DNA from: Candidatus Woesebacteria bacterium
GTDB taxonomy: Bacteria; Patescibacteriota; Microgenomatia; UBA1400; UBA12108
Direction: 5' to 3'
Assembly: GCA_018060845.1 (NCBI GenBank)
Contig: JAGOVG010000002.1
Span: 23,581 to 87,580, forward strand
Length of the DNA stretch: 64,000 nucleotides
Part shown: piece by piece, positions 1 to 64,000 of the stretch
Position numbering within the stretch: the first letter of the stretch is position 1
How the letters are laid out: each line of letters begins with the position of its first letter
Made by a program: the position numbers and the translations under genes
The notes under the pieces: generated by a model
Seen by the model: the letters and a program-made list of their open reading frames with translations, nothing else
Database searches by the model: none
Told to the model about the DNA's origin: nothing

Positions 1-1
1 A

Positions 2-697
2 GTTTTTGATCTTATCAAAACTGACTATATCCTCTATCTCGATGGCGACGAGTCAGTCACACCATCGCTCATTAATAAGCTAGCCGAGCTGGCAGATGGT
101 GGGGTAGATTACGTAAAGATCCCGAGGCAAAATTACATTTTTAATTCTTGGGTTCAAGCTAGTCGGTGGTGGCCAGACTATCAGGTACGTTTTTTCAAAA
201 AAGGTATGGTAACCTTCCCAACCACGCTCCATAGTGAGCCAGTTGCGACTGGTCACGAGGTAGTGCTCCCAGCGACGCCCGATCTCTCAATCAAACATCT
301 CAACTATCAAAACCTAGACGAGTGGTTACAAAAGAATCAACGCTACGCTCGGGCAGATGCTCAGGATCGCATAAACAGCGGTGAGGAATTTAGTATTTTG
401 ACCGCCTGTCGACTCTCAGTCTCTGAGCTAGTGAGCCGCTTTTTTGCAGGATCTGGTTATGCCGATGGCATGCACGGGCTAGTGCTCAGCATCCTCCAGT
501 CTTTCTATTATTTCTTAGTCTATGCCTACTACTGGGAAGGTAAAAAATATGAGAGCAACCTCTCAATACAGGAGATCAAATCAGTGCCACGAAAATGGTT
601 TGGCCACGGCTTGTCTGAGATTATGTTTTGGGACAATCAGGACAATGGTTTGCTTAATAAGCTCAAGGGGAAACTCAAGCGAAAGTTACTAGCATGA
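2..697 (+). CDS. GT2 glycosyltransferase, WaaE/KdtX-like, C-terminal part (5' end lies outside the window)
   Basis: Frame 2 is open from the window edge to TGA 695-697. Translation VFDLIKTDYILYLDGDESVTP...IPRQNYIFNSWVQASRWWPDYQVRFFKKG parallels the DxDE ... RRNY.LG...HGG.YPD...RLF block of the paralogs at 2986-3774 and 10237-11046. Confidence 0.7.
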   Translation, partial: VFDLIKTDYILYLDGDESVTPSLINKLAELADGGVDYVKIPRQNYIFNSWVQASRWWPDYQVRFFKKGMVTFPTTLHSEPVATGHEVVLPATPDLSIKHLNYQNLDEWLQKNQRYARADAQDRINSGEEFSILTACRLSVSELVSRFFAGSGYADGMHGLVLSILQSFYYFLVYAYYWEGKKYESNLSIQEIKSVPRKWFGHGLSEIMFWDNQDNGLLNKLKGKLKRKLLA

Positions 698-1584
698 AAA
701 AGACAAAAAAAATCAAACACGCGGCAATATTGATCAACTATTCTGATGCAAAAACTACCGCTGACTGCGTTAACAGTATCAAGGCTTCCAAGGATGCTCC
801 GCACATAATCGTCGTCGATAATGGCAGTAGCGATGAGTGTATTGCAGAACTAAAGTCTCTCTGCCCTAATCTAGACCTAATCCAAGCCGGTAGCAATCTC
901 GGATACTCCGCTGGCAATAATATCGGAATCAAAAAAGCACTGAGGCTGGGCGCGCAGGTCGTCTATATTATCAACAACGATACACTAGTAGACCAGAACC
1001 TTTTCTTTAGAGCTTACCGCTATGTTGCCAACAAGACTCGTATTGCAGGCGCTAAGATTTACTACGCAAAAGGTCATGAATATCACGAGGAGTCTAAGGG
1101 GAAGGGGGATATCCTCTGGTATGCTGGCGGATATTTTGATTATGCAACAGCGACTGCTCGCCACTACGGGATCGATGAGCGCGATCAGTCTCAGTATGAC
1201 AAAATCAGACCTGTTGAGTTTGTAACTGGTTGTTTTATGGCAATTCCCCGAGTAGTGCTAAACAAAATCGGCAACTTTAGCGAGGAATATTTCCTCTATC
1301 TAGAAGATACGGACTATTGCTTGCGCGCACAACAGCGTGGGGTCGAGGTAATGTATAACCCTAATCTCGTGCTATATCATCTCAATGGCGGTAGTACCAA
1401 AGCCGGAAGCAAGTTAGTTGACTATTACATGACCAGAAATCGCTTTTTGATCGCTAAGAGGTACGGGAGCTGGAGACTCAGGTTTGCACTACTTAGGGAG
1501 GGGCTGCGTAACTGGTCCGACCCCACTCGAAGGCGCGCACTAATTGATTACCTGAGTAGTAAGTTGGGTAATCGCAGCCTATGA
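694..1584 (+). CDS. GT2 family glycosyltransferase (rhamnosyl/galactofuranosyl-transferase-like)
   Basis: ATG 694 overlaps the upstream TGA (ATGA). Motifs VVDNGSSDEC, YSAGNNIGIK and ED.DYCLRA are typical of GT2 (GT-A fold, DxD). Confidence 0.75.
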   Translation: MKKTKKIKHAAILINYSDAKTTADCVNSIKASKDAPHIIVVDNGSSDECIAELKSLCPNLDLIQAGSNLGYSAGNNIGIKKALRLGAQVVYIINNDTLVDQNLFFRAYRYVANKTRIAGAKIYYAKGHEYHEESKGKGDILWYAGGYFDYATATARHYGIDERDQSQYDKIRPVEFVTGCFMAIPRVVLNKIGNFSEEYFLYLEDTDYCLRAQQRGVEVMYNPNLVLYHLNGGSTKAGSKLVDYYMTRNRFLIAKRYGSWRLRFALLREGLRNWSDPTRRRALIDYLSSKLGNRSL

Positions 1585-3008
1585 TCAAACTAGATTCAAA
1601 TATTCTAAAAAAGATTACTCTGTTCTTCTTGGCAGTTACTACTATTCTGCTATACCACAACCTCGGGCGGGACTACCTCTATGACTGGGATGAGAGTATC
1701 TATGCTCAACTAGGTGTCGAACAGTCAATAAATACTTTGCTCACTCCTACCTGGAATGGTGAATTATGGTTAGAAAAACCACCACTTATCGCTCACCTGA
1801 CAGCGCTTGGGAATGTGGTTAGTAGTGATGGAGAGCTAGGTGCACGGCTATTTATCCCGATAGCCACACTAGTTACCTTGGTCTCAGTCTATGTGATTGG
1901 TGTTCACATCGGGGGAGCTGTTACTGGCTCGATTGGTACTATGATGCTCATGTATTTTGATCTCTTTATTGGTCGAAGTCGAAGTGTTAATACCGATATC
2001 TTCTTGCTCGCAGGGATAACCCTCGCAGTCGCCCTAATCCTCAAAAATGCCAAAACTTACTTAGTTGCACTCGCTCTCGCACTCGCCATCTTAGCCAAAG
2101 GTCCCGCCGGCATCCTCGCCATTTTTATCATGCTGCCGCTCTTGCTAAGCAAACCAAAAAAATACATTCTACTTTCTACTATCTACTTACTACTCTTCAC
2201 TCTCCCATGGCATCTCTACCAGCTATTCATAAATGGGGCAGATTTTTACACACCATATCTACTAGAGCAAGTGATCAGGCGCGCTACAGTCCCGATCGAG
2301 TTTCATATGGAGTCTCGCTGGTTTTATTTTGTGCACTTATATCGAGATCTGGGTGTTGGAGTGTTGCTTGCGTCAGTACTCGGACTGTTAGCATCACTCA
2401 AAAAAAAGAACTACTTACTAGTATGGTGGGTGGTTTTGCCACTCGCAATTTTTACTATTGCTAAGACTCGGCTATCTTGGTATATCCTGCCAGTATATCC
2501 CGCGATCGCTCTCTCAATCGGTTATATTTTTGAATATTTAACTAGTGGCGTAGCCAAAAAATATCGATGGGCTCTAGTCGGACTTGTATCACTAATTGCC
2601 TTGCAATCACTTTTGCATCTTGGTAAGACTACAGAGGTGAGTAGAGTAAATACCACCTATCCCGACCACATTAAGATCGCACTCACTCTATCCGACTATC
2701 TAGAGCCATCCATCGCGTTCTTGGTGAGCCAGAGCGAGCGAACCGCTGAGGCTATTCTGCCGGATAGTCAGCGGCTCAGCAGCAGCTTCCGCTACGGTGG
2801 TGCACCATCGGTAGTTTTTTATAGTGGTAAAAAAGTTGCGTATTATTACAACTATGATCTTTTTATCAAAGACTTAAACGAAGGTGTTCATGAGCTAGCG
2901 GTAGTCACGATAGGGGATATCGACAAAGTCCCAGACAATTACCGAGAAGTTGGGCGTGAGGGTGCATACTATGCCTACCAGAAAGATGTCTCATATGCTA
3001 AGCGTTAG
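1581..3008 (+). CDS. Polytopic membrane glycosyltransferase, GT-C fold (PMT/ArnT-like, GT39/GT83-type)
   Basis: 475 aa with about 11 predicted TM helices. The first extracytoplasmic loop carries YDWDESIYAQ (D-E motif of PMT/ArnT-type GT-C). ATGA overlap with the upstream gene. Confidence 0.65.
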   Translation: MIKLDSNILKKITLFFLAVTTILLYHNLGRDYLYDWDESIYAQLGVEQSINTLLTPTWNGELWLEKPPLIAHLTALGNVVSSDGELGARLFIPIATLVTLVSVYVIGVHIGGAVTGSIGTMMLMYFDLFIGRSRSVNTDIFLLAGITLAVALILKNAKTYLVALALALAILAKGPAGILAIFIMLPLLLSKPKKYILLSTIYLLLFTLPWHLYQLFINGADFYTPYLLEQVIRRATVPIEFHMESRWFYFVHLYRDLGVGVLLASVLGLLASLKKKNYLLVWWVVLPLAIFTIAKTRLSWYILPVYPAIALSIGYIFEYLTSGVAKKYRWALVGLVSLIALQSLLHLGKTTEVSRVNTTYPDHIKIALTLSDYLEPSIAFLVSQSERTAEAILPDSQRLSSSFRYGGAPSVVFYSGKKVAYYYNYDLFIKDLNEGVHELAVVTIGDIDKVPDNYREVGREGAYYAYQKDVSYAKR

Positions 3009-3774
3009 TACACAAATAGCAAAAGAAGATGATCTATCGGTTTTTGCACGCATGCTGGATAGTGTCCGCTCGGCCGATGAGGTAATTATCTTTAATATGG
3101 AGCGCAAGGATAGTGAAGCACAAAAACTTTTTGGCAAATATCATGCTCGGGTAATTAACATCAAAACCCCGAAAGTTGTCGAAGAGATCAGGGAGCGTCA
3201 GATCAAAGAGTCTAAATCTGATTGGATACTAGTTATGGACTACGACGAGGTAATAACAGCAGGTCTCGCCAAAGAGATTAAAAAAGTGGTAGGAAGTAGT
3301 AATCAAAAGTATGGTGCCTATTACATAACTCGCCGCAACTATTCGCTCGGCTATCCATTAAAGCACGGTGGTTTTGGTGACGATGTAGTTCCTCGCTTAT
3401 TCAATAGATCTGAGTTTATAAGCTGGCCTACAGAGATCCACGGTATGCCAAAAATAAAAGGTGAATTTGGTTATCTAACTAACCCAATGGAACATCACAA
3501 AGATGCGAGCCTCGCACAAATGGTCGCAAAGACCAATAGGTATACGGATGTTGAGGCACACCAGTTTTTTGAGGGCGGAGTAGCTGATGTTACCCAGATC
3601 ACTCTGCTTCGCAAAACTATCATGGAGTTTATCAGGCGTTTTGTCATTAAGGCAGGTTTTCTCGATGGCAAGATTGGCACCATCCAAGCTCTCTATCAGA
3701 GCTACGCCATCTATCTGCGCTACGCCAAACTTTACGAAATCCAAAACAATATGAAAATTGAGCACAACCGATAA
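2986..3774 (+). CDS. GT2 glycosyltransferase, WaaE/KdtX-like
   Basis: DYDEVI, YYITRRNYSLGYPLKHGGFGDDVVPRLFNR. The start is ambiguous: in-frame ATGs at 2971, 2986 and 2995, and the track ORF begins at TTG 2950. It overlaps the end of the upstream gene. Confidence 0.7.
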   Translation: MSHMLSVSTQIAKEDDLSVFARMLDSVRSADEVIIFNMERKDSEAQKLFGKYHARVINIKTPKVVEEIRERQIKESKSDWILVMDYDEVITAGLAKEIKKVVGSSNQKYGAYYITRRNYSLGYPLKHGGFGDDVVPRLFNRSEFISWPTEIHGMPKIKGEFGYLTNPMEHHKDASLAQMVAKTNRYTDVEAHQFFEGGVADVTQITLLRKTIMEFIRRFVIKAGFLDGKIGTIQALYQSYAIYLRYAKLYEIQNNMKIEHNR

Positions 3775-3775
3775 T

Positions 3776-4837
3776 ATGAATAATTCGAAATCCCGCAATG
3801 GCGGGAAGGCTCTTATCGTCTCTCCCTACTTAGACCACTTAGGCGGAGGGGAGCGCTATATGCTCACCTGCGCAAGCTCCCTTGAGTCACTCGGTTACGA
3901 AGTGAGTATTGGCTGGGATAACCTGGAGTCTATCAGTAACATCTGTCGCATGCTCGCCATTGATCTAAAAAATCCTGTCTTAGTCCCACATATTCGAGAG
4001 CTATACCACAGCCGCAATCCCCTCGCTATGTTTATGGCTACCCGCCCTTACGACGTTGTGGTCTACCTCTCTGACGGCTCTATCCCCCTGCTAGGTGGCC
4101 GGGTCAATCTGCTTCATATGCAGGTGCCATTTCACAATGTGAATGGATCTAACTGGAAGAACAAACTCAAACTAAAAACTATACATCGAGTTATAGTCAA
4201 TTCGAACTTTACGAAGAAAATAGTCGACTCAGAATATGGCATTGATTCATTTGTCCTCTACCCACCAGTCAGTAGCAATAATAAAGTAGGTGCCAAAGAA
4301 AAAATAATTCTCTCTGTCGGTCGCTTTGAACCTTCGCTCAACGTCAAAAAACAGGATGTCCTGATCAATGCCTTCAAAAAAATCTCATCAACTCTATCAG
4401 ATTGGAAGCTCATACTAGTCGGCGGGAGCACCGAAGATAGCTGGATCAAAGAGTTAAATGAACAGGCTGCCGGCTACAACATCGATATACTGCCAAACGT
4501 AGATAGTACTACTCTAGTAGATCTGTACGGTAAAGCTAGTATCTATTGGCACGCTGCCGGATACGGCGTAGACGAAGCTAGGAGTCCCGAGCTAGTAGAG
4601 CATTTTGGCATTAGTACAGTCGAGGCCATCGCCGCGCGTGTCCTCCCACTAGTCTACCGAGCCGGCGGGCAGACCGAGATAGTCAAGCACGATGATCTGC
4701 TCTGGGAGACTATTGATGAGTTAGTTAACAAAACAATTAACCTTACAAATAAAAACTTTAGTCACTACGAGAGCGTGCTCAAAATTGATAGCTTCTCCGA
4801 AGAGGCATTTAAGAACACTCTAAAAACCTTGTTATGA
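3776..4837 (+). CDS. GT4 family glycosyltransferase (GT-B fold)
   Basis: C-terminal E..G(I)STVEAIAARVLPLVYRAGGQTEIV block is typical of GT4. The first ATG is 3776, immediately after the upstream TAA; the track start at 3758 is a TTG. Confidence 0.7.
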   Translation: MNNSKSRNGGKALIVSPYLDHLGGGERYMLTCASSLESLGYEVSIGWDNLESISNICRMLAIDLKNPVLVPHIRELYHSRNPLAMFMATRPYDVVVYLSDGSIPLLGGRVNLLHMQVPFHNVNGSNWKNKLKLKTIHRVIVNSNFTKKIVDSEYGIDSFVLYPPVSSNNKVGAKEKIILSVGRFEPSLNVKKQDVLINAFKKISSTLSDWKLILVGGSTEDSWIKELNEQAAGYNIDILPNVDSTTLVDLYGKASIYWHAAGYGVDEARSPELVEHFGISTVEAIAARVLPLVYRAGGQTEIVKHDDLLWETIDELVNKTINLTNKNFSHYESVLKIDSFSEEAFKNTLKTLL

Positions 4838-6180
4838 AAATAATATTAAATTACGCCCTACCAATCGGCATCATCATCCTCGCGGCGTTTCTGCGCTTCA
4901 ATAACCTAAGCTACCGTGCACCCTTTGACTGGGATCAAAATCGCGACTACCAAGAAGTAGCAAAGATTGCTTCAGGCAAGCTAACTCTCATTGGTCCTGT
5001 TGCCCGCGGCGAGGGTGGGTTTTTTCTCGGCCCGCTTTATTACTACCTCCTCACTCCATCATTTGTCATAACGGGAGAGGATCCAATTGCACTCCCAGTT
5101 TCTAGCATCTTGTTAGATATTCTTGCAATTGGGCTCATTCTCTACTTAGGCAAGTATCTAGGTAATGCCAAATTTGGCTACCTTTTTTCACTCTTCTACG
5201 CTCTCTCGCCGAGCATGGTAGATGCATCTCTCGTCTCATGGAATGTTGCACTCTTGCCTCTCTGGGTCATCGCGATGCTACTCTTTTTGATCAAGCCAAA
5301 ATACAAAAGTATTGACCTCTTACTTGGTGGACTATTGCTCGGATCTAGCTGGCATATCCATGCGGCACTGATCCCGCTCGCACCTATCCTCCTCCTAGCT
5401 CGCTCCCGCTCTATCTCACTATTTTCTATTAAGTCCTTATGGTTGGTCACAGGCTACCTTCTCATGCTCTCGCCTCTCATCCTCTTTGATATCAGACACG
5501 TGGGGTTGCAGTCTAACTTAATCTCGAGCATGGTGACTGCTCAAGGTGAATCACGCGCTGCACTCCCTCTACTACTTGATTCTGTTTTGTCTCGCTTTGG
5601 CAAAAATCTCTCTAGTATGTTTGGAGGGCCAGGTGATCTTAATCTTTGGTTAGGTATCGTGGGATTATCTACATCTCTAGTTGCGGCCATCCGTGGTAAT
5701 GTGTTGTTGAGATTGTCAGCTCTCGCTGTTATTGCCAACATTACTCTTGTTATCCTCTTGGGATCGGTTGGCTTCCCAGAGTACTATCTCGCAACTGCGA
5801 CGATCGGCACACTACTAATCATTACTTACATCTTGTCTACTCACTGGCTAGGGATAGTCATAGCACTTTCTCTCTCACTTTTTTTACTCGCCACAAATAG
5901 CGCGACCGTTGGTCCATTCACGCTCGGTCACAAACTAGATCTTGTGTCTGTTGTTACAGAAGATAAGAGTCTTCATAAAGTCCTCTATGACCTTCCATAT
6001 GGGCGAGATAGCGGTCTGCCAGTTCTACTTAAACGTAGCGGTGCCCATACAAGTAGCGAGGGCAGAGTAATCTATATGATTAGCGACAAAACCGACCCCT
6101 CGCTATTTATAGAGGGTGAGATCGCGAGCGAGGTAGGCTGGTACGGCGGATTTCGATTAGTAAAGAGGGAGTTAAGATAG
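4834..6180 (+). CDS. Polytopic membrane protein, GT-C-like glycosyltransferase candidate
   Basis: 448 aa and highly hydrophobic. N-proximal loop FDWDQNRDYQEV resembles the PMT/ArnT loop-1 motif. ATGA overlap. Confidence 0.5.
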   Translation: MKIILNYALPIGIIILAAFLRFNNLSYRAPFDWDQNRDYQEVAKIASGKLTLIGPVARGEGGFFLGPLYYYLLTPSFVITGEDPIALPVSSILLDILAIGLILYLGKYLGNAKFGYLFSLFYALSPSMVDASLVSWNVALLPLWVIAMLLFLIKPKYKSIDLLLGGLLLGSSWHIHAALIPLAPILLLARSRSISLFSIKSLWLVTGYLLMLSPLILFDIRHVGLQSNLISSMVTAQGESRAALPLLLDSVLSRFGKNLSSMFGGPGDLNLWLGIVGLSTSLVAAIRGNVLLRLSALAVIANITLVILLGSVGFPEYYLATATIGTLLIITYILSTHWLGIVIALSLSLFLLATNSATVGPFTLGHKLDLVSVVTEDKSLHKVLYDLPYGRDSGLPVLLKRSGAHTSSEGRVIYMISDKTDPSLFIEGEIASEVGWYGGFRLVKRELR

Positions 6181-6184
6181 ATAT

Positions 6185-7096
6185 ATGAAGAAACAATTGA
6201 GTAAGTCCATCACTGTCGCCATTCCCTCTTGGAATAGTGCCAAACAACTAAAGAAAAATTTGCCTTCGGTTATCAACGCAGCCAAAAGGGTAAATGCCGA
6301 GATAATCATTGTCGATGATGCAAGCTCCGATGACTCAGTCGCTATAATCAAAGGAGACTGGGGTTATCCAATCAAGCTTGTACAAAATTCGACCAACCAG
6401 GGATACGGCGAGACCATTAATCGTGCGGTTGCTCTCGCCCAGTCAGAGCTTGTGGTGATCTTAAATACCGACGTCTCGCTAAGCGATGACTGTATCGAAA
6501 AATCACTTCCCTACTTTGTAGATCCATCGGTCTTTGCCTTAGGTTTAAACTCAGGCGAGGGGTATATGCGAGTCAAATGGGATCGCGGACTCTTTCATCA
6601 TTTTAAAGGGGTAACTGGGGTAGAAGATCCTGGCGTTACTCCAAGTAGTCTCTGGGCTTCAGGAGGTCAGAGTGTTGTCAGACGGTCTTATTGGCTAGAG
6701 CTCGGGGGAATGTGTCCACTCTACAAGCCATTTTACTGGGAAGATACAGACCTCGGCTACGCAGCCTGGAAGAGGGGATACACAATCCTCTGGGGTCGGG
6801 ATTGTCACTGTGTTCATGATCACGAATCTAGCGTAATCGCAGGGAGCTTTGGTAAAAAAGATGTGATGGATGTGGCTCAGCGTAATCAGTTCCTCTTTAT
6901 CTGGAAGAATATTAGTGACGTAGGTCTCTTGCTAACTCATCTACTCTATTTACCAATCTATCTGATTCGCTATCCGAGGACCGTCATATCTGCTCTACGC
7001 TATCTACCTACTGCACTTAAATATCGCAAACTTCAGTCACAGTACTGGACACGGCTTGATGAGGATATACTATCAATATGGCGAGACTCACAATGA
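6185..7096 (+). CDS. GT2 family glycosyltransferase
   Basis: VAIPSWNSAKQL, IIVDDASSDDS, YWEDTDLGYAAWKRG. Confidence 0.7.
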   Translation: MKKQLSKSITVAIPSWNSAKQLKKNLPSVINAAKRVNAEIIIVDDASSDDSVAIIKGDWGYPIKLVQNSTNQGYGETINRAVALAQSELVVILNTDVSLSDDCIEKSLPYFVDPSVFALGLNSGEGYMRVKWDRGLFHHFKGVTGVEDPGVTPSSLWASGGQSVVRRSYWLELGGMCPLYKPFYWEDTDLGYAAWKRGYTILWGRDCHCVHDHESSVIAGSFGKKDVMDVAQRNQFLFIWKNISDVGLLLTHLLYLPIYLIRYPRTVISALRYLPTALKYRKLQSQYWTRLDEDILSIWRDSQ

Positions 7097-8730
7097 TCAT
7101 TAGTTTTATCAAGAAACACTTCTTAATCCTGACCCTTGCTCTGGCACTACTCTTGCGTGTAGTCAACCTATCAACTAATCCTCCTGAGCTAAACTGGGAC
7201 GAGATCAGCATGGGCTACACTGCCTACTCACTACTAGAGACTGGTCGAGACGAATGGGGTGAGCCTTGGCCCATTCTCTTCCGCTCGTACGGCGAATGGA
7301 AATCACCTGTCTATATCTACCTCCTCATTCCGTTTATCAAAATTTTTGGCCTTACCGAGTGGGGCGTCAGGTTGCCGGCCGCTCTCTTTGGAGTACTCAC
7401 AGTTTATCTTACATATGTTCTAGCTATCAGGCTCTATTCGCGTCGGGTAGGCCTACTCGCAGCATTATTTCTTGCTGTCTCACCATGGCACCTCATGCTC
7501 TCTCGTCCTGCGTTTGAGGCAGGGGTCGCGCTCGCTCTCATCCTCGCCGGCCTGCTATTTTTCTTAAAAAGCATCGAAAAAAACCCTTTAACCTTTAACC
7601 TTTACGCTTTAATCTCAGCGACAGCGTTTGGTCTCTCACTCCACACCTACCATAGTGCCAAAATCGTGGTACCTCTCCTTATCCTCTACATAGGTTGGGT
7701 ATACAGAGCTCGCTTGAGTCTCAAATCACTCATTGCCCCAATCCTAGTTCTTTCTATTTTTGCATATCCAATAGCAAGCGACGTAGTAACCGGCAAGACT
7801 CAGGCACGCTACAATCAGGTAGGCATCACAACCGATGCCGAGCTGACCGAGCGCTTTTTCCGCTATAGAAACACCGCTCCATTTGGTGAGCTAGGCAACA
7901 AAATAGTTTTTAATAAATATACTTTTATCCTCTCTAAGGGGTTCTCTAACTGGACATCTTACCTCTCCCCACATTTTCTCCTGGGTTCTAGTAGTATCAG
8001 AGCGCAGCATAGTATCCCATTCCGCGGCGTACTATATTTTGTTGAGTTTGGGCTCGCAGTCTATGGATTATTTTTACTCAAAAAGTCCTCCTCGCCACTG
8101 CGATACCTCCCAATCGTGCTCATCCTGGTCGGTTTTATCCCACCAGCACTAACCAAAGATATTTATCATGTGCTCCGTAGCATCTTGACCCTGCCTTGGT
8201 GGCAAGTACTCGCGGCCTTAGGACTCAGCGAGCTATTATCCAATAAAAAGTATCAAAAACTTTCTACTTTTACTTTGCTACTTTTAGCTTGCGAAGTAGT
8301 AATCTTTGTCTTTATCTACTTCGCCTGGTACCCCAATGCCTTTGCCAGGGACTGGCAGTATGGACACAAAGCTATCGCCGCATGGGTTCAGGCTAACGAG
8401 AGTAAGTATAAGCAGGTCTATATGACCAAAGCATATGGAGAACCACAGCTCTTCCTCGCTTTTTACAACAAATGGGATCCTAACTGGTATCAAGAAGAGA
8501 ACAAAAAGTTAATCGAATACGAATCCCGTGGTTACCCGTGGCTAGATCAGCTACCAGAGTATAGTCTCGGCAAATACACTTTTAGAGATATCAACTGGCC
8601 CGTCGATAACGGGAAGAACGAAATGGTCTTTATTGGCAAAGGTGACGACTTTTGGCTCGATACCCCCCACCCACTAAGTATTAACTTCCCCGATGGGACT
8701 GCTGCATTTAGAGTTTCTGAGGGCAAATAG
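7078..8730 (+). CDS. Polytopic membrane glycosyltransferase, GT-C fold (PMT/ArnT-like)
   Basis: 550 aa and multi-TM. Loop-1 motif LNWDEISMGYTAYSL. Overlaps the upstream gene by 19 nt. Confidence 0.65.
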   Translation: MARLTMIISFIKKHFLILTLALALLLRVVNLSTNPPELNWDEISMGYTAYSLLETGRDEWGEPWPILFRSYGEWKSPVYIYLLIPFIKIFGLTEWGVRLPAALFGVLTVYLTYVLAIRLYSRRVGLLAALFLAVSPWHLMLSRPAFEAGVALALILAGLLFFLKSIEKNPLTFNLYALISATAFGLSLHTYHSAKIVVPLLILYIGWVYRARLSLKSLIAPILVLSIFAYPIASDVVTGKTQARYNQVGITTDAELTERFFRYRNTAPFGELGNKIVFNKYTFILSKGFSNWTSYLSPHFLLGSSSIRAQHSIPFRGVLYFVEFGLAVYGLFLLKKSSSPLRYLPIVLILVGFIPPALTKDIYHVLRSILTLPWWQVLAALGLSELLSNKKYQKLSTFTLLLLACEVVIFVFIYFAWYPNAFARDWQYGHKAIAAWVQANESKYKQVYMTKAYGEPQLFLAFYNKWDPNWYQEENKKLIEYESRGYPWLDQLPEYSLGKYTFRDINWPVDNGKNEMVFIGKGDDFWLDTPHPLSINFPDGTAAFRVSEGK

Positions 8731-8731
8731 C

Positions 8732-10222
8732 ATGAACTATTTCAGGCTATTCCTTGTAATACTTGCTCTAGGTATCTTCGCTATAACTCTCCCATACTAT
8801 CGTAGTCATATTTTTGCAGTACATTTCGTAGATGAGGATGACAATATCGTGATCGGCAATTACCTTCGCGAAGGTAAAAAGCTCTACACGGATATTTTCT
8901 CTCAGCATCAACCAAGTATGTTTGTGTTGTCTGCTGCTCTGCAGGATAGAGTCTTCGTAAATAATGTTCAGATGGTCGTTCAGCGTCACCGCGAACTGAT
9001 GATCGTTTGGAGTTTATTATGGGTAATCTTCTTGGTAGCTCGATTTGGTTTTCCACTACTACTAACCACAAGTGTAATCGAAATGTCGAAGATAGCCTTA
9101 TTAGGCAACCTCTTCTTAGCAGAAAGCATAGTGATCTACCCACTCATCTATGTATTAGCCCATTATTTTTTTGCTCCCTCAATCATCAAGACTAGTGAAA
9201 AAATAATCTTATCAATAGTGTTCTGGTTTTTATGGTATAGCTTAACCCCGCTCTGGCCATTATTAATCCTTATATTCTTGATCTTTGGCTATAAAAATCG
9301 TAGTGATATTTCGTTACTCAAAATTTACATCACAACCGCGGCTATATTTACTTTGTTGCTCTTAATAATAACCAATTTTCGCGACTATTTTATTAGTGCT
9401 CTATATATTAACTACAAATATTACATTCCGCTAACAACCCCATTCGGATTCGCAGAATCGATCTACAAATCACTTTTTGCGCCCATCCTGGCTATATTCT
9501 CGACCCACACAGGGGAACTACTCATGCTAATTCGTATACTCTCGGTAGCTTTGATAATAAACATTGCTTACCTCATAAAATCAAAAAAATATATGCAAGT
9601 GGTGATAACTGTAATTTTATTATGGCTTACTTCACTTAGGTATATCGACCCAGCAGGTATGCTATATGGCGTGTTTCATATGCTGCCATGGTTTGCAGTC
9701 TTGACGATACTTTCATTTATAAATGACGCCACCCCAAAACTCGTTAACATCATTATGATGATCATGGTTATACTAGCAGCGTGCGGGGTCGCGCGAACAA
9801 ATCTATTTGACAGTCGTATTCCAGAAAATGACTATTATATTAACTTTTCACCTAAGTCAGATATCAGGGAGGCGGTCAAGATTTTGTCCGTTTCTTCACC
9901 TCAGACAATCTGGGTCGAACCAGTAATGTATTACCCTCATTGGCGAACCAAAGCACGTCCTTACACCAAAATGGTCAACTATTACGGTTGGATGGATCAA
10001 ACCGAGCCAATGAAGAGTGATCTTGATCACAATCTAGAGATAAACTTACCTACAATTGTCTACGCAGAAACTAAGCTAGGAATAGGTACTTATTTAGAAA
10101 AATATATTCCGATTACTAGAGAGGGTAGGCCAAGCGGGCTTTATCTGCGAGCCGATCAAGTTGATGGGTTAAGCAAAGAGACTCGCGCGCACCTGCTATA
10201 TTATAGATTTGAAATTAACTAA
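8732..10222 (+). CDS. Polytopic membrane protein (GT-C candidate)
   Basis: About 497 aa and very hydrophobic. VHFVDEDDNIV acidic loop near the N-terminus. First ATG at 8732, just after the upstream TAG. Confidence 0.45.
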   Translation: MNYFRLFLVILALGIFAITLPYYRSHIFAVHFVDEDDNIVIGNYLREGKKLYTDIFSQHQPSMFVLSAALQDRVFVNNVQMVVQRHRELMIVWSLLWVIFLVARFGFPLLLTTSVIEMSKIALLGNLFLAESIVIYPLIYVLAHYFFAPSIIKTSEKIILSIVFWFLWYSLTPLWPLLILIFLIFGYKNRSDISLLKIYITTAAIFTLLLLIITNFRDYFISALYINYKYYIPLTTPFGFAESIYKSLFAPILAIFSTHTGELLMLIRILSVALIINIAYLIKSKKYMQVVITVILLWLTSLRYIDPAGMLYGVFHMLPWFAVLTILSFINDATPKLVNIIMMIMVILAACGVARTNLFDSRIPENDYYINFSPKSDIREAVKILSVSSPQTIWVEPVMYYPHWRTKARPYTKMVNYYGWMDQTEPMKSDLDHNLEINLPTIVYAETKLGIGTYLEKYIPITREGRPSGLYLRADQVDGLSKETRAHLLYYRFEIN

Positions 10223-10236
10223 GCTATACTAAATAT

Positions 10237-11046
10237 ATGAACAATACTATTAATGGGCTAAGCGTCGCCTTAGCTGTCTACAACGAAGAATCTAGTTTGG
10301 CTGAGTGCTTAGATAGTATCAAAGACTTGGCGCATGAAATAATAATAGTCGACGGTAACTCGAGCGACAATACAGTCCAAATCGCTGAAAGTTACGGCGC
10401 CAAGGTCATCCATGAGTCCAATCGCCAAAACTTTCACATTAACAAGCAGTTAGCAATTGACGCCTGTACTGGTGACTGGGTGCTACAGCTAGACGCCGAT
10501 GAACGTGTCAGCTCTATGCTAGCTAATGAAATTAAGCAGGTTATTAGGGACCCAGGTGCCAAAGATGCTTATTATCTAAAGCGGCGCAACTACTTTCTCG
10601 GTCGTTTCATGAATAAAGGAGGAATGTATCCTGATCCAGTCATCCGCTTATTCAAAAAGGGGAAGGCCAAGCTACCTCAAGCTAGCGTACACGAGTTAAT
10701 GGCGGTCGATGGTACTCTAGCCTGGCTTCACAACGACTTGATCCATATCGCGGACCCAACATTTACTCGTTATCTACTCCGTAGTAATAGGTACACCACC
10801 CTAACGTCTCTCGACTACGCGAGAGATAATATTGGTACGAGCACTGTCACTATCCTCAACTATATGCTCCTCAAACCATTTGTCCGTTTTGTAACCATTT
10901 ACTTCCGACACAAAGGTTTCCAGGATGGTTTTCCCGGCTTTGTCTTTGCACTATATTCAGGCCTACATATCGCGAGTTCGTATGTTAAATACTGGGAAAA
11001 AAAGACAACCAACCAATCAACCTCTATGAAACATGATTGGAATTAG
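10237..11046 (+). CDS. GT2 glycosyltransferase, WaaE/KdtX-like
   Basis: LSVALAVYNEESSL, IIIVDGNSSDNT, LQLDADE, YYLKRRNYFLGRFMNKGGMYPDPVIRLFKKG. Confidence 0.75.
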   Translation: MNNTINGLSVALAVYNEESSLAECLDSIKDLAHEIIIVDGNSSDNTVQIAESYGAKVIHESNRQNFHINKQLAIDACTGDWVLQLDADERVSSMLANEIKQVIRDPGAKDAYYLKRRNYFLGRFMNKGGMYPDPVIRLFKKGKAKLPQASVHELMAVDGTLAWLHNDLIHIADPTFTRYLLRSNRYTTLTSLDYARDNIGTSTVTILNYMLLKPFVRFVTIYFRHKGFQDGFPGFVFALYSGLHIASSYVKYWEKKTTNQSTSMKHDWN

Positions 11047-12697
11047 CATGAAAAGACTGCTGCAAAAATATTTTCCTATCCTACTTATTTTAATATCAGG
11101 TCTGTTTTTGACATCGAGCCTGCTTAAGTCAGGTTGGTACCTCTCTCACGATGGTATTTTTCACATCTACCGAACCGAAGAAGCACTCTCCATGCTCAAG
11201 CTTGGACACTTTCCGCTGCGTTGGGCAGGCAACTTTGATCAAGGATTTGGCATACCACTCTTTAGTTTTGTTTATCCACTCCCATACTATATTAGCGCCA
11301 CATTATCAGTAATCTTTGGGACCATGTGGTCACTAAAGATGCTGACTATACTCGCTTACCTCCTAGGCGGCACAGGGATGTATTATCTGCTCTCCGCTTA
11401 TGGCCGGAGTTTTGGTATCTTTGGCGCCCTAATCTTCCTATTAACCCCTTACCAGTTTCTAAATATCTTTGTCCGTGGCACAATCGGAGAGACTCTCGCC
11501 ATTGGTCTCATGCCCTGGGTTTTGTATACCTACCAGCATCTCAAAAAGTCTGGTAATACGCTCGCATGGTACCATCCCATCCCGCTCGCGCTCGTCCTCT
11601 TATCTCACAACTTCCTTGGTATTTTATTCTCAGCTTTCTTGTTGGGTTACATGTTGACTGACAGGTCTTCGATCAAGCGCTCGATTGCAAGTCTCCTATT
11701 ATCACTTAGTCTTAGTGCATTCTTTATCCTGCCAATGATCATTCAAAAAAATCTGCTTTACTCTTTTGAATACAAAGATTTGACTTTCCGTTTTGACCAA
11801 CACTTTGTTACGCTAAAACAGCTCTTATATAGCAAATGGGACTATTGGTATTCGATGCCCGGCGATAACGATGGGATGTCATTCCAGCTAGGGATCGCAC
11901 AGCTCGGGATCGCAGCCGTATCCATACTAGTCATCCTCTGGCGCAGTCGTAGTTTATCTAATATATATCTAGTGATCGCGTATATTGGCACGGTATTTCT
12001 GATGCACAGCAAGAGTTTCTTTATCTGGGACAGCTTACCACTTTTGCAGTCAGTCCAGTTCCCTTGGCGCTTCCTCTTTATGCCACTGATTCTAACCCCG
12101 ATCCTCAGTGTTTCACTACTTAAGCTAATCAAATCAAAGCAACTTCGCTACATTTTAATGTTAATTTTTATATCTGTGGCGTTTGTGAATATCCGCAACT
12201 ATCGCAACCCCCAACAATTCATGGACAACACCACTTACACAGACCTATATCGTTTGTACTACAACAAAACGAGCACTACTTTTAGAACCGAGATACTACC
12301 CAAATGGAGCGTGCCACACGAGAGGTACAAGACAGATGAAGTATTGATTAATTCTGGCAACATGACAATAGATAAGCTAAAGTATGACCCATTATCAATT
12401 ATCATGACTATCAACAACAAACCTGATAGTAGCGAGGGCAGGGTTACAATTCTACGCAACTATTACCCCGGTTGGACTGTGACCATGGATAATTCAAAGA
12501 AAATAAAGATCGAGGCAACTGTCGATGGTATGATAATGCTCAAACCAGAGCTAGGTATTCATGAATATGAGATAGTAATGAAGAGTACAGTCGTTGAGAT
12601 GATTAGCAACGCTCTATCAGGTCTCACTTTAATAACATTAGGATATTTATGGTACAAAAACAAAAAAGCACTGCATTCAAAGGCAAAGTCGAAATAA
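11033..12697 (+). CDS. Large polytopic membrane protein (YfhO/GT-C-like candidate)
   Basis: 554 aa with many TM helices. YLSHDGIFHIYRTEEA loop. Contains an internal QLGIAQLGIAA mini-repeat. Alternative start ATG 11048, just after the upstream stop. Confidence 0.45.
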   Translation: MIGISMKRLLQKYFPILLILISGLFLTSSLLKSGWYLSHDGIFHIYRTEEALSMLKLGHFPLRWAGNFDQGFGIPLFSFVYPLPYYISATLSVIFGTMWSLKMLTILAYLLGGTGMYYLLSAYGRSFGIFGALIFLLTPYQFLNIFVRGTIGETLAIGLMPWVLYTYQHLKKSGNTLAWYHPIPLALVLLSHNFLGILFSAFLLGYMLTDRSSIKRSIASLLLSLSLSAFFILPMIIQKNLLYSFEYKDLTFRFDQHFVTLKQLLYSKWDYWYSMPGDNDGMSFQLGIAQLGIAAVSILVILWRSRSLSNIYLVIAYIGTVFLMHSKSFFIWDSLPLLQSVQFPWRFLFMPLILTPILSVSLLKLIKSKQLRYILMLIFISVAFVNIRNYRNPQQFMDNTTYTDLYRLYYNKTSTTFRTEILPKWSVPHERYKTDEVLINSGNMTIDKLKYDPLSIIMTINNKPDSSEGRVTILRNYYPGWTVTMDNSKKIKIEATVDGMIMLKPELGIHEYEIVMKSTVVEMISNALSGLTLITLGYLWYKNKKALHSKAKSK

Positions 12698-13722
12698 TAG
12701 GCAAGAGTCCCTACGCAGGATCCGGCCCTCGTGGTATCGATGTCTATACGAGGCAGCTTAGTGAGCATCTATCTCGGGATCTCCCTCACGAGTCGCTGAT
12801 CGTGAGTCGTGAAGTAACTAGCAACCTCCCAGTTAACTTAGTACATTACACATTTTTTGACCCATTCTTTTTGACACTTTGGGGTAAGATCCCGAGGAGT
12901 GCTCCGTTTATAGTAACTGTCCACGATCTGATACCTCTACGTTTCCCTGAGCACTTCCCAAGTGGTGTACGCGGCAAAATTAAGTATCTGCTGCAAAAGA
13001 GCGCGCTCAAGCAGGCATCGGGGATCATCACTGACTCTGTTGCCTCAAAAGCCGATATAGTCAAATACGTAGGCTACCCTGAGTCTAGGGTTCATGTCGT
13101 ACCGCTCGCTGCCGGGAGTATTAGCGCTACAGTTGCACTTGGTCGGACTATTGCCAAAGAGTATGATCTGCCAGAACGTTACATATTGTACGTTGGTGAT
13201 ATCAACTGGAATAAGAACATTGTCGGGTTGATCAAAGCTTTTAGTAGTATCGTAGACGACAAAACTCAGCTAGTATTAGTAGGCAAAGCCTTTGCGTCAA
13301 AGTCAAATACTCCAGAATCTATCGCAATCAACGAGGCGATTTCGGCAAGTCCCAAAAAATCTTTGATAAAAATAGTAGGTTTCGTCCCGACTCATCACTT
13401 AAGCGCCATTTATCGCGGTGCCACACTCTATGTCCAGCCGTCTTGGTATGAGGGATTTGGTTTCCCAGTCATCGAAGCGCTGATTCAGGGTGCCCCGGTC
13501 CTTAGTAGTAATCAGGGTAGTCTCCCCGAAGTAGGAGGGGAGAATGTCCATTACTTTGATCCGAATGTCAGTAGCGATCTGTCAGACAAATTGAGCGTAC
13601 TCATCAAGAATGGCAATCTTCGTACCAAATACCGCGACGCGGGTATAAACTGGGCCAAGAAATTTACCTGGAAAAACGTCGCCCACGAGACTATGCTCAT
13701 CTATGAAAAATACTCACGCTAA
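12649..13722 (+). CDS. GT4 family glycosyltransferase
   Basis: EGFGFPVIEALIQGAPVLSSNQGSLPEVGG (GT4 E-x7-E region). ATG 12649 lies 49 nt inside the upstream gene. No ATG exists after the upstream stop, so the start is uncertain. Confidence 0.7.
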   Translation: MVQKQKSTAFKGKVEIIGKSPYAGSGPRGIDVYTRQLSEHLSRDLPHESLIVSREVTSNLPVNLVHYTFFDPFFLTLWGKIPRSAPFIVTVHDLIPLRFPEHFPSGVRGKIKYLLQKSALKQASGIITDSVASKADIVKYVGYPESRVHVVPLAAGSISATVALGRTIAKEYDLPERYILYVGDINWNKNIVGLIKAFSSIVDDKTQLVLVGKAFASKSNTPESIAINEAISASPKKSLIKIVGFVPTHHLSAIYRGATLYVQPSWYEGFGFPVIEALIQGAPVLSSNQGSLPEVGGENVHYFDPNVSSDLSDKLSVLIKNGNLRTKYRDAGINWAKKFTWKNVAHETMLIYEKYSR

Positions 13723-15475
13723 ACTTTCATACTTTCTGCTGTTTATATTCGCTTTGATACCAAGAATGTATGCGCTCGGGACTATTCCAACCGCGCTATC
13801 TCATGACGAAGTTGATGTAATCATACAAGCACATAGCATTAGACTAACCGGTAGAGACTTGTCAGGGAAGTGGTCTCCGTTTACTTTACTCCCCAATGAT
13901 GGTTTGATGGCTGAGCTATCTCCGATTATTAATCTCCCTGCGCTTACCCTCCTACCAAACACACTATTTACAGCACATTTCACGACTGCTCTGCTCGGGA
14001 GTCTATACCCAATACTAATCGTAATATTGCTAACGTCCTGGGGTCTGAACAAAAAAGCTTCCTGGATAAGCGGAGTCTTGCTCGCACTCTCACCTTGGCA
14101 TTTACTCTTTAGTCGGACTACTCTCGAGCAGCCTGCGAGTCTATTTTTCTATACTTTATCATGGATTATTCTCGCAAAAATATTTTCGACAAAAAATAAT
14201 CCAAAAGTGCTGCTACTTTCTACTTTCACCTTTATAACTTTTTACTCGTTAGGCTTCTATACTTACCATGGTTACAAGTTTTCACTCCCACTATTAACAA
14301 TCCTTATTGCTTTTTACAATTACATCAGGTCACTCCGTCATAATAAATTAATAATTCTTACAATTGTTCTGTCTGTTATCGGAGGTCTATATCTTCGCAC
14401 ATATGTAAACATGCGTAGCTACCTAGGGAGACAAAGTGAAATTGTATTTCTTGACCAGTCGCGTTTCTCAAACATCGTAAACCTTGATCGAAGTATAAGC
14501 GTCATGCCAGCAAAAATAAATGAATATTTAGTTAATAAACCACTTGCCATGGCACACCTAACTATTAATAAATACTTATCACTGCTATCGCCTCAACAAA
14601 TGTTTATGAATGGGGAGAAAAATGGCGTGTTCTCAACCGGTCGTACCGGCTACTTATACTTCTTTTTACTCCCATTTGTTTTAATCGGTGCTGTTTGTAT
14701 GGTTATGTCTGGCAAAAAAGAAGAAATATTCATCAGTATACTAATATTTCTTTCTCCAATAGCAACAATTATTCATAAAAACGATTCATTTGCATTTCGG
14801 TCTGGGATCTTTATTGCTTTACTCACCATCACTAGCGCTATTGGAATAGAGTATTTAAATCGGCGCTACCCAAAACTTAGGATTGACGCTGTCGCATTAG
14901 TACTAGCGATATTTAGTTTTACCCATTTTAGCTACACCTATTTTGGATTTTACCCTGTTGAGAGCTCACGTGCCTACTTTTTCGCAGACAGTACTCTCGC
15001 TACCTACTTATCTCACAGAGGTCAAGAAAGAATCTTAGTAATCGACCCACAACCAAGATACATCATGAGTTACCTAGTCTTAACAAATAAGAATGTTACT
15101 CTCGATGCAATTAATCCACTGATCGGGAGGTATAGCGTGAATGAAGAGCAAAACAGCTACGAGGTCGATAATCTAACGATCAGAAGAGATTGTCCATCTG
15201 ATAGTTCTATTGTTTACGATACAGTGATCGCAGATTTTACCCTATTAGACGGTCTGGGGAGTTGTATACCGCTCCACAAACTAAAATCTACTAAGATCCT
15301 CACTCGTAATATTGTAGATCCATTAGATGGAGGGGTGATTAAGAAAATTTATGGAGACCGCATTTGTGGCGACACAGCTGTCGCTAGATACCTCAGTCTA
15401 ACTGGGATTAACACTTTTGCAATTAACAAGATGTCTAAGGTACAATTCTGTTCTAGCTGGATTATTGAAAATTAA
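13703..15475 (+). CDS. Polytopic membrane glycosyltransferase, GT-C fold (PMT/ArnT-like)
   Basis: 590 aa. LSHDEVDVIIQAHSIR loop-1 motif. Multi-TM. Confidence 0.6.
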   Translation: MKNTHAKLSYFLLFIFALIPRMYALGTIPTALSHDEVDVIIQAHSIRLTGRDLSGKWSPFTLLPNDGLMAELSPIINLPALTLLPNTLFTAHFTTALLGSLYPILIVILLTSWGLNKKASWISGVLLALSPWHLLFSRTTLEQPASLFFYTLSWIILAKIFSTKNNPKVLLLSTFTFITFYSLGFYTYHGYKFSLPLLTILIAFYNYIRSLRHNKLIILTIVLSVIGGLYLRTYVNMRSYLGRQSEIVFLDQSRFSNIVNLDRSISVMPAKINEYLVNKPLAMAHLTINKYLSLLSPQQMFMNGEKNGVFSTGRTGYLYFFLLPFVLIGAVCMVMSGKKEEIFISILIFLSPIATIIHKNDSFAFRSGIFIALLTITSAIGIEYLNRRYPKLRIDAVALVLAIFSFTHFSYTYFGFYPVESSRAYFFADSTLATYLSHRGQERILVIDPQPRYIMSYLVLTNKNVTLDAINPLIGRYSVNEEQNSYEVDNLTIRRDCPSDSSIVYDTVIADFTLLDGLGSCIPLHKLKSTKILTRNIVDPLDGGVIKKIYGDRICGDTAVARYLSLTGINTFAINKMSKVQFCSSWIIEN

Positions 15476-15482
15476 TACTTCT

Positions 15483-17291
15483 ATGAATTTCATCAAAAAA
15501 CTAATTACGCCAGTATTCTTACTTTTGATCGCACTCATAATCATCTTTCCTCGTTTTTATCAGCTAGGTGACACTCCACACGGCCTACATATCGATGAGG
15601 TTAGTTTTGCTGCTGACGCCAAGTCACTAGCCGAAACTGGCAAAGATACATGGGGAGTGACTATGCCTAGGGTTTTCAAAGCTTTTGGCGAGTATAAGGC
15701 GCCCGGCCTCACCTATAGTATGGCATTTTGGGCCAAAGTAACTGGCGACATGAACAATTATGTTGCCCGTCTCCCATCAGCGTTCGCCGGTCTAACCATG
15801 ATTGTAATGCTAGTTTTAACACTCAAAACACTTGTTCCCTCTATTAGTCCGATTCTCTTAGCTACTGTTGCTTTCATGCTCGCATATAGTCCTTGGCATT
15901 TTGATATGTCTCGTATTTTTTATGAAGCTTTTAGTGCCACGGCCTGGCTCTCTATCTCTATTTACTTTGCTACTAGACTATTACTACCATCTAAAAAAAG
16001 CTCCAAATATGACTGGCTCCTTATGCTCTCGACTGCCTCTATAGCTGGTTACTATTACGCTTCACTTCGCTACGTCATTATTATTTATGCATTAATCGTA
16101 TCTTATCTGCTAGAGACTAGGTTTAAAGCTATTCTTAAGAGAAGTGTGATAGCACTATTAGTACTCACATTGGTCGGTGTCGGCTGGGTAGGCGACCTAT
16201 TCTCCGATGTTGGCTTAAATAGACTCTACTACTATCAACAAAAAGCCGATTTTGGATCTGCCTTAGAGATCGATGAGAAACGTCAGTTCTGCTATCTAGC
16301 ACTGGATCGTGATTCAGAAGCAACGAGAGGATGCTACTTACTTTGGAATAAGCCTGTCTCGCGGATCACTGGGATCATAGCTACCACCTTGACCTATCTT
16401 GGTACTGATTTTCTGTTTATAAAAGGCGTGAGCGAGTACGGTTTTGATAGCCAGTACGGAGCGTATTTACCTCCACTTGTGCTTATTTACTTGATAGGGC
16501 TGTATTATGCTCTAACGAGCTTTGTACGCTTCATGACATCTCGATTAAAGAAGGAAGATAATTTGCAAATTAATCGAGAAGATAGGGTATTTGTTCTATA
16601 TCTAGGTCTTACACTGCTTTCGCTAGTTCCTGCAGCTGTTGCAATGAATCTAAATATGCGAATGGCAATGGTTAGTTTATATATAATCTCTATTCTAATT
16701 GGATATGGCATATATCAGTTGAACGAATACCTTGTGCGTACAGTCAAACCAACTATTCAAATACTATCTTATTGCTTGCTCGGTGGAGCATTTCTATTTT
16801 ACGCATTTCAATCAACGATCCATTATTGGTTCGTATTTACCAAAAGCAACGACCTTCAATGGACATCAGATGCAGGATCAATATTTCATTATGTTAAGAG
16901 TGTCTCTAATAGTTATGACCGTATTGTCGACACCGAACTACATGGTCCGTTGGCCCCATATTTTTACGGAGATATTACAACAGCTGAGGTTCATCATGGG
17001 GAGTACAGCAAGCCAGATGCAATAGGTTTTACATACCTAATAATGGCAGGTAAATATGAACTTAACCATATCAATATCAAAGATCTTGCATGCGAAGTAG
17101 TTAGTAAAAATGATAAGCGGAGAACTCTCTTAATTACAAATCCATACCCAGAACTCGTTTCTATGCGAAAATATGAATCACGTTCTTGGAATGGAGCACT
17201 CCTGCTTCACGAAGTCTACGATCTTGCAGACGTTATCGCATATATGCAGCGATCCGAGCCAAACTTTATGAGTCGCTGCGGGCCAAAATAA
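15483..17291 (+). CDS. Polytopic membrane glycosyltransferase, GT-C fold (PMT/ArnT-like)
   Basis: About 602 aa from ATG 15483 (MNFIKKLITPVF...). LHIDEVSFAADAKSL motif. Paralog of its neighbours. Confidence 0.6.
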   Translation: MNFIKKLITPVFLLLIALIIIFPRFYQLGDTPHGLHIDEVSFAADAKSLAETGKDTWGVTMPRVFKAFGEYKAPGLTYSMAFWAKVTGDMNNYVARLPSAFAGLTMIVMLVLTLKTLVPSISPILLATVAFMLAYSPWHFDMSRIFYEAFSATAWLSISIYFATRLLLPSKKSSKYDWLLMLSTASIAGYYYASLRYVIIIYALIVSYLLETRFKAILKRSVIALLVLTLVGVGWVGDLFSDVGLNRLYYYQQKADFGSALEIDEKRQFCYLALDRDSEATRGCYLLWNKPVSRITGIIATTLTYLGTDFLFIKGVSEYGFDSQYGAYLPPLVLIYLIGLYYALTSFVRFMTSRLKKEDNLQINREDRVFVLYLGLTLLSLVPAAVAMNLNMRMAMVSLYIISILIGYGIYQLNEYLVRTVKPTIQILSYCLLGGAFLFYAFQSTIHYWFVFTKSNDLQWTSDAGSIFHYVKSVSNSYDRIVDTELHGPLAPYFYGDITTAEVHHGEYSKPDAIGFTYLIMAGKYELNHINIKDLACEVVSKNDKRRTLLITNPYPELVSMRKYESRSWNGALLLHEVYDLADVIAYMQRSEPNFMSRCGPK

Positions 17292-17293
17292 TT

Positions 17294-18919
17294 ATGAAAA
17301 AATATACTCTTGCTCTCATTATTGGTATTGCCGCTCTCTTGCGTTTACCATTCCTCAACTCTCACATGGACACTCTTTATGGCGACGAAGTGGCACTTGG
17401 CTACAACGCCTTTGCGATCCGTGAGACTCTCCGAGATGAGTTTGGGCGTTTTATGCCGCTCCAGTTTGAGTCTTGGGGGGATCAAAAAAATCCAGTGTAT
17501 ATTTATGCAACAGCACTGACTCAGCTAGTAACTGGTCCCACAATGGCGAGTGTTCGCATCCCCTCTGCTATTGTGGGAGTACTCGCAGTCTACCTAACTT
17601 ACCGGCTAGTTATACTCCTTAAGCTGGGTAGTAGCGTGGCATTATTCTCAGCACTCCTCCTCGCTGTGAGTCCGTGGCACATCCATATTAGCCGGGGTGG
17701 GTACGAGGCTAATGTGGCACTCACCTTAGGCCTCGGTAGTGTAGTCCTACTATTCTCCCGACGCTTTGCACTATCTGCACTCCTCCTCGCACTCTCCGCC
17801 TATACCTACTACACCACTAAGATGTTTGCGCCAATCCTCTTACTCTTTGCCTGGGTCTACATGATTGACTGGTCCAAGTACAAAAATAGTATCAAGCCAT
17901 TCGTCAAATACTGGCTACTGTCCTTATTTTTTGTGATCCCAATTATTTATCTCGCGCTCTTTAAAGGTGGGCAAATCCGTTTTCAGAGTATTAACATATT
18001 CGTTGATAAAACTGTAACACCTAGGGTTGAGCGTGCCCGCAACTTCTTTGATAACCCAGAGAGTCTGGGGGCAAAACTCAGCGAGAACAGGTTCACCTAT
18101 CATCTGAGTGACTTTGTCATGTACTACCTAGAGAACTTTTCTGGGCAATTCCTCTTTGTAGGCGGGGATAGTAATGTGCGTTACGGTCTCGCCGGCCATG
18201 GCATGCTCTATTTGCTAGATGCACCACTTATCTTAATGGGTCTGATACTTCTGTATCATAAGAATCGGCGTGTTTGGTACTTCCTCGTAGCCTGGCTGCT
18301 GCTCGCCCCACTCCCAACAGCCCTTGTTGGTCGAGCGTATGGCTTGCGTAGTCTCGCCATGCTTCCAATCCCCCAGATCCTGGCAGCCTACGCCCTCACG
18401 TCTTGGGTAACAAACATAAAAAAATCCAAATTTACATTGTTGCTTTTTTCATTGTTCGTTATTCTCTATACCTTCTCCGTAGTCAATTGGCTCCATCGTT
18501 ACGTCTATCAATATCCCGCCTACGGGCGATACTGGTACGATGCCCCTATGCAAGATGCAGTAACTTATGCCAAAGAACGAGAGGATAAATATGATCAGAT
18601 CATTATCAGTCAGAGCTACGGCGAGGTCTCGATGTATTATGCATTCCTAAACAAGGTTCATCCCGACGTCTATAGGGCAGCCAAAGCCAACAAAGTCACA
18701 GTCGACGGCGTACCAATGGTCAAGCTTGGCAAATACTACTTTGGCGACATCAGGCCACGTGGACCGATTGAGAAGATGGATATCCCATACAATACTCTGA
18801 TCCTAGTCCAGCCATATTTTGAATACGGCGAAGGCACAATTATAGCTCGTGATGACGGCCGCCCTATTTATCGAGTCTTTGAGTTTCCAACAGTCCACAT
18901 GAAAGCTAAAGACCAATGA
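17294..18919 (+). CDS. Polytopic membrane glycosyltransferase, GT-C fold (PMT/ArnT-like)
   Basis: ATG 17294 (MKKYTLALIIG...). GDEVALGYNAFAIRE motif. Multi-TM. Confidence 0.6.
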   Translation: MKKYTLALIIGIAALLRLPFLNSHMDTLYGDEVALGYNAFAIRETLRDEFGRFMPLQFESWGDQKNPVYIYATALTQLVTGPTMASVRIPSAIVGVLAVYLTYRLVILLKLGSSVALFSALLLAVSPWHIHISRGGYEANVALTLGLGSVVLLFSRRFALSALLLALSAYTYYTTKMFAPILLLFAWVYMIDWSKYKNSIKPFVKYWLLSLFFVIPIIYLALFKGGQIRFQSINIFVDKTVTPRVERARNFFDNPESLGAKLSENRFTYHLSDFVMYYLENFSGQFLFVGGDSNVRYGLAGHGMLYLLDAPLILMGLILLYHKNRRVWYFLVAWLLLAPLPTALVGRAYGLRSLAMLPIPQILAAYALTSWVTNIKKSKFTLLLFSLFVILYTFSVVNWLHRYVYQYPAYGRYWYDAPMQDAVTYAKEREDKYDQIIISQSYGEVSMYYAFLNKVHPDVYRAAKANKVTVDGVPMVKLGKYYFGDIRPRGPIEKMDIPYNTLILVQPYFEYGEGTIIARDDGRPIYRVFEFPTVHMKAKDQ

Positions 18920-19572
18920 AGCTATACGTTGTTGTGCCAGCATATAACGAATCAAGATTTATTGGCGCCTTCTTAGATAAATTATCCAAGAAAACTAAAA
19001 ACATTATTGTAGTAGACGACGGAAGTCGCGATCGCACAACTGACATCGTCAAATCTAAGGGGATCAAAGTGCTTACGCATATCACCAACCTGGGCAAGGG
19101 TGCTGCTTTAAAAACAGGTTGCGAGTACGCGTTTAATAGACTCGGCGCTGATGGAGTTATTATTATGGATGGAGATGATCAACACGACGTCTCAGATATC
19201 TCACAGTTTGCCAATGCACTAAGTAGAGGCGCACACATAGTTCTAGGAGTTAGAGCAATGGATAGCAGGATGCCGCTGACCCGGTTACTTGGCAACAGAT
19301 TTACTTCTGTTCTGATAAACGTTCTTTTCGGTCGCTATATCTCTGATGTCCCGAGCGGCTTCAAGGCTATGACAAAGAGTGCATACAAAAAGCTCTTATG
19401 GCACAGTAGTGGGTACGAGGTCGAGACCGAAATCGCAGTTAGGCTCGCAAAAAGTAAGATTAATTATGTAGAGATACCTATCAATACTATCTATCATGGC
19501 AAAGAGTACGGATTTAACTTGATCGACGCTGCCCGTATTATAATAAAGATACCTTACTGGATATGGAGCTAA
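18916..19572 (+). CDS. GT2 polyprenol-phosphate sugar synthase-like (Dpm1/GtrB-like) glycosyltransferase
   Basis: 218 aa. VVPAYNESRFI, VVDDGSRDRT, DGDDQHD. A short soluble GT2 typical of dolichyl/undecaprenyl-phosphate mannose/glucose synthases. ATGA overlap. Confidence 0.6.
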   Translation: MKLYVVVPAYNESRFIGAFLDKLSKKTKNIIVVDDGSRDRTTDIVKSKGIKVLTHITNLGKGAALKTGCEYAFNRLGADGVIIMDGDDQHDVSDISQFANALSRGAHIVLGVRAMDSRMPLTRLLGNRFTSVLINVLFGRYISDVPSGFKAMTKSAYKKLLWHSSGYEVETEIAVRLAKSKINYVEIPINTIYHGKEYGFNLIDAARIIIKIPYWIWS

Positions 19573-19898
19573 ACACTATGATTGGTATACAAATGTTCTC
19601 GATCGTATTTATCTTCATCATGTTATATGTCGTACGTATCCACTACAAAAAACAAGAATTGCCACGCGTAGAAGCTATGTTTTGGAGCATAGTCCTCCTA
19701 TCTCTAGCTACGATCGTAATAGTCCCTGGTAGTGCTGATGCAGTTAGAAACCTTTTTCAAGTATCGCGATTACTAGATGTAATCATGATAATAGCCTTTA
19801 TGGGAACATTTATATTCTTAATCGAGAATCGAATCCAGATAAGCAAACTCCGCTCCAAACTAGAGCTGTTGACTAGAGAGAAAGCCATGAAAGAGTAG
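19563..19898 (+). CDS. Small two-TM membrane protein with C-terminal coiled-coil tail (DUF2304-like), partner of the preceding GT2
   Basis: 111 aa, two hydrophobic helices, then charged KLRSKLELLTREKAMKE. This family commonly follows polyprenol-P GT2 genes. Alternative start ATG 19578, preceded by GGAG. Confidence 0.45.
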   Translation: MELNTMIGIQMFSIVFIFIMLYVVRIHYKKQELPRVEAMFWSIVLLSLATIVIVPGSADAVRNLFQVSRLLDVIMIIAFMGTFIFLIENRIQISKLRSKLELLTREKAMKE

Positions 19899-19899
19899 T

Positions 19900-20676
19900 A
19901 TGAAGTTGCCAAAAATTTCTATCGTTACTCCTAGCTACAATCAGGCTAAGTATATAAGAGCTACTATCGATAGTGTCCTTACCCAAGCCTACCCTAATCT
20001 CGAATATATCGTAATGGATGGAGGTAGTACGGACGGCACAGTTGAAATACTCAAAAGCTATGGCACTAAAATACGATGGGAGAGTAAAAAAGATAATGGT
20101 CAGACTCATGCAATTAACAAAGGGTTACGCCGAGCTACGGGACAGGTACTCGCATATCTCAACTCTGACGACATATATCTCCCTGGCACGCTTCAGACAG
20201 TAGGGGAGTATTACGCTCGGACCAAAGCCGATTGGATTACAGGGGATTGTATAGTAATAGATGAACACGGTAATCCTAGTCGTAGTAACTGGCTGATCTC
20301 AGGATATAAGCGTTTGCTTATGAAATTATATAGTCGTACTACACTTATGATCGCCGATTCGATGTTGCCGCAACCATCGACTTTCTGGTCCCGCAATGCA
20401 GCGAGTGTGGTAGGTGAGTTTAATGAAAAATATCACTACGTCATGGACTACGACTATTGGCTCAGATTATCTAAGCATTATCGTCCTCATGAACTCAAGG
20501 TTGCACTCTCTGGCTTTCGCGCCCAACCAGACAGTAAAAGCGAAACTAGTCGTCCAAAGTTAATGGCAGAAGGAGAATTGGCATTAGTGGCAAATGGAGC
20601 CAAACCCTGGCATCTCACTCTCCATCGAGCACATTCAGCAGTTGTTCGCCTAATCTACAACTTAATCAAGCAGTGA
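19900..20676 (+). CDS. GT2 family glycosyltransferase
   Basis: ISIVTPSYNQAKYIRATIDSVLTQAYPNLEYIVMDGGSTDGT. Confidence 0.75.
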   Translation: MKLPKISIVTPSYNQAKYIRATIDSVLTQAYPNLEYIVMDGGSTDGTVEILKSYGTKIRWESKKDNGQTHAINKGLRRATGQVLAYLNSDDIYLPGTLQTVGEYYARTKADWITGDCIVIDEHGNPSRSNWLISGYKRLLMKLYSRTTLMIADSMLPQPSTFWSRNAASVVGEFNEKYHYVMDYDYWLRLSKHYRPHELKVALSGFRAQPDSKSETSRPKLMAEGELALVANGAKPWHLTLHRAHSAVVRLIYNLIKQ

Positions 20677-20699
20677 ATACTTGATAGTAAATTAAATTA

Positions 20700-22079
20700 A
20701 TGAAATTAAATAAATTAACAATAATCGGAAGTGTCATTCTATGTATAGCTTTTGCATTATCAGGGACATTTGTTTCAGTACACCGATTCTATCAATTTGA
20801 TTCCTTTTACTATGATTTTGGTATTTTTGATCAAGCAATTTGGCGAGTCTCACAATTTAGTGCGCCAATAATAGATCATTATGTTGTTGGTGGATCATGG
20901 ATATTTGGCGATCATTTTAGCCCAGCTCTAATGTTGCTCGCCCCCATCTACTGGGCTACACACGCTCAAGAGGCCATATTCTTAGTTCAAGCTGCATTTG
21001 CAGCCTTAGCAGGGCTTGTCTTGTACAAGACAGCATATGCACTAACTAGTAATAATATTATCTCTCTCACAGTCCAAGTGGTTTTTTATCTATTTACTGG
21101 CCTACAAAACGCAGTGATTACAGATATCCATGAGTTAACATTCGCTACTCTCCCGATCTCAGTGGTTCTATATTCCCTCGTCACGCGTAATAAGCATATG
21201 TATATATTCTCATCACTATTTCTACTCCTCTTCAAAGAATCAACATTCCTCGTTATTTGTGGTATTCATTTCTATACTTGGTTAAAAGTAAAAGAATGGC
21301 GAAATACGGCTATTTTGCTCTCTATACTTAGTATTATTTATGCTTATTGCGTAATAACCTTTGTAATCCCAGCTTTTTCAAACTACTATCAATACAACTT
21401 TTTGTCTGGACACACCATTCGGAGTGCGATCAGCTCGCTCTATGACAACCCCATCAAGATAAAAACGGTGGTCGATAGTCTCACTAGCTTCTCATTTGCC
21501 GCGATATTTACACCAGCACTCTGGCCAACATACTTAGCTCATTACTGGGCACGATTTTTATCCACCGCTGGTTCGCGCTGGGAAATAGGACTTCACTACA
21601 ACGCTGAAATTGCACCTATATATGCTTTCTCATTGATGCTCATCTTACATAAAATAACTATTCACAAGAAGATGGCAACTCAGTTAGTGGTTGCTTTAGT
21701 TGTTGTAGCCATTGCACTCTATCAAAACTATGTTCGGCTGAAGATGCCCTTCTTAATGGCGACCAATCCCGCACTCTATCTTGCATCAGATCGAACAGTC
21801 GAAATACGAAAATATCTTAAACAAATGCCATCAGATCAAATAATTATGGCACCAAATCATCTAGCTGCCCATCTCACACATAAAAAAGTACTGCTCGCTC
21901 GCGATAAATATAAGGATTACGATCCAGAATACATAATATTTGATACTAATCCAGATCAAAGTGGTAATAACTGGTACGGTTTGAAAGATAAGGAGCAGTA
22001 TATTAAAAATGTGTCTGCAGATTTTGATTATATGCTGATACAATCAATCTCTAGTTACCAAATTTATAAGAAGAACTGA
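20700..22079 (+). CDS. Polytopic membrane protein, DUF2079-like (putative GT-C glycosyltransferase)
   Basis: 459 aa. [17 protein letters not shown] matches the conserved HF.P segment of the DUF2079 family. Confidence 0.45.
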
Positions 22080-22080
22080 T

Positions 22081-23025
22081 ATGTCTAATGACTCTTGGGC
22101 AAACAAGCGAGTAGTTGTAACCGGCGGTGCAGGGTTCCTGGGATCGAATGTAGTTAAACAACTAGAAGATTTAAGCGTTAAGGATATTGTAATTCCTCGC
22201 TCAAATACTAACGATCTAAGATCTCAAGAGGCTTGTGCCAAAGTGGTAGAAGGAGCAGATATAGTCATTCATTTAGCTGCCAACGTCGGTGGTATTGGAT
22301 ATAACCGCGACTTCCCTGGGACGCTCTTTTACGATAACCTCCTAATGGGTGTACATATGATGGAAGAGAGTAGGAAGGCAGGGGTTAAAAAATTTGTCGC
22401 TATCGGAACAATTTGCGCCTACCCAAAATTCGCCCCAATCCCTTTCAAAGAACAAGATCTTTGGGATGGTTACCCAGAGGAGACAAATGCTCCCTATGGT
22501 CTAGCCAAAAAGATGATGTTAGTCCAGAGTACTGCGTACAGGGATCAGTACAACTTTAATAGCATCTTTCTCCTACCAGTAAACTTATACGGTCCAGGTG
22601 ATAACTTTGAGCCGGGCAGTAGTCACGTGATACCTGCGCTTATAAAAAAATTTGTCGAAGCAAAACAAAATGGATCCAATAGCGTCGAAGTATGGGGAGA
22701 TGGCGCTGCTACTCGGGAATTTTGTTATGTTGATGATGCTGCAAAGGGCATTATTCTCGCAACTGAAAAGTATAATAAGAGTGAGCCTGTAAATATCGGT
22801 GCAGGCTTCGAAATATCGATACACGATCTCGCAAACAAAATTTCAGATTTGATAGGTTACACTGGTCAAATAATCTGGGACAAATCCAAACCGAATGGTC
22901 AGCCTAGACGAATGCTAGATGTGTCACGCGCAGCATCCGAATTTGGTTTTACTGCAAACACTACCTTTGACGTAGGATTATCAAAAACAGTGAGTTGGTA
23001 TATCAATAACGTCTCAAAAATATGA
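22081..23025 (+). CDS. NAD(P)-dependent epimerase/reductase, GDP-L-fucose synthase (Fcl/WcaG)-like
   Basis: [15 protein letters not shown] Rossmann motif. [34 protein letters not shown] parallels the Fcl catalytic Y-x3-K region. Confidence 0.65.
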
Positions 23026-23975
23026 ACTGGTATAGGCATTACATCGGGCTATATCTCAGCGTTTTCTCAGTGTTGATGGCTGCCATAGAAACCTACAAAT
23101 ATCCTGGATTTATATTCAAGCATTTCAATTTTTTGCCGATGATATTTTATGTTATTACTGGTATAGCAATAATTGCTATCAAGCTATACCCTCCGCCAAC
23201 TCCAGAAAAATCTCTCCTAGCCATAACATTTAGATTACTGGCAATTTATGCCATCATTTTGACAGGCGTGTTCTATATTATCGAAACAATAACTTATCCG
23301 AACTTCATTTTTACTTACCTCCATGTCCACCTAGATGGTTTGCAGATCCTAACGGGTATGCTTTTTGTATACTTTGCCTTATCAAACCTCATGCATAGAC
23401 ACTATGTCGCTATTCTAAACAGCACCTTTCTTCTGGCCATATCATCACTCTTAATAAACTATGCGATCATCAATACGATAGATGTAACAAAATTAGTGAA
23501 AAAAGAAGTCAAGGCCATGCAGATACCTGCAAAAAATGACGAAGAAAAAAACGAAGCAGGGTGGGGAACAATCTATCTATATGCACAAATGCTAAAACAA
23601 GCTACCCCTGAAGATGCGGTTATCGCAATGCCACCGGCTCAAAATCACTGGCTATACTCTGGCAACATAGTATTGATGCGTTACTTTTTGTACCCACGGA
23701 CTCTCGTTAACGTCAAAGAAACCGCCGACCCTTCAACACTCCTCGAACTACCCGATCAAGAGTATGGTTATGTCGCACTCGTTTGGGGTGAGTCAAATGA
23801 GCGTGATATGTCTCCCTATGGTTGGCCAAAGACTAGTATCAGCGCAGAATATATAGACTACTTTGACCTAAGTAGTAAGACCACTAAACGTGAGGTTAAT
23901 ACAGAATATCTACCCACTGTTTTAAATGAGTCTATATGGGGAGTAATTAAGGTTAAGCAAGAGGAGTCGCAATGA
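23022..23975 (+). CDS. Polytopic membrane protein, unknown function
   Basis: 317 aa, multiple TM helices, C-terminal soluble segment. ATGA overlap. Confidence 0.5.
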
Positions 23976-25267
23976 TGTTAATATTGATCACGCTACTCGT
24001 CATTATCGGTGGGTTCATCCTAGGTAGATATTTATACCCAGCCGCAAACACTCCTATCTCTATAAGTATTGGTATTCTCCTAGGAACAGGTCTCTATATT
24101 ATCTCGATGTATCTACTCGGATTGCTAGGAATTTCGTGGACTCAACTGAGTTTAACTCTGTTGGCATTAATCATATTTGTTGCCTCACTACCTCTCGTTA
24201 GGTTGATTACAAAACCAACCAATGCCCCTAACCAAACTCTAGGAATTGTTGTAGTTTTGCTTTTTACTAGTTTTTCGATGATAGTTAATTCGTATTGGCC
24301 AGTTCGAGACTGGGATGCGCTTACTCTCTATGATTTTAGAGCCAAAGTATTTTCTGAGAACCAAGAAATAGCTGGTATCTTTACTCCCGAGCTCAACTAC
24401 TATTTAGCCTACCCTTTCTTTACTTCTTTAGTTCATACAGTATCTTATGTCTTCGAATATGCGAGGCCTGCAATTTACTACAGTTTGGTATATGCAGTAC
24501 TCGGGTTATTTATCTTCGGCTTTTTGAGTCAAAAGGTGTCAAAAGTTCTTTCAATTATCTTTACCATCTTAGTGATGCTGAGTGGTGACATCTTTAACCA
24601 TTCATTCATTTCTTATACCAACCTCACTTATACTACATATTTTGTAGTCGGGATGCTTACCTTTTCCGAAGGGATAGCAACTAAAAAGATCAAGCTATTG
24701 ATCTTGGGTTCAACGTTGATAGGGGTTATGCAGCACGTTAGATATGATGACCCATTTTGGATCATACCAATGCTAATTTCTGGCTTATTATTTATTAAGA
24801 GTAAAAACTACAAGCCATTACTCATCTCTATTATAATAGTTTTACTATTTAGATTTCTCTGGTCAGGATACAAGAGCGCCATGATGCATGGGTATATGCC
24901 AGTTGGGTCACTAACTACACCTAATTTACTAGAAACATTGCTCTCTACCGATATATTACAACGAGTCGTTGATGTCTCGACATTTTTATATAAAACACTC
25001 TGGCTAAAATATGGAATCCTGATTTACATATTTATCTTTTCAGTTCTGATCTCATGGAGAAAAAAATCAGAACTTCTCCGCCTTAGCCAATTTACTACAT
25101 TTCTCATCCTTGCCATACTTTATTTTGGGACCATAGCAATGAGCTATTTATACGCAAAATGGAACGTAGTTGGAGGGTCCGTTGCACGAATGATGATGAT
25201 CCTAATCCCTACATCATTAGTCTCAGCTTGCCTCGCTCTCGGAGAATATTTTAATGAAAAAAAGTAG
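23972..25267 (+). CDS. Polytopic membrane protein (GT-C-like candidate)
   Basis: 431 aa with about 12 TM helices. WPVRDWDALTLYDFRAK loop. GAGGAG RBS at 23961-23966. ATGA overlap. Confidence 0.45.
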   Translation: MMLILITLLVIIGGFILGRYLYPAANTPISISIGILLGTGLYIISMYLLGLLGISWTQLSLTLLALIIFVASLPLVRLITKPTNAPNQTLGIVVVLLFTSFSMIVNSYWPVRDWDALTLYDFRAKVFSENQEIAGIFTPELNYYLAYPFFTSLVHTVSYVFEYARPAIYYSLVYAVLGLFIFGFLSQKVSKVLSIIFTILVMLSGDIFNHSFISYTNLTYTTYFVVGMLTFSEGIATKKIKLLILGSTLIGVMQHVRYDDPFWIIPMLISGLLFIKSKNYKPLLISIIIVLLFRFLWSGYKSAMMHGYMPVGSLTTPNLLETLLSTDILQRVVDVSTFLYKTLWLKYGILIYIFIFSVLISWRKKSELLRLSQFTTFLILAILYFGTIAMSYLYAKWNVVGGSVARMMMILIPTSLVSACLALGEYFNEKK

Positions 25268-26333
25268 AACTTTAATCTTGGGATATGGCTTAAATCCAGA
25301 TCGAACTGAGGCGATCGCTAAATCAGCAATCAAGCTACAACGTATTCATGGGAAAATTGGCCTAGCCTGCGACATCGTGTCGATCGACCAAATAGTAGGA
25401 ACTGAATCTCTCATAAAATGTATAGTTAACCATCGTAAAATTACAGAGAGATTAATCCAATTAATATCAAATAATCACTACACGCATATTGTGGATGTTT
25501 TTGCCTTACCTATCTCTTCACTCGTTTTTACCAAACCCATCTTGGCGAAATTTCCTGGCATAGTATTTATCAAGGAAATTCAAAATGATTATGGATCTTC
25601 TCGTCATTTAACCTACGAAACACTTATCAGGATAATCGGGAATAACAAAATAATATTTGACTATGTCCGTAAAGCAGCAAATATCTGTTTTAGTCGTAAT
25701 CTAAATCTATGCAACAAATACTCACTCCACTACCTACCAACCTCGATACCCACAAAGCCACTTATGGAAAGACGTTATAAGTCTACTCTGAGTGTTTGCT
25801 ACTTAGGGCACCCTTTAGCCAAAAAAGGCATATCGATATTTCCAGAGATCTTCAAAGACTCTGGGTTCGGCAATAAATCTATAAAATACAGCTTCGCTTT
25901 TAGCGACATTGGGCCTAGAGACGAAGTGATCAAAGAATTTACAGTCGTGGCAGAGGAAAATAATATAAAAATTAACATCGAAGGTAAAGTAGATCCGGCT
26001 ACTTTTTTCCGTAAGAATGATATCTATCTCTTGCCTATCCATGACCAGTTTGGTGCTGCCTCTACACCCAATACTGTGTTAGAAGCGATGGAGGCGGGGT
26101 GCGTCGTTATGACTACTCCTATAGAATCAGTGCAGGGAGTCTTAAATGATCAAAACTCAATCTTGCTAAAAACTATAGATACATCTACGATACATGAAGC
26201 ATTAGTTACTTGCCAGAAAGACATAAAGACCCTACTCAACAAATCAAAAACTGGCAGGAGGGTTATAATTAATAAATATTCTGAAAGTAATTATATTTTA
26301 CATTTAAGGAAATTATATGAAACGAAAAAATAA
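25254..26333 (+). CDS. GT4-like glycosyltransferase (GT-B)
   Basis: C-terminal FGAASTPNTVLEAMEAGCVVMTTP block. The N-terminal half is divergent. Confidence 0.5.
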   Translation: MKKSRTLILGYGLNPDRTEAIAKSAIKLQRIHGKIGLACDIVSIDQIVGTESLIKCIVNHRKITERLIQLISNNHYTHIVDVFALPISSLVFTKPILAKFPGIVFIKEIQNDYGSSRHLTYETLIRIIGNNKIIFDYVRKAANICFSRNLNLCNKYSLHYLPTSIPTKPLMERRYKSTLSVCYLGHPLAKKGISIFPEIFKDSGFGNKSIKYSFAFSDIGPRDEVIKEFTVVAEENNIKINIEGKVDPATFFRKNDIYLLPIHDQFGAASTPNTVLEAMEAGCVVMTTPIESVQGVLNDQNSILLKTIDTSTIHEALVTCQKDIKTLLNKSKTGRRVIINKYSESNYILHLRKLYETKK

Positions 26334-27051
26334 AAAAGAAATTCAGAAGTATTATCAGATCAACGATGTTGCATCTACCTATGACGATCGACGCTTTGTA
26401 GGTAAAGGTGGGGAATATATAAATAGTACCGAAGTCAAAACTACGCTAAACATCATGAAAAAATGTTTGCGCGTCGACTCTCCTAAGATTCTAGATTTAG
26501 GATCAGGTCGTGGCAGGCTCTCTATACCTCTAAAAAAAGCCGGTTATAACACATATTGCCTGGATTCAAGCGTTAGTATGTTATCATTTTTGACTAAAGA
26601 ATTTGGTCGAGAGCATATCTATATCCAATCGGTATTTGACAAACTAGCCTCTAATAACAAATTTGACGGAGTTACTTCTCTTCGTTTTTTTGATCACTTT
26701 GACGAGGCTGATCAGATTAAGATACTGATCAATGTCTCCAAATCATTAAAAAAAGATGGCAAGTTCTTTTTGAGCGGTCTAAGCAGTAGCTCGCTCGAGT
26801 ATCTGGTTTCATTTCTCTATCCTTACGGTAGATACAACTACTACCTACCACCTTCGGCCTACTCCAAAATATTCGCCAAAGCTGGCCTTCGGCTAACTAC
26901 TTACGATAGCGCGTTTTTTATACCACGCGGCGTATTTTTGCATACCAATAATTATCCTAAATTGCAGAGCATCTTAGTAGCTATAGACTCCTTTATGATC
27001 AGATTACTGCCATCACTAGGGGCTATGAAAATTTTTGCACTAGAAAAGTAA
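26317..27051 (+). CDS. Class I SAM-dependent methyltransferase
   Basis: ILDLGSGRGRLS (motif I, GxGxG) and downstream acidic motif II. Confidence 0.65.
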   Translation: MKRKNKKEIQKYYQINDVASTYDDRRFVGKGGEYINSTEVKTTLNIMKKCLRVDSPKILDLGSGRGRLSIPLKKAGYNTYCLDSSVSMLSFLTKEFGREHIYIQSVFDKLASNNKFDGVTSLRFFDHFDEADQIKILINVSKSLKKDGKFFLSGLSSSSLEYLVSFLYPYGRYNYYLPPSAYSKIFAKAGLRLTTYDSAFFIPRGVFLHTNNYPKLQSILVAIDSFMIRLLPSLGAMKIFALEK

Positions 27052-27055
27052 TACT

Positions 27056-28108
27056 ATGATCGCAGTTATCTACGGGACTCGACCAGAAATAATAAAGCTG
27101 AGTCCGATAATCAGATCGGCTATCGAGCAGGAACGTGATCTTGTTACCATTCATACTGGACAGCACTTTTCTCGTAACATGAATGATGTTTTTTTTGACA
27201 ACTTAGAGCTTCCGCGTCCCGATTACGAATTAAATGTAGGCTCCAAATCGCATGCTGAAATGGTCGCCGAGGCACTAGTTGGGATCGAAAAAATATTATT
27301 AAAACATAAGCCAACTATTGTTTTAGTCCAGGGTGACACTAACTCTGCTCTCGCAGGTGCTCTAGCCGCCGCAAAATTAGGGATCAAAGTCGGTCATATC
27401 GAGGCTGGACTTAGGAGCTTTGACCGCCGAATGCCAGAAGAACTAAATCGCGTCCTGATTGACCATATGTCTGATCTGCTTTTTGCACCTACCGATATAG
27501 CCTCTAACTTTTTGCTTAGCGAGGGGATAGATAAGGATAAGATAAAAGTAGTCGGTAATACGATAGCTGACGCTCTCAAATATGGTCTTAAAAAATCAAT
27601 CAATACACCACTACCACTCTCGCAAACTTCAAAACAATACTACCTAGCCACTCTCCATCGTCAAGAAAATGTCGATGATCCGATCATCCTCAAACAAATC
27701 ATAACTAACTTCAAAAGCATTACAAAAGATTTTTCAACCACGCTAGTATTGCCGCTTCATCCTCGAACTAAGCAGCTACTCAGCACGAACAACATCAATA
27801 CCACCGGGATTAGTGTAATCGAACCCCAGGATTACTTTAACTTCCTCTCTTTACTTAGTAACGCGAAATTGGTACTTACTGACTCCGGGGGTATCCAAGA
27901 GGAGGCATGTATCTTAGGGATTCCATGCATCACTCTACGTGACAATACCGAACGACCAGAGACAGTAGAGCTAAAGTCGAATATCCTCGTAGGCAGTGAT
28001 CTAACTCAAACAATTAACGCGATAAACTATTTCGAGTCTCACCAGGATGGCTGGAAGCAGCCATATGGCGAAGGTGATACAGCTGAGAGGATACTTTCGT
28101 CGCTATGA
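27056..28108 (+). CDS. wecB: UDP-N-acetylglucosamine 2-epimerase (non-hydrolysing)
   Basis: MIAVIYGTRPEIIKLSPII, HTGQH, GHIEAGLRSFD, DSGGIQEEA are hallmark WecB/MnaA motifs. Confidence 0.85.
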   Translation: MIAVIYGTRPEIIKLSPIIRSAIEQERDLVTIHTGQHFSRNMNDVFFDNLELPRPDYELNVGSKSHAEMVAEALVGIEKILLKHKPTIVLVQGDTNSALAGALAAAKLGIKVGHIEAGLRSFDRRMPEELNRVLIDHMSDLLFAPTDIASNFLLSEGIDKDKIKVVGNTIADALKYGLKKSINTPLPLSQTSKQYYLATLHRQENVDDPIILKQIITNFKSITKDFSTTLVLPLHPRTKQLLSTNNINTTGISVIEPQDYFNFLSLLSNAKLVLTDSGGIQEEACILGIPCITLRDNTERPETVELKSNILVGSDLTQTINAINYFESHQDGWKQPYGEGDTAERILSSL

Positions 28109-30342
28109 AAATCCTCTATATGGTCGACTACTATCAGCCGCAGATAGGGTACAACGAGTACTATCTCCCATCTGAGTGGTCGCGACTTGGCCATGATGTC
28201 ACAATCCTGACTTCTGATCACTACTATCCTTTTCCTAACTATGAGGAGACTGTAGGTAAACTGCTCGGTGCACGTCGTCAAAAACCAGGGATTTATAAGC
28301 AAGACAAGATCACGGTTATTAAAAAGCCCATGCAGTTTGAAGTCTTTACTAGAGCAGTATTCGGTGGTCATGAGTCAATAATTAACAAAATACGACCCGA
28401 CATTGTAATCGTAAATAAGTCATCTAGCTATAACTCATTCCAAGCAGCTAGGTTAAAAAAGAAATATCACTACAAATTAATCACATATGATGCCCATTTG
28501 ATGTCTGGGTACAACGCCGTCGGAAATGTTGCGTTCAAAGATTTTGTTTATTGGCTGTATCGCTTGACCATATCGAGATATATGAACAAGAGAGTAGACA
28601 AATACATCGCAGTGCAAGAAGGCACGGTTGATGTGATGATCAACTTGTATGGTCAAAAACCTGTAGAACACATACCGCTTGGTACCGATCCTGAGCGTTT
28701 TAGGTATGATATTGCAGCAAGGCGGGAAACAAGAAAAAAATATCAGATTCCGATCACTGCGAGCGTTGGGATATATACTGGCAAAATAATCCCTACTAAA
28801 GGCGTATCTATCTTATATGAGGCATTTGGTAGACTAGCCAAAAAAAATCCCAACCTACACCTCTTAATCGTTGGTTCAGGAGGTGCTGACTACATCAAAC
28901 AATGCGAAAGTCTAGTTGACTCAAAATATCTCAAGCGAATCCATCTAGTTGGATTTAAGGAAACCAAAGAGTTATACAAATTCTACTCAGCATCAGATTT
29001 TGGGATCTGGCCTCTAGAAGAATCTACTTCAATGAATGATGCTGCAGCGTGTGAAATACCCTTTATAGCTAACGACGAAGCCGGGGTGAAGCAAAGGTTC
29101 AAAAATGACAATGCGCTTAAATATCTGAGAGGTGATAGTAGAGACCTCTCAGTTAAAATGGAGTACCTAATTAACAACCCCAAGGAAGCTAAAAACATGG
29201 GAAAAAGGGGTAGAGAGTTAATTTTGAATGAGCTTAGTTGGAACAAGATCGCAAAGCAGTATTTATCTGTCATAAAGGGTGACGTAGAGCAAGACCTAAG
29301 TAAAACCCTTGATTGGCTAGAAGAAGCGCAGCGTGTAACTGGAGACGGAGGTGTGTCAGCATACCATATGATAATCAGAGGGTGGGCACCTTCTTTTATC
29401 GAAACGACTGGATATATTATATCGACGTTTCTAGATGCCGCTAAACATAAGAATAATAAAATATATCTTCGTCTCGCTATCAAGATGGGGGATTTCATTA
29501 TCAGCAATCAGCTAGGTAATGGTGGGTATCGAACTTATACCAAAGGGCATGTTGAATTATCTGAACCTACGATCTTTAACACAGCTCAAGACATTATTGG
29601 ATTAGTCGACCTATATCTTGTAACTAAAGACAAAAAGTATCTTAACTCAGCTCAGCTAGCCGGAGATTTTTTAGTTTCTTCTCAAAATCAGGATGGATCA
29701 TGGACTCAGTTTACCCATAATAGCGTGCCAAAAACATATCACTCACGAGTAGCTTATGCACTCCTAAAATTATATGAAATCAATCGCAAGTTAACATTTA
29801 AGAAAGCAGCGATAAAGCAGCTAGATTGGGTGCTATCAAGACAGCTAAAGAATGGTTTTGTCACTAATGCCGAGTTGCCAGTCGCTAAATATCCTTTTAC
29901 CATCACTCATACGATTGCGTATGTCGCCGAAGGATTGTTATACAGTGCAAAAATCTTAAAATCAAACAAATATCAAACAGCAGCTCTAAGAATTATTGAT
30001 AAAGTTCATCGGCACTATCTCTCATACAACGAACTCCCGTCATATTTTGATCAAAACTGGAAACCACAGGAGAAGTTTGGATGTCTGACTGGTGAAGCTC
30101 AGTTTGCGATCCTATTTATGGAGACGTACAAAATCAAGAACGATCAGTCTTATCTATCAAGCGCATACAACCTTATTAATAGAATAGGGGTAGACATGTC
30201 GGCTACGGGTGGTATCCCAGGTTCCAGACCAATATACGGAGATTTATTGCACAACCGGGGTTATTGTCGCTTATCTTATATCAACTGGGCAGCAAAGTTT
30301 ACCGCTGATGCCGAAATGTTATTCTTAAGTATATGGAAATAA
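28105..30342 (+). CDS. Bifunctional-looking protein: N-terminal GT4 glycosyltransferase fused to a C-terminal alpha/alpha-toroid (six-hairpin, QW-repeat-like) domain
   Basis: 745 aa. The GT4 region spans roughly residues 1-390. The C-terminal portion (about 350 aa) has repeated Q..(D/N)G(S/G)(W/Y) units (QNQDGSWTQ, NQLGNGGYRT, RQLKNGFVT) reminiscent of prenyltransferase/terpene-cyclase or AGE-type toroids. Confidence 0.55.
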   Translation: MKILYMVDYYQPQIGYNEYYLPSEWSRLGHDVTILTSDHYYPFPNYEETVGKLLGARRQKPGIYKQDKITVIKKPMQFEVFTRAVFGGHESIINKIRPDIVIVNKSSSYNSFQAARLKKKYHYKLITYDAHLMSGYNAVGNVAFKDFVYWLYRLTISRYMNKRVDKYIAVQEGTVDVMINLYGQKPVEHIPLGTDPERFRYDIAARRETRKKYQIPITASVGIYTGKIIPTKGVSILYEAFGRLAKKNPNLHLLIVGSGGADYIKQCESLVDSKYLKRIHLVGFKETKELYKFYSASDFGIWPLEESTSMNDAAACEIPFIANDEAGVKQRFKNDNALKYLRGDSRDLSVKMEYLINNPKEAKNMGKRGRELILNELSWNKIAKQYLSVIKGDVEQDLSKTLDWLEEAQRVTGDGGVSAYHMIIRGWAPSFIETTGYIISTFLDAAKHKNNKIYLRLAIKMGDFIISNQLGNGGYRTYTKGHVELSEPTIFNTAQDIIGLVDLYLVTKDKKYLNSAQLAGDFLVSSQNQDGSWTQFTHNSVPKTYHSRVAYALLKLYEINRKLTFKKAAIKQLDWVLSRQLKNGFVTNAELPVAKYPFTITHTIAYVAEGLLYSAKILKSNKYQTAALRIIDKVHRHYLSYNELPSYFDQNWKPQEKFGCLTGEAQFAILFMETYKIKNDQSYLSSAYNLINRIGVDMSATGGIPGSRPIYGDLLHNRGYCRLSYINWAAKFTADAEMLFLSIWK

Positions 30343-31205
30343 TAATAAAAGCGTTGATTCGCGTTTACTCGCACCCTAATAATCAAGGAAAAATATTCCT
30401 CACAACCTTACGACTAATCTGGTGGATGATAAACCGACACTTCCTTAAATTGAATGTAATTGTCGAAATGTTGCCAGGTGCAAAGCTAATCTGTGATCCT
30501 AAAAGCTCATATGGTAGTCTAGTTTTCTACAATTCCTTACCAGAGTACGCCGAACAAATGTTTATGTATCAATATGTGCAAGCAAATGACAAAGTAGTCG
30601 ACGTTGGCGCACATATCGGCAGTGAAACGGTCTTACTTGGCTCAAAGCTAACTGGAGGGCGTATGTACAGTTTTGAACCAACGCCTTCAGTTAAACCTCT
30701 CCTCGTCGCAAATATTGGCATCAACAATTTGCACGATCGGGTAGTGGTCGAAGATATGGCAGTGTCAGACCATGTTGGCTCAACCCAATTCTATCTATCG
30801 ACCGAGTCAGAGGTGAATAGTCTCCACAATCATGAGGGATCAAAAGCGATAAGCATCAAAACCACCACATTAGATATCTACGCCAAAAAACTTAAGATAG
30901 ACCATATACATTTACTCAAAATAGATGTCGAAGGTCATGAGCTCGCTGTAATCTCTGGTTCTAAATCTCTCTTATCTAAACACAACATTGATGTGATAGT
31001 ATTTGAAGTTAATGATCAATCAGGTAGCTGTTACCAGGATAACCTTAAGGCTCGAGAATTACTAACTCGCTCAGGATACAAGCTCTATTTAGTCTCGCAA
31101 GATGGTGTGTTATCTAACTATGTACACTGTCCCCAGGTGCATAATTGCATAGCTATCTCCCCAAAAATTAAACCATCACGGATGAAAAATCTCAGGTATG
31201 AATAA
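30333..31205 (+). CDS. FkbM-family methyltransferase
   Basis: VVDVGAHIGSETV, YSFEPTPS, IDHIHLLKIDVEGHE are FkbM-domain signatures. Confidence 0.7.
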   Translation: MEIIIKALIRVYSHPNNQGKIFLTTLRLIWWMINRHFLKLNVIVEMLPGAKLICDPKSSYGSLVFYNSLPEYAEQMFMYQYVQANDKVVDVGAHIGSETVLLGSKLTGGRMYSFEPTPSVKPLLVANIGINNLHDRVVVEDMAVSDHVGSTQFYLSTESEVNSLHNHEGSKAISIKTTTLDIYAKKLKIDHIHLLKIDVEGHELAVISGSKSLLSKHNIDVIVFEVNDQSGSCYQDNLKARELLTRSGYKLYLVSQDGVLSNYVHCPQVHNCIAISPKIKPSRMKNLRYE

Positions 31206-31920
31206 CGCGCTACTAATGCACCCAACTTATCTTTTTTGGAAAGGCATCTTAAACGATCGCTTTAAGCATGAGCAGATCAGTGTTCTTGATTATGGGTGTG
31301 GTAATGGGATACTGCTAGATCTGCTCGACGCGTCAAGTCTTAAAAAGTATCAGGGATACGACACTAGCTCCGATGCAGTTACTGTTGGTAGCACTAAATA
31401 CAAAGATAATAAAAACGTCAAATTAATAGCTATCAAGCCTAATTCGCGGCCAAATTTTGGTTTAGCAAGTTCATACGATTTAGTAATGCTAATCGGCGTG
31501 TTTCAATATTTAGAAAAAGGTGAAATCGATCATGTCATACACGATGCCAAACGGACGCTTAAAAAAGGCGGTTACCTTATGTTTAGCACTGTTCTGGATG
31601 ATGGTTTTTATAAGTTTATTAATCTATACCGATTTGTTTTTCCCAACCACTACGTTAATCGAAATAATATGGAGAATAGCCTGAAAAATGCTGGCTTTAA
31701 ACTAAGAGTCAGTAAAGCCAGGGGACTCATACTAGGTCCTCTAGTCTCTCACGGTCTGGTAATTCCGTTTGATGCGATTGACCACTATATTTTTGGGGTT
31801 AGGGGCAAAATAGGCATGCTCGGCAAGTTAGTTCGCTTGCTAGCCTTTCCGTTTATGTATCTCGAACTGCTAATACCGATTGACCGCGGATATACCTGGT
31901 ACGTCGTGGCCAAAAAATGA
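31198..31920 (+). CDS. Class I SAM-dependent methyltransferase
   Basis: VLDYGCGNGILLD motif I. Confidence 0.65.
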   Translation: MNNALLMHPTYLFWKGILNDRFKHEQISVLDYGCGNGILLDLLDASSLKKYQGYDTSSDAVTVGSTKYKDNKNVKLIAIKPNSRPNFGLASSYDLVMLIGVFQYLEKGEIDHVIHDAKRTLKKGGYLMFSTVLDDGFYKFINLYRFVFPNHYVNRNNMENSLKNAGFKLRVSKARGLILGPLVSHGLVIPFDAIDHYIFGVRGKIGMLGKLVRLLAFPFMYLELLIPIDRGYTWYVVAKK

Positions 31921-33476
31921 AAAAAATACTCTTTCTTTTAGCCACAGCTTTCATCTTAATCTTTTGGCAAGCACTACACTTGCCATTCGAAATACCTGAC
32001 GAGCAGTCGCACTTTGCGACAGTCAACTTTTTAGTCGACCAGGGGCGTATTCAAGGAGAAAAAGAGTATGACCTCTCTCGCGAGCAAGAGCAGGTAGAAT
32101 ACATCTTTGGCGTTATGACAGATGGAACGAATAAATATGCTCACAACCCTGGACATCGTATTGATTACTCCGAAGAAGCGAGTGCAAAAAATGAAGAACT
32201 TATTAAGTCGCTAAATACTCCTGATAATCGCTCGACTTACACACTACATCAAGGAGCTGTATATCCACCACTCTATTACTATCTAACAGGGCATTTTTAT
32301 CGCTTAAATTACGGATCAGATATCATTAGTCGGCTCTACACATCACGATTTTTTTCGACGTTCTTAGTCATAGCCACGATCTACGTTTACTTTCTGACTG
32401 GTAGGCTCATATGGTCATCAACTCAGATGGGATACTTTTTTGCGAGCCTAGCGCTTTTTTATCCGATGACAACGTACATCGGAGCAGGTGTAAATCCTGA
32501 CAATCTACACAATCTACTCTTTTCATTCTTCGTTTATGTCTGTATACGAGTAGTCAAGGGTGGTCTAACTTATATCGACACATTCAATTTAGCCGTACTC
32601 TTGGTCCTAGATCTACTTACCAAACCACAGGCGTACATCATGATCCCTCTAACTGTGGTTGCAATCTTGCTCTCTAACTCCAAGTTGAGTCTAAGAGTGG
32701 CACTCAGGAGCGGATTATTATATTTTGCAGTCCTTTTGATCGGAGCAGGGTGGCACGAAATCCCAAAATTTTATAGCGGTAACCCATACATTGCTGACTC
32801 GAGCGCCACCTCAATCTCTGGCATCTCGCTGCTTAGTTATCTCAAAATGATCTTCCACAAATTTACCAGCGAGTTAGTAGTCTGGTACTGGGGCGTGTTC
32901 AAATGGACTACAATCATTGTTCCAAGACTGTGGTGGTGGAGCGGGATACGGTTGATACTACTTTCTATCCTAGGATTAGTATATTTGTCTTATCGAGCTC
33001 TTAGATCAAAACACTTTGAATTTATTCATAAAGTAATAATCTTTGCGGTTGTTGCTAATAGTATTTATGTCGCAGCTCTTGTGTATTATGACTGGAACTA
33101 CTATCACCTATCAGGTAGATCGCTCGGTTTTCAAGCTCGATACTTTATGCCACTCTTATCCGCTCAGCTAATACTTATCGTGGAAGGCGTAAGAGCTTTC
33201 ACTACTAAGGTGCATCTTGGCAAGCTATTACTAGGGCTGATATTTACATATTTCTTCACACTTCAACTAGTCGCAGTATTTACCGTTGCCTCAAGCTACT
33301 ATAAAACCTCTAACATCACATCATTTATTGCTCAGGCGAGTAGGTATAAACCGCCATATTTCCAGTCTGACTTTTGGTATTTATGGCTAGGCCTATACTT
33401 AGTCAGCATGATTTATGTAGCAACATTAATCATTATTCAGATCTCAAGAGTCAAACTTAGCTCAAAAAAAGGATAA
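31917..33476 (+). CDS. Polytopic membrane protein (DUF2142-like / GT-C candidate)
   Basis: 519 aa. EIPDEQSHFATVNFL loop after TM1. Multi-TM. ATGA overlap. Confidence 0.45.
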   Translation: MKKILFLLATAFILIFWQALHLPFEIPDEQSHFATVNFLVDQGRIQGEKEYDLSREQEQVEYIFGVMTDGTNKYAHNPGHRIDYSEEASAKNEELIKSLNTPDNRSTYTLHQGAVYPPLYYYLTGHFYRLNYGSDIISRLYTSRFFSTFLVIATIYVYFLTGRLIWSSTQMGYFFASLALFYPMTTYIGAGVNPDNLHNLLFSFFVYVCIRVVKGGLTYIDTFNLAVLLVLDLLTKPQAYIMIPLTVVAILLSNSKLSLRVALRSGLLYFAVLLIGAGWHEIPKFYSGNPYIADSSATSISGISLLSYLKMIFHKFTSELVVWYWGVFKWTTIIVPRLWWWSGIRLILLSILGLVYLSYRALRSKHFEFIHKVIIFAVVANSIYVAALVYYDWNYYHLSGRSLGFQARYFMPLLSAQLILIVEGVRAFTTKVHLGKLLLGLIFTYFFTLQLVAVFTVASSYYKTSNITSFIAQASRYKPPYFQSDFWYLWLGLYLVSMIYVATLIIIQISRVKLSSKKG

Positions 33477-33489
33477 TCAACGAATCGAT

Positions 33490-34617
33490 ATGCGATATAT
33501 AATGCTGGCCGTAGTCATCTTCTTAAGTTCTGCAAATCTTGCTCGGTCTGCCGATTATAAGTACTCTCAGTACTGTTTGATTGAGTTTCGTAAACAGTTT
33601 TCCCTAGATACCCATTACCCAGAGTATAGTAGAAACTGTAGTGATGGTACCGAATTTCGTGGCAATATCGACGACCCCGAACTTTATGTTTTAGCTGGCC
33701 AACATTATATGCGAGGTGAGTCTCCAACAGCTATTAACTGGGAGCTGCAGCCGCTAATAAAGTACTTTTTTGGTATGTTCGCCCAAAATCCTTTGGTTGC
33801 ACAGTATCTCTATGCTCTAGGTGTATTTTACTTACTGTATAAGTTATCAAAACAAATACTGTTGCGCAGAAATGTTTTAGTCCATCTAATACCCGGTCTA
33901 CTTTTTCTAACAGACCACTTGACTATGGAGCAATTAAACAATCCGTATCTAGATCTAGGTCAAACTTTCTTTATCTTGTTATTTATCTATTATTTATGGC
34001 GCTATCTCGCTACAAATCATAGAGTCTCTTTCGTCGCACTGGTACTAGGACTAGTTGCACTCAGTAAATCATTCTCAATTGGTATTCTGCTTGGTTTATT
34101 CAGCATTATTTCCATCTATTTAATTGACAAAAAAAAGCTGGGAAAATATCTCAGAAGCCTATATATTTCGGTGGTTGTGTACCTTCTAGGTTATGCAGCT
34201 TTCTTTGTATACCATAAGCCTCAAGACTTTATAACCCTCCACATAGATATCTTGAGATACTACAAATCATACGTCCCTGAGTATCCTAAAGGTGAGATTT
34301 TTCGCATTATCTTTACTGGTCAGTGGCGGACTTGGTGGGATAACCACGACTTAATTAGTGTAAGCACTTGGAGTATCCTGTGGCCAATTTCCATACTTTC
34401 AACGCTAACAATAATCAACCAAAAGCTGCGTCAGAACCCACTTATATTTATGAGTTCGATCTGGATAGGATTATACTTACTATTTGTCTCTCTGAGATTA
34501 GTTTTTCCTCGGTATCTACTACCAATCTTACCGTTTGCTTACCTAAACTTAACTTACCTGATATTTAACGTTATCCCTGGGATAATTAAAACTAGGGAGT
34601 CTTCACGTTCTTCATGA
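33490..34617 (+). CDS. Membrane protein with N-terminal signal peptide and periplasmic domain, unknown function
   Basis: MRYIMLAVVIFLSSANLARSA signal-like N-terminus, Cys-containing soluble segment, then about 8 TM helices. Confidence 0.45.
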   Translation: MRYIMLAVVIFLSSANLARSADYKYSQYCLIEFRKQFSLDTHYPEYSRNCSDGTEFRGNIDDPELYVLAGQHYMRGESPTAINWELQPLIKYFFGMFAQNPLVAQYLYALGVFYLLYKLSKQILLRRNVLVHLIPGLLFLTDHLTMEQLNNPYLDLGQTFFILLFIYYLWRYLATNHRVSFVALVLGLVALSKSFSIGILLGLFSIISIYLIDKKKLGKYLRSLYISVVVYLLGYAAFFVYHKPQDFITLHIDILRYYKSYVPEYPKGEIFRIIFTGQWRTWWDNHDLISVSTWSILWPISILSTLTIINQKLRQNPLIFMSSIWIGLYLLFVSLRLVFPRYLLPILPFAYLNLTYLIFNVIPGIIKTRESSRSS

Positions 34618-34656
34618 CGAATAGGTTAATTTAACTATGCGTAGTAAAATAGCCGC

Positions 34657-35640
34657 ATGGGAAAAATCTTAGTGACAGGCGGGTGTGGGTATATTGGTAG
34701 TCATGTTGTTTTGACACTCTCAAATGCAGGTGAATCAGTTATAGTTTTTGATAATCTCACGCAAGGTAGTAAATCAGCATTAATTAACGGTGGAGTCTTA
34801 GTTGAGGGTGATATCCGAGATAAAAATGCCTTGGCTCAAGTCATGAATAATAATGACATAGAAATAGTGATACACCTTGCTGCGCTCGTCAATGCCGCAG
34901 AGAGTGTCTCCAAGGCAGAACTCTACAACGAAGTCAACTCTACTGGTTCTAGAAATGTCTGGGAGTGCGCAATCAACGCTCAGGTCAAACATATTATTTA
35001 CGCAAGTTCTGCTGCAGTATACGGGACACCTGTAAATGGCGATCCTATCAAAGAATCCGCCGTAACTATACCTACTAACCCATATGGTGAGAGTAAGCTT
35101 GCAGGAGAAAAATATCTGATCGAGCTATCACCAGAAAAGTACAACTACTTATCCTTTAGATTTTTTAACGTTGGCGGAGCAGAGAGTCAGGGTAGGTTAG
35201 GTCAAAGTCTAGAGAGTAGGGCGATTATGCAGCGCTTGTATGCGCACGCGCTAAAATTAGACGATAGCGTGACAATCAGCGGCAACGACTATGATACTAC
35301 AGATGGTACGGTAGTTCGTGACTTTGTGCATGTCCAAGATATTGCAGATGCAATCATAAAAGGCATCAAATATCTTAGAGTTGGCAATAACTCCGCTGTA
35401 ATCAATCTTGGTGGCGGAGTCGCTCACTCTATCAAAGAAGTGATTAGTATAGTACAAGATCTCGTTGACCACCCCTTAAATATTATCTACGGTCCACGAA
35501 ATCCTGGGGATATCAGTTATTCTCTCGCAGATATTTCATTAGGCGCAAAAACACTAGGTTGGAGACCGACTAAAACCATCTTTGATATCGTTAGAGACGG
35601 GTACCAGAGCTTCAAAAATAGACAATCCAATAAGGCATAA
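34657..35640 (+). CDS. galE: UDP-glucose 4-epimerase
   Basis: MGKILVTGGCGYIGSHVV, YGESKLAGEKY (Y-x3-K), FRFFNVGGA are classic GalE features. Confidence 0.8.
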   Translation: MGKILVTGGCGYIGSHVVLTLSNAGESVIVFDNLTQGSKSALINGGVLVEGDIRDKNALAQVMNNNDIEIVIHLAALVNAAESVSKAELYNEVNSTGSRNVWECAINAQVKHIIYASSAAVYGTPVNGDPIKESAVTIPTNPYGESKLAGEKYLIELSPEKYNYLSFRFFNVGGAESQGRLGQSLESRAIMQRLYAHALKLDDSVTISGNDYDTTDGTVVRDFVHVQDIADAIIKGIKYLRVGNNSAVINLGGGVAHSIKEVISIVQDLVDHPLNIIYGPRNPGDISYSLADISLGAKTLGWRPTKTIFDIVRDGYQSFKNRQSNKA

Positions 35641-35645
35641 TTACT

Positions 35646-36371
35646 ATGCCAGTTTCATTTTTATCCTTAAATATCGAAGCCGATAGGCATCTAGATAAAG
35701 TTGTTAGTTATCTAGCAGCTAACATGCCCGACGTCGTCTTTTTGCAAGAAGTCTACAAAATCCATGCCGAGGAACTAGCTGCACAGTTTGAATACCAATT
35801 ATCCTTTGCTCCTCACGTCGACTTTAATATCTCCGAACACATCTTTAAACCACTCGGAGAGTGGGGTATCGCAACGCTAACCAAAATTAAACCTGTTAAT
35901 GTACAGCTAGATTACTACTCAGAGCATCCTGTCGTGATCCCCCATGAGTTTATGAAGACATTAAAGCATCCTCGGGCACTACTAGTCTCCGAGATAGTGA
36001 TCGAGGGTAAGAGCTACTTTTTTGCTAACACTCACTTTACCTGGGCTCTCACGACCGATGCCGATGTGGTACAGCTCCCAGATTATCAAAGACTGCAAAA
36101 GTTGCTAGACAAAATGCCGAGCTTTGTCCTCGCTGGCGACCTCAACACTAACCGGGGATCGAGGGTTTATCAGGAGCTCGCTAGTCGCTATATCGACCAG
36201 CTCCCAAGTGATGTTAAGTCTACTCTCGACCCCATCTTGTTTCGCAAACCAGAGCTAAAACTAGTGGTAGATCACCTCTTCTCGACCCCTGACTATCATA
36301 TGGAAAATGTTCAGGTTATAAGTGGTTTATCTGATCATTGTGGGATATCTTGCCAAATAACCAGAGTCTAA
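35646..36371 (+). CDS. Endonuclease/exonuclease/phosphatase (EEP) family protein
   Basis: LNIEAD, FLQEV, NTHF and C-terminal SDHCGISC (catalytic His) form the EEP fold motif set. Confidence 0.6.
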   Translation: MPVSFLSLNIEADRHLDKVVSYLAANMPDVVFLQEVYKIHAEELAAQFEYQLSFAPHVDFNISEHIFKPLGEWGIATLTKIKPVNVQLDYYSEHPVVIPHEFMKTLKHPRALLVSEIVIEGKSYFFANTHFTWALTTDADVVQLPDYQRLQKLLDKMPSFVLAGDLNTNRGSRVYQELASRYIDQLPSDVKSTLDPILFRKPELKLVVDHLFSTPDYHMENVQVISGLSDHCGISCQITRV

Positions 36372-36388
36372 TGATAAACTAACTGCAT

Positions 36389-37501
36389 ATGGATCCAGAA
36401 ATCAAACCTCTCTTACCAAAAGAACCACCAACCACTCCTATCCTACAGGTGGTGGGTGAAGTGTCACCTAGCACTAGCGGGGTAGAGTCAGTTATCGCAA
36501 AAAAACCAATCGCCAAGAAAACTCTTTATCTCTATATTGGTCTCGGCATCTCCGTCATGTTAGTCATCGGCTTAGTAGCATCAGCGCAGGCCAAGTTTGC
36601 CCGCTACCAAAATAGCCAAAAAGTAGCTGTGGTCACGCCATCTCCTACTCCCGCCGCCACGCCTACCGCTACCCCCGAGCCCACCGAGGAACCAACTCCC
36701 TCACCCTCAGTTAAGCCCTCGCCATCACCTTCGCCAAAACTATCGCCATCCCCCAAGCCCTCACTCTCTCCCTCACCTAGTCCAACTCCAGTGGTCGTCG
36801 TCGACAATACTTTTACCTGTGGTACCTACAGTGGTGATAGCTATCCCGCACTCCCCGCCTACGGCAAGACTCCTCTATACGCCACCCTCTACCCATCCGG
36901 TGGTACCTCCGGCGGGATTAGTCTCGCTGGATTTGAATGGGATTTTGATGGCGATGGTGTCTGGGAGGGTGGAGTCGCCAATAGTAAGGTCGGCCGCACT
37001 TTTGATAAGTCAGGGACAGTCACGCCAAAGTTCCGCGCCAAAGGCAACAATGGTGCCGTTGGTCCTACCTGTACCTACCCGTACCAGGTGGTCGCTGGCG
37101 GTAGCACGGCATTCGAGAATGATATTTTGATGGTAGATAAACTAAGTCTCGAAACAACAGTTAGCAAATCCAAGAACAATCATACTTTCACCGGGTCTCT
37201 CACCAAATTTAACAATGACAATAGCACCATCTATGTCCCATTTATCATTATCAGTACCAAAAAAGATAATAGAACGATAGTGACCACCTATACCAACAAT
37301 ACGGCCGGCGGCAATTATGGCGCGACCACAGGCAACCCTTACATGGATGCAGGTACTGCCTACTACACCCAGCTCTGGATCAGTAAGACAATAGCCAATG
37401 GTACGTATGATGGGACCATGAAGATCCAGTACAAAGATGCTGCAGGTGTAGTAGTCTCGGATGCAACCAACGCGACCTACAAAATTACTGTCACAGATTA
37501 A
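36389..37501 (+). CDS. Membrane-anchored surface protein: N-terminal TM, Pro/Thr/Ser-rich linker, PKD-like domain, Asn/Thr-rich beta domain
   Basis: [21 protein letters not shown]. Linker [64 protein letters not shown] (PKD WDFGDG-like). C-terminal region dense in N-x-T/S. Confidence 0.6.
36640..36790 (+). repeat. Low-complexity coding repeat (PT/SP dipeptide-like iterations) inside the 36389-37501 CDS
   Basis: Degenerate CCn-TCn/ACn iterations encode the PT/SP-rich linker. Such a tract is a potential length-variable region. Confidence 0.6.
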
Positions 37502-37548
37502 AAAATCCCTCTACTTGCAGTCTTTTCTCAATTTGCTATTCTTTATTT

Positions 37549-38148
37549 ATGGTAGTTAATCTATCTGAACGTGCTAGTGAGACAAAAAGAAAGATCGGTA
37601 GGAGTGTCTCGGTTAACGGGGTGCACGCAGTCGACGTAGACTTGATCAAAGCCGAAAATCTAAATGACCCCTTGCTAGATCTTAACATCAAAGTGAACAA
37701 TCCCATCGGGCGTCTGTGGTTAGCACTCAAGCGGATGTGGAAGAGCCAAAATACCGTGGTCGCTCTGCGCTTTACAATCCCCCTGATCGTTTTGCCCATT
37801 GCTCTCTATGTCGGGTATCGTCTGTGGCAGGGCAGGGGAGTGAGTACTCCGATGAGCAAGCTGGGGATTATCCACGAGGTTATTGTGACAGGCTCACCTA
37901 AAGATGTGTTGGTCTTGCCAACCAGTGATGTGTATATGCTGTCGTATGACCTTAGCTTTAACACGGCTCACAGGGTCACCGAGAAGCCGGTCATCGTGGT
38001 CGGTAGCTACAACCACCTAAATAACGAGCTATCCGTCCAGGACATCATCGCCTACAAACCCCTAGATATCCCGTCTACTCCCGTTAATCCAGCAGCACCA
38101 AAAGAGACTTGGGAGACTATTCTCCAGTTTATTTCGCAGTTTCGCTAG
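37549..38148 (+). CDS. Hypothetical single-pass membrane protein
   Basis: 199 aa. Charged N-terminus, TM TIPLIVLPIALYVGY, extracytoplasmic C-terminal domain. No recognised motif. Confidence 0.45.
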   Translation: MVVNLSERASETKRKIGRSVSVNGVHAVDVDLIKAENLNDPLLDLNIKVNNPIGRLWLALKRMWKSQNTVVALRFTIPLIVLPIALYVGYRLWQGRGVSTPMSKLGIIHEVIVTGSPKDVLVLPTSDVYMLSYDLSFNTAHRVTEKPVIVVGSYNHLNNELSVQDIIAYKPLDIPSTPVNPAAPKETWETILQFISQFR

Positions 38149-38168
38149 AGGTGTGAGACAATAGAGAT

Positions 38169-39446
38169 ATGTTATCTACTGTCTTAAAATTAGGCAAATC
38201 TAAAGGGTTAAAATCTGCTATCCTCATGACTATTGGCAACGTTGGTTCAACTGGTGTTGCTGCCGTTGCCATGATTATTTTTTCTAGACAACTTGGTCCT
38301 GAGCAATTTGGCATTTTCTCTGTGCTCTTTTCGCTTATGCTAATAATCTCTCGAATAGGAGATATGGGTATTAACATCGCAGTCTCTCGGGCTATCGCCC
38401 AAAATCAAGAGAACAAAACCCAGAGCCTCTCTTATGCTCAAAACGGATCCTACTTAAAAGCCATCATTATGGCAGCTGTAATAATGATTGGTCTGCTCAC
38501 TACTCCATTTATCACCGAGACACTCCTGAGTCTAACTCCTGATTTTTTGCCGATGGTACGAGCCGTCATAATACTTTCTACATCTGTGGTTGTCTACGAA
38601 TACATCAACTCTCTCCTTCAGGCTAGACAGTTCTTTGGTCTCTCAGTCTTAACCAACACAGTTCAATCTTCACTCAAGCTACTCTTGGCGCTTGCGACAT
38701 TAGTCTTTGCAGGAATTAACTTAAACACTATCACCCTAGGATACATGATCTTGCCACTTATCGGAGCAAGTGTTGGCTTTATGGCAATAAATGTGCGCGA
38801 GCTCTTGCCTAGCTATAATCCAAAAATCACAAAATCGATACTAAATGTGGTTCGATGGACCAGTATCTCTATCCTAGCTAGTGCTGTCGCCGAGAATGTC
38901 GATGTTTTAATCGTCCAGAACTATCTCTCAGCTCATGAGACAGGACTTTATGCAGCCGCAACTAGGATTGCGACTGTTGCTTCGCTAATCGGTTGGTCGC
39001 TCGGTACGGTCCTAAACATGCGAGTTGCAAAATATAAAGACAAAGTAAACCTTGATCGCTACCTAAAAAAAGGCATCATGCTCGCTATCGTTTCGCTCCT
39101 TGCGACTATCGCTCTCTGTTTTATTTCGTACCCTATTGTTACATATACTATCGGGTCAGCCTACCTGAGCGTCATCCCAACCTTAAATATTCTATTAATA
39201 TCTACCGCCTTCTTAACAGCCACTACACCGTTTGTTGCTTTGTTTTATGTCTTTGATTACCCAAGATATTTTGCAGTCTCTGGGATTATCACGGCACTTA
39301 GCTTGCTCATCTCTGACATAATCTTGATACCTTCCTACGGGTTAATCGGTGCAGGGTGGGCGAGAGTGATCACTAGACTAGTAGTCGGTATCTATACTTT
39401 ATATATTGCTTACACCCTATACCAAAAGACCTATGGCAAAAAGTAA
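38169..39446 (+). CDS. Polysaccharide/oligosaccharide flippase, MOP superfamily (Wzx-like)
   Basis: 425 aa with about 12 TM helices. Organisation is typical of Wzx/RfbX flippases and it sits inside a GT cluster. Confidence 0.6.
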   Translation: MLSTVLKLGKSKGLKSAILMTIGNVGSTGVAAVAMIIFSRQLGPEQFGIFSVLFSLMLIISRIGDMGINIAVSRAIAQNQENKTQSLSYAQNGSYLKAIIMAAVIMIGLLTTPFITETLLSLTPDFLPMVRAVIILSTSVVVYEYINSLLQARQFFGLSVLTNTVQSSLKLLLALATLVFAGINLNTITLGYMILPLIGASVGFMAINVRELLPSYNPKITKSILNVVRWTSISILASAVAENVDVLIVQNYLSAHETGLYAAATRIATVASLIGWSLGTVLNMRVAKYKDKVNLDRYLKKGIMLAIVSLLATIALCFISYPIVTYTIGSAYLSVIPTLNILLISTAFLTATTPFVALFYVFDYPRYFAVSGIITALSLLISDIILIPSYGLIGAGWARVITRLVVGIYTLYIAYTLYQKTYGKK

Positions 39447-40239
39447 AATCACCGTTCACATGATGGTCAAAAACGAGGACCAATGGGTCAGATATAGCCT
39501 GCTCTCGATCCTCCCTTATGTTGATATAGTTCTCGTGACAGATACAGGTAGTACAGATCACACGATCGAAGCAATCAAGTCTATCGATTCCCCCAAAATC
39601 AAGTTAACAATCTCACGTGCCGCAACTTCTATGGACGTCACTCGCATCCGTGAGGATCAAATAAATAACACAAAATCAGATTGGTTTTGGGTAGTCGATG
39701 GGGACGAAGTCTATCCAGAAAAAACAGCACGCGAAGTAGTTGCTGCAATTAACACAAATAAATTTGAAGGGATCACTGTCCGACGCTATGACCTACTAGG
39801 TGATATTTATCATCGTCAAAACGAAAGTGTCGGTACCTACAAAATGTGGGGTACTAGTGGTCACCTAGTGCTCAGATCACTCAATAAAAGCAAACTCAAT
39901 GGGCTACATTTGCGTGGTGGTTACCCAAACGAAGGTTACTATGACAGTAGCGGAATCGCAATTATCGATCACGACCCTGCTCTGCACTATATCACTGACA
40001 ATTACCTCTACCATGCAATGTACCTGAAAAGAAGTAGTTTAGGCGGTAATCTGGATATGTTTAATCGTTCAAAAAACAAAATCGAACTAGGGATTCCACT
40101 GGACTCTAACCCGCCTAACGTTTTTGACTCTGCACCTCTTCCATGGGAAAAAGACCCAAAAAAAAGTAGGTCTCTCACTTATCTAATACTTGCATCTCTG
40201 ATTACTCCGATCAAGTATCTCAAACGTAAAATTATATGA
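39433..40239 (+). CDS. GT2-like glycosyltransferase
   Basis: ITVHMMVKNEDQWVRYSLLSILPYVDIVLVTDTGSTDHT and VVDGDEVY (DxD). First ATG is 39433; the track start 39406 is a TTG. Confidence 0.55.
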   Translation: MAKSKITVHMMVKNEDQWVRYSLLSILPYVDIVLVTDTGSTDHTIEAIKSIDSPKIKLTISRAATSMDVTRIREDQINNTKSDWFWVVDGDEVYPEKTAREVVAAINTNKFEGITVRRYDLLGDIYHRQNESVGTYKMWGTSGHLVLRSLNKSKLNGLHLRGGYPNEGYYDSSGIAIIDHDPALHYITDNYLYHAMYLKRSSLGGNLDMFNRSKNKIELGIPLDSNPPNVFDSAPLPWEKDPKKSRSLTYLILASLITPIKYLKRKII

Positions 40240-41300
40240 AGATACTCTTTCTCAATCTTACTCAGGGGTTGGTAGATCGAGGTCTCGAGCGTGTTGTTGA
40301 TCTATATGCCCATGCACTCTCAAAAAATAATCAAGTGACGGTAGTTCAAGCAGGTCCTGTTAAACCAGAAAAAACATATCAAACTATTCGTAGCCTGAAG
40401 CTGGAGTCTGCTCCTCAGGCCGCTCCCTATAATATCTTCGAAAAACTATTATTTAGACTTGAGTGCGACCCAGCTAGTGTCGCTGCTCTCAACTTTACCA
40501 AAGCATCACTTAGATCAATCAAGACAGTTAACCCAGACATTGTAATCGCATGTAACGGCGCACCTCAAATAAAAATACTAAAGAGAGAGTTGTCTTCTCC
40601 GAAAATAGTGGCATTTGGTCAAGCAGGTATGGGTCACCATGATCTCAAGACTTTGCTTACAAAACCAGATCTCTTTATTGCTTTAACCGATGCACAAGCT
40701 ATCTGGTGCAAAAAATACGCAAGACCATCGACTAAGCTAGTAGTTATCCCTAATCCAGTCGACATTTCTAAAGTTTCAAAAAAGATCGATCTCAAACTGC
40801 CTCGCCCAGTAGTCCTAACTGTCGGCGCACTCTCCCACTACAAAAACATCACCAGAATTGCCAAAACTCTAAAATCGCTCCCTCTCACTCATATAATTAT
40901 TGGTGATGGTGAGGAGCGCAGTGTATTACAAGACATACTATCTGAGCGCAGATATGACTTTCGCTGGATAAAACATGTCAGCCCAGATGAGATTTCTGCC
41001 TACTACCGCTATAGTGATGTGTTTTGCTTTACTCCAGACCCAAGAGAAGCTTTTGGGAATGTCTATATCGAGGCTATGGCAGCAGGACTGCCCATTATCG
41101 CAACAGACGATCCCATTAGACGTGAGATCATAGGCAGTTTAGGATATTACGTAGACCACAACGATGATCAAAGTATCCGTTCAGCAGTCATAAAAGCCGC
41201 CGAAGCTGGTAGGGTTGACTATTCCTCACAGCTAAGCAGATACAATATTAAGGTAGTCTCTAAGCTATTAGAAAAAGAACTCTATGACCTCATCAAGTAA
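40236..41300 (+). CDS. GT4 family glycosyltransferase
   Basis: EAFGNVYIEAMAAGLPIIATDD GT4 block. ATGA overlap. Confidence 0.65.
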   Translation: MKILFLNLTQGLVDRGLERVVDLYAHALSKNNQVTVVQAGPVKPEKTYQTIRSLKLESAPQAAPYNIFEKLLFRLECDPASVAALNFTKASLRSIKTVNPDIVIACNGAPQIKILKRELSSPKIVAFGQAGMGHHDLKTLLTKPDLFIALTDAQAIWCKKYARPSTKLVVIPNPVDISKVSKKIDLKLPRPVVLTVGALSHYKNITRIAKTLKSLPLTHIIIGDGEERSVLQDILSERRYDFRWIKHVSPDEISAYYRYSDVFCFTPDPREAFGNVYIEAMAAGLPIIATDDPIRREIIGSLGYYVDHNDDQSIRSAVIKAAEAGRVDYSSQLSRYNIKVVSKLLEKELYDLIK

Positions 41301-42174
41301 GTTGAACACCAACAACAAATCTAATAGCGTGAAATCCCGACGCACGTCGGGACCAGTCGCCTCAGCCATCCTCGCTGCCTACAATTGTGACAAGAGTATA
41401 GTCCCAGCTATCTCCTCCCTCCTGACACAAACTATGGAGATCGAGATTATAGTAGTGGACGATGGTAGTACCGATAAGACCAGTGAGATACTCAAGCAGT
41501 TCCCAAGCTTAATCTGTCTCAATCAGTCGCACCAGGGACCAGCTAAGGCTCGCAACCTAGGGGCAGCGCATACGAACTCCGAGATTCTGCTCTTTGTTGA
41601 TGCCGATATGACCTTCGCTCCAGACTACGTCGAGACATTGATCAAGCCAATATTAAATAATGAAGCTAAGGGTACATACTCAGTCAAAGAGCTGGTCGCC
41701 AACTGGGAGAGTCCGCTTGCTCGTTGCTGGAATATTCAAGAAGGCTGGGCAGACACACTTCGCTTCCCCCCCAATCCTCCAAAATATGGCACAGACTATC
41801 GTGCGATCCTCAAATCCGAGTTTGATAGGGTAGGTGGGTTTGACAACATTGGATACACCGATACTTGGAGTCTGTTTAACAAGTTAGGAGTCAGACCTCT
41901 ATCAACCCAGGCAGTTTGCTACCACAAAAACCCAGATAGTATGGCCGCAGTCTATCGTCAAGCTCGTTGGGCAGCTAAGCGTCCCTACAAACATGGATAC
42001 CTAGGGTTCCTCTATGCACTTATTCGCACTTCATTGCCAGTTTCGGTCTGTATTGGCTTGTACAAATCAATCAGGCATCAAAACCTTCACTTCTTTTTTT
42101 TCAAAATAGTATATGACTTCGGTCGTTTTGTTGGTATCCTCGAGATGCTCTCTACTGGTAAACTAAGTAAATAG
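41284..42174 (+). CDS. GT2 family glycosyltransferase
   Basis: IIVVDDGSTDKTSEIL, FVDADM (DxD). Confidence 0.7.
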   Translation: MTSSSKLNTNNKSNSVKSRRTSGPVASAILAAYNCDKSIVPAISSLLTQTMEIEIIVVDDGSTDKTSEILKQFPSLICLNQSHQGPAKARNLGAAHTNSEILLFVDADMTFAPDYVETLIKPILNNEAKGTYSVKELVANWESPLARCWNIQEGWADTLRFPPNPPKYGTDYRAILKSEFDRVGGFDNIGYTDTWSLFNKLGVRPLSTQAVCYHKNPDSMAAVYRQARWAAKRPYKHGYLGFLYALIRTSLPVSVCIGLYKSIRHQNLHFFFFKIVYDFGRFVGILEMLSTGKLSK

Positions 42175-42175
42175 T

Positions 42176-43522
42176 ATGGTTTACATCCTAGGGCTCGCAC
42201 TTATTCTAAGACTAGTGTTAATCAACCAATCACTTTGGTTAGACGAGGCGATCGAGGCACTCGCCCTGATGGGGCGCATGGGGCCGCTGCTTACATATGC
42301 CCTCGCAGACTTTCAGCCGCCCTTCTACCATCTCATTGGTTGGCTCTGGACTAGTATGGCTGGCTACAGCGAATTAGCCCTCCGCACACCATCGCTCCTA
42401 GCTGGTCTAGGTATCGTCTACTTTGCTGCCAGACTAGGTAAAGAGTTTGGAGGCAAAAAGATAATGTATCTAGCTGGACTACTAACAGCCACCAACCCGC
42501 TCCTTATTTATTACTCTCAAGAGGGTAGGACATATGGTCTAACCACTTTTTTTGTTACTGCCGCTATCTACTATTTCTACAAGGTACTTACCAATCCCAA
42601 AAACAAACTATTTACTATTTACTATGTACTATTCACCGTCGCGTTCCTCTGGACCTCCTACCTCTCCTGGTTCCTCCATCTTGCACTCTTTGTCTATGCG
42701 CTATTCCTCAGGCGCCGTGACCTAATAATATCTCAGATTCTAGCTGGTCTAACACTTATTTTTTGGTTACCATCACTCATCAGTTCGCTCGGTATAGGGC
42801 TCAGCACGGTCGCAAGTAGTCCAGAGTGGGGGAGCATTGTGGGTGGGATATCGCTCAAGGCTCTAGCTCTCACCTGGGTCAAAGCCAATATTGGCAGGAT
42901 AAGCATAGAAAGCGATCTCTTATATGGCACAGTTGCAGTCTCCCTACTCTCACTTCATATATTTGTCTTGTCCAGGGTCAAACTCAAGTCGTATCTCTCA
43001 AACAAAAACTACCAACTCCTCTTGGTCTGGCTCTCGGCCGTCCCAATCGCTGCGGCCGCCTCCCTCATTCTCCCTGTCTATAGCTACACTCGTATCATGT
43101 TTGTAGTCCCAGCATATTTACTAGTATTAGCACTAGCTCTATCACACACTAGGCTCCGATATGCTGCACTCATTATTTCACTTCAGCTACTCTCACTCGG
43201 CTACTTTTGGGTCAATCCTGAGTTTCATCGAGAGGGCTGGCGAGAAGTTGTTAGAGATCACGGCCGAGGTGCTACCTATGCGCTCCCTAGTCGTGCGCAG
43301 AACGCGCCTTTACTATACTATGGTGTGCCACGTTCCCAGATTATCGAACCAAAAACAAATGTAGAACTAAAGTCAAAGAGCATTATTTATATAAAATATG
43401 CCGAAGAAGTTTTTGACTCGTCGCATGTAGGGGGGAATAACCTAATCGAGGCAGGCTATACGCTCGGGAGTCAAAAAGTGTATCCTGGATTACAGTTAGA
43501 TTTATATGAAAATAACAATTGA
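42176..43522 (+). CDS. Polytopic membrane glycosyltransferase, GT-C fold (PMT/ArnT-like)
   Basis: 448 aa. LWLDEAIEALAL loop-1 motif. Multi-TM. Confidence 0.6.
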   Translation: MVYILGLALILRLVLINQSLWLDEAIEALALMGRMGPLLTYALADFQPPFYHLIGWLWTSMAGYSELALRTPSLLAGLGIVYFAARLGKEFGGKKIMYLAGLLTATNPLLIYYSQEGRTYGLTTFFVTAAIYYFYKVLTNPKNKLFTIYYVLFTVAFLWTSYLSWFLHLALFVYALFLRRRDLIISQILAGLTLIFWLPSLISSLGIGLSTVASSPEWGSIVGGISLKALALTWVKANIGRISIESDLLYGTVAVSLLSLHIFVLSRVKLKSYLSNKNYQLLLVWLSAVPIAAAASLILPVYSYTRIMFVVPAYLLVLALALSHTRLRYAALIISLQLLSLGYFWVNPEFHREGWREVVRDHGRGATYALPSRAQNAPLLYYGVPRSQIIEPKTNVELKSKSIIYIKYAEEVFDSSHVGGNNLIEAGYTLGSQKVYPGLQLDLYENNN

Positions 43523-44594
43523 CGTCTCTCAGATGGCTTATTCGGGTACTGGCGTAGGTCGCTATACCTTTGAGCTAGTCAAAGCTCTACTAAGTTTACC
43601 CTCTAGGCACGAGTTCATCCTCTGGGCTGGGGTGCGCAAACAGCGCTTTTATTTTGAGGCACTCCAAAAAACTGCGCCTTGGAATAAAGCGACCTGGGTC
43701 TATTCTCACCTTTCACCTAAGCTAGCGGGAGTGCTCTTTAATTATTCTCCACTGCATCTAGAGTATCTTAGCGGTGAGACAGATCTCATCCATCTCTCAG
43801 ACTGGACTGCTCCTGTTACTCGTGTACCAACAGTCACGACCATTCATGACCTGGCTTACGCCAAATATCCAGAGACTGTTCATCCTCTTATTAGACACAC
43901 TCAATCACTTAGACTCTCTCGGATCGTCAAACACGGCAACCATATTATTGCAGACTCACTGAGTACAAAAAATGATCTCATCGAAAAATATCAACTACTA
44001 GACTCACAAATAGACGTTGTTTATCCAGGTCTAAGTCAGGAATATTTCCCTCAATCAGAGTTAGAAATTGAACGAGTGAAAACTAAATATAACTTGCCTA
44101 ATAAATTTGTCCTTAGCCTTGGTACTCAGGAACCACGCAAAAATCTAGAACGTCTTATCCAAGCTACAGCTGGTCTGTCGATCCCTCTCGTCATCGCTGG
44201 TAAATACGGTTGGGGCAAAAAGATCGAAAACCCGTCACATGTAACTGTGCTCGGTTTTGTAGACGAAGCTGATCTACCTGCACTCTATAGTAGTGCGACG
44301 GTTTTTTGCTACCCATCACTATATGAAGGGTTTGGTTTCCCCGTGCTCGAAGCTATGGCCTGCGGCACCCCGGTCGTGACCAGTAATATTAGCTCACTCC
44401 CCGAGGTGACGGGTGAGGCAGCTGTCTTAGTAGACCCATTAAATATAGAGTCTATTAGGTCTGGTATTGAGCAAGTAATAGATTCAAGTGAAAACATGAC
44501 CACAAAAGGTATTCGACATGCCAAAATGTTTAGTTGGGAAGTAACTGCTAGACAAGTTATGACAATCTATGAAAAGCTAGGTAATAAGAAATAG
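43506..44594 (+). CDS. GT4 family glycosyltransferase
   Basis: MKITIDVSQ..GVGRYT N-terminus. EGFGFPVLEAMACGTPVVTSNISSLPEV. Confidence 0.8.
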   Translation: MKITIDVSQMAYSGTGVGRYTFELVKALLSLPSRHEFILWAGVRKQRFYFEALQKTAPWNKATWVYSHLSPKLAGVLFNYSPLHLEYLSGETDLIHLSDWTAPVTRVPTVTTIHDLAYAKYPETVHPLIRHTQSLRLSRIVKHGNHIIADSLSTKNDLIEKYQLLDSQIDVVYPGLSQEYFPQSELEIERVKTKYNLPNKFVLSLGTQEPRKNLERLIQATAGLSIPLVIAGKYGWGKKIENPSHVTVLGFVDEADLPALYSSATVFCYPSLYEGFGFPVLEAMACGTPVVTSNISSLPEVTGEAAVLVDPLNIESIRSGIEQVIDSSENMTTKGIRHAKMFSWEVTARQVMTIYEKLGNKK

Positions 44595-44601
44595 GTACTT
44601 T

Positions 44602-45711
44602 ATGACTCAAAAAATTGGTATCGATGTTAACGAGGCAAACGTTGGTAGTAGGGTAGGTACTGGACAATATACTTATCATATCCTCAAGAGATTAAAAGAC
44701 ATTTCACCTCAGACTGATTTTCATCTTTACCACCGTGATCGACTGGTCTCGGATATGCCCACAGAGGGTTCCAACTGGCATTACCATCATGTTGGCCCAG
44801 CACGTGTATGGCTCAGGCTAGGTCTCCCACTAAATCTCTTTATCACCCGCGCCCACTATGACTCGTTCTGGTCACCCGCCCACAATGCTCCATACTATGT
44901 TGGTAGTCCGTCGGTAGTCACGATTCATGACCTCGCGTATGAGTACTTTCCTGATTTATTTCTTAAGAGCGATCTCTACAAACTAAAAAACTGGACTCGT
45001 ACAGCAGTCAAGGCTGCGGCTCGTGTGATCGCAGTTTCTCAGGCCACCAAAGACGATCTGGTTAAGCTGTATGGTACCGACCCCAACAAAATCACAGTCA
45101 TTCACAATGGCTACGACTCAGATATTTTTAATACTAAAACAAAAATCAAATCTTCACATCTAGATAACTTTAACCTTGTCCCTTTCAACTATCTTCTCTT
45201 CCTCGGTACCATCCAGCCTCGCAAAAACGCTATCAAGCTAGTTCAAGCTTTTCGACTCCTCAAAGAAAAGGGGTACAAAGGCAAGTTGGTTTTGGCCGGC
45301 AAAATAGGATGGATGTCAGAAGAGTCGCTGCAGGTTATTAAAAACTCGCAGGATGCCAAAGATATTGTCATGACAGACTACGTTAGCGACGAGACGCGCC
45401 TCGCACTATATCGTGGCGCCGACGTCTATGTCCTACCGTCTCTTTACGAAGGGTTTGGAGTGCCAGCAATCGAAGCAATGGGTTGCGGAGCACCGGTTGC
45501 AGTCTCAAACAATAGCAGTCTCCCCGAAGTAGTTGGAGATGCTGGGGTATTGTTTGACGAGCGCGACCCAGCAGATATCTCAAGGGCAATTATGGAGCTC
45601 AAAAAAGACCGTGATACCTGGTCCAAAAAATCTCTAAATCGAGCCAAACAATTCTCCTGGGACAAATGTGCCAAGGAAACTCTCGATGTATTACTAGGAA
45701 AACAAATATGA
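44602..45711 (+). CDS. GT4 family glycosyltransferase
   Basis: EGFGVPAIEAMGCGAPVAVSNNSSLPEV. Paralog of the 43506 gene. Confidence 0.8.
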   Translation: MTQKIGIDVNEANVGSRVGTGQYTYHILKRLKDISPQTDFHLYHRDRLVSDMPTEGSNWHYHHVGPARVWLRLGLPLNLFITRAHYDSFWSPAHNAPYYVGSPSVVTIHDLAYEYFPDLFLKSDLYKLKNWTRTAVKAAARVIAVSQATKDDLVKLYGTDPNKITVIHNGYDSDIFNTKTKIKSSHLDNFNLVPFNYLLFLGTIQPRKNAIKLVQAFRLLKEKGYKGKLVLAGKIGWMSEESLQVIKNSQDAKDIVMTDYVSDETRLALYRGADVYVLPSLYEGFGVPAIEAMGCGAPVAVSNNSSLPEVVGDAGVLFDERDPADISRAIMELKKDRDTWSKKSLNRAKQFSWDKCAKETLDVLLGKQI

Positions 45712-46214
45712 TTAACTGCACATTTGAAAACGGCAACGTTGCACTCCCAGGTATTAGGCACGTCACTACCTCTAACATTATTTTGAATGATAAGAATCAG
45801 GTAATAATGTGTTTGCGAGGTTCAAAAAATGGCATACCAATACTAGAGAGCGGAAAATGGGGACTACTAGGTGGCTTTGTAGATCGTGACGAAACTGTCT
45901 CTGAATCAGTTAGACGTGAGGTAATGGAAGAATCTGGCTGGACGATTGATGATGTATCCTTATTCTGCATTAACGATAACCCCAACCGTCCCAAAGAAGA
46001 TCGCCAGAATATCGATTTTGTCTATATTGCCCGGGTAGTTAGTCAAAAAGAAGTTATCGACGAAGAAGTCAGAGAACTCCGCTGGTTTGATCTAGACAAG
46101 TTGCCGCCCGATGACCAGATCGCCTTTGACCACTCACTCGCACTAAAGCTATACAAAAAGCATCTAAAAAATCCTCTCGTCCTACCCATCTTTGGGTATG
46201 GTGCGCTAGAATAG
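45708..46214 (+). CDS. NUDIX hydrolase (nucleotide-sugar/GDP-mannose hydrolase-like)
   Basis: GGFVDRDETVSESVRREVMEESG is a Nudix box (G-x5-E-x7-REuxEExGu). ATG 45708 forms ATGA with the upstream stop. The track start at 45666 lies inside the upstream gene. Confidence 0.7.
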   Translation: MINCTFENGNVALPGIRHVTTSNIILNDKNQVIMCLRGSKNGIPILESGKWGLLGGFVDRDETVSESVRREVMEESGWTIDDVSLFCINDNPNRPKEDRQNIDFVYIARVVSQKEVIDEEVRELRWFDLDKLPPDDQIAFDHSLALKLYKKHLKNPLVLPIFGYGALE

Positions 46215-46218
46215 ACAT

Positions 46219-46827
46219 ATGAACTTCCCCCTCAAAGACAAACACGGCAAGAGTTATACCTGGAGCGAGGCCTTTTTTGGCAAGGCAATCCCGAGACTCG
46301 AGTCGTATCTCCTCGACTTTACACTCATGTGCTTGGATGTAACTACTCACATCCCCAGCCATACTCTCCGTAACTTTATCTGGCGCAGTGTCGGGATTAA
46401 GATGGGTGCTAACTCCACACTCCATACAGGCGTCAGGGTATACGACCCTCGCAATATCAAGATCGGGGAGGGGACTATCATCGGCCGCGGTGTCTTTATC
46501 GATGGCAGAGATATGGTAACTATCGGCAGTCACACCAGCATCGCGAGCGAGGTCATGATCTATAGCAGTGAACATGATCTAGCTGCTACTGATTTTCGCG
46601 CAGTTAGTGAGCCAGTCAAAATCGGCGACTACGTCTTTATCGGCCCACGAGCGATCATCCTCCCAGGTGTCAGTATCGCTGATCGCGCTGTTGTTGGAGC
46701 TGGAGCAGTCGTCACCAAAGATGTCATGGAGGGCGAGATAGTAGGTGGTGTCCCTGCAAAACTAATTGGAGAGCGCAAACTAAAGAAAGCCAACTATCGC
46801 CTAGGTCGCTTTAAACTATTCCAATGA
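46219..46827 (+). CDS. Sugar O-acetyltransferase, left-handed beta-helix (hexapeptide-repeat) family (WbbJ/WcaF/LacA-like)
   Basis: Repeating [LIV]-G-x-x-x-x hexapeptides (IGEGTIIGRGVFIDG, IGDYVFIGPRAIILPGVSIADRAVVGAGAVV). Confidence 0.75.
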   Translation: MNFPLKDKHGKSYTWSEAFFGKAIPRLESYLLDFTLMCLDVTTHIPSHTLRNFIWRSVGIKMGANSTLHTGVRVYDPRNIKIGEGTIIGRGVFIDGRDMVTIGSHTSIASEVMIYSSEHDLAATDFRAVSEPVKIGDYVFIGPRAIILPGVSIADRAVVGAGAVVTKDVMEGEIVGGVPAKLIGERKLKKANYRLGRFKLFQ

Positions 46828-47756
46828 ACAAATTAGTCTCAATCATTATTGTCTCCTACAACACAGCTAATCTGACTCAAAAATGCGTAAAACATGCACT
46901 TGCGAGCTCGGGAATAGATGCAGGCCAGCTCGAAATAATCGTCGTCGATAATAATAGTAGCGACAATACCATCCAGCTTCTCAAAAAATCTTATCCAGAT
47001 ATAAAAATAATTAGTAGCCCCAAAAATCTCGGCTTTGGTGGCGGCAACAACCTCGGTGCTAAACATGCTACAGGGGAGTATGTTCTCCTCCTCAATACCG
47101 ACGCCTTCCTCAATCCGGGTTCACTCTCCGAACTCGTAACCGTGTTGGACAAAAACAAATCTATCCTAGCTGTCGCCCCCAAATTGACGTACGAAGATGG
47201 TCAAATACAGCAGTCAGTCGGTTACTTTCCAACACTTGCTAGGGTTGTGGGCTGGATGTGGGGACTAGACAAGTTACCAGGGATCAAGCTCCTATTCCCG
47301 ACTCCATACCACTTTTATGACGTATCCAAATATAACAAAGATCTCTCCCCAGATTGGCTAATGGGTGCCTGTGTCCTTGTGCGTAAAGACGCATATCTCA
47401 GTGTGGCTGGGTTCGATGAGAAAATCTTTATGTACGGCGAAGAAGTCGAGCTATTTTACCGCTTAAAAAAGAAGCATCCTGATCAATTTGTGCGTCTTGT
47501 CACGTCTGTATCTGTTACCCACCTAGGCTCATATAGCTCAAATGCCGCAAATACTTCTAGACTATTGTCAGAGCTCGACGGTATTATCACTTTTTATAAT
47601 CTGCATTTCCCGAGCCTTACATGGGTGATTAAATGGGTCATTAATCTCGGGGTAATCATGCGGATTATTATCTTTAGTCTAATCCCAGCAAAGCGGAGTA
47701 GTGCAGGGCAATACCTTAGCTATCTTGGACAAGCCAAGCAGAGCCGGGTACAATAA
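46824..47756 (+). CDS. GT2 family glycosyltransferase
   Basis: VSIIIVSYNTANL, IIVVDNNSSDNT, FGGGNNLGAK, LLNTDAF. Confidence 0.75.
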   Translation: MNKLVSIIIVSYNTANLTQKCVKHALASSGIDAGQLEIIVVDNNSSDNTIQLLKKSYPDIKIISSPKNLGFGGGNNLGAKHATGEYVLLLNTDAFLNPGSLSELVTVLDKNKSILAVAPKLTYEDGQIQQSVGYFPTLARVVGWMWGLDKLPGIKLLFPTPYHFYDVSKYNKDLSPDWLMGACVLVRKDAYLSVAGFDEKIFMYGEEVELFYRLKKKHPDQFVRLVTSVSVTHLGSYSSNAANTSRLLSELDGIITFYNLHFPSLTWVIKWVINLGVIMRIIIFSLIPAKRSSAGQYLSYLGQAKQSRVQ

Positions 47757-47761
47757 ACGCT

Positions 47762-49426
47762 ATGCGGCGCATCTTAGCCTGGTTAGACAACAATCTCCTT
47801 ACACTCCTGACTGGTTTTTTGATTGTTTTTATTCCACTATATCCAAAGATCCCGATGGCCGAGCTCATCCAGGGTTATATCGTGCGCATGCGACTCGAAG
47901 ATTTAGTAGTTATGGCAACGAGTATACTCTGGCTTGTCCAGCTCCTGAGGCGCCGGGTAAGTTTGCCTAAAAATTACCTCACCGTCACGATCCTCGCGTA
48001 TCTTGGTTTTGCGCTCTTATCTGTCCTCTCGTCCCTCTTTATTACCGAATCAACTCCTCTAGAGAAAGCGCATGTTCTCAAGCTAATCCTCCATTACTTT
48101 AGGCGTATCGAGTATTTTGCTCTATTCTTTATTACCTATAGCGCGATCAGGACCAAAAAAGATCTAAATCTATTCTTAAAAGTCGCTCTTATCACAACTG
48201 TTGGTATCGTGCTCTACGGGATCGGTCAAAAATACTTTTACTTTCCCGCATTCTCTACCATGAACAGGGAGTTTAGCAAAGGTGTGAGACTTTATCTCCA
48301 GCCCAATACTCGGCTCTTTAGTACCTTTGGTGGTCACTATGACCTAGCTGGGTACTTAACCATCGCCTTGAGTTTCGTCCTCCCCGCCGCTTATTTGGCC
48401 AAGCAAAAACTCGCGAAGTTTGGCTTCTATACTCTCTCTGTGATCGCCTACTGGTGTTTGGTCTTAACTACCTCACGTACCTCATTCATTGGCTATCTTG
48501 TAGGCACCACTATTATTTGTTATCTATTAGTCAAATATCGTGGCTGGTGGTGGAGCATACGGCACTACATCCTCACTATGTTTATGAGTCTGCTAATCAT
48601 GTTTAGCTTTAGTACGCTCCTTGAGCGCTTTACCCAGGTTATTCCTGACCAAAAAACCCGTGATACTATCCTCACTCTCCAAAAAATAATCAATCAGCCA
48701 TTTGTCAGTGAGCCTCAAGGTAAAGATACAGTTGCAGAATTGCCTAGTCTCTTCGCGTTTATTTTTAACAACAAACAACTCAAAACCATTGATCTAACCG
48801 ATGCCGAAAAAACTCAGCTCGATATAGTCGCCTCTAGTTCCGATATGCCACCAAGTCCAGTCAAGCCTACACCGACCCCTCGCTCTGATCTCCCGACCGA
48901 TGTAAGCGATGAGTCTGAGGCTATTAGAGTCCAAACCGCAGAAGATGAGGGGCGGGAGTATACAGGACCACAATATAGCGCCAACGCCCTCAAATACGGA
49001 CTATCCATGGGTATTAGACTAGACGTTCTCTGGCCTAACGCCATCCGAGGTTTTATGACCAACCCACTCCTCGGTACCGGGTATGCGACACTGGTTAAGA
49101 GCAATGTAGGTGAGTTTACTTATGCCGAGAGTACAGACAATGACTATCTACGAATGCTGGGGGAGACTGGGATACTAGGTACTATCGCCTTCCTCTCAAC
49201 TATCTATCTAGTAATCAAATATAGCTACCAAATACTCAAAACAAATAATGACAAGGTAGACCTCCTGGCGCTCGGCGCAATCGGGGCCACTGTCGCACTC
49301 CTAGTGACCGCTACCTACATCGACATTTTTGAGAGCAGCAAAGTAGCCTATACGTACTGGATGCTAGCCGGCATGGTAGCTTACCGCTACGACAACTTAG
49401 CGAGTGTTAAGGATAAAAAGAAATGA
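47762..49426 (+). CDS. O-antigen ligase/polymerase-like (Wzy_C domain) membrane protein with Pro-rich periplasmic insert
   Basis: 554 aa, multi-TM. LTTSRTSFIGYLVG resembles the Wzy_C core. Insert DMPPSPVKPTPTPRSDLPTD. Confidence 0.5.
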   Translation: MRRILAWLDNNLLTLLTGFLIVFIPLYPKIPMAELIQGYIVRMRLEDLVVMATSILWLVQLLRRRVSLPKNYLTVTILAYLGFALLSVLSSLFITESTPLEKAHVLKLILHYFRRIEYFALFFITYSAIRTKKDLNLFLKVALITTVGIVLYGIGQKYFYFPAFSTMNREFSKGVRLYLQPNTRLFSTFGGHYDLAGYLTIALSFVLPAAYLAKQKLAKFGFYTLSVIAYWCLVLTTSRTSFIGYLVGTTIICYLLVKYRGWWWSIRHYILTMFMSLLIMFSFSTLLERFTQVIPDQKTRDTILTLQKIINQPFVSEPQGKDTVAELPSLFAFIFNNKQLKTIDLTDAEKTQLDIVASSSDMPPSPVKPTPTPRSDLPTDVSDESEAIRVQTAEDEGREYTGPQYSANALKYGLSMGIRLDVLWPNAIRGFMTNPLLGTGYATLVKSNVGEFTYAESTDNDYLRMLGETGILGTIAFLSTIYLVIKYSYQILKTNNDKVDLLALGAIGATVALLVTATYIDIFESSKVAYTYWMLAGMVAYRYDNLASVKDKKK

Positions 49427-50841
49427 AAAAATTTAACTTAATTATAATCTTCGTCATCATGGCACTCGGGGCTGCACTCCGACTATACCGACTAGACGCC
49501 CCTCTAGCCGACTGGCATAGTTGGCGACAGACTGATACAGCTAGCGTCGCCCGGGAATATGTAAAAAATGGTATAGACCTAATGCACCCCACTTACCATG
49601 ATCTTAGTAGCATCCCATCGGGGTTAGATAATCCAAATGGCTACCGCTTTGTTGAGTTCCCGATCATAAGTGCTCTCCATGCTACACTCGCCAAAAACTA
49701 TCCTGCACTCAGTCTTGTAGAGTGGGGTAGATTTCTCTCAGTGATAGCTTCTTCGATCTCAATAGGCTTGATCTATCTAATCATGAAGACCGTTAGTGGC
49801 AACTTAGCTGCCATGGTTGCAGCCCTGGTCTATGCCACACTCCCTTACAATATTTTTTATGGTCGTGTCATCCTACCCGAGCCACATCTTGTCTTATTTA
49901 TGCTTACTGCCCTGTATGCCTTTATTCGCTATTACGAAACGGGCAAAATAATCTCTCTCATTTTCTACACTATCACCATGACCCTAGCGGTACTTATGAA
50001 ACCGACAGCACTAGTAGTAGCGATCCCAATCGCGCTTTATGGACTATTTGGAACTAAAGTTAATTTGAAGAGGTTGGGAGTAGTTGCCTTAGTGAGTGCT
50101 CTTTCAGTCTTGCCTTATGCATGGTGGCGCAGCTACGTGGCTAGCTATCCCGCTGGTATCCCCGCTAACGCTTGGCTATTTAATGGTAATGGGATTAGGT
50201 TCAAAGGAGCCTGGCTCCGCTGGCTCTTTGGCGATCGCATCGGTCGCCTAATCATGGGCTACTGGGGTATGATCCCGCTTGGTTTTGGGCTGTTGGCCAT
50301 AGGTCAAAAAAAGTCTGAGACCACGATTGTTGGCGGCCTCGCACTCGCTAGTCTCATATATATGACTGTTATCGCAACTGGCAATGTTCAGCACGATTAC
50401 TATCAGATCCAGATCATCCCGAGCTTGGCCATGCTGATCGGGGTCGGTGTTAGCTACGTCTATACTCTTCGCAAAACATTATTATCAAAGATAACTTTAA
50501 CCTTTTTACTTGTCCCTTGTTACTTAATTGCTCTCGCTCTCGGTTGGTACGAAGTCAGGGGTTACTTTAATATCAATAACCCAGCCATCGTGGCTGCAGG
50601 AGAGCGGATCGATGCAATCACAAATGCCGATGCCAAAGTCATCGCTCCTTACATGGGCGATACAGCATTTCTTTTTCAGACAAACCGGACTGGCTGGCCG
50701 ATCGGTGGGGATATAGATCTAAAGATAAAATCAGGTGCTAGTTATTATGTAACCACGACTCGGGACGCCGAATACCAGGAGCTAAAAAAGAAATACACTT
50801 TAGTCGAAGAAACCGATCAGTACAGCATAATTAAGCTATGA
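49423..50841 (+). CDS. Polytopic membrane glycosyltransferase, GT-C fold (ArnT-like, GT83/GT39-type)
   Basis: 472 aa. DWHSWRQTDTASVAREY loop. About 11 TM helices. ATGA overlap. Confidence 0.6.
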   Translation: MKKFNLIIIFVIMALGAALRLYRLDAPLADWHSWRQTDTASVAREYVKNGIDLMHPTYHDLSSIPSGLDNPNGYRFVEFPIISALHATLAKNYPALSLVEWGRFLSVIASSISIGLIYLIMKTVSGNLAAMVAALVYATLPYNIFYGRVILPEPHLVLFMLTALYAFIRYYETGKIISLIFYTITMTLAVLMKPTALVVAIPIALYGLFGTKVNLKRLGVVALVSALSVLPYAWWRSYVASYPAGIPANAWLFNGNGIRFKGAWLRWLFGDRIGRLIMGYWGMIPLGFGLLAIGQKKSETTIVGGLALASLIYMTVIATGNVQHDYYQIQIIPSLAMLIGVGVSYVYTLRKTLLSKITLTFLLVPCYLIALALGWYEVRGYFNINNPAIVAAGERIDAITNADAKVIAPYMGDTAFLFQTNRTGWPIGGDIDLKIKSGASYYVTTTRDAEYQELKKKYTLVEETDQYSIIKL

Positions 50842-52043
50842 AAATCCTGATGCTCACCCCTTATCTCCCGTACCCACTGGTCTCCGGGGGACAGATCAGG
50901 ACTTACAATCTTCTTAAGGCTCTCAGTACCAAACACGAGATCACACTATTCGCTCTGATCAAAGAAGATTCAGAACGGGAGCACCTTGCTGAGCTCAAAA
51001 AATACTGTAGCAAAATAATCTTATTCAAAAGAACGCGTCATCCATTTGTGTTGCGCAATATCCTCCTCGCTGGCTTTACCGCTTACCCCTTTGTTGTGAC
51101 TCGCAATCTCCCGCTAGGAATGGCTACAGCTATTGAGAAAGAACTCTCAACCACAGCTTATGACCTGATCCACGCTGAGACTTTTTACATGATGCCTAAC
51201 ATCCCAGATACCAAGATCCCGATCATCTTAGCTGAGCAAACAATTGAGTACCTGGGTTACCAAGATTACATGAAAAAAGCTAATCCGCTCCTGCGTCCCA
51301 TCCTCGCGATCGATGTCGCCAAGATCAAATATTGGGAGCGACACTACTGGAAAAAGGCTGACAAGCTAATCACGATGTCTGAAGAGGATAAACAGTTTAT
51401 CGAAAAAGAGCTGGGAACAACGACTAATACTAGTGTCGTTGCTAACGGGGTAGACCTAGCCTATTTTTCAGCTCTCAAAAAAAAGCTCCCCAAAGACCCC
51501 ACTGTCCTCTTTGTCGGAACATTTAAGTGGCTACCCAACAAAGAAGCTGTCGAAGAAATAGTGACAAAGATCTGGCCGCTAATCAAAGCCAAGTTGCCGA
51601 CTGCCAAGCTTAAGATAGTTGGTTTTTCACCTACTCCACGCATCCAGTCTTTTGCCTCAGATCCATCAATCGAAGTACTCGGGGCTATCAAAGATATCCG
51701 TGATGCTTTTGCGACCAGCCACATGCTCCTGGCACCGATTAGGAGTGGTAAGGGGACTAGGTATAAAGTGCTCGAAGCCATGATTACAGGCACTCCAGTG
51801 GTCGCGACTAGCTTAGCTGCGGAGGGGATTGAGCTCACAGACGGCCAAAATGTCTTGATCGCCGATACAGTTGCCGATTTGGCTGAGAGTACCGTCCGCT
51901 TGCTCAAAGACAATGCGCTCCAAACTAAGCTCGGTGCAGCTGGTCAAAGCGTGGTTAAGCGCTCCTACAGCTGGGATGGTATAGCTCGCCAGCTAGATGC
52001 AGTCTACCAAGAATTCAAAAATTCAAAGTATAAAAAGAGTTAA
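50838..52043 (+). CDS. GT4 family glycosyltransferase
   Basis: MKILMLTPYLPYPLVSGGQIRTYNL N-terminus. GTRYKVLEAMITGTPVVATS. Confidence 0.75.
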   Translation: MKILMLTPYLPYPLVSGGQIRTYNLLKALSTKHEITLFALIKEDSEREHLAELKKYCSKIILFKRTRHPFVLRNILLAGFTAYPFVVTRNLPLGMATAIEKELSTTAYDLIHAETFYMMPNIPDTKIPIILAEQTIEYLGYQDYMKKANPLLRPILAIDVAKIKYWERHYWKKADKLITMSEEDKQFIEKELGTTTNTSVVANGVDLAYFSALKKKLPKDPTVLFVGTFKWLPNKEAVEEIVTKIWPLIKAKLPTAKLKIVGFSPTPRIQSFASDPSIEVLGAIKDIRDAFATSHMLLAPIRSGKGTRYKVLEAMITGTPVVATSLAAEGIELTDGQNVLIADTVADLAESTVRLLKDNALQTKLGAAGQSVVKRSYSWDGIARQLDAVYQEFKNSKYKKS

Positions 52044-52049
52044 GATGAT

Positions 52050-52952
52050 ATGAAAAATAAACTTGATTTATCAATCATTATTGTCTCACACAACAGTCAC
52101 AGTTTTTTGCGCCAAACACTCAACTCACTAGCTACTCAACAAAATATTTCATACGAGATCATCGTCGTAGATAACTTAAGCACTGACAAGACTCGTGAGA
52201 TGCTAAAGAGTGAATTCCCCGGGGTTACTTTGATCAAAAGAGATACTTCTGTAGGCTTTGCCGCTGCCAACAATGTAGGGATCAAGCAAGCTACTGCGGG
52301 GACTCTGCTCTTCCTCAATCCCGATATTAGTTTTAATACTCCGACTGACCTCGCTCGCTGCTATGAACACTTGAACATTGATAACAAGATCTCCTGTCTC
52401 GGTCCCAAGGTGACTCTCGCCCTAACAGGTGAGATCGACGCTACCTCGCACCGCGGCTTCCCGACCCCTTTTGCGAGCTTTACTCACTTTAGCGGACTCT
52501 CTAGATTGTTCCCGAATGTTGCCATGCTTAATCAATACACCAAGAGTTATCTTGGCTACGATCACGAACACGAGATCGATGCGATCGGTGGTATGTTTAT
52601 GATGCTCAAGCGAGAGGCGGGGGAGAGCATCGGATGGTGGGACGAAGAATATGATTTTTATGGTGAGGATCTAGACTTATGTTATCGATTGTGGCAACAC
52701 AATCTGCGGATTCTTTACTACCCAACAGTAACTATCAAGCACTATAAGGGTGCGACCACCGGCATGAGCCGAGCTAGTCGCTCAGTCACTACTGCGTCAG
52801 TCGAAAAAACGCGCCAGGTCCGCCGCTGGTCTATACAGGCGATGGAGATTTTTTACCGTAAGCATTATCAAAAAAAGTATCCATTCTTGATCAACTGGAT
52901 TGTCTTCCTCGGTATTCGCCTTATGAAGTTCCGTCGTGTCACCCTAGCATAA
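52050..52952 (+). CDS. GT2 family glycosyltransferase
   Basis: LSIIIVSHNSHSFL, IIVVDNLSTDKT, FAAANNVGIK, EDLDLCYR. This is the last gene of the long co-directional array. Confidence 0.75.
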   Translation: MKNKLDLSIIIVSHNSHSFLRQTLNSLATQQNISYEIIVVDNLSTDKTREMLKSEFPGVTLIKRDTSVGFAAANNVGIKQATAGTLLFLNPDISFNTPTDLARCYEHLNIDNKISCLGPKVTLALTGEIDATSHRGFPTPFASFTHFSGLSRLFPNVAMLNQYTKSYLGYDHEHEIDAIGGMFMMLKREAGESIGWWDEEYDFYGEDLDLCYRLWQHNLRILYYPTVTIKHYKGATTGMSRASRSVTTASVEKTRQVRRWSIQAMEIFYRKHYQKKYPFLINWIVFLGIRLMKFRRVTLA

Positions 52953-52953
52953 A

Positions 52954-53478
52954 CTAACTTGGCCATTTCTCGTATACTATTCCAAGGCTAAGCATTTCTA
53001 AGCTGTAATTCAATACATTGCTAAAAAACGCCTCTCCAACCTCCTTATGTAAATCATGAAACTCGAGTAATACTGGCAACAAATCCGCGACAGCATAACT
53101 CGGAATCTTAGGCTTTCCGCTTATATACCTCAAACCATTGATTGAAAGTTGAAATAGCATATTTAGACCAGGTCCCTCCTTGTAGGTCGCCAGCTGACAA
53201 AATGGTCGTACTACGGTTTTCATATCTGGGCTAATAATCGTCCCTTCAAGACTTCTGTTAGTGTCACACCTAATCGCTAGATATGAAACGTGTGGATTCT
53301 CCTTCTTTATAGCAATCACCTCAGTTCCCATATTTTTCAGAGTTACAATCTGTAATGCCTGACGACGTTTGAAACTATCCGACATGTTTTGCAAGGTCAT
53401 CATTTCCGCAAACGCGCACCCCGGATGATTAAATATGAGCTGTGATAGGTCGTATTGAGTAGGGGAAATTTCTGTCAT
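52954..53478 (-). CDS. Hypothetical protein (about 174 aa), the only antisense gene inside the glycosylation locus
   Basis: Clean 525-nt ORF with no competing sense-strand ORF. Its TAG stop (52954-52956) lies 1 nt from the TAA of the convergent GT2 gene. The likely start is ATG 53476-53478 (the track start 53479-53481 is TTG). No recognisable motif. Confidence 0.5.
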   Translation of the reverse strand: MTEISPTQYDLSQLIFNHPGCAFAEMMTLQNMSDSFKRRQALQIVTLKNMGTEVIAIKKENPHVSYLAIRCDTNRSLEGTIISPDMKTVVRPFCQLATYKEGPGLNMLFQLSINGLRYISGKPKIPSYAVADLLPVLLEFHDLHKEVGEAFFSNVLNYSLEMLSLGIVYEKWPS

Positions 53479-53481
53479 CAA

Positions 53482-53538
53482 TGCATTATACCCTATAATA
53501 TAATAGATAGCAGGTGGCTAATCAGCTATAATCATCAC
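53482..53538. promoter_or_regulatory. Divergent intergenic promoter region between the antisense gene and the downstream GT4 gene
   Basis: 57-nt AT-rich spacer contains TATAATATAATAGATAG and CAGCTATAATCATCAC (-10-like hexamers on both strands). Confidence 0.35.
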
Positions 53539-54642
53539 ATGGTCAGAATCGCAATTGATGCACGCTTTTATGGGACAGAGCACACAGGGCTAGGTCGCTA
53601 TACCACTAACGTTCTTAGTTACCTCCCAAGCCACCTCAAAGATCATCAGTTATTTGTCCTCTTGCGCCGTAAATACTTTGAGACTTTAACATTGCCAGCT
53701 AACTGTACCAAGGTACTCTTTGACGTGCCACACTATACATTTGCAGAGCAAATTTTTTACCCTCTCAAGCTTGCTTCTTTAAATATCGACCTGCTCTACA
53801 CACTCCACTTTAATACGCCTATTCTGATTAGAGTGCCGACAGTGGTAACTCTGCACGACCTCATCAAAACCTACTTTACTGGTCGAGAGACGACTACTCG
53901 CGCTCCCTGGCTCTACCATATCAAGCGAGCCGGGTACAATCTAGACGTCCGCCACAGCCTGGTCAACGCTAGTGCAGTGATTGTCCCGACTAATACAGTC
54001 AAAAACCAGATTCTGGCCAACTTCCCCCTGGTCAAACCAGAGCACATCCACCCCATCCCCGAAGCACCCGACCCCATGTTCAAAAGTAGTCCAAAATTGG
54101 ACACAGGACATTCGTCACTAGACATTCCCTCCAAATACATTTTATTTGTCGGTAACGCATATCCACACAAAAACCTCCCTGTTCTGTTAGAAGCCTTCAA
54201 AAAACTAAAAGACCCAGCCCTAAACCTGGTAATAGTTAGTAAGCTATCGCCATTCCTCTCCCGTACGCTAGCCCCATACGAACCCAAAAATATTCATATT
54301 ATGAGTGAGTTAACGGATCAAGAGTTGCACTTGGTCTATCAAAGCGCGTCTGCATTGGTTACTCCATCACTTATGGAGGGCTATGGTCTAGTAGGACTCG
54401 AGGCGATGATGCTCGGCGTGCCAGTGATCGCGAGCAACATCCCAGTCTATCGCGAGGTCTATGGTGACTTGGTTACCTATTTTGATCCAACCAATTCTGA
54501 CCAGTTATCTACAGCTATAAAATCAGTGCTAGCTGACCCTGCACCTGTTCCTCTCAATTTTACTCGCACCTGGGATAACGTCTCACAATCTATCGCGGAG
54601 GTGATTAATGCGAGTTGCGCTCGTTTACGACCGGCTAAATAA
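53539..54642 (+). CDS. GT4 family glycosyltransferase
   Basis: MVRIAIDARFYGTEHTGLGRYT N-terminus is typical of GT4. EGYGLVGLEAMMLGVPVIASNIPVYREV. Confidence 0.8.
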   Translation: MVRIAIDARFYGTEHTGLGRYTTNVLSYLPSHLKDHQLFVLLRRKYFETLTLPANCTKVLFDVPHYTFAEQIFYPLKLASLNIDLLYTLHFNTPILIRVPTVVTLHDLIKTYFTGRETTTRAPWLYHIKRAGYNLDVRHSLVNASAVIVPTNTVKNQILANFPLVKPEHIHPIPEAPDPMFKSSPKLDTGHSSLDIPSKYILFVGNAYPHKNLPVLLEAFKKLKDPALNLVIVSKLSPFLSRTLAPYEPKNIHIMSELTDQELHLVYQSASALVTPSLMEGYGLVGLEAMMLGVPVIASNIPVYREVYGDLVTYFDPTNSDQLSTAIKSVLADPAPVPLNFTRTWDNVSQSIAEVINASCARLRPAK

Positions 54643-55702
54643 AACAGGAGGAGCCGAGCGAGTCCTCGTAGCTTTTCACGAACTGTTTCCAGATGCCCAT
54701 TGGTATACCAGCATCTGGGATCCGAGTGGTGCTTCCTTTAGCCGTGATTGGCATGTAACCTCTAGTTTTGTCAGCAAAATCCCATATCTGCGAAGGCGTC
54801 ACGAGATATTACCTCTACTCATGCCATTTATTTTCGAATCCTTTGACTTTTCTCAATATGACCTCGTAATCAGTATCGGTAGTGCCGAGTCTAAGGGGAT
54901 TATTACAAAGCCAGGTACTCTCCACATTAACTATTGTCTTACGCCTACTCGTTACCTCTACTCGCATAGTGAGGAATATTTAAATAACAAGCTATACAAA
55001 TTCCTCTCAAATCCGCTGCGAGCTTGGGATCAGGTAGCAGCTAGACGCCCAGATAGAATGATAGCAATAAGTACTCAAGTGAAAAAAAGAATCAAGCAGT
55101 ATTACAACCGGGATAGCGAGGTCATCTTTCCCCCCGTCGATACGAAAAAATTCTCGAATCTAGATACACTTGATTCACTTGTTTTACCTGATTTCCCATC
55201 TTTCTATTTCCTCGTGGTCTCCCGCTTGGTGCCGTACAAAAAAATCGACACACTCATACATGCCTTTAATCAGCTCCCCGATCACAACTTAGTAATAGCC
55301 GGTACAGGGAGCGAGATGAGCAAGCTCAAAAAGATGGCAGGGGATAATGTCACCTTTTTGGGAAGTGTTGCTGACTCTGACTTACCTAGTCTCTACCAAC
55401 ATGCGACATCATTTTTACAAGCTAACGAAGAAGATTTTGGCATTAGTATGGTCGAAGCTCAGGCGGCCGGGGTTCCGGTTATTGCATATAATCAAGGTGG
55501 AGCGAGCGATATTGTCAAAGACGGTCTAACTGGTATACTTCTCAGGTCTAACTCTGTAGAGAGTTTTGTTCAAGCGATTGACAATTTTGACGCTAAGCGT
55601 TTTGATAGGGTGGACTGCCAAAGAAATGCTAAGCGTTTTGAAACCGCTAAATGGATGCAAAAAATAATGGAAAGGATAGGTGGATATGTCGACACTCACT
55701 AA
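54608..55702 (+). CDS. GT4 family glycosyltransferase
   Basis: MRVALVYDRLNKTGGAERV. EDFGISMVEAQAAGVPVIAYNQGGASDIV. Confidence 0.75.
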   Translation: MRVALVYDRLNKTGGAERVLVAFHELFPDAHWYTSIWDPSGASFSRDWHVTSSFVSKIPYLRRRHEILPLLMPFIFESFDFSQYDLVISIGSAESKGIITKPGTLHINYCLTPTRYLYSHSEEYLNNKLYKFLSNPLRAWDQVAARRPDRMIAISTQVKKRIKQYYNRDSEVIFPPVDTKKFSNLDTLDSLVLPDFPSFYFLVVSRLVPYKKIDTLIHAFNQLPDHNLVIAGTGSEMSKLKKMAGDNVTFLGSVADSDLPSLYQHATSFLQANEEDFGISMVEAQAAGVPVIAYNQGGASDIVKDGLTGILLRSNSVESFVQAIDNFDAKRFDRVDCQRNAKRFETAKWMQKIMERIGGYVDTH

Positions 55703-56786
55703 TATGCGCATCGTCATCTTTGCAGGAGGAGTAGGTACTCGGATGTGGCCACTCTCGCGTAAGTCTACCCCCAAGCAGTTTGAAAAGATCGTCGGTGACA
55801 AGTCCACTCTGCAGCTTGCTGTTGATCGTGTACGACCTGAGGTAGATTATACAAACATCTATATCTCAACCGGCGCGCAGTATGTCGAAACAGTCAGAGC
55901 CCAGCTACCAGAGCTCCCACCAGAAAATGTGATAGGTGAGCCAGAGATGCGTGATGTTGGTCCTGCTGTTGGATACCTTATGTCTATCCTCGCCAAAAAA
56001 GACCCATGGGGTCCTGTCGCCATCCTTTGGAGTGATCATTTAGTCGAACATGTAGATCGCTTTAAATCTGCGATTGCTGCTGGTTCAGAATATATTAACC
56101 AAAACAAAGAAAACTTTGTTTTTATCGGGCAACATGCTCGCTTTGCTAACCAAAACTTGGGTTGGATCGAGCATGGAGAGAAAATCGCTGAGATTAATGG
56201 GATCGAGCTTCACAAATTTGTCTCATGGCATTATCGACCAGACCAAGAGACTGCCGAAAAATACTATCAGAGCGATAATTACTCATGGAACCCTGGGTAC
56301 TTTATCCTCGCGCCCCAGTTTGTCCTAGATCAGTACAAAAAACACGCGAGTGTTATGTATGACGGATTGCTCAAACTCCAAGAGAGCTACGGCACTCCTG
56401 TTCATGAAAAGTTGCTAAGCGAGATCTATCCAACACTCGAAAAGATTTCTTTTGACGATGCCGTAGTTACCAAGACCGAGCCACAAAAAGCAGTAGTTCT
56501 GACAGTCGATCTAGGCTGGAGCGATATCGGGACCTGGGAAGCACTCAAAGAAGCTCTCCAAAAAACACCAGCAGAAAACTTGATAAAAGGTAACGTAGCT
56601 ACCTACGAGACGACCAATACCGTTGTATATAACTTTACAGATCAGTTAGTCTCGACTATTGGTCTCGATGGCATGGTGGTTGTGGCAACAACAGATGTAA
56701 TCATGGTTGCACCGCAATCACGGATTCCTATGATCAAAAAACTCTTAGAGACATTTGCAGGGACTCCTAACGAAAAATATGCCTAA
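55686..56786 (+). CDS. manC: Mannose-1-phosphate guanylyltransferase / sugar nucleotidyltransferase
   Basis: RIVIFAGGVGTRMWPLSRKSTPKQF is the nucleotidyltransferase G-G-x-G-T-R motif. First ATG is 55686 (the track start 55680 is GTG). Alternative ATG at 55704. Confidence 0.7.
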   Translation: MSTLTNMRIVIFAGGVGTRMWPLSRKSTPKQFEKIVGDKSTLQLAVDRVRPEVDYTNIYISTGAQYVETVRAQLPELPPENVIGEPEMRDVGPAVGYLMSILAKKDPWGPVAILWSDHLVEHVDRFKSAIAAGSEYINQNKENFVFIGQHARFANQNLGWIEHGEKIAEINGIELHKFVSWHYRPDQETAEKYYQSDNYSWNPGYFILAPQFVLDQYKKHASVMYDGLLKLQESYGTPVHEKLLSEIYPTLEKISFDDAVVTKTEPQKAVVLTVDLGWSDIGTWEALKEALQKTPAENLIKGNVATYETTNTVVYNFTDQLVSTIGLDGMVVVATTDVIMVAPQSRIPMIKKLLETFAGTPNEKYA

Positions 56787-57414
56787 TAATTCATACGAGT
56801 TAGTCAAGCGCACTCTCGACGTCTCTGTGGCTCTTATCCTCATCCTTGTTTTCCTGCCTTTTTGGCTGATTGTCCCGACCTTAATTGTCCTAACTAGTCC
56901 AGGGCCAATCATTTATAGACACAAAAGAGTGGGTAGGGGTGGCAAGCAGTTCTTTATGTATAAGTTTCGCTCTATGGTGACTGATGCGGACTTTATCCTG
57001 CACCACAAAAATAAGGAGTTGCTAAAAAAATTCAAAGCAGGGGATTGGAAACTAGAGGCCAAGGATGATCCACGCATTACACCGCTCGGCCGGATCCTGC
57101 GCGCACTCACAATCGACGAGTTCCCACAGATCTACAATGTTTTGACAGGTGATATGAGCATGGTCGGCCCACGCGCTTATTTGGAGCGCGAGTTAACAGA
57201 ACAAGTCAAAAAATATCCAAAAGCCAAAGCGTTCATCCCAACCGTGTTATCGGTCAAACCAGGGATCACTGGGTTGTGGCAGGTCTCGGGGAGAAATGAG
57301 GTTACGTTTGACAAACGTGCCGAACTTGACGCACAATACGTTAAAAGGATGAGTTTATGGACGGATCTATCAATACTCTTAAAGACACCCCAAGCAATGA
57401 TCTCGAAATGGTAA
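56779..57414 (+). CDS. Monotopic phosphoglycosyl transferase (PglC/WbaP-C-terminal type bacterial sugar transferase), priming enzyme
   Basis: KRTLDVSVALILILVFLPFWL re-entrant helix, PIIYRHKRVGRGGKQFFMYKFRSM, IDEFPQ. About 211 aa. ATG 56779 (the track start 56755 is TTG). Confidence 0.8.
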   Translation: MPNNSYELVKRTLDVSVALILILVFLPFWLIVPTLIVLTSPGPIIYRHKRVGRGGKQFFMYKFRSMVTDADFILHHKNKELLKKFKAGDWKLEAKDDPRITPLGRILRALTIDEFPQIYNVLTGDMSMVGPRAYLERELTEQVKKYPKAKAFIPTVLSVKPGITGLWQVSGRNEVTFDKRAELDAQYVKRMSLWTDLSILLKTPQAMISKW

Positions 57415-59372
57415 ATGGGTCGAGTGCTGCGACTGAACCTCAGTTTGACAAGTTTAAAAAAGATGAGCCGGTTAGTCTGGTCGAGCCAAAAAAATCTTCT
57501 AAGAAGCCACTCTACAAACGCCCCTGGTTCATAATTCTTTTAACTTTTATCTTGGTACTTTCGACTCTCTTTGGTTACCTCGGTTATATTGCCTTTAACA
57601 CTTACTCAAAAATAGGTGCAGTCGAGTCGCATGGTCGCGGTGCTGCAGCAGCTTTTCAGGCACGTGATCTCCAAACCGCAAAGACCGAAATCGAAAATAC
57701 CAAAAATGCTCTCGCCGAGGCCAACCAGACTTATCAATCAGTGAGACCATTCATGGCTATCCCCGTGCTCGGCGCCTATCTCAAAGACGGTGATAGGGTC
57801 TTTACTGCCAGCACACAGGGTGTAGAGGTAGCAGAACTCGTAGTTCGTGCAATTGAGCCTTACGCTGAACTCATGGGCTTTACCGGTGCCATCTCCTCTG
57901 ACCCAGCGCTAGCTACTGCCGAAGACAGGATCATTTTCGTCGCCGAGACAGTCGAAAAATTGGCACCCGAAATGGACAACATCAGTGCCAAGCTAAAACA
58001 GGTCGATGAGGCCATCTCCCAGATTGACGAGAACCGCTACCCCAAAACCATCAATGGCATGAATGTGAGAGAGAATATTACTCAGGCCAAGGCTACTGTC
58101 TCTGGTCTCGCTAGCTCGCTCAGCAATTTTCAACCAATAGTCAAACTATTGCCTGATCTCCTAGGTAACCCCGATCCTCGCAAGTACTTGCTCCTTTTCC
58201 AAAACGATGCGGAGCTGCGTGCAACTGGTGGCTTCTTAACTGCTTATGCAACTCTCACTATCACCAAAGGCAAGATAGAGCCCGGTATCTCCGAAGATAT
58301 CTATACTCTCGATAATGGTTTTAAGAAAAAAGTCCCAGCCCCAGATCCTATCAAAAAATACCTACCACTAGTCTATAACTGGAATCTTAGAGACATGAAT
58401 CTCTCTCCAGATTTTAAAGTGAGTATGGATACCTTTACCACCTACATGCGCGAGAGCTCAGTGGCTCCCGAATACGACGCCATTATCGCGATCGACACCG
58501 AGGTGCCAGTTCGCATACTTAAAGTCTTGGGTCCTATTGGAGTGTCTGGTTACGGTGGCAAGTTTAGTGCAGAAAACGATCCACGCTGCGACTGTCCTCA
58601 GGTCATCTACGAACTAGAGAATATTATTACCAAGCCAACCTACGAGATTAGGGAGGGTCGAAAGAGTATCCTAGGGCCCTTGATGAACAGTATGCTAGCC
58701 AACATGATGGGTAGTCCTAAGGCCAAATGGGCAGAGTTCTTTAATATCTTTACCGAGAGTATCGAGCAAAAACATCTCCTTATGTACTTTAAGGACGAGA
58801 ACAAACAGTTAGCCGCCGAGGCACTCGGTGCGGCCGGCAGACTAACTTCTTATACCGAGGGTGACTACCTCCACATCAACGACAGCAACTTTGCAGGAGC
58901 CAAGAGTAATCTGTTTGTCGAATCCGAGGTGACCCAAGAGATCTCGTTAAATGAAGATGGAAGTGCAACCAAAAAACTGACTCTAACTTACAAAAATCCC
59001 AGGAAAGGTGACAACTGTAATCTCGAAGCAGGTCAGCTCTGTCTCAATGGACTCTTGCGTAGCTGGACCCGGATCTATGTCCCCAAAGGCAGTGTGCTCA
59101 AGGGTGGACGAGGCTTTGAGGCAGACATGGAGACCAACGAGGATCTAGGCTATACCGTACTCGAAGGGTTCTTTACCTTAGCTCCCCAATCTGTCAAAAA
59201 ACTAGAGGTCGAATATACCATCCCCGCTGGCACCATTAAGGGGAATGATTACAAGATGTTAATCCAGAACCAGCCAGGTACTGACCCCGTCAAACACACG
59301 ATCACGGTAAGCGGTACCAAAGCCAAGGTAGTGACTATTGATTCTGATCAAGAGATTACGATAAGTAGATAA
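57408..59372 (+). CDS. DUF4012-like secreted/membrane-anchored protein
   Basis: N-terminal TM (WFIILLTFILVLSTLFGYLGYIAF). LLLFQNDAELRATGGFLTAYATL matches the N.ELR.TGG hallmark of DUF4012. ATG 57408 overlaps the upstream stop. Confidence 0.55.
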   Translation: MVNGSSAATEPQFDKFKKDEPVSLVEPKKSSKKPLYKRPWFIILLTFILVLSTLFGYLGYIAFNTYSKIGAVESHGRGAAAAFQARDLQTAKTEIENTKNALAEANQTYQSVRPFMAIPVLGAYLKDGDRVFTASTQGVEVAELVVRAIEPYAELMGFTGAISSDPALATAEDRIIFVAETVEKLAPEMDNISAKLKQVDEAISQIDENRYPKTINGMNVRENITQAKATVSGLASSLSNFQPIVKLLPDLLGNPDPRKYLLLFQNDAELRATGGFLTAYATLTITKGKIEPGISEDIYTLDNGFKKKVPAPDPIKKYLPLVYNWNLRDMNLSPDFKVSMDTFTTYMRESSVAPEYDAIIAIDTEVPVRILKVLGPIGVSGYGGKFSAENDPRCDCPQVIYELENIITKPTYEIREGRKSILGPLMNSMLANMMGSPKAKWAEFFNIFTESIEQKHLLMYFKDENKQLAAEALGAAGRLTSYTEGDYLHINDSNFAGAKSNLFVESEVTQEISLNEDGSATKKLTLTYKNPRKGDNCNLEAGQLCLNGLLRSWTRIYVPKGSVLKGGRGFEADMETNEDLGYTVLEGFFTLAPQSVKKLEVEYTIPAGTIKGNDYKMLIQNQPGTDPVKHTITVSGTKAKVVTIDSDQEITISR

Positions 59373-59403
59373 TTTGTGAAGATTTGAGAATTTGAGATTT
59401 GTG
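59371..59403. promoter_or_regulatory. Four tandem ATTTG(T/A)G units upstream of recO (candidate operator/promoter element)
   Basis: AATTTGTGAA-GATTTGAGA-ATTTGAGA-TTTGTG with about 9-nt periodicity in the 45-nt intergenic space. The GGAG RBS follows at 59413-59416. Confidence 0.3.
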
Positions 59404-59417
59404 TAGATTATAGGAGT

Positions 59418-59930
59418 ATGAAGTATCACAAATATCACGCCATAGTCATCAATCGTCGAAATATTAAAGATGCAGATCGGTTTTTGACGCTTTATACTCT
59501 AGAGTCAGGCAAGGTAGATGTATATGCGAGGAGTGTGCGGAGCCTCAAATCTAAGCGCCTAGCGAGCCTAGATCTCTTTACCCACATCTCATGCGAGGCT
59601 ATCGAGAAGAATGATCGTCTCACCCTCACTCACGTTGACTTATTGCATACCCACCAAGATAGTAAGACCAGTCTCGCCAACATTTCGCGCCTATTCCAGA
59701 TAGGGGAATTAGTCGACAAACTGACGCCTGATGGTGATCCACATCCCGAGGTCTACAATCTACTATTAACAGCCCTAACCCACCTCCACCGCTTTGACAC
59801 CCCCGAATACTTAACCAGATTCAAAAAGAAGCTCCTGACTGAGCTAGGCTTTGATCCAGATCCTGCCGATCTCGACGCATACATCGAGAGTTTACTCTCT
59901 CGCCCGCTCCGCACTAGACATATATTGTAG
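59418..59930 (+). CDS. recO: DNA repair protein RecO (short form)
   Basis: YHAIVINRRNIKDADRFLTLYTLESGKVDVYARSVRSLKSKRLASLDLFTHI matches the RecO N-terminal OB-fold consensus pattern. Confidence 0.6.
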   Translation: MKYHKYHAIVINRRNIKDADRFLTLYTLESGKVDVYARSVRSLKSKRLASLDLFTHISCEAIEKNDRLTLTHVDLLHTHQDSKTSLANISRLFQIGELVDKLTPDGDPHPEVYNLLLTALTHLHRFDTPEYLTRFKKKLLTELGFDPDPADLDAYIESLLSRPLRTRHIL

Positions 59931-59964
59931 AATTATATAACTGTCCAATAATTTAAGGAGCAAT

Positions 59965-60171
59965 ATGTTTGTGCAATATCCAACACCAGATATGAATTAT
60001 GGTCAGGCTAATATGATTGTCAGTGAATGGGAGAGAGCTGGGAGACCAGAGCCGATGACATCAGAACAAGCATTGGCATATGCGATGATGTCACCGATTC
60101 CTAAAGAAATAGATCTGACACCATTAGTCGCAGCTATCGGTGATGGGCCAATTCCTGAAGGTACTCCATAA
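59965..60171 (+). CDS. Small hypothetical protein (68 aa) between recO and glyS
   Basis: AAGGAG RBS at 59955-59960, 4 nt before the ATG. This position parallels the small ORF found between recO and glyQ in Firmicutes. Confidence 0.45.
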   Translation: MFVQYPTPDMNYGQANMIVSEWERAGRPEPMTSEQALAYAMMSPIPKEIDLTPLVAAIGDGPIPEGTP

Positions 60172-60204
60172 GAACAGGTTAGTTTGTTGTGCTAAACTAT
60201 TCAC

Positions 60205-61590
60205 ATGACAGTAACTCTAAACGACATCGTTAGTCTCGCCAAGCGCCGCGGCTTTTTCTACCCAGGGTCCGACATTTATGGCGGCCTTGCCAACACCTGG
60301 GACTATGGCCCATTAGGCGCGGAGCTTAAGAAAAAAATCAAGGATCTCTGGTGGGAGACATTTATTACTCACCGCTCCGACATGGTCGGACTAGATTCAG
60401 CCGTAATTAGTAGTAGCAAAGTCTGGGAGGCTTCCGGGCATGTTGCCAGTTTTGCTGACGCCATGGTCGATTGTAAGACATGCCACAGTAGAACTCGTGC
60501 AGATCATCTAATCGAGGGTCATTTTGAGAAAAAGGGGAGCGAGATCAAGGTTGAGGGCAAGAGTATGGACGAGCTCTCAAAGCTGATCAAAGACAACAAG
60601 ATCAAATGTCCAACCTGTGGTGGATTAGAATTAACCGACGCCCGCAGCTTTAACCTACTATTCCCAGTCCATCTAGGAATCCTAGCCGAGACCGCCGACC
60701 TAGCTTATTTACGTGGCGAGACCGCGCAGGGGATATTCACTAACTTTAAAAATATTACCGACTCTACTCGTGTCAGACTACCTTTTGGGGTAGGGCAAAT
60801 GGGCAAGAGTTTTCGCAACGAGATCACCAAGGGTCAGGCTATTTTCCGTACCGTCGAGTTTGAGCAGGGTGAGATCGAATACTTCTTTAACCCTGAGAGT
60901 AGCAACTGGGAAGAACTCTTTGAAACCTGGCTTACTTCCATGAAGAATTTTGTGACAGACACGCTCGGGATCAATAGCGAAAACCTAAGAACCAGAGAAC
61001 ACGACGACAAAGAGCGAAGCTTCTATAGCAAGCGAACCGTCGACTTAGAGTACAACTATCCTTTTGGCTTTAAAGAACTCTGGGGACTCGCATACAGGAC
61101 TGACTATGATCTCAATCAACACGTCAAGCATAGTGGCAAAGATTTAAGCTATTTAGATCCAGCAACCAATACCAAGTTGGTCCCTCACGTCATCGAGCCA
61201 GCAGTAGGTATCGATCGCCTCGTCCTCATGGTCCTGTGCGACGCCTACTGGAACGATACGGCTAACAATCGCGTAGTGCTCAAGCTAGCGCCCAAGCTGG
61301 CTCCTTACTCAGTCGCAGTATTCCCACTCGTTAAGAACAATGAGGAAGTAGTTGCAAAGGCTCGCGGTGTCTTTGACACTCTGGCCACCAAGTTTAGGGT
61401 CGCCTGGGATGATCGGGGCAATATCGGCAAGCGCTACTACTACCAGGACGAGATGGGTACCCCATATTGTGTAACGGTCGATTACCAGACCTTAGAAGAC
61501 GGGACAGTTACTGTGAGAGATCGTGACACAACTGAACAAGTTCGCTTGCCAATCGAATCATTATCTGCCCACCTGGAGAAGTATTTATGA
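60205..61590 (+). CDS. glyS: Glycine--tRNA ligase, single-chain alpha2 type
   Basis: FYPGSDIYGGLANTWDYGPLGAELKKKIKDLWW is the class II motif 1 region of alpha2-type GlyRS. 461 aa. Confidence 0.85.
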   Translation: MTVTLNDIVSLAKRRGFFYPGSDIYGGLANTWDYGPLGAELKKKIKDLWWETFITHRSDMVGLDSAVISSSKVWEASGHVASFADAMVDCKTCHSRTRADHLIEGHFEKKGSEIKVEGKSMDELSKLIKDNKIKCPTCGGLELTDARSFNLLFPVHLGILAETADLAYLRGETAQGIFTNFKNITDSTRVRLPFGVGQMGKSFRNEITKGQAIFRTVEFEQGEIEYFFNPESSNWEELFETWLTSMKNFVTDTLGINSENLRTREHDDKERSFYSKRTVDLEYNYPFGFKELWGLAYRTDYDLNQHVKHSGKDLSYLDPATNTKLVPHVIEPAVGIDRLVLMVLCDAYWNDTANNRVVLKLAPKLAPYSVAVFPLVKNNEEVVAKARGVFDTLATKFRVAWDDRGNIGKRYYYQDEMGTPYCVTVDYQTLEDGTVTVRDRDTTEQVRLPIESLSAHLEKYL

Positions 61591-62387
61591 ACAAACCACT
61601 AGTCGCGACCATCGTCGGTCTCATACTCGCCATTATTACTGGCTTCTTAGTCTTTAATAAAAAGGACAAGGCTCCAACCGAACAGGTAGACGAAGAAGAG
61701 CTCGATCTCCCGATCAATACCATCCCCCAGTCTGAGCGTCCATTTATTACCCTCTCACCCGATGAGAGTGGGCGTAGTCTCGACCTGTATGTCGCAGGTG
61801 CCCCGACCGAGGGAGAGCTAGAGTACGAGCTGGTCTATCAGACAGTCGAAGTCCAAGAAGGGGTCTTTGGTCGACTAGATCTAGAGAACGAAAAACAGCC
61901 TGTGATTAAAAGCCTGTTGCTAGGTAGCAAATCTGCTGGTGGCAAGGTGACCTATCACGAGGGAGTATCCGGTGGCACAGTGACAGTGACCTATGGCACT
62001 ACGAGACTCAAAGAGAACTTTAGTTACCTCAAGTTTGATCCGGCAGACCCAACCCTCCTTTCGACCGACGGCAGGTTCGTCGTGACTTTACCAAAGACAG
62101 CTCTCAAAGCTGACACCAGAGTCTTAACAATGAAAACTTTTGGCTATCCGAAGGCTGGCCTGCCCGCCGAAACTGCGAAGCTGTTGGCGGGGCCATACTC
62201 TGCTGCTTATTCAGTCGAGCCAAAGAGTGTAACCTCAGTTGAGATCAAGCTCCCCGCTGGTGAACACACCAATCCAGCAATCTATGGCTGGGATGGCAAG
62301 ACTTGGACAAAGTTACCAACTAAGCTAGGTAAAGACAGTGTACTTACGACTTCGGCTCTAGAAAGCTATGTAGTTATAACTGACTAA
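61587..62387 (+). CDS. Hypothetical membrane-anchored extracytoplasmic protein
   Basis: N-terminal TM LVATIVGLILAIITGFLVF, then a soluble domain of about 235 aa. ATGA overlap with glyS. Confidence 0.5.
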   Translation: MNKPLVATIVGLILAIITGFLVFNKKDKAPTEQVDEEELDLPINTIPQSERPFITLSPDESGRSLDLYVAGAPTEGELEYELVYQTVEVQEGVFGRLDLENEKQPVIKSLLLGSKSAGGKVTYHEGVSGGTVTVTYGTTRLKENFSYLKFDPADPTLLSTDGRFVVTLPKTALKADTRVLTMKTFGYPKAGLPAETAKLLAGPYSAAYSVEPKSVTSVEIKLPAGEHTNPAIYGWDGKTWTKLPTKLGKDSVLTTSALESYVVITD

Positions 62388-62724
62388 CTACTATATTTTT
62401 GACCGCTACCCTTAATCTCTGAGCTAAATCCACTCTACCACTTTGTTCGAGAGAGTCAGCTTTTAAGTTAGTTAACGCAGCAAGATCGCTATTATGTATA
62501 TCTCCGCCGTTAATTCGGTCGGGATCAACGGTATTCCAAATGAGTTCGTACAATATTGTAGTATTCTCAGAAATCTTACTGGGATCACCGTCACTGAAAA
62601 ACTCGATAGAAGCACACCATCCGAATAGAGTACCCAGATCAAATGGAGTGGGGAGACGTTTCACATCTCTTCCAAAAATCGGCTTTAATTCAACTGGTAT
62701 TTCTGGCAAATTACTACTAATCAT
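62374..62724 (-). CDS. Small hypothetical protein (116 aa), convergent with and overlapping the 3' end of the upstream gene
   Basis: Minus-strand ATG 62722-62724 is preceded by AGGAG with a 5-nt spacer (ctaactAGGAGtcgttATG). Overlaps the plus-strand gene by 14 nt. No motif recognised. Confidence 0.45.
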   Translation of the reverse strand: MISSNLPEIPVELKPIFGRDVKRLPTPFDLGTLFGWCASIEFFSDGDPSKISENTTILYELIWNTVDPDRINGGDIHNSDLAALTNLKADSLEQSGRVDLAQRLRVAVKNIVVSQL

Positions 62725-62896
62725 AACGACTCCTAGTTAGATTATAAACTACTATAAGTCTATTATTATAACCTATAAGTCAATACGTCACAACACGCAG
62801 TAAGTTACGAAGAATTACCAAACAAACATCTTATAATATCTAATTCGGGTACTGTTCGGTTTTTATATCAAACCACTATTTCCTAGTGCTAAATAG

Positions 62897-62925
62897 TTGA
62901 CAACTATATCAATATGTTCTTTAAT
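62897..62925 (+). promoter_or_regulatory. Sigma70-like promoter of mraZ (dcw cluster Pmra-like)
   Basis: TTGACA (62897-62902), 17-nt spacer, TTTAAT (62920-62925). Confidence 0.5.
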
Positions 62926-62932
62926 AAACGAA

Positions 62933-62947
62933 GTGGGACAAAGTGGG
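62933..62947 (+). promoter_or_regulatory. MraZ-box direct repeats (GTGGG-N5-GTGGG)
   Basis: GTGGGACAAAGTGGG lies immediately downstream of the -10 and upstream of the mraZ ATG (62960). This matches the known MraZ operator architecture of direct GTGGG repeats with 10-bp periodicity. Confidence 0.6.
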
Positions 62948-62959
62948 AGATAGTCTTAT

Positions 62960-63391
62960 ATGTTTATCGGCACACATTATCATTCACTCGACGATAAAAA
63001 GCGTGTTGCCGTCCCCAAATCATTTCGTAGTCAGTTAGAGTCCGGTGCAGTTACAACTTACGGACTAGATGGCTGTCTATTTATCTTTACCGCCGATAGT
63101 TGGGCCAAGCTAGCTGACAAACTCCAAGCCTTACCACTAACCAACAAAGCCGCCAGAGATTTCTTACGCCTACTTACTTTCAACGCATCACCCTTAGAGT
63201 TAGATGCTCACGGTCGTATGCTACTTCCTGACAACTTAAAAACCCTCGCAGGCCTCAAAAAAGATGTCGTCTTTGCCGGAGCCCTAACCAGAGTCGAAAT
63301 CTGGGACAAAGACCGCTACCACACATACGTCGATGGCTTAACCTCACAAACTGGCGAACTAGAAAATACTTTATCTGAGCTAGGGATCTAA
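62960..63391 (+). CDS. mraZ: Transcriptional regulator MraZ
   Basis: MFIGTHYHSLDDKKRVAVPKSFR and the second DxxxR half (LDAHGRMLLPDNL). 143 aa. Confidence 0.9.
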   Translation: MFIGTHYHSLDDKKRVAVPKSFRSQLESGAVTTYGLDGCLFIFTADSWAKLADKLQALPLTNKAARDFLRLLTFNASPLELDAHGRMLLPDNLKTLAGLKKDVVFAGALTRVEIWDKDRYHTYVDGLTSQTGELENTLSELGI

Positions 63392-63393
63392 TT

Positions 63394-64000
63394 ATGGACA
63401 ACAAACTCCTCCACACCCCAGTATTACTCAAAGAAGTAACGCAGATCTTAAGTCCTGAGGCGGGTAGGTCCTACATCGATGCTACCCTCGGCTTTGGTGG
63501 TCACACCCTAGAGCTCTTAAAAGCTGGTGCCGCGGTAGTTGGAATCGATCAAGATGCTGACATTCTCGAAAAAGCCATGGAGCGGATTACCGAGTCAGGC
63601 TTATCAGCCAACTTTACCGGCATCCACAGCTCATTCGCCAGTGCACTCGGTAGTGACAGGCTCGAAGATGGTCTCTATAACGGAGTCCTAATGGATCTGG
63701 GAGTTAGCTCTTACCAGCTCGATACACCTGAGCGAGGTTTTTCTTTCCGCCACGATGCACCTCTTGATATGCGCATGAACAAAGACTTGGCGGTTACCGC
63801 AAAAGATCTAATTAATGGTCTAGGCAAAAACGAACTAGTCGCACTTTTCTCAACATTAGGCGAAGAGCATGCCGCCAAAAAAATAGTCGCCGCAATAGTC
63901 GATGCCCGCAAAACCAAACCAATTGAATCAACTGCCGAGCTCGCAGCCCTGGTTGCTCGTAACGTTACTCGTAGCAAAAGTCATCTCCACCCCGCCACCA
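63394..64000 (+). CDS. rsmH: 16S rRNA (cytosine1402-N4)-methyltransferase RsmH, N-terminal part (3' end outside window)
   Basis: Frame 1 is open from ATG 63394 to the window end. LLHTPVLLKEV...YIDATLGFGGHT...DLGVSSYQLD...GFSFRHDAPLDMRM are RsmH/MraW motifs. Confidence 0.85.
   Translation, partial: MDNKLLHTPVLLKEVTQILSPEAGRSYIDATLGFGGHTLELLKAGAAVVGIDQDADILEKAMERITESGLSANFTGIHSSFASALGSDRLEDGLYNGVLMDLGVSSYQLDTPERGFSFRHDAPLDMRMNKDLAVTAKDLINGLGKNELVALFSTLGEEHAAKKIVAAIVDARKTKPIESTAELAALVARNVTRSKSHLHPAT

Follow-up and report, generated by a model that had tools for sequence, protein, structure and literature searches.

Three divergent GT-C glycosyltransferase paralogs keep a fixed gene order within a glycosylation locus of Woesebacteria

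Three consecutive genes in a 64,000-nucleotide stretch of a Candidatus Woesebacteria genome (the whole of which is hereafter called the window) encode GT-C-like membrane proteins, and an earlier note regarded them as a recent tandem duplication that could underlie either acceptor- or linkage-specific diversification or strain-level glycan variation. This raises the questions of how old the triplet is and on which sugar donor and acceptors its products could act. Most of the window consists of glycosylation genes, and most of its PMT-like GT-Cs are annotated only as hypothetical. The triplet (genes A, B and C), a further GT-C gene (G0) and the neighbouring genes are listed below.

7078..8730, plus strand: G0, 550 aa, with the motif NWDEISM; Pfam PMT_2 E 9.1e-14, PMT E 2.3e-10
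10237-11046, plus strand: GT2, upstream member of the conserved block, syntenic in relatives
11033-12697, plus strand: PTPS_related-like polytopic membrane protein, 554 aa, upstream member of the conserved block
12649..13722, plus strand: GT4 cytoplasmic glycosyltransferase, Pfam Glycos_transf_1 and Glyco_transf_4, with block synteny
13703..15475, plus strand: gene A, 590-aa GT-C glycosyltransferase, HDEVDV after the first transmembrane (TM) helix, Cys-containing C-terminal extracytoplasmic domain
15483..17291, plus strand: gene B, 602-aa GT-C glycosyltransferase, IDEVSF after TM1
17294..18919, plus strand: gene C, 541-aa GT-C glycosyltransferase, GDEVAL after TM1
18916..19572, plus strand: short soluble GT2, 218 aa, no TM helix, Pfam Glycos_transf_2
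19563..19898, plus strand: DUF2304 small membrane protein, 111 aa, three TM helices, Pfam DUF2304 58.1 versus 25.5 bits
19900..20676, plus strand: GT2 of the TuaG/EpsE type, 258 aa, downstream member of the conserved block

The longest ORFs of genes B and C begin at upstream TTG codons (15417-17291, 624 aa, from TTG 15417; 17186-18919, 577 aa, from TTG 17186), while ortholog alignment favours the starts ATG 15483 and ATG 17294. A and B thus have the about 590-620 aa that had been ascribed to all three proteins, and C falls below that range on account of its ATG start. With these starts, the intergenic gaps are 7 nt (A-B) and 2 nt (B-C), A begins within the last 20 nt of the GT4 gene, and the downstream GT2 within the last 4 nt of C. 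Hence the three genes share one orientation and lie nearly end to end in what appears to be a long glycan-biosynthesis operon, and they are probably co-transcribed; a promoter and terminator scan gave no enrichment versus shuffles and is therefore neutral on a single operon. No mobile-element signs were found around the triplet, nor any tRNA gene within the 64-kb window. An exact-sequence look-up of A returned one 7.9-kb contig as the sole match, identical to window positions 9865-17749, and that of C (from ATG 17294) returned none, probably owing to a gene call with a different start.

Pairwise BLASTP linked all three proteins (A-B, E 9e-9; A-C, E 2e-10; B-C, E 3e-14), and the profile-profile comparison of the A family with the B family yielded a probability of 100% (E 9.8e-45, 484 columns). 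Across 22 sequences of the four orthogroups, 18 columns are invariant, including D35, E36 and an SPWH...SR...E block, and 25 columns are identical across the four orthogroups, clustering at B residues 24-62 and 133-148. These approaches agree on three GT-C paralogs of one architecture, as had been proposed, with homology far exceeding shared hydrophobicity (BLASTP E ≤ 9e-9). The D-E-V motif noticed earlier is present right after the first TM helix in all three (A 34-39, B 37-42 and C 30-35); the acidic pair D35 and E36 (A numbering) is invariant in the 22 sequences and starts the first loop helix in structure models, but the V is replaced by I, T or A in orthologs. Nor is the motif specific to the triplet, as a DE motif also occurs in the GT-C-like ORFs 1581-3008, 7078-8730, 8693-10222, 31917-33476 and 42176-43522 of the window; a DE motif in loop 1 is a hallmark of the PMTs (GT39).

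The N-terminal catalytic half is common to the A, B and C paralogs, whereas their C-terminal extracytoplasmic domains show conservation inside each orthogroup and only 0-2% between orthogroups, a pattern that fits the suggested acceptor- or linkage-specific diversification. Conserved Cys residues lie in the C-terminal domains and the long loop (C497, C521, C555 and C583 in A; C270, C284, C537 and C599 in B) and are consistent with an extracytoplasmic location.

The supposed recent local amplification, with strain-variable copy number and strain-level glycan variation, accords with three adjacent, co-oriented genes of similar length and one architecture, but conflicts with their divergence, orthology and gene order and is extremely improbable. 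Global protein identity between the paralogs is only 15-22%, with dN of about 1, and no DNA repeat longer than 47 nt links A, B and C, only chance-level short matches; the two longest repeats (47 and 31 nt, ∼70% identity) join C to G0 rather than to a triplet member. G0, located 8.5 kb upstream of C and syntenic in relatives as part of the same conserved block, is a fourth paralog closest to C (33% identity over 511 aa, BLASTP E 2e-63). In a neighbor-joining tree, the four orthogroups are monophyletic, each gene grouping with its counterparts elsewhere, and the sister clade of C is that of the non-adjacent G0 rather than that of A or B. By these sequence comparisons, the recent-duplication reading is wrong, and A, B and C are best regarded as very old paralogs in fixed order.

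Reciprocal positional orthologs of the three genes share 39-68% (A), 39-80% (B) and 59-83% (C) identity, and among all positional orthologs the ranges are 38-82% for A and 59-87% for C; the A-B-C order is kept in all related Microgenomates/Woesebacteria genomes with enough contig (n = 8), with B orthologs down to 39%. The order A-B-C-GT2(218)-DUF2304-GT2(258) is found in these eight genomes and is consistent with four incomplete contigs; DUF2304 was not detected in one of the eight (L015). Given this fixed order with one copy each, strain-level copy-number variation of the triplet is not seen. The proposed dN/dS comparison of the paralogs gave no meaningful ratio, as saturation of synonymous sites (pS 0.70-0.86) extends even to the closest orthologs; what the orthologs do show is a pN of 0.11-0.27, far below their pS of ∼0.8. 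The data thus indicate duplications far older than the separation of the related genomes available, with each of A, B and C held under purifying selection in fixed order.

The conserved block also contains the variable membrane proteins X370, M509 and DUF2079, and the ortholog of the PTPS_related-like protein in one relative (L002) carries PF10131. Many relatives have a 370-aa gene between the GT4 gene and A; a fused or degraded version of it in the window was considered, and tblastn found no remnant. The conserved block contains no flippase, the only Wzx-type gene (Polysacc_synt) lying ∼19 kb away at 38169-39446, and none of the scanned proteins matched the GtrA family. In one more distant genome (L009), a B homolog lies directly 3′ of a GT2 fused to a GtrA-like TM domain.

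Family assignment differs among the paralogs. C passes the Pfam gathering scores for PMT_2 (PF13231, 28.8 versus 26.1 bits) and PMT (PF02366, 25.4 versus 22.7 bits), A lies at the fringe of the PMT family below its threshold (PMT, 18.4 versus 22.7 bits), and B has no Pfam or NCBIfam match, so that the kinship of A and B with C and G0 is established by profile and pairwise comparison only. The A family comprises 215 full-length 50%-identity clusters at E ≤ 1e-30 by exhaustive search. NCBIfam, ArnT models included, gave no match for A, B or C, and neither Pfam nor NCBIfam gave a YfhO match. As the four-orthogroup profile found nothing among PDB sequences at E ≤ 1, ArnT included, a fold comparison was needed, and structural similarity to solved GT-C enzymes confirmed the GT-C fold for A and B. 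The AF2 model of A (pLDDT 88.7) had STT3, AglB, PglB, ArnT and Pmt4 as top Foldseek matches (best E 3.5e-7). In structural comparison, the scores of ArnT, ALG12 and AglB equal or exceed those of PMTs. Owing to the empty PDB sequence search, active-site equivalence to ArnT or PMT is a matter of fold and motif position only; the resemblance to ArnT is structural, outside membership by the curated models, and the triplet likewise falls outside the embCAB type (GT53), which is defined by the fold with C-terminal carbohydrate-binding modules and ∼1,100 aa. A, B and C would use a lipid-phosphate-linked sugar donor on the non-cytoplasmic face, for which the neighbouring polyprenyl-P-sugar-synthase-like GT2 and DUF2304 give indirect support. 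Our literature search found nothing specific on GT-C, PMT or ArnT in Microgenomates/Patescibacteria.

A source of such a donor could lie immediately downstream, where the short GT2 is always 3′ of C in relatives and the GT2/DUF2304 pair adjoins C in the eight genomes. The best NCBIfam matches of this GT2 were AglJ (5e-31) and PpgS (4.4e-30, positions 3-215 of 226), followed by Dol-P hexose transferase, PgfS and ArnC, and no match reached its equivalog cut-off (PpgS, 104.8 versus 370 bits); among PDB sequences, Dol-P-Man synthase 5mlz matched best (E 2e-10), then an unnamed glycosyltransferase, ArnC and GtrB. The arrangement of a short GT2 with an adjacent DUF2304 gene, linked to a GT-C, is that of the GacI/GacJ/GacL type, a resemblance rather than equivalog membership given the score below the PpgS cut-off. 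GacJ is a DUF2304 protein stimulating GacI, and Rv3632 stimulates PpgS (Rush et al. 2017, bioRxiv 10.1101/180810). The GT2 is accordingly a candidate polyprenyl-phosphate sugar synthase providing the donor for A, B and C, and the DUF2304 protein resembles a GacJ/Rv3632-like partner of it. The GT2 is assigned to the triplet by adjacency alone, because the window holds at least eight PMT_2-type GT-Cs and several other GT2s.

The explanation that we favour, with somewhat better than even confidence, is that A, B and C are ancient PMT/ArnT-like GT-C paralogs in a glycan operon, fed with a lipid-linked sugar by the GT2/DUF2304 pair. The GT2, aided by DUF2304, would transfer a monosaccharide from a nucleotide sugar to polyprenyl phosphate at the cytoplasmic face, and the lipid-linked monosaccharide would then be flipped across the membrane. 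A, B and C would each use the flipped donor on the outer face via the Asp-Glu pair in the first external loop, and would differ from one another in the acceptor, position or linkage at which each glycosylates a cell-surface polymer or protein, with specificity presumably set by the paralog-specific loops and C-terminal domains.

A, B and C could be protein O-glycosyltransferases, like bacterial PMT or streptococcal PgfM/PgtC, each modifying its own secreted, S-layer or pilin proteins in Ser/Thr-rich regions rather than a glycopolymer; we hold this to be possible, if tentative, and as it concerns the acceptor only, it is compatible with the donor part of the favoured explanation. PMT/PMT_2 is the sole Pfam signal, the loop-1 DE motif is the PMT hallmark mentioned above and PgfS is among the GT2 matches, and monoderm bacteria are documented to glycosylate proteins with a GT2 and a GT-C (bioRxiv 10.1101/2024.05.05.592596). 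Against it, no candidate acceptor protein was found, ArnT, ALG12 and AglB match structurally at least as well as PMTs, and the 64-kb surroundings resemble polysaccharide assembly, with Wzx, a Wzy_C-type protein, many GT4s and GT2s and sugar-nucleotide enzymes. More doubtful is that the conserved block forms an extracytoplasmic line in which successive GT-Cs build or branch a hitherto undescribed Microgenomates cell-wall glycopolymer from polyprenyl-phosphate monosaccharides, its members being G0, the PTPS_related-like protein, A, B, C, X370, M509 and DUF2079, fed by GT2/DUF2304. If true, an ultrasmall CPR bacterium would possess a functional analogue of the mycobacterial Aft/Emb arabinan machinery, with A and B as founding members of two unannotated GT-C families.

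Alternatively, A, B and C, possibly with G0, may form an obligate hetero-oligomer and so one multi-subunit enzyme, as in Pmt1-Pmt2 or EmbA-EmbB. The fixed order, near-zero spacing and strict co-occurrence over deep divergence speak for such a complex, and the solved relatives Pmt1-Pmt2, Pmt4 (a homodimer) and EmbA-EmbB are dimers according to their PDB descriptions. It is nevertheless unlikely, since all three proteins retain the complete invariant catalytic-side residues, so that no non-catalytic scaffold is apparent among them, and in the more distant genomes L007 and L009 the B orthologs have neither A nor C beside them.

Returning to the favoured explanation, the triplet belongs to what is probably a fairly ordinary, unannotated cell-surface glycosylation operon and is not a recent duplication; it reveals no new kind of system, and the reading of ongoing duplication with strain-level variation is removed. 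In CPR/Patescibacteria the genomes are tiny and the envelopes poorly understood, yet at least eight PMT-like GT-Cs are encoded here. Recognizing A and B as bona fide GT-Cs adds two families missed by Pfam and NCBIfam and offers a concrete, testable way into Microgenomates surface glycan chemistry, and the fixed A-B-C order beside a GacI/GacJ-like donor synthase over deep divergence is a second such entry point.

Among known systems, the Pgf system of Streptococcus mutans (PgfS GT2, PgfE and the GT-Cs PgfM1 and PgfM2) is similar in that a single operon combines one GT2 of the polyprenyl-P sugar synthase type with several GT-C paralogs acting on extracytoplasmic acceptors, but PgfM1 and PgfM2 belong to the YfhO family, for which A, B and C gave no match, and the pgf locus itself encodes the acceptor proteins, while none is evident here. 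ArnT (GT83) and the protein O-mannosyltransferases (GT39) share with the triplet the GT-C fold and the acidic motif in the first external loop, and ArnT also the layout, in which a C-terminal soluble domain comes after the TM bundle. The PMT_2 threshold is exceeded by C and G0, whereas neither A nor B reaches the Pfam thresholds; the triplet has no MIR domain and no sequence-level match to solved GT-Cs. A CPR bacterium is not expected to make lipid A, and the acceptor must therefore be another than that of ArnT. Mycobacterial embC-embA-embB (GT53) are likewise three consecutive GT-C paralogs with TM regions and a C-terminal extracytoplasmic domain; they are arabinosyltransferases that use a polyprenyl-phosphate monosaccharide donor and are subfunctionalised to different acceptors, as would be A, B and C. 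The Emb proteins differ in having ∼1,050-1,100 aa and carbohydrate-binding modules, and are far more alike mutually than are A, B and C. Closest in gene arrangement to the downstream pair are GacI/GacJ/GacL of Streptococcus pyogenes and PpgS/Rv3632/Rv3779 of Mycobacterium tuberculosis, each comprising a polyprenyl-P-HexNAc synthase, a DUF2304 activator and a GT-C transferase, in which a short GT2 and, next to it, a small DUF2304 membrane protein are genetically linked to a GT-C that is expected to act on the sugar's transfer outside the membrane. The likeness to these systems concerns the gene arrangement, with A, B and C being PMT/ArnT-like; moreover, one GT-C is present there, while here three, or four with G0, divergent GT-Cs accompany one synthase pair.

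ORF calling across 13703-18919 identified three ORFs, all on the + strand, which are followed directly by a GT2/DUF2304 gene pair:

13703-15475, + strand: gene A, 590 aa
15483-17291, + strand: gene B, 602 aa, from ATG 15483 (MNFIKKL...)
17294-18919, + strand: gene C, 541 aa, from ATG 17294 (MKKYTLAL...)
18916-19572: GT2(218), a GT2 of 218 aa without TM helix, directly after C
19563-19898: DUF2304 protein, 111 aa, three TM helices, with GT2(218) directly after C

The longest forms of the second and third ORFs begin at TTG 15417 and TTG 17186, respectively; because the ortholog starts match ATG 15483 and the ortholog alignment begins at ATG 17294, B and C were delimited from these ATGs. The upstream GT4 gene shares its last 20 nt with the beginning of A, gaps of 7 nt (A-B) and 2 nt (B-C) separate the three genes, and the C stop overlaps the next ATG by 4 nt. 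By hydropathy each protein has 6-8 TM segments, with more helices in the models, and a soluble C-terminal region of ~140-165 residues was found in the modelled proteins (A and B).

An earlier note had read A, B and C as GT-C paralogs sharing a D-E-V loop motif, and the homology was confirmed. The motifs were located just after the first TM helix, namely HDEVDV in A (34-39), IDEVSF in B (37-42) and GDEVAL in C (30-35). BLASTP aligned A with B at 25% identity over 341 aa (E 9e-9), A with C at 26% over 353 aa (E 2e-10), and B with C at 35% over 144 aa (E 3e-14), while hhalign matched the A family (n=42 sequences) to the B family (n=53) with a probability of 100% and an E of 9.8e-45 over 484 columns (16% identity). 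In an alignment of 22 sequences from four orthogroups, 18 columns were invariant (A numbering: R21, L25, D35, E36, A43, D52, G55, A96, P131, W132, S137, R138, E142, Y188, R243, R263, G329 and Y413). Thus, the homology extends beyond shared hydrophobicity.

The Pfam signal, to PMT/PMT_2 only, was weak: C scored above the gathering thresholds of both families, A stayed below threshold and B had no match. None of the three matched NCBIfam; by these searches A and B fall outside the present Pfam and NCBIfam models. AlphaFold2 models from homolog alignments reached a pLDDT of 92.7 and pTM of 0.91 for B, and 88.7 and 0.88 for A, and Foldseek against the PDB retrieved the same set for both, i.e. ArnT, AglB, STT3, PglB, DPY19, AftA and PMT. 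Because these confident models match GT-C enzymes, A and B are assigned to the GT-C fold glycosyltransferases; C is assigned likewise because it has Pfam matches of its own and is 33% identical to gene 7078-8730 (G0, a fourth paralog), which is PMT_2-positive. Both features examined for GT-C superfamily membership, the fold and the acidic-loop motif, were present. The family profile retrieved nothing at E<=1 among PDB sequences, and therefore the three are remote in sequence from every solved GT-C. An identity of the locus as ArnT or Emb was rejected.

The triplet had been taken for a recent tandem duplication, which is excluded by the 18-20% identity of the paralogs, the closeness of C to G0 and the orthologs at each position. 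Mean global identities were 18% (A-B), 19% (A-C) and 20% (B-C), and all-against-all BLAST of the window proteins found that the best paralog of C was not A or B, but G0, a 550-aa gene lying 8.5 kb upstream that matches C at 33% identity over 511 aa (E 2e-63) and has a mean global identity of 30% to it. No DNA repeats >47 nt were detected between the genes, and the two longest (47 and 31 nt, ~70% identity) pair C with G0 rather than triplet members together. In a neighbour-joining tree, A, B, C and G0 each formed a monophyletic orthogroup, and C branched as the sister of G0. The proposed dN/dS comparison was counted by the Nei-Gojobori method (paralog dN ~1), but the paralog ratio is meaningless owing to synonymous saturation, with a pS of 0.70-0.86 even for the closest orthologs; set against this saturation, the ortholog pN of 0.11-0.27 places each copy under purifying selection.

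Searches for orthologs recovered ~69 near-full-length clusters for B (86% down to 27% identity), of which the few named ones were Candidatus Microgenomates and one 'Moraniibacteriota', whereas A had 43 clusters (96% to 37%). With exhaustive HMMER at E<=1e-30, the full-length clusters of A (50% identity) numbered 215, and the majority lacked a Pfam match. Judged from sequence, each of A, B and C has its own deep orthogroup. Mapping of the ortholog-bearing contigs of related genomes (L002-L018) by tblastn revealed a recurring order, GT2 - G0 - (M509) - GT2 - PTPS_related-like - GT4 - (X370) - A - B - C - GT2(218 aa) - DUF2304 - GT2(258 aa), where the bracketed membrane proteins occur in some genomes. 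This order was found in 8 distinct genomes (L002/L012, L005/L006, L008, L010, L011, L013, L015 and L017; DUF2304 was not detected in L015), and the truncated contigs L003, L014, L016 and L018 agree with it. Reciprocal best matches by position showed identities of 39-68% for A, 39-80% for B, 59-83% for C and 52-84% for G0, and of 81-88% for all four in L010 and L011, which are the nearest species. The more distant L007 and L009 carry a B ortholog with A and C not adjacent, so the triplet characterises a single clade rather than Microgenomates as a whole.

A Logan contig of run SRR11088367 matches window 9865-17749 without a difference, and the nearest species-level genomes are L010 (titled Candidatus Woesebacteria) and L016 (Candidatus Microgenomates), both Patescibacteria/CPR. 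The MAG records L011, L012, L014, L015 and L018 bear the title 'uncultured Pseudomonadales bacterium' or 'Gammaproteobacteria', although their loci are near-identical to those titled Woesebacteria and Microgenomates; being at odds with the latter, these titles are probably labelling errors in public records. Ortholog identities were uneven toward L002 (A 60% versus 80-82% for B, C and G0) and L003 (A 68%, B 62%, G0 84%), and such discordance suggests recombination/mosaicism or gene-specific rate shifts inside the block.

Copy-number variation among relatives, as the earlier note had envisaged, was not found for the triplet: the A-B-C order is constant in the 8 genomes, and since M509 and DUF2079 vary, the variation of the cluster lies in accessory membrane genes. 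M509 (window 8693-10222; 8 TM, FVDEDD after TM1, without Pfam match) is missing in L002, L003, L008, L016 and L017, and the DUF2079 gene (window 20700-22079) is shared in its place by L010 and L011 but by no other relative. X370, a 370-aa polytopic membrane gene without Pfam match, sits at the GT4-A junction in seven relatives (L002, 7107-8219; L003, 7098-8210; L005, 7103-8212; and L015-L018), whereas the window, L008, L010, L011, L013 and L014 lack it; tblastn detected no remnant in the window, where the GT4/A overlap (13703-13722) resembles the GT4/X370 overlap in L002. L002 also carries an insertion (15280-16535) of an AbiEii-family toxin gene and a 186-aa partner between GT2(258) and the epimerase, where the window carries the DUF2079 gene.

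The best NCBIfam matches of GT2(218) were AglJ (5e-31) and PpgS (4.4e-30, positions 3-215 of 226), followed by haloarchaeal Dol-P hexose transferase, PgfS and ArnC, all below equivalog cut-offs; its best solved relative was the Pyrococcus Dol-P-Man synthase (E 2e-10), then an unnamed glycosyltransferase, ArnC and GtrB. These named matches all synthesise polyprenyl-phosphate sugars, whereas the other GT2s of the block match TuaG/EpsE-type enzymes. Rush et al. (bioRxiv 10.1101/180810) showed that the DUF2304 protein GacJ binds and stimulates the Und-P-GlcNAc synthase GacI, that the Mycobacterium tuberculosis DUF2304 protein Rv3632 stimulates PpgS, and that the GT-C GacL adds the sugar to the wall polysaccharide on the outer side of the membrane. 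By analogy with GacI/GacJ and PpgS/Rv3632, the most likely product of the GT2(218)/DUF2304 pair is a polyprenyl-P monosaccharide, which would be flipped and then used by A, B and C. In L009, the gene directly ahead of the distant B homolog encodes a GT2 with a fused GtrA-type TM domain.

Across all four orthogroups, 25 columns were identical, clustering at B residues 24-62, which form the first external loop, and at 133-148, the SPWH..SR..E block, with a few later ones (Y192, R247, R267, N289, L329, G339 and Y448). The C-terminal domain (B residues 451-602) showed a conservation of 0.6-0.8 within each orthogroup and 0-2% between them, and conserved cysteines in the C-terminal domains would fit a position outside the cytoplasm. 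Such a pattern suggests that donor and catalytic machinery are common to the paralogs and acceptor recognition is paralog-specific, which supports the acceptor diversification proposed in the earlier note, though as an ancient fixed division of labour.

Among the products of the window are at least eight PMT_2-type GT-C proteins (A, B, C and the five others below) and a DUF2079 protein. Nearly all ORFs lie on the + strand, and the window is a glycosylation island of unusual size for a CPR genome:

1581-3008, 4834-6180, 7078-8730, 42176-43522, 49423-50841: other PMT_2-type GT-C genes
11033-12697: PTPS_related-like protein
22081-23025: GDP-L-fucose synthase-like epimerase/reductase (NCBIfam Fcl, E 2.6e-85, below cut-off)
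23972-25267, 31917-33476, 33490-34617: several unannotated polytopic proteins
27056-28108: UDP-GlcNAc 2-epimerase (Pfam E 2.4e-109)
28105-30342: 745-aa fusion of an N-terminal GT4 glycosyltransferase and a C-terminal region
38169-39446: Wzx-type flippase
47762-49426: Wzy_C-type protein

Judging by the Fcl-like and 2-epimerase genes, the glycan produced may contain fucose and ManNAc-type sugars. The C-terminal region of the GT4 fusion, an uncommon arrangement, weakly matches C5-epimerase, pectate lyase, GH127 and LanC-like (alpha/alpha)-toroid families.

Instead of dividing labour, the three proteins might assemble into one hetero-oligomeric enzyme, as do Pmt1-Pmt2 or EmbA-EmbB; this appears improbable, given that the catalytic residues are kept in all three and B is found alone in distant genomes. 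Somewhat more plausible, yet still doubtful, is that the enzymes act on Ser/Thr-rich proteins, like the streptococcal Pgf/PgtC systems, rather than on a wall polymer. The neighbouring genes, i.e. Wzx, the Wzy_C-type protein, many GT4 and GT2 genes, the UDP-GlcNAc 2-epimerase and the GDP-fucose-synthase-like enzyme, lean toward a polymer.

The locus is of use for annotation and as an entry to CPR envelope glycobiology, and a specialist is unlikely to find it surprising. Its closest functional analogues are the three-component systems GacI/GacJ/GacL and PpgS/Rv3632/Rv3779, and mycobacterial embCAB is the closest analogue of the tandem GT-C paralog triplet; the nearest folds are those of ArnT, ALG12, AglB and PMT.

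Follow-up and report, generated by a model that had tools for sequence, protein, structure and literature searches.

Characterised pairs of a GT2 enzyme and a DUF2304 protein

The pairing of a GT2 glycosyltransferase with a small DUF2304 membrane protein has been characterised experimentally for GacI/GacJ of Streptococcus pyogenes, WpsA/WpsB of Lactococcus, EpaI/EpaJ of Enterococcus faecalis and PpgS/Rv3632 of Mycobacterium tuberculosis. In these pairs, the small partner binds the GT2 enzyme and boosts synthesis of HexNAc-P-polyprenol, and a GT-C glycosyltransferase uses the lipid-linked sugar outside the membrane. Every characterised DUF2304 partner pairs with a polyprenyl-phosphate-HexNAc synthase, the sugar being either GlcNAc or GalNAc. 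GacJ, a DUF2304 protein with three transmembrane (TM) helices, co-purifies with GacI and lowers the Km of GacI for undecaprenyl phosphate (Und-P) from 18.7 to 1.1 µM, and the GlcNAc-P-Und formed is consumed by the GT-C enzyme GacL. In Lactococcus, WpsB activates WpsA, which has no TM segment and carries amphipathic helices at its C-terminus. WpsB, in its published AF2 model, is made up of a hairpin of helices, a short helix running perpendicular and a fourth, long helix whose C-terminal portion touches WpsA. WpsC, whose gene lies directly 3′ of wpsA-wpsB, uses the GlcNAc-P-C55 from WpsA/WpsB as its acceptor, and the remaining components are a Wzx flippase and the GT-C enzyme WpsJ. Rv3632 is a 114 aa protein with TM helices at residues 4-21, 30-48 and 68-85, and is reported to direct PpgS to the membrane or to stabilise it there.

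The window examined here, the whole 64,000-nucleotide stretch of contig JAGOVG010000002.1 that was analysed, includes a pair of genes related to those described above. As in GacI/GacJ and EpaI/EpaJ, and comparing by Pfam family, size and topology, a GT2 glycosyltransferase without TM segments is followed by a three-TM-helix DUF2304 protein of about 110 aa, but the host here is an uncultured CPR bacterium (Microgenomates/Woesebacteria-like). An earlier, sequence-only reading of this DNA had proposed a Dpm1/GtrB-class GT2 with a small membrane partner that supplies a lipid-linked sugar to GT-C enzymes. The predicted assignment to such a system, with a DUF2304 partner, finds support in the sequence motifs, in Foldseek matches of the modelled structure and in synteny with the GT-C genes in 9 of 12 related loci. 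The pair is very probably a two-subunit polyprenyl-phosphate glycosyltransferase of the GacI/GacJ type. The mechanism of such pairs is already published for GacI/GacJ, WpsA/WpsB and PpgS/Rv3632, and the module is no new concept.

The GT2 glycosyltransferase

The first gene of the pair (18916..19572, + strand) predicts a 218 aa GT-A glycosyltransferase, GT2_218, that is a putative polyprenyl-phosphate monosaccharide synthase of the GacI/WpsA/PpgS type. The gene begins with an ATG that shares the sequence ATGA with the overlapping stop codon of the upstream GT-C gene (17291..18919). Both open reading frames of the pair lie on the + strand where the sequence-only reading had placed them, and the GT2 motifs that it had listed, VVPAYNE (aa 6-12), VVDDGSRDRT (aa 32-41) and DGDDQHD (aa 85-91), are present. 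The profile searches that it had recommended return PF00535 for GT2_218 (E-value 4.5e-25) and the DUF2304 model for the small protein (see below). NCBIfam matches to AglJ (108.2 bits, cutoff 325) and PpgS are full-length alignments, with aa 4-208 of GT2_218 covering positions 3-215 of the 226 in the PpgS model, though all NCBIfam matches fall below the equivalog cutoffs. The PpgS score, 104.8 bits, is far short of the cutoff of 370, so that orthology of GT2_218 to any characterised enzyme, and hence a particular sugar, is unsupported, and the GalNAc specificity of PpgS cannot be transferred to it. The AglJ and PpgS scores are nearly level, the one being for a hexose enzyme and the other for a GalNAc enzyme, and give no preference for either sugar. 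On sequence grounds, GT2_218 is placed in the AglJ/PpgS class as an orthologue of neither.

GT2_218 also matches the sequence of PfDPMS (5mlz) with an E-value of 2e-10. Residues E12, D85/D87/Q89/H90, R113 and R123 of GT2_218 align with Glu12, 89-DADLQH-94, Arg117 and Arg131 of PfDPMS, respectively, and are invariant across 33 homologues. Arg117 and Arg131 bind the acceptor phosphate in PfDPMS. Ser135, which is a key phosphate ligand in PfDPMS, is replaced in GT2_218 by an Asn (N127) that is nearly invariant among the homologues. The base-reading Asp39 of PfDPMS is also Asp in GT2_218 but does not discriminate between donors. An AF2 model of GT2_218 (pLDDT 87) retrieved ArnC, GtrB and DPMS as the best Foldseek matches (TMq 0.75-0.78), and the WrtF fucosyltransferase and glucosyl-3-phosphoglycerate synthase were also found (E ∼1e-10). 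GT2_218 shares with PfDPMS, GtrB and ArnC the GT-A fold with interface helices, the DxDxQH motif and the acceptor-site Arg residues. However, these three enzymes carry 2 to 4 C-terminal TM helices in the same chain (targets of 300-355 aa), whereas here the TM helices are found on a separate protein and the GT2_218 chain ends after the second interface helix. PfDPMS from which the TM domain has been removed is still membrane-bound and active, indicating that the catalytic domain and interface helices suffice.

Hydropathy analysis identified no TM segment in GT2_218, all hydrophobic stretches being below the TM threshold. The description of the protein as a short soluble GT2 holds for its length and for the lack of TM segments, but the C-terminal helix (aa 202-217) is both hydrophobic and amphipathic (µH 0.51, mean H 0.48), recalling the C-terminal amphipathic helices of WpsA, and 'peripheral' is therefore a better term than 'soluble'. 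Neither a C-terminal TM segment nor features of a processive enzyme were found. GT2_218 was also considered as a processive synthase and this was rejected, as the 218 aa protein is too short, lacks TM segments and has no match to a processive synthase model over its full length, PgaC being matched only over aa 4-88.

The DUF2304 partner

The second gene predicts a membrane protein of the GacJ/WpsB/Rv3632 family. The protein matches the DUF2304 model (PF10066) over positions 2-104 of 106 with an E-value of 1.2e-15 and a score of 58.1-58.3 bits, well above the gathering threshold of 25.5. The mechanical open reading frame (19563-19898, + strand) corresponds to 111 aa, the length given in the sequence-only reading. 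However, 22 of 28 DUF2304 homologues in an alignment begin at the Met equivalent to Met6, and a Shine-Dalgarno-like GGAG motif (19565..19568, + strand) lies within the 3′-end of the GT2_218 gene, 9 nt 5′ of the corresponding ATG at 19578, while no Shine-Dalgarno-like sequence could be read upstream of the ATG at 19563. The homologue starts and the GGAG motif make ATG 19578 the likely start, giving a gene at 19578..19898 and a protein of 106 aa. This ATG is 5 nt past the GT2_218 stop codon (TAA, 19570-19572), and ATG 19563 would overlap the GT2_218 gene by 10 nt. The reading frames of the two genes differ. The genes are tightly coupled whichever start is used, and the earlier view that they are translationally coupled needs amendment only in the position of the start.

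Three hydrophobic helices (aa 7-25, 38-54 and 70-87) were identified by hydropathy in place of the two TM segments originally described, and their positions and spacing are nearly those of the TM helices in Rv3632. The AF2 model consists of helices at 2-29, 35-53, 55-65 and 69-110, and predicts a short helix in the loop besides the three TM helices, and at the C-terminus a long, basic helix that would be cytoplasmic. The charged tail prolongs the third TM helix in this model, the two forming a single helix (69-110). This arrangement of hairpin, short helix and long fourth helix matches the description of the WpsB model. The distribution of Lys and Arg residues (3 in loop 1, 2 in loop 2 and 7 in the tail) favours an N-out, C-in orientation.

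The partner had been described as of the GtrA/DUF2304 type. GtrA and DUF2304 are unrelated families, GtrA being a flippase-type protein, and only the second part of this description was borne out, with no match to GtrA (PF04138) even at E ≤ 1. DPM3 was likewise absent from the Pfam matches of the small protein at E ≤ 1. In humans, the catalytic subunit DPM1 lacks TM segments and is tethered by the small membrane protein DPM3, which binds it through a C-terminal helix in the cytoplasm. DPM3, with its two TM helices, is from a family unrelated to DUF2304, and its likeness to the pair is one of functional analogy only. A sequence search for a homologue of the DUF2304 protein among solved structures yielded nothing significant, the best match being a GPCR fragment at E 0.17. 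Among the cluster names of ten distant DUF2304 representatives, the sole name was 'DUF2304 domain-containing protein [Candidatus Woesearchaeota archaeon]'.

Neighbouring genes and the wider glycan locus

Two GT-C genes lie directly upstream of the pair. The nearer (17291..18919, + strand), which is coupled to the GT2_218 gene, predicts a 542 aa PMT_2-type GT-C enzyme (PF13231, 28.8 bits against a cutoff of 26.1, and PF02366) that is a paralogue of the product of the open reading frame at 7078 (210 bits) and a candidate user of the lipid-linked sugar. The further one (15483..17291, + strand) predicts a second polytopic GT-C paralogue of 602 aa. Although this protein itself matches no Pfam model, phmmer relates it to the PMT_2 proteins encoded at 7078 and 17291, with 61.8 and 43.6 bits, respectively. 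Gac loci differ from this one in that no Wzx flippase gene corresponding to GacK is adjacent to the pair here, and the partner GT-C enzymes are PMT_2-like and encoded directly upstream.

A second GT2 gene (19900..20676, + strand) starts 1 nt past the stop codon of the DUF2304 gene. Its product, GT2_258, is a cytoplasmic GT2 (PF00535, E 4.8e-31) with no strong match to the polyprenyl-phosphate synthase models. The gene order of GT2, DUF2304 and glycosyltransferase is that of wpsA, wpsB and wpsC, and GT2_258 is a candidate for a WpsC-like enzyme that extends the lipid-linked sugar, or may be an unrelated glycosyltransferase. Conservation of GT2_258 among the related loci contrasts with the variation of WpsC between Lactococcus strains. 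Further downstream are genes for a polytopic DUF2079 membrane protein of 459 aa (20700..22079, + strand; PF09852, E 7.5e-43), possibly a further GT-C-like enzyme, and for a 314 aa GDP-L-fucose-synthase-like SDR (22081..23025, + strand) that matches NF047922 over its full length with 286.6 bits, below the equivalog cutoff of 500. Nucleotide-sugar epimerase genes are also found near the genes for PpgS/Rv3632.

These genes are part of a glycan locus of about 59 kb that includes ten GT2 genes, nine of which are above the Pfam cutoff, and at least seven GT-C genes. The open reading frame at 2950 is no more than a sub-threshold Pfam GT2 match. None of the 9 other GT2-like open reading frames in the window matches a polyprenyl-phosphate synthase model over its full length, those at 52050 and 2950 being judged by Pfam alone, and GT2_218 is, as judged by sequence, the sole polyprenyl-phosphate-sugar-synthase-like GT2 among the ten in the window. 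The pair is the likely single entry point of a polyprenyl-monophosphate-linked sugar into the locus. The locus also contains wecB and galE genes, and predicts a Bac_transf phosphoglycosyltransferase, a Wzy_C protein and many cytoplasmic GT2 and GT4 enzymes. No GtrA-like open reading frame and no other unassigned small membrane open reading frame were detected in the window, and its only Wzx-like gene (38169-39446) is 18 kb from the pair, which leaves the transport step without an assigned gene.

Conservation of the pair

Searches identified 2231 homologues of the GT2 and 108 of the DUF2304 protein, mostly 56-99% identical. The numerous homologues and the conserved synteny indicate that both are genuine genes. 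All 13 related loci have the GT2 gene next to the DUF2304 gene, with a 23S_rRNA_IVP open reading frame between them in one (L010). Two PMT_2-like GT-C genes are directly upstream of the pair in 9 of 12 related loci, and the three most distant loci (L011, L013 and L014) have no GT-C gene immediately upstream. A second GT2 gene is found downstream in 12 of 13 loci, immediately adjacent in 10, and the GDP-L-fucose-synthase-like SDR gene is downstream in 10 of 13. The DUF2079 gene is syntenic only in the closest loci (L001-L003). Promoter and terminator counts between 13 and 26.5 kb are at or below the shuffled expectation, which says little but is compatible with one long operon.

To our knowledge, nothing is known experimentally about the envelope glycans of Microgenomates-type CPR bacteria. 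A predicted biochemical role can now be given to a very conserved gene pair of this group (62-94% identity across the metagenomic homologues listed). Since streptococci, lactococci, enterococci and mycobacteria are already known to use this mechanism, the contribution here is one of annotation and context.

Proposed role of the pair

The membership of both proteins in their families, the fold, the catalytic and acceptor-site residues, the topology, the gene coupling and the synteny come from the sequences and models analysed here. By homology to GacI/GacJ, WpsA/WpsB and PpgS/Rv3632, the two proteins would be expected to form a complex in which the activity of the GT2 is stimulated, to use a lipid acceptor and to provide a product for GT-C enzymes. 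GT2_218 would sit on the cytoplasmic face of the membrane via the amphipathic interface helices at about aa 121-138 and 202-217, and would bind an NDP-sugar through the D85-x-D87-x-Q89-H90 metal site. R113 and R123 would hold the phosphate of the acceptor, undecaprenyl (polyprenyl) phosphate, onto which one sugar would be passed with inversion. The DUF2304 protein would span the membrane three times, with its N-terminus outside and its C-terminus inside, and its long basic C-terminal helix may dock on the GT2, set the active site over the lipid and make the apparent affinity for this acceptor higher. Once brought to the outer face, the polyprenyl-phosphate-sugar would be consumed by GT-C enzymes, most likely the two PMT_2-like enzymes encoded directly upstream, with an extracytoplasmic acceptor such as a wall polymer or a protein. 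The best guess for the sugar is a HexNAc, as the characterised DUF2304-partnered synthases make GlcNAc- or GalNAc-P-polyprenol and wecB and galE are present in the locus.

In a variant of this scheme, which is possible but the less probable form, the polyprenyl-phosphate-sugar is a primer that is extended by cytoplasmic glycosyltransferases, GT2_258 first, before it is flipped and a GT-C enzyme transfers the block. WpsA/WpsB provide the precedent, as their product is a primer extended by WpsC from the gene directly downstream and handled by Wzx and WpsJ; for the product here such a role is a candidate only. This variant is consistent with the order of GT2, DUF2304 and GT2 genes, which is retained in 12 of 13 loci, among them the most distant ones without adjacent GT-C genes, and with the presence in the locus of a Wzx-like gene and numerous genes for cytoplasmic GT2 and GT4 enzymes. 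However, the Bac_transf and Wzy_C proteins could account for the Wzx-like and cytoplasmic enzymes through a separate, pyrophosphate-linked pathway, the adjacency of the GT2_258 gene alone is no proof that its product acts on the lipid-linked sugar, and two GT-C genes translationally coupled to the pair are what would be expected of a simple GacL-type donor system. It is improbable that GT2_218 is instead an ordinary cytoplasmic GT2 acting on a pyrophosphate-linked oligosaccharide or another non-lipid acceptor, with the DUF2304 protein as a mere tether that binds no lipid. GT2 enzymes with a GT-A fold are functionally diverse, the NCBIfam scores are all sub-cutoff and the Foldseek matches include WrtF and glucosyl-3-phosphoglycerate synthase, but the best matches in both sequence and structure are specifically polyprenyl-phosphate glycosyltransferases, the equivalents of Arg117 and Arg131 are invariant, and the characterised DUF2304 partners all serve polyprenyl-phosphate-HexNAc synthases.

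In another version of the two-subunit synthase, the DUF2304 protein, possibly in oligomeric form, would also translocate the polyprenyl-phosphate-sugar and so stand in for the missing GtrA- or GacK-type flippase. The window has no GtrA-like gene and a Wzx-like gene only at a distance, PfDPMS is catalytically active without its TM domain, so that this domain could serve some other purpose, and a 2026 paper raises the idea that the PfDPMS TM domain could flip the product. Nevertheless, this seems very unlikely, since S. pyogenes and Lactococcus have a separate Wzx-type flippase beside the GacJ or WpsB homologue and the measured effect of GacJ is on enzyme kinetics. The same function for the DUF2304 protein enters a broader and speculative proposal, to which we give little credence, that the block of GT-C, GT-C, GT2, DUF2304 and GT2 genes forms a self-contained surface glycosylation system found throughout this CPR lineage. 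The DUF2304 protein would both activate the GT2 and carry the polyprenyl-phosphate-sugar across the membrane, so that no GtrA- or Wzx-type flippase would be needed, and the PMT_2-like enzymes would glycosylate surface proteins or the wall.

Organization of the gene pair

The small protein and the family-2 glycosyltransferase (GT2_218) encoded next to each other in the window belong, respectively, to the DUF2304/GacJ family and to the GacI/WpsA/PpgS class. The two ORFs, 18916-19572 (218 aa) and 19563-19898 (111 aa), both on the forward strand, were located exactly as in the sequence-only reading, but the start at 19563 is not favoured for the second gene. The methionine equivalent to Met6 is the start in 22 of 28 aligned DUF2304 homologues, and GGAG is found nine bases 5′ of the ATG at 19578, with nothing comparable at the ATG at 19563. 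Of the 108 homologues found, most have a length of 106-107 aa. The DUF2304 gene is therefore likely to be 19578-19898 (106 aa), starting 5 nt past the GT2_218 stop codon. The stop codon of the upstream GT-C gene and the start codon of GT2_218 overlap (ATGA), and 1 nt separates the DUF2304 stop from the start of the next GT2 gene, GT2_258 (19900-20676). Neither promoter nor terminator signals were in excess over 13-26.5 kb, consistent with a single long operon.

GT2_218 resembles polyprenyl phosphate glycosyltransferases

GT2_218 is a family-2 glycosyltransferase (PF00535, E 4.5e-25), and in NCBIfam it aligns best with enzymes that use polyprenyl or dolichyl phosphate as sugar acceptor, namely AglJ (108 bits), the polyprenyl-phospho-GalNAc synthase PpgS (105 bits, aa 4-208 against positions 3-215 of the 226 in the model), a haloarchaeal Dol-P hexose transferase (62 bits) and ArnC (31 bits), all far under the equivalog cutoffs. 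It is the only one of ten GT2-like ORFs in the window with full-length likeness to a polyprenyl-P-sugar synthase. Under the curated cutoffs it does not count as an orthologue of either PpgS or AglJ.

Among solved structures, the best match by sequence is the Pyrococcus furiosus Dol-P-mannose synthase (PfDPMS, 5mlz; E 2e-10), with ArnC and GtrB next. E12, D85-x-D87-x-Q89-H90, R113 and R123 of GT2_218 align with Glu12, 89-DADLQH-94, Arg117 and Arg131 of PfDPMS, which bind the metal and donor diphosphate, or the acceptor phosphate, and E12, D85, D87, Q89, H90, R113 and R123 are invariant across 33 homologues. Asn127 is opposite Ser135, the third phosphate ligand of PfDPMS. By superposition, the closest structures to the AlphaFold model of GT2_218 (pLDDT 87.3, pTM 0.85) are ArnC, GtrB and DPMS (TMq 0.75-0.78, E down to 8e-12).

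Neither of the results that would have counted against the sequence-only reading was obtained. In keeping with the soluble GT2 of that reading, the 218-aa protein has no C-terminal transmembrane helix, and no hydrophobic segment reaches the transmembrane threshold by hydropathy. Its last element is a hydrophobic amphipathic helix (202-217, muH 0.51), and the chain stops at the point where the membrane domain of ArnC, GtrB and DPMS begins. PfDPMS cut at residue 229 is still membrane-bound and fully active, making an enzyme of the length of GT2_218 plausible.

The DUF2304 protein

Membership of DUF2304 (PF10066), suspected earlier, was borne out by a 58.1-bit match (gathering score 25.5) spanning positions 2-104 of the 106 in the model; the protein is not GtrA, a label also offered. 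In place of the two transmembrane helices claimed, hydropathy gives three (aa 7-25, 38-54 and 70-87). The AlphaFold model (pLDDT 79.5) has helices 2-29 and 35-53, a short helix 55-65 and a long helix 69-110, in which the third membrane span continues directly into the charged tail. Loop 1 has 3 Lys and Arg residues, loop 2 has 2 and the tail has 7, a distribution favouring an external N-terminus and a cytoplasmic C-terminus. Searched with a profile, a set of 1.84 billion representatives yielded 375 DUF2304 representatives at E ≤ 0.001; of the 150 listed, almost all have 105-125 aa and a full-length match. One homologue found with the CPR-derived profile, P0284, is annotated from a genome of Candidatus Woesearchaeota (a DPANN archaeon), indicating that the family reaches archaea with small genomes.

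Conservation of the pair

Named homologues are from Woesebacteria, Collierbacteria, Moraniibacteria and other Microgenomates. Fourteen related loci (L-numbered below) from a genome scan were compared using phmmer. GT2_218 is immediately 5′ of the DUF2304 gene in all 13 loci with upstream DNA, and two PMT_2-like GT-C genes lie directly 5′ of the pair in 9 of 12. GT2_258 is 3′ of the pair in 12 of 13 loci (immediately adjacent in 10), and a GDP-fucose-synthase-like SDR gene in 10 of 13.

The otherwise universal tight GT2-DUF2304 junction is interrupted in L010 alone, by a gene (5617-5970) for a 117-aa 23S rRNA-intervening-sequence protein (23S_rRNA_IVP, PF05635, E 1.1e-34). L013 and L014 carry a second SDR epimerase gene directly 5′ of the GT2 gene. 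Several TPA metagenome-assembled genomes (L001, L003, L005, L006, L008, L011-L013) are titled 'uncultured Pseudomonadales' or 'Gammaproteobacteria'; these loci share up to 92% protein identity and the same synteny with the Microgenomates/Woesebacteria-type locus of the window, and the labels are probably wrong.

Comparison with known systems and predicted role

GacJ of Streptococcus pyogenes, a DUF2304 protein of 113 aa and three transmembrane helices, is encoded just 3′ of gacI, and GacJ-GacI fusions occur naturally. GlcNAc-P-Und, the GacI product, is moved onto polyrhamnose by the GT-C enzyme GacL. The enterococcal and lactococcal equivalents are EpaI/EpaJ and WpsA/WpsB; WpsB increases WpsA activity. 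In the published AlphaFold model, WpsB consists of a hairpin, then a short helix perpendicular to it and a long fourth helix that touches WpsA with its end, and the C-terminal helices of WpsA are amphipathic. The models of GT2_218 and the DUF2304 protein agree with these features one for one. Rv3632 of Mycobacterium tuberculosis (114 aa; helices 4-21, 30-48 and 68-85) reportedly directs PpgS to the membrane and stabilises it there. The architecture of GtrB, ArnC and DPMS, with transmembrane helices and catalytic domain in one chain, differs from that of the pair and was rejected for it.

By analogy with these systems, the two proteins most likely form a complex at the membrane face, which moves a single sugar residue from its nucleotide carrier onto polyprenyl phosphate. 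The DUF2304 protein would dock on GT2_218 via its cytoplasmic helix and help it to use the lipid acceptor, and extracytoplasmic GT-C enzymes, most probably both of those encoded upstream of the pair, would then draw on the polyprenyl-P-sugar. The analysis itself establishes the family assignments, the fold, the key residues, the topology and the synteny; the complex, the stimulation, the lipid acceptor and the use by GT-C enzymes are inferred from the characterised homologues. The NCBIfam scores of GT2_218 do not discriminate between sugars; HexNAc is the best guess, because all characterised DUF2304-partnered enzymes make GlcNAc- or GalNAc-P-polyprenol and WecB (27056) and GalE (34657) are encoded in the locus. 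The lipid product may act as a monosaccharide donor, as with GacI/GacL, or the conserved GT2_258 may first extend it in the manner of WpsA/WpsC. No GtrA-like gene is present in the window, and the only Wzx-like gene (38169) is 18 kb from the pair.

The donor-module interpretation is supported in substance, although its mechanism was already published. As a literature search found no paper combining 'Candidate Phyla Radiation' with 'GT-C', the CPR context is new as an annotation, not as a concept.

The surrounding glycan locus

Nearly the whole window is a co-directional (+) glycan-biosynthesis locus of ∼59 kb (694-59372), ending before RecO, a class II aminoacyl-tRNA synthetase gene and MraZ. 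It includes at least seven PMT_2-like GT-C genes, five above threshold (1581, 7078, 17291, 42176 and 49423) and two paralogues (13703 and 15483), plus a weak match at 4834. About ten GT2 and ten GT4 genes, several methyltransferases, and genes for Wzy_C (47762), a ManC-like protein (55680), a Bac_transf phosphoglycosyltransferase (56755) and DUF4012 (57357) are also present.

GT2_258 is followed by a gene for a DUF2079 polytopic membrane protein (20700-22079, E 7.5e-43), with synteny restricted to the three closest loci; a literature search found no article mentioning DUF2079. The conserved SDR gene adjoining the module (22081-23025) scores 287 bits as GDP-L-fucose synthase, below the equivalog cutoff of 500, and no GDP-mannose 4,6-dehydratase was found in the window. 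Six polytopic membrane proteins (8693-10222, 11033-12697, 23022-23975, 23972-25267, 31917-33476 and 33490-34617) have no Pfam or NCBIfam match, including at E ≤ 1 for those so searched; possible identities are divergent GT-C enzymes, polymerases or flippases. One of them, the 317-aa ORF at 23022, keeps its synteny with the module across most of the related loci. A 745-aa protein (28105-30342) has an unusual combination of an N-terminal GT4 glycosyltransferase and a C-terminal region weakly matching the glucuronyl C5-epimerase C-terminus, pectate lyase, GH127 and LanC-like (alpha/alpha)6 families.

Follow-up and report, generated by a model that had tools for sequence, protein, structure and literature searches.

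The 64-kb window (the whole stretch of DNA analysed) carries on its forward strand an open reading frame for a 745-aa protein (28105-30342), in which a GT4 glycosyltransferase domain (residues 1-387; 28105..29265) is joined to an (α/α)6 six-hairpin toroid domain (residues 388-745; 29266..30342) of an uncharacterised and, to judge from its sequences, cytoplasmic family. Directly upstream lies the gene for WecB, the non-hydrolysing UDP-GlcNAc 2-epimerase that makes UDP-ManNAc (27056..28108, forward; Pfam Epimerase_2, 365.8 bits), which scored 384 bits against NCBIfam TIGR00236 wecB (cutoff 210) and 72 bits against NeuC (cutoff 236), and whose stop codon shares 4 nt (ATGA) with the start of the fusion gene. 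At its 3' end the fusion gene shares 10 nt with the start of an FkbM-family methyltransferase gene (30333..31205, forward; Pfam Methyltransf_21, TIGR01444), which is followed by a class-I SAM methyltransferase of the Methyltransf_23/11 type (31198..31920, forward). Further upstream, and syntenic within the fused clade, are a GT1-like glycosyltransferase (25254-26333) and a SAM methyltransferase (26317-27051), both on the same strand. An Rfam scan of the 64-kb window gave no match.

The N-terminal half is a member of the GT4 retaining glycosyltransferases (GT-B) by both Pfam and structural matching. Glyco_transf_4 (39.5 bits, cutoff 28.5) and Glycos_transf_1 (63.1 bits, cutoff 26.4) both scored above gathering, and Foldseek returned MshA, BshA, PimB' and PimA with E values of 1e-17 to 1e-13, as well as GlgM and ManT (TMt 0.7-0.8 for all). 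The hallmarks of GT4 enzymes are a diphosphate-binding G(R/K)xxxxKG motif and an EX7E acidic motif. Conserved in this half are G226-K227-I-I-P-T-K232-G233 and an acidic pair, E306...D312, that forms an EX5D-like variant rather than the canonical EX7E, with each residue at least 90% conserved.

For the C-terminal half, structure prediction of the full-length protein (pLDDT 91, pTM 0.85) gave twelve helices arranged as six hairpins in a closed (α/α)6 barrel. The earlier note had read the gene as a GT4 enzyme fused to an α/α-toroid with QW-like repeats, and this description is borne out by the 745-aa frame, by the confident prediction of a twelve-helix toroid and by four QW-like hairpin units on the forward strand: WLEEAQRVTGDGGV (aa 404-417; 29314..29355), in which W404, Q409 and G416 vary little or not at all, FIISNQLGNGGY (aa 464-475; 29494..29529), the near-perfect FLVSSQNQDGSW (aa 522-533; 29668..29703), which aligns to QW motifs of squalene-hopene cyclase (SHC), and WVLSRQLKNGFV (aa 575-586; 29827..29862). 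The family has 24 invariant columns at even-numbered helix starts, including E, H, C, K, D, Q and several Y/W, among them E433-T-T-G-Y, H602, Y606, C660, Q666, K731 and D735. Toroid helix 2 begins with the motif E433-T-T-G-Y437 (29401..29415, forward), which is invariant in 82 diverse members and supplies candidate active-site residues; the putative pocket would be completed by F491/T493/Q495, Y545, H602/Y606, C660/Q666 and W728/K731/D735, so that the set comprises the starts of helices 2, 4, 6, 8, 10 and 12. Among the same 82 members, H602 is the only His at the start of an even-numbered helix that never varies; another His, at domain position 10 in helix 1 (about residue 397), is near-invariant. 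There is one invariant Cys, and the aromatic invariants are W404, W427, F491, Y437, Y545, Y606, Y720 and W728.

The fusion is genuine. In seven independent assemblies (L001-L007), obtained from different samples and with identity as low as 51-55% (one separate clade), the two halves share a single open frame, and full-length fusion proteins form nine clusters, the ninth homolog having 42% identity and no contig assignment. The earlier note had asked whether the fusion is kept in relatives or split, and both states were found, as GT4 and toroid are adjoining separate genes in sister lineages of the Microgenomates/Woesebacteria, where the standalone GT4 gene encodes 387-388 aa and ends in ...LSWxxIAKxYLx-TAA. 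A sequencing, frameshift or assembly artefact that joined two genes could draw on these split relatives, in three of which an in-frame TAA is the sole separator, but it is ruled out for practical purposes by the seven assemblies with their divergent clade, the nine full-length clusters and the predicted junction, in which GT4 helix 379-386 leads near-continuously into toroid helix 388-412. The fusion would instead have originated in one Microgenomates/Woesebacteria lineage, through loss of the stop codon separating two neighbouring co-translated genes.

The toroid family at large comprises about 4,500 clusters at 50% identity and occurs in bacteria and archaea; Vibrio kasasachensis JAMM1812 and Ponticaulis koreensis DSM 19734 are cultivable bacteria that carry it. 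An N-terminal hydrophobic segment was seen in only one of 236 members, which indicates at the sequence level that the family is cytoplasmic. Its members are fused to GT4, GT2, GT26, LicD, SAM-methyltransferase, formyltransferase and N-acetyltransferase domains, and since the toroids are 30-38% identical between fusion types while the partner glycosyltransferases are unrelated, these fusions arose independently. Fusions to class-I SAM methyltransferases of the same type as that at 31198..31920 are found in Campylobacterales, Vibrio and Oligoflexia, and the ManNAc transferase WecG/TagA is either fused to the toroid or adjoining. A periplasmic polysaccharide lyase or hydrolase (AlgL/BcsZ-like) was rejected because signal peptides are absent from the family and its fusion partners are cytoplasmic enzymes. 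No dedicated Pfam or NCBIfam model was among the matches, database names on family members conflict ("pectate lyase", "terpene cyclase", "GH88", "prenyltransferase"), and literature searches on PF25840, on YPO2471 and on fusions of a toroid to a GT yielded no member that has been characterised.

Across phyla, the commonest neighbour of the toroid is the non-hydrolysing WecB. In CPR, 25 of 27 loci carry a WecB homolog and most have an FkbM homolog 3' of the toroid, giving a conserved WecB-GT4-toroid-FkbM-MTase module. Among distant loci, 15 of 36 contain WecB; in a set of 32, at least 13 have a WecB-like gene no more than about 5 kb from the toroid, and in eight of these it is immediately upstream. 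Epimerase_2 was the commonest neighbour family (12 matches among 102 neighbours at 27 loci). All adjoining 2-epimerases tested were non-hydrolysing WecB equivalogs by NCBIfam, which rules out a NeuC-type hydrolysing 2-epimerase and a nonulosonic-acid pathway; NeuB/NeuA-type families were absent from the 25 commonest neighbour families. Because the family is usually encoded near the UDP-ManNAc-making enzyme, the toroid probably has a role in surface-sugar assembly.

That the toroid is a true member of a known six-hairpin family, namely the class II terpene cyclases/prenyltransferases, LanC, GlcE-type C5-epimerases, AGE 2-epimerases or GH127, is highly improbable, although weak Pfam and NCBIfam matches to all five were obtained; every NCBIfam match fell far under its cutoff, and each family fails on its defining residues or on coverage. 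The QW repeats that are a hallmark of terpene cyclases are present, with four units and six repeat-level matches to SHC, but the general-acid motif DxDD(TA) is replaced: 'PDVDDTA' of SHC aligns to 'PtvFNTg' (P488-T-I-F491-N-T493 in the query), and since the family motif P-x-v-F-N-T thus occupies the place of DxDDTA, the catalytic Asp residues are absent. Class II terpene cyclases such as squalene-hopene cyclase and drimenyl-diphosphate synthase also differ in being βγ didomain proteins of isoprenoid metabolism, whereas the toroid here is single and stands in a glycan-assembly context. The C5-epim_C profile scored 36-41 bits, above its gathering cutoff of 23.3, but the match spans 45 of 188 profile positions, the GlcE (PF06662) matches cover only 25-28 residues in place of the full catalytic domain, and the β-hairpin and β-sandwich domains are missing from the predicted structure. 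The GlcE catalytic residues E499, Y500, N510, Y560 and Y578 (human numbering; PMC13308652) fall outside every alignment with the toroid. AGE enzymes use H184, E187, H243 and H374 (R. albus CE; PMC13308652), a set that cannot all be conserved in the toroid because H602 alone is invariant at an even-helix start, and the His pair with a third His/Glu was not found. The AGE superfamily (N-acylglucosamine 2-epimerase, cellobiose 2-epimerase, mannose isomerase, YihS) is 9-15% identical to the toroid and acts on free reducing sugars, which are no obvious intermediates in this context. One invariant His of this kind and one invariant Cys are likewise too few for the Cys-Cys-His Zn site of LanC and LanC-like proteins and for GH127. 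In GH127 β-L-arabinofuranosidase the Cys nucleophile sits inside a Cys3-Glu zinc site; the Pfam match to that family is partial (profile positions 77-251 of 376). The interpretation in the earlier note is partly borne out: the resemblance to six-hairpin toroids stands, while membership of the terpene cyclases, LanC or AGE falls with the absence of their defining residues. Cyclic β-1,2-glucan synthase (GT84, a GH189 cyclisation toroid and GH94), a membrane-anchored giant enzyme with another GT family and another toroid family, is related to this toroid in fold only.

The closest precedents for the toroid are the archaeal glycan epimerases AglQ and Agl32. AglQ of Haloferax volcanii and Agl32 (VNG1058H) of Halobacterium salinarum are N-glycosylation epimerases/isomerases, single-domain all-α toroids that lack the catalytic residues of GlcE, DSepi1 and AGE and modify a sugar once it is part of a DolP-linked glycan, and in structure they are closest to cellobiose 2-epimerase, AGE and GH88; AglQ was shown to be soluble and is co-transcribed with the SAM methyltransferase AglP (PMC3827465, PMC12624080, PMC13308652). 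The toroid family resembles AglQ as a soluble single-domain toroid in a lipid-linked-glycan cluster with an adjoining methyltransferase (PMC3827465), the co-transcription paralleling the toroid-methyltransferase adjacency and fusions described here, and 5ZIG ranks fourth among the structural matches of our toroid. AglQ and Agl32 nevertheless belong to a different sequence family and are not described as GT-fused. No family named AglQ was among the NCBIfam matches at E values up to 10, a primer-based scan of metagenome contigs gave no match, and a stretch of AglQ pieced together from mutagenesis primers scored 7.8 bits against the toroid-family HMM and retrieved only N-terminal fragments of AglQ-like proteins. 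An hhalign comparison with such fragments returned 96% probability and E 3e-9, shifted by one hairpin. The similarity holds at the superfamily level only. The archaeal substrates are, moreover, hexuronic acids, whereas neither the 64-kb window nor any fused locus holds a UDP-sugar dehydrogenase that would form uronic acids, which weakens uronic-acid C5-epimerisation as a universal explanation. The sister split loci do carry a UDP-sugar dehydrogenase, in 15 of 27 CPR loci.

Building on the demonstrated architecture, fold, fusion/split history, cytoplasmic location, family-wide residues, independent transferase fusions and WecB linkage, we tentatively favour, at not quite even chances, a bifunctional cytoplasmic enzyme whose GT4 domain transfers WecB-derived ManNAc and whose toroid processes that residue. 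UDP-ManNAc would be supplied by the translationally coupled WecB, the 4-nt overlap with wecB being the sole ground for proposing this donor, and the GT4 domain would most likely move ManNAc onto a lipid-linked surface-glycan intermediate. Along with this transfer or after it, the toroid may act catalytically on the very manno-configured 2-acetamido sugar that is moved (ManNAc in this lineage, ManNAcA in its sisters), most likely in a cofactor-independent, glycan-level step of the isomerase/epimerase type, as the analogy with AglQ and Agl32 suggests; the FkbM and class-I methyltransferases encoded next to it would follow.

Two other roles for the toroid are each unlikely. It may be a non-catalytic module that binds an acceptor or lipid carrier (polyprenyl-diphosphate), or a scaffold, and offers the lipid-linked intermediate to a fused or adjoining glycosyl-, methyl-, formyl-, acetyl- or phosphotransferase. 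Every fusion partner is a transferase and must bind a sugar acceptor, a sequence comparison of the family profile with the PDB placed squalene-hopene cyclase and other isoprenoid-binding toroids at the top, aromatics are abundant among the invariant residues, and the high full-length pTM suggests rigid packing of the toroid on the GT. The toroid could, with a similarly low probability, be hydrolytic, either as a cytoplasmic glycosidase or trimming enzyme in the manner of MmpH or as a (metallo/cysteine) amidase that strips the sugar of its 2-N-acetyl group, or of an N-formyl group present transiently, and so enables partner N-formyl-, N-acetyl- or methyl-transferases. However, a canonical catalytic carboxylate pair is not mappable in the toroid, we know of no toroid-fold amidase, the Cys is missing from P0006, no formyl- or N-acetyl-transferase was found in the 64-kb window, and futile cycling would be a risk if a hydrolase were joined to the very transferase that makes its substrate. 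MmpH itself, an endo-mannosidase of the mycobacterial methylmannose-polysaccharide pathway (MmpH/ManT), differs from the toroid in sequence family, in being unfused to a GT and in the lack of a WecB/ManNAc link in its pathway.

Beyond this locus, it is possible, if doubtful, that the toroid represents a widespread and unrecognised class of WecB-partner enzymes that carry out a new reaction, needing no cofactor, on manno-configured 2-acetamido sugars in lipid-linked glycans and have been repeatedly welded to the preceding or following transferase; candidate reactions are glycan-level epimerisation (of the ManNAcA to L-GulNAcA type) and de-N-acylation by a toroid-fold enzyme, freeing an amine for formyl-, acetyl- or methyl-transferases. 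Should the toroid prove to be an epimerase acting at the glycan level, or some other new modifying enzyme, the source of some bacterial and archaeal polysaccharide sugars could be accounted for, and thousands of annotations could be corrected. The surface glycans of CPR/Patescibacteria are essentially unexplored, though surface contact with a host is vital to these cells, and a large cytoplasmic six-hairpin family gains a testable functional anchor in UDP-ManNAc- or ManNAc(A)-dependent glycan assembly. With its defined candidate catalytic residues, the GT4-toroid protein represents a natural bifunctional construct for biochemistry.

The product of the open reading frame at 28105-30342 (+; 745 aa, ATG start) had been described in the earlier note as an ordinary GT4 glycosyltransferase carrying a toroid domain with QW-like repeats, and each part of that description was borne out. 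Glyco_transf_4 (residues 23-198) and Glycos_transf_1 (206-371) exceeded the Pfam cutoffs, and Foldseek with the full-length model (pLDDT 91, pTM 0.85) returned GT4 enzymes only (MshA, BshA, PimB', GlgM and ManT). Residues ~390-745 matched a series of six-hairpin clan families in Pfam (C5-epim_C at 36-41 bits, Pec_lyase, GH127, LANC_like and SQHop_cyclase), with sub-threshold matches only in NCBIfam, and the predicted (α/α)6 fold supports the structural interpretation; identity to the structural matches was only 9-18%, so this half is an (α/α)6 toroid for which no one known family stands out. A strict hairpin pattern occurred five times in residues 388-745 against 0.08 expected, a count reached by none of 5000 shuffles, and four of these matches, at residues 404, 464, 522 and 575, are hairpin units. 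In the model, toroid helix 1 (388-412) almost directly continues the last GT4 helix (379-386), suggesting that the two domains are held in a fixed mutual arrangement. Within the GT4 domain, E306-x5-D312 (W-P-L-E-E-S-T-S-M-N-D-A-A-A-C-E-I-P; window 29011-29061, aa 303-319) replaces the canonical EX7E, and this variant is kept in all homologs of the clade.

The fusion is genuine and lineage-specific, a classic joining of a co-translated gene pair. An artificial joining of two genes, which the earlier note had considered, is contradicted by the single open frame found in 6 of 25 related CPR loci and in L004, a near-duplicate of locus L003 from a second sample. Both a fused and a split state exist among relatives: GT4 and toroid are adjacent separate genes in 10 of the 25 loci (an in-frame TAA being the sole separation in three), flank one gene in six (a TylF-like O-methyltransferase in L018, the locus examined), and are separated by other genes in three (WecB plus, in L016, the locus examined, a dehydrogenase). 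Split GT4 genes stop at "...LSWxxIAKxYLx-stop", exactly the point where the window protein reads on. The fusion ATG shares 4 nt with the upstream stop, and its 3' end shares 10 nt with the start of the next gene. Nine full-length homologs (743-771 aa, 97-42% identity) were found, the nearest genomes being Candidatus Woesebacteria, Microgenomates, Daviesbacteria and Pacebacteria. Many TPA MAG records with the CPR-type module (L006-L009, L012-L015, L017, L019-L021, L024, L058) bear the label 'uncultured Pseudomonadales' or 'Gammaproteobacteria', which looks wrong given that Woesebacteria/Microgenomates are the nearest relatives with a name.

The toroid defines a large unannotated family, recognised here, whose profile matched >5,700 proteins in a 90%-clustered database and 4,469 clusters of a 50%-representative library at E<1e-3 (945 at E<1e-30). 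The family consists mostly of stand-alone proteins (350-430 aa) encoded by CPR bacteria, DPANN and other archaea, Myxococcota, Campylobacterota, Acidobacteriota, KSB1 and others; their source names are contradictory ("pectate lyase", "terpene cyclase/mutase", "GH88", "prenyltransferase β"), and in domain scans no Pfam or NCBIfam model covered more than part of the domain. A hydrophobic segment at the N-terminus occurs in just 1 of 236 members, so the family is cytoplasmic. Across 82 diverse members, 24 alignment columns are invariant and sit at the N-termini of helices 2 (E433-T-T-G-Y437), 4 (F491, with T493 and Q495 at least 90% conserved), 6 (Y545), 8 (H602, Y606), 10 (C660, G663, Q666) and 12 (W728, K731, D735). 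Inner-helix starts are the usual active-site face of six-hairpin enzymes, and we infer that the even-numbered helices form this face; the conserved pocket thus predicted from the alignment is also new. In P0006, a fusion homolog of 52% identity (L003/L004), Ile occupies the C660 position (YAIPTGE versus FGCLTGE); either C660 is dispensable or this copy is inactive.

The proposed likeness to terpene-cyclase, LanC and AGE toroids holds for the fold, and the family profile matched the QW motifs of squalene-hopene cyclase (SHC) six times, but the defining catalytic residues are missing. The SHC DxDDTA motif aligns with P-x-v-F-N-T, so that the acid of class II cyclases is absent. The invariant residues include a single His at the start of an even-numbered helix and a single Cys, and hence neither the Cys-Cys-His zinc site of LanC nor the Cys3-Glu zinc site of GH127 can be conserved. 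Nor can the His pair plus third His that form the AGE catalytic set (PMC13308652). The toroid therefore forms a family of its own inside the six-hairpin superfamily.

Also new is the cross-phylum coupling of the toroid to WecB and ManNAc transfer. The module WecB-GT4-toroid-FkbM methyltransferase-class I methyltransferase is kept in nearly all CPR loci, and the link to WecB reaches far beyond CPR: at least 13 of 32 distant loci have a WecB-like gene no more than ~5 kb from the toroid (immediately upstream of it in eight), Epimerase_2 is the commonest family among 102 toroid-flanking genes (27 loci), and all toroid-adjacent 2-epimerases tested were non-hydrolysing WecB equivalogs (346-513 bits versus a cutoff of 210). 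WecG/TagA, a ManNAc transferase, forms one protein with the toroid (P0202) or overlaps it, as in Ponticaulis koreensis. Class-I SAM methyltransferases (Campylobacterales, Vibrio, Oligoflexia, Nitrospirae), Formyl_trans_N, AAC(3)-like N-acetyltransferase, GT2, GT4 (both orders) and LicD also recur as fusion partners or neighbours. Because the toroid is 30-38% identical throughout the fusion types while the GTs joined to it bear no relation to the window GT4, these fusions are independent events. The earlier note's claim of an unusual architecture holds only in part: Foldseek found no solved structure covering both halves (TMq at most 0.41), but such fusions have been made many times in nature, and glycan-assembly enzymes of several domains, one of them a six-hairpin processing domain, are a known kind. 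The toroid is N-terminal in 578-606-aa proteins of Campylobacterales, Vibrio kasasachensis, Oligoflexia and Nitrospirae (L035, L037-L041, L043, L045-L048, L052, L053, L056); all nine scanned end in a class-I SAM methyltransferase, and wecB is the gene immediately upstream in seven of these loci. A Blastocatellales MAG (L059, 6001-8648) has two tandem toroid paralogs (429 and 447 aa) adjoining WecB, a methyltransferase, an Asn-synthase-like amidotransferase, a formyltransferase and a heparinase II/III-like protein.

As the role of the toroid we rank catalytic glycan processing first, because the polar residues are invariant, and infer the chemistry. The closest functional precedents are AglQ (Haloferax volcanii) and Agl32 (Halobacterium salinarum), single-domain toroids that alter a sugar within DolP-linked N-glycan precursors, have none of the catalytic residues of GlcE, DSepi1 and AGE and, like the window toroid, find their best structural matches among AGE enzymes; AglQ is demonstrably soluble and co-transcribed with the methyltransferase AglP (PMC3827465, PMC12624080, PMC13308652). 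AglQ residues 28-123, reconstructed from published mutagenesis primers, scored 7.8 bits against the toroid-family HMM (shuffle maximum 7.0), and a profile of AglQ-like fragments aligned to the family at 96% probability (E 3e-9) but with a one-hairpin shift, which indicates the same superfamily but a different family. Parts of the data are also fitted by a hydrolase or trimming enzyme, for which MmpH of the methylmannose-polysaccharide pathway is a precedent, by a de-N-acylase supplying formyl-, acetyl- or methyl-transferases, and by a non-catalytic module binding acceptor or lipid. Chemically, a uronic-acid C5-epimerase mechanism is an attractive option for loci that also encode a WecC-type UDP-sugar dehydrogenase. 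These are 15 of 27 CPR loci, in which the dehydrogenase gene is placed between those for WecB and GT4/toroid (L008, L012-L019, L021-L025, L058), and 7 of 36 distant loci. No such dehydrogenase was found in the 64-kb window or, within the stretch fetched, in any fused locus (CPR loci without it: window, L001-L007, L009-L011, L020), so fusion and loss of the uronic-acid branch are correlated. The toroid residues are nevertheless conserved in the fused loci, so what unites all the loci is a manno-configured 2-acetamido sugar derived from WecB and not a uronate.

As a whole, the 64-kb window appears to be a single unidirectional surface-glycosylation island, containing GT2, GT4, several PMT_2 (GT-C) paralogs, Wzx (38169-39446), Wzy_C (47762-49426) and NAD-dependent epimerases, together with DUF2079 (20700-22079) and DUF4012 (57357-59372). 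Each of its 51 ORFs of 200 aa or more is on the + strand, and no Rfam feature (tRNA, rRNA, riboswitch) was found across it. With at least four PMT_2/ArnT-like paralogs (7078-8730, 17186-18919, 42176-43522, 49423-50841) and a possible fifth by synteny with L001 (13703-15475), the GT-C repertoire is unusually rich for a small-genome CPR bacterium. Large island ORFs (317-624 aa) at 8693-10222, 11033-12697, 13703-15475, 15417-17291, 23022-25267, 31917-34617 and 36389-37501 have no Pfam match at E<1e-3 (<0.1 where tested), and several have syntenic counterparts in relatives (32-38% identity).

Follow-up and report, generated by a model that had tools for sequence, protein, structure and literature searches.

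Precedents exist for genes of O-glycosylated proteins that are located beside genes of GT-C glycosyltransferases. The S. mutans adhesin gene cnm shares a transcript with pgfS-pgfM1-pgfE-pgfM2 (PMC5856776). In streptococci, pairs of GT-A and GT-C enzymes glycosylate membrane proteins at disordered, Ser/Thr-rich regions outside the cytoplasm, thereby protecting these regions against proteolysis (PMC12041528). Secreted C. bescii proteins that contain Pro/Thr linkers depend for their glycosylation on a GT39 enzyme (Cbes_1864), which is encoded near celA (PMC6151902).

The gene considered here (36389-37501, forward strand) is part of a 64-kb stretch of patescibacterial DNA that was analyzed as a whole and is referred to as the window. 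The likeness to the Cnm/Pgf system, in which the Thr/Ser-rich region of a binding protein is co-encoded with a GT-A enzyme, a UDP-hexose 4-epimerase and GT-C membrane proteins of the PMT family and is O-glycosylated by them outside the membrane, is seen in an epimerase gene two genes upstream and in GT2 and PMT_2 genes within 6 kb. However, Cnm is anchored C-terminally to the cell wall by an LPXTG motif and consists of N domains that bind collagen and a Thr-rich B region made of repeats, whereas the window protein has a predicted N-terminal TM anchor, a non-repetitive Pro-rich stalk and a head of PKD and Ig-like domains. Moreover, the window locus is ten times larger and contains a full Wzx/Wzy pathway. 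As in the GT39/CelA system of C. bescii, where Pro/Thr/Ser linkers between extracellular modules are the acceptors and a polyprenyl-phosphate-sugar-dependent GT-C is encoded near an acceptor gene, the window has matches to both PMT (PF02366) and PMT_2. By contrast, the acceptors in C. bescii are secreted multidomain glycoside hydrolases, while the window protein is predicted to be membrane-anchored and non-enzymatic. Actinobacterial Pmt is a further example of GT39/PMT-dependent O-glycosylation of Pro/Thr linkers.

For the head, the PKD domains of the collagenases ColH and ColG (PDB 9lqj, 4jgu, 4u6t, 4aqo, 2y72) and the PKD_4 family (PF18911) provide the comparison, since they belong to the same family at profile level and share the WDF(D)GDG loop and the β-sandwich. 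The window copy differs in being single, too divergent for the Pfam HMMs, extended at its N-terminus and furnished with a family-specific Cys pair, and its fusion partner is not a catalytic domain but a second sandwich that is unclassified. Within the same lineage, PKD/Ig membrane proteins of Patescibacteria, among them the giant surface proteins of Vampirococcus, were proposed as host-attachment factors (PMC10936435; PMC8080830). These have the same domain types and predicted membrane or surface location as the window protein, but they are other proteins, some of more than 1000 aa and some highly expressed enzymes, for which attachment is itself a proposal, and none is reported inside a glycan locus (PMC10936435; PMC8080830). 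Literature searches that combined Patescibacteria with glycosylation, S-layer or GT-C returned nothing relevant.

The Surrounding Glycan Locus

The glycan locus spans ~59 kb, with nearly all genes from the start of the window to ~59.4 kb being co-directional and assigned to glycan synthesis. It encodes a priming Bac_transf enzyme (56755-57414), a mannose-1-phosphate guanylyltransferase-like enzyme, a UDP-GlcNAc 2-epimerase, two NAD-dependent epimerases, methyltransferases, an acetyltransferase, ~20 GT2/GT4 glycosyltransferases, a Wzx flippase and a Wzy_C protein. Judged by this gene content, the locus is predicted to specify a complete Wzx/Wzy-type polysaccharide pathway, for which a protein acceptor would not be needed.

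The description of the locus as GT-C-rich in the original prediction agrees with at least eight GT-C-type multi-pass paralogs (1581-3008, 4834-6180, 7078-8730, 13703-15475, 15417-17291, 17186-18919, 42176-43522, and 49423-50841), to which a DUF2079 protein (20700-22079) is added. Five of the paralogs have Pfam matches to PMT_2 or PMT, and the other three are tied by BLAST to the paralogs starting at 7078 and 17186. For a single locus this GT-C set is unusually large. Most of the PMT-family matches in the window involve PMT_2, a broad model that includes lipid- and glycan-modifying enzymes as well, and with PMT/PMT_2 in five window genes and GT2 genes also present, the acceptor could be a protein, a glycan or a lipid. 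An NCBIfam scan of the window GT-C proteins did not separate protein-acting from glycan-acting enzymes, and no acceptor could be assigned to them. When the Wzy_C protein and the two multi-TM proteins encoded upstream were compared with PDB sequences, no matches were obtained.

The immediate neighbors are all encoded on the forward strand. The upstream context (34657..36371) consists of a NAD-dependent sugar epimerase (34657-35640) and, directly before the gene, a protein of the endonuclease/exonuclease/phosphatase (EEP) family (35646-36371), whereas the downstream context (37549..39446) consists of a 199-aa single-TM protein (37549-38148), which has no Pfam or NCBIfam match, and a Wzx-type flippase (38169-39446). 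The gene is separated from the EEP gene by 17 nt and from the 199-aa gene by 47 nt, and neither gap contains a convincing promoter or terminator, so that its embedding in the glycan locus, as originally claimed, is borne out by co-directional neighbors and short gaps. The nearest candidates for a membrane enzyme that modifies proteins or glycans (42176..50841, forward strand) are a PMT_2 GT-C (42176-43522) and a PMT/PMT_2 GT-C (49423-50841), together with the Wzy_C protein (47762-49426), whose Pfam model is named “O-Antigen ligase”; the intervening genes include those for GT4/GT2, NUDIX and acetyltransferase proteins.

Further features of the locus include a 745-aa fusion (28105-30342) of a GT4 with a C-terminal domain, which is conserved in the homologous loci L001 and L002. 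This domain has weak matches to D-glucuronyl C5-epimerase, pectate lyase, GH127 and LanC-like proteins, families that we take to be α/α-toroids. The glycan locus is closed by a 671-aa single-TM DUF4012 protein (57357-59372), directly after Bac_transf. No tRNA or Rfam features were found in the window. The GC3 content is mosaic, with values of 0.34-0.43 in the blocks 13703-35640 and 38169-41300 and mostly 0.44-0.55 both in the glycan genes on either side and in the housekeeping genes near the window end (RecO, 59418-59930; class II aaRS, 60205-61590). With 0.51, and 0.59 for the 199-aa neighbor (the window maximum), the two genes form “core-like” islands between low-GC cassettes, and the mosaic suggests an exchange of cassettes within the locus.

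Architecture of the Stalked Protein

The open reading frame 36389..37501 is a complete coding sequence for 370 aa plus stop, with an ATG start. Nine homologs from metagenome assemblies have 355-376 aa, can be aligned end to end and are 62-97% identical over the C-terminal module. In comparison with the L001 homolog (86% identical), the PKD domain has a dN/dS of 0.055, the stalk one of 0.17 and the N-terminal tail one of 0.28, while synonymous sites are close to saturation, and the ORF is a genuine gene under purifying selection. The 86%-identical homolog is present in the sequencing runs SRR28520277-86. Conservation is highest in the first C-terminal domain and declines from there to the second domain, the stalk, the TM segment and the tail. 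Direct Pfam and NCBIfam scans of the 370-aa protein returned only low-complexity noise, including a Pro-rich match to TonB that was discarded at 22 bits compared to a cut-off of 315.

The N-terminal tail (aa 1-44; 36389..36520, forward strand) is Pro/Lys-rich, predicted to be cytoplasmic and the fastest-diverging part of the protein, with 14-95% identity among homologs. It ends in the basic KKPIAKK, which precedes the sole hydrophobic segment of the protein (aa 45-68; 36521..36592, forward strand; Kyte-Doolittle 19-mer mean up to 2.33). Hydropathy thus points to one N-terminal TM helix or signal anchor, as was originally proposed. The basic flank, as well as the position of a Cys pair and the PKD domain C-terminal to the segment, lead us to infer an N-in/C-out (type II) topology. 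At the end of the segment an A-Q-A motif is found, so that cleavage by signal peptidase is possible and the protein could be released instead of anchored. A different N-terminus is seen in the distant relatives P0020, P0022, P0023, P0064 and P0071 (e.g. L037 8001-8942), where M..[QK][RK]GF[AV]P followed by a hydrophobic run replaces the long tail; it resembles a prepilin/class III signal (G|F) but without Glu at +5.

The stalk comprises aa 82-135 (36632..36793, forward strand), C-terminal to the TM segment and adjoining the folded domain, and is a Ser/Thr-rich region that is predicted to be extracytoplasmic, making it the candidate region for O-glycosylation and a putative wall-spanning spacer. 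It is 54 aa long with 74% P+S+T (37% P, 22% S, 15% T) and its coding DNA has 62% GC; the string quoted in the original prediction for a Pro/Thr/Ser linker of ~50 residues is found verbatim and placed here. No other stretch in the window, in any ORF with a length of 100 aa or more, reaches 60% P+S+T over 30 aa. The DNA at 36640-36790 had also been described as repeat-encoding and possibly length-variable. A tandem array was not found, since Tandem Repeats Finder reported nothing at a score of 30 and the stalk DNA contains only one pair of 10-nt direct repeats, whereas the variation in length was seen when linkers were compared among the homologs, with stalks of 46-60 aa that differ mainly by gain or loss of SPSVKP-like units.

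The stalk is followed by a divergent PKD domain (aa 136-240, core aa 152-225; 36794..37108, forward strand), an assignment based on hhalign, the family profile and an AlphaFold (AF2) model. The PKD loop motif W184-D-F-D-G-D-G190 is part of a 13-residue stretch (aa 182-194) that is invariant in 10 homologs. The search for PKD with PF00801 and PF18911 returned no match at E<=10 for the single protein sequence, and the relatives P0010 and P0014 have only sub-threshold Pfam matches (PKD_4, E 0.008; PKD, E 0.004). The miss is attributed to the sensitivity of the HMMs and is not considered a true negative, because profile comparisons connect the domain to genuine PKD repeats. When a profile built from the C-terminal module was used in an exhaustive hmmsearch, 1148 proteins were retrieved at E<=1e-3, of which ~15 are short (~300-475 aa) and covered over the whole module, while most of the other matches listed are large proteins matched 5-17 times at profile positions ~17-90 only. 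All five multi-repeat proteins that were scanned (P0013, P0040, P0077, P0078, P0141) are assigned to PKD_4 by Pfam, with E-values down to 1e-155. With a local HMM of the first domain, most of the repeats in P0077, P0078 and P0141 score 36-53 bits, and the last repeat in P0141, which is truncated, scores 28 bits. A comparison with aligned PKD_4 stretches, as delimited by Pfam, in hhalign yields a probability of 99.0% and an E-value of 5.8e-18 over 74 columns (aa 152-225), and the family profile matches the crystal structures of the ColH and ColG PKD domains with E-values from 1.4e-11 (ColH) to 4e-3. The AF2 model obtained from a 21-sequence alignment, which was used instead of one with 10 close homologs (pLDDT 61), has a pLDDT of 92.7, and the domain is a β-sandwich of ~80-90 residues with the WDFGDG loop. 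The PKD-like claim of the original prediction is thus upheld by profile-level homology, but not by the curated Pfam HMMs.

The PKD domain is bracketed by Cys144 and Cys228, the only two Cys of the C-terminal 235 residues and nearly invariant among 21 sequences with 28-97% identity. They probably form a disulfide, which in turn would place the head outside the cytoplasm. The D-F-D-G-D-G loop (aa 185-190; 36941-36958) is invariant in the 9 close homologs, whereas its middle Asp positions vary in distant members, and it is common to the retrieved multi-PKD proteins. The loop fits the DxDxDG consensus for calcium binding, and a dependence on Ca2+ is possible.

Residues 241-244 link the PKD domain to a C-terminal Ig-like β-sandwich (aa 245-370; 37121..37498, forward strand), for which no Pfam family was found and whose HMM matches none of the multi-PKD proteins tested, P0077, P0078 and P0141 included. 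The protein stops exactly at the conserved last strand (...YKITVTD), and an LPXTG sorting motif is absent from this C-terminus (...ATYKITVTD). Membership in the LPXTG/SRRP adhesin class was rejected based on the missing motif and on a stalk of 54 aa with non-repetitive DNA, compared to Ser-rich repeats that are hundreds of residues long. Searches of PDB and viral structures returned generic tandem Ig-like matches only, among which there was no enzyme fold and no standout carbohydrate-binding module, so that the head consists of a PKD domain and, C-terminal to it, an Ig-like sandwich of unclassified type. Taken together, the originally proposed structural reading of an N-terminal anchor, a PT/PS stalk, a PKD domain and a further β-domain displayed on the surface is supported.

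Distribution and Gene Neighborhoods of the Family

Homologs with at least 62% identity are found in three distinct gene arrangements, all of which are sugar loci. The order EEP, target, 199-aa gene, Wzx is seen in the window and in L001-L004, the order Fic, target, 143-aa gene, DegT, Wzx in L005, and the order target, epimerase, DUF2142 in L006. Outside the close clade (L001-L004), the 199-aa gene is not conserved behind the target; it has no similarity to the 143-aa gene that takes this position in L005, and was dismissed as a companion of the family. A gene with a Fic domain adjoins family members in two independent and otherwise different neighborhoods (L005 2030-2920; L007 6132-7175).

By contrast, relatives with 29-44% identity lie outside glycan loci. 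A relative from Patescibacteria UBA1372 (44%) is encoded between a C39-like peptidase and a Fic gene, and one from a Woesebacteria MAG (31%) near LytR_C and carotenoid genes, while other distant relatives are flanked by infB and rpsO/pnp, adjoin a LysM gene or have unknown genes around them. An association with the glycan pathway is thus not a general property of the family. Among the species-representative genomes searched, the UBA1372 and Woesebacteria proteins are the only two-domain relatives, and all are from Patescibacteria, on which basis the window probably belongs to this lineage as well. The protein is a lineage-restricted representative of a familiar class, the PT-stalked, PKD-bearing surface proteins.

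Possible Roles of the Stalk and the Head

The reading that we prefer, with a probability of roughly 0.6, is a membrane-anchored, stalked surface protein that is adhesin-like or glycan-binding and whose stalk is plausibly O-glycosylated. The short cytoplasmic tail and the single TM helix would anchor the protein in the membrane with the N-terminus inside and the C-terminus outside. The stalk is probably extended, reaching up to ~16 nm if it is polyproline-II-like, and would carry the two-domain head through the wall. The head itself, a PKD domain that is probably stapled by the disulfide and then an Ig sandwich that may be of the PapD/ASH/MSP type, most likely acts by binding, either to the surface of a host or partner cell or to the polysaccharide from the surrounding locus. 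Such a role is suggested by the lack of a catalytic fold and fits the usual roles of PKD/Ig modules, as well as the host-attachment proposals published for Patescibacteria (PMC10936435; PMC8080830). Outside the membrane, the stalk would probably be O-glycosylated by a polyprenyl-phosphate-sugar-dependent GT-C of the locus or by the Wzy_C protein, and the modification would add stiffness and protection from proteases.

By analogy with the described systems, it is plausible that the stalk is a substrate for O-glycosylation. This is favored by its Ser/Thr/Pro-rich composition and predicted extracytoplasmic location, by the tight, co-directional placement of the gene amid PMT/PMT_2 GT-C and Wzy_C genes, by the sugar loci that surround the homologs in all three arrangements (at least 62% identity), and by the precedents of substrate genes beside those for GT-C O-glycosylation. 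It is weakened by the relatives with 29-44% identity in unrelated neighborhoods, and by the fact that a Wzx/Wzy pathway with GT-C enzymes decorating the side chains could explain the locus fully. A stronger version, in which the glycan of the locus has this protein as its dedicated acceptor, encoded in cis and with a mucin-like stalk, and in which the glycosylated stalk and the PKD/Ig head mediate attachment to the host, is considered unlikely.

The protein could also serve the glycan pathway as an accessory and not as a substrate, namely as a membrane-tethered, lectin-like part that binds the nascent polysaccharide after Wzx/Wzy export and either holds the glycan on the cell or acts as a scaffold for chain length or export, the stalk being a mere spacer. 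PKD domains often serve as polymer-binding modules in secreted hydrolases, and the match of the family profile to the PKD domains of the collagenases ColH and ColG, together with a head that has no enzyme fold, agrees with this possibility, as does the position of the gene directly between sugar-nucleotide genes and Wzx, which is comparable to the order in L005 (target-X-DegT-Wzx). However, the distant relatives in housekeeping or unrelated contexts show that the family is not an obligate part of the pathway, Pfam and NCBIfam reveal no similarity of the Wzz/PCP, LCP or Wza type, and carbohydrate-binding modules are not prominent among the structural matches, so that such an accessory function is doubtful.

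Alternatively, an ordinary lineage-specific surface or secreted protein may have come to lie in the glycan locus by chance, with an unglycosylated stalk as spacer and perhaps with release after cleavage at ASAQA|KF. Indeed, all family members combine a TM segment, a T/S/P-rich linker and the same module in any context, the GC3 of 0.51 (0.59 for the 199-aa neighbor) is housekeeping-like and unlike that of the adjacent low-GC cassettes (0.34-0.42), and an AXA motif follows the hydrophobic segment. Nevertheless, the hydrophobic core has 20-23 residues and is long for a cleaved signal peptide, the sugar-gene context is retained in three arrangements at 62-86% identity, and the genes are packed tightly and co-directionally with no terminator or promoter signal. 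Furthermore, in every case where a GT-C system for such regions has been studied, the disordered, Ser/Thr-rich parts outside the cytoplasm carry glycans (PMC12041528; PMC6151902). A chance placement of this kind is accordingly rated as improbable.

Thr, Gly, Asn and Tyr abound in the C-terminal 235 residues, and the β-domain had been described as packed with N-x-T/S triplets. All six triplets exist in aa 264-361 (NHT264, NST278, NRT294, NNT303, NGT337, NAT361), but they are not enriched, since composition-matched shuffles contain 3.1-3.5 (p = 0.05-0.12), and their use as an argument for glycosylation in the original prediction is not sustained. N-glycosylation of this domain is very improbable, because, although N264, N303 and N337 are retained in most close homologs, the wider family does not maintain the sequons, which are missing or altered there, position -2 is occupied by K, N, K, Y, I and A, with none of the six being the D/E that PglB-type enzymes require, and no STT3/PglB comes near threshold among the window ORFs scanned (best 19 bits compared to a cut-off of 450).

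Implications for the Surface of Patescibacteria

Patescibacteria are tiny and mostly uncultured and apparently live attached to other cells, with the choice of host being ascribed to their surfaces. Almost nothing is known about their surface glycoconjugates, despite very large glycosyltransferase loci. The stalked protein is predicted to be the only non-enzymatic, surface-displayed product of its glycan locus, and its small size, the confident in silico fold and the defined Ser/Thr/Pro stalk make it a practical test substrate for orphan GT-C enzymes. If the stalk is not glycosylated, the protein would be one more lineage-specific PKD surface protein. If it is glycosylated, a function would be assigned to some of the orphan PMT_2 enzymes of the phylum, and should the protein be a dedicated glycan acceptor, the Candidate Phyla Radiation would gain its first protein-glycosylation system for which a substrate is known.
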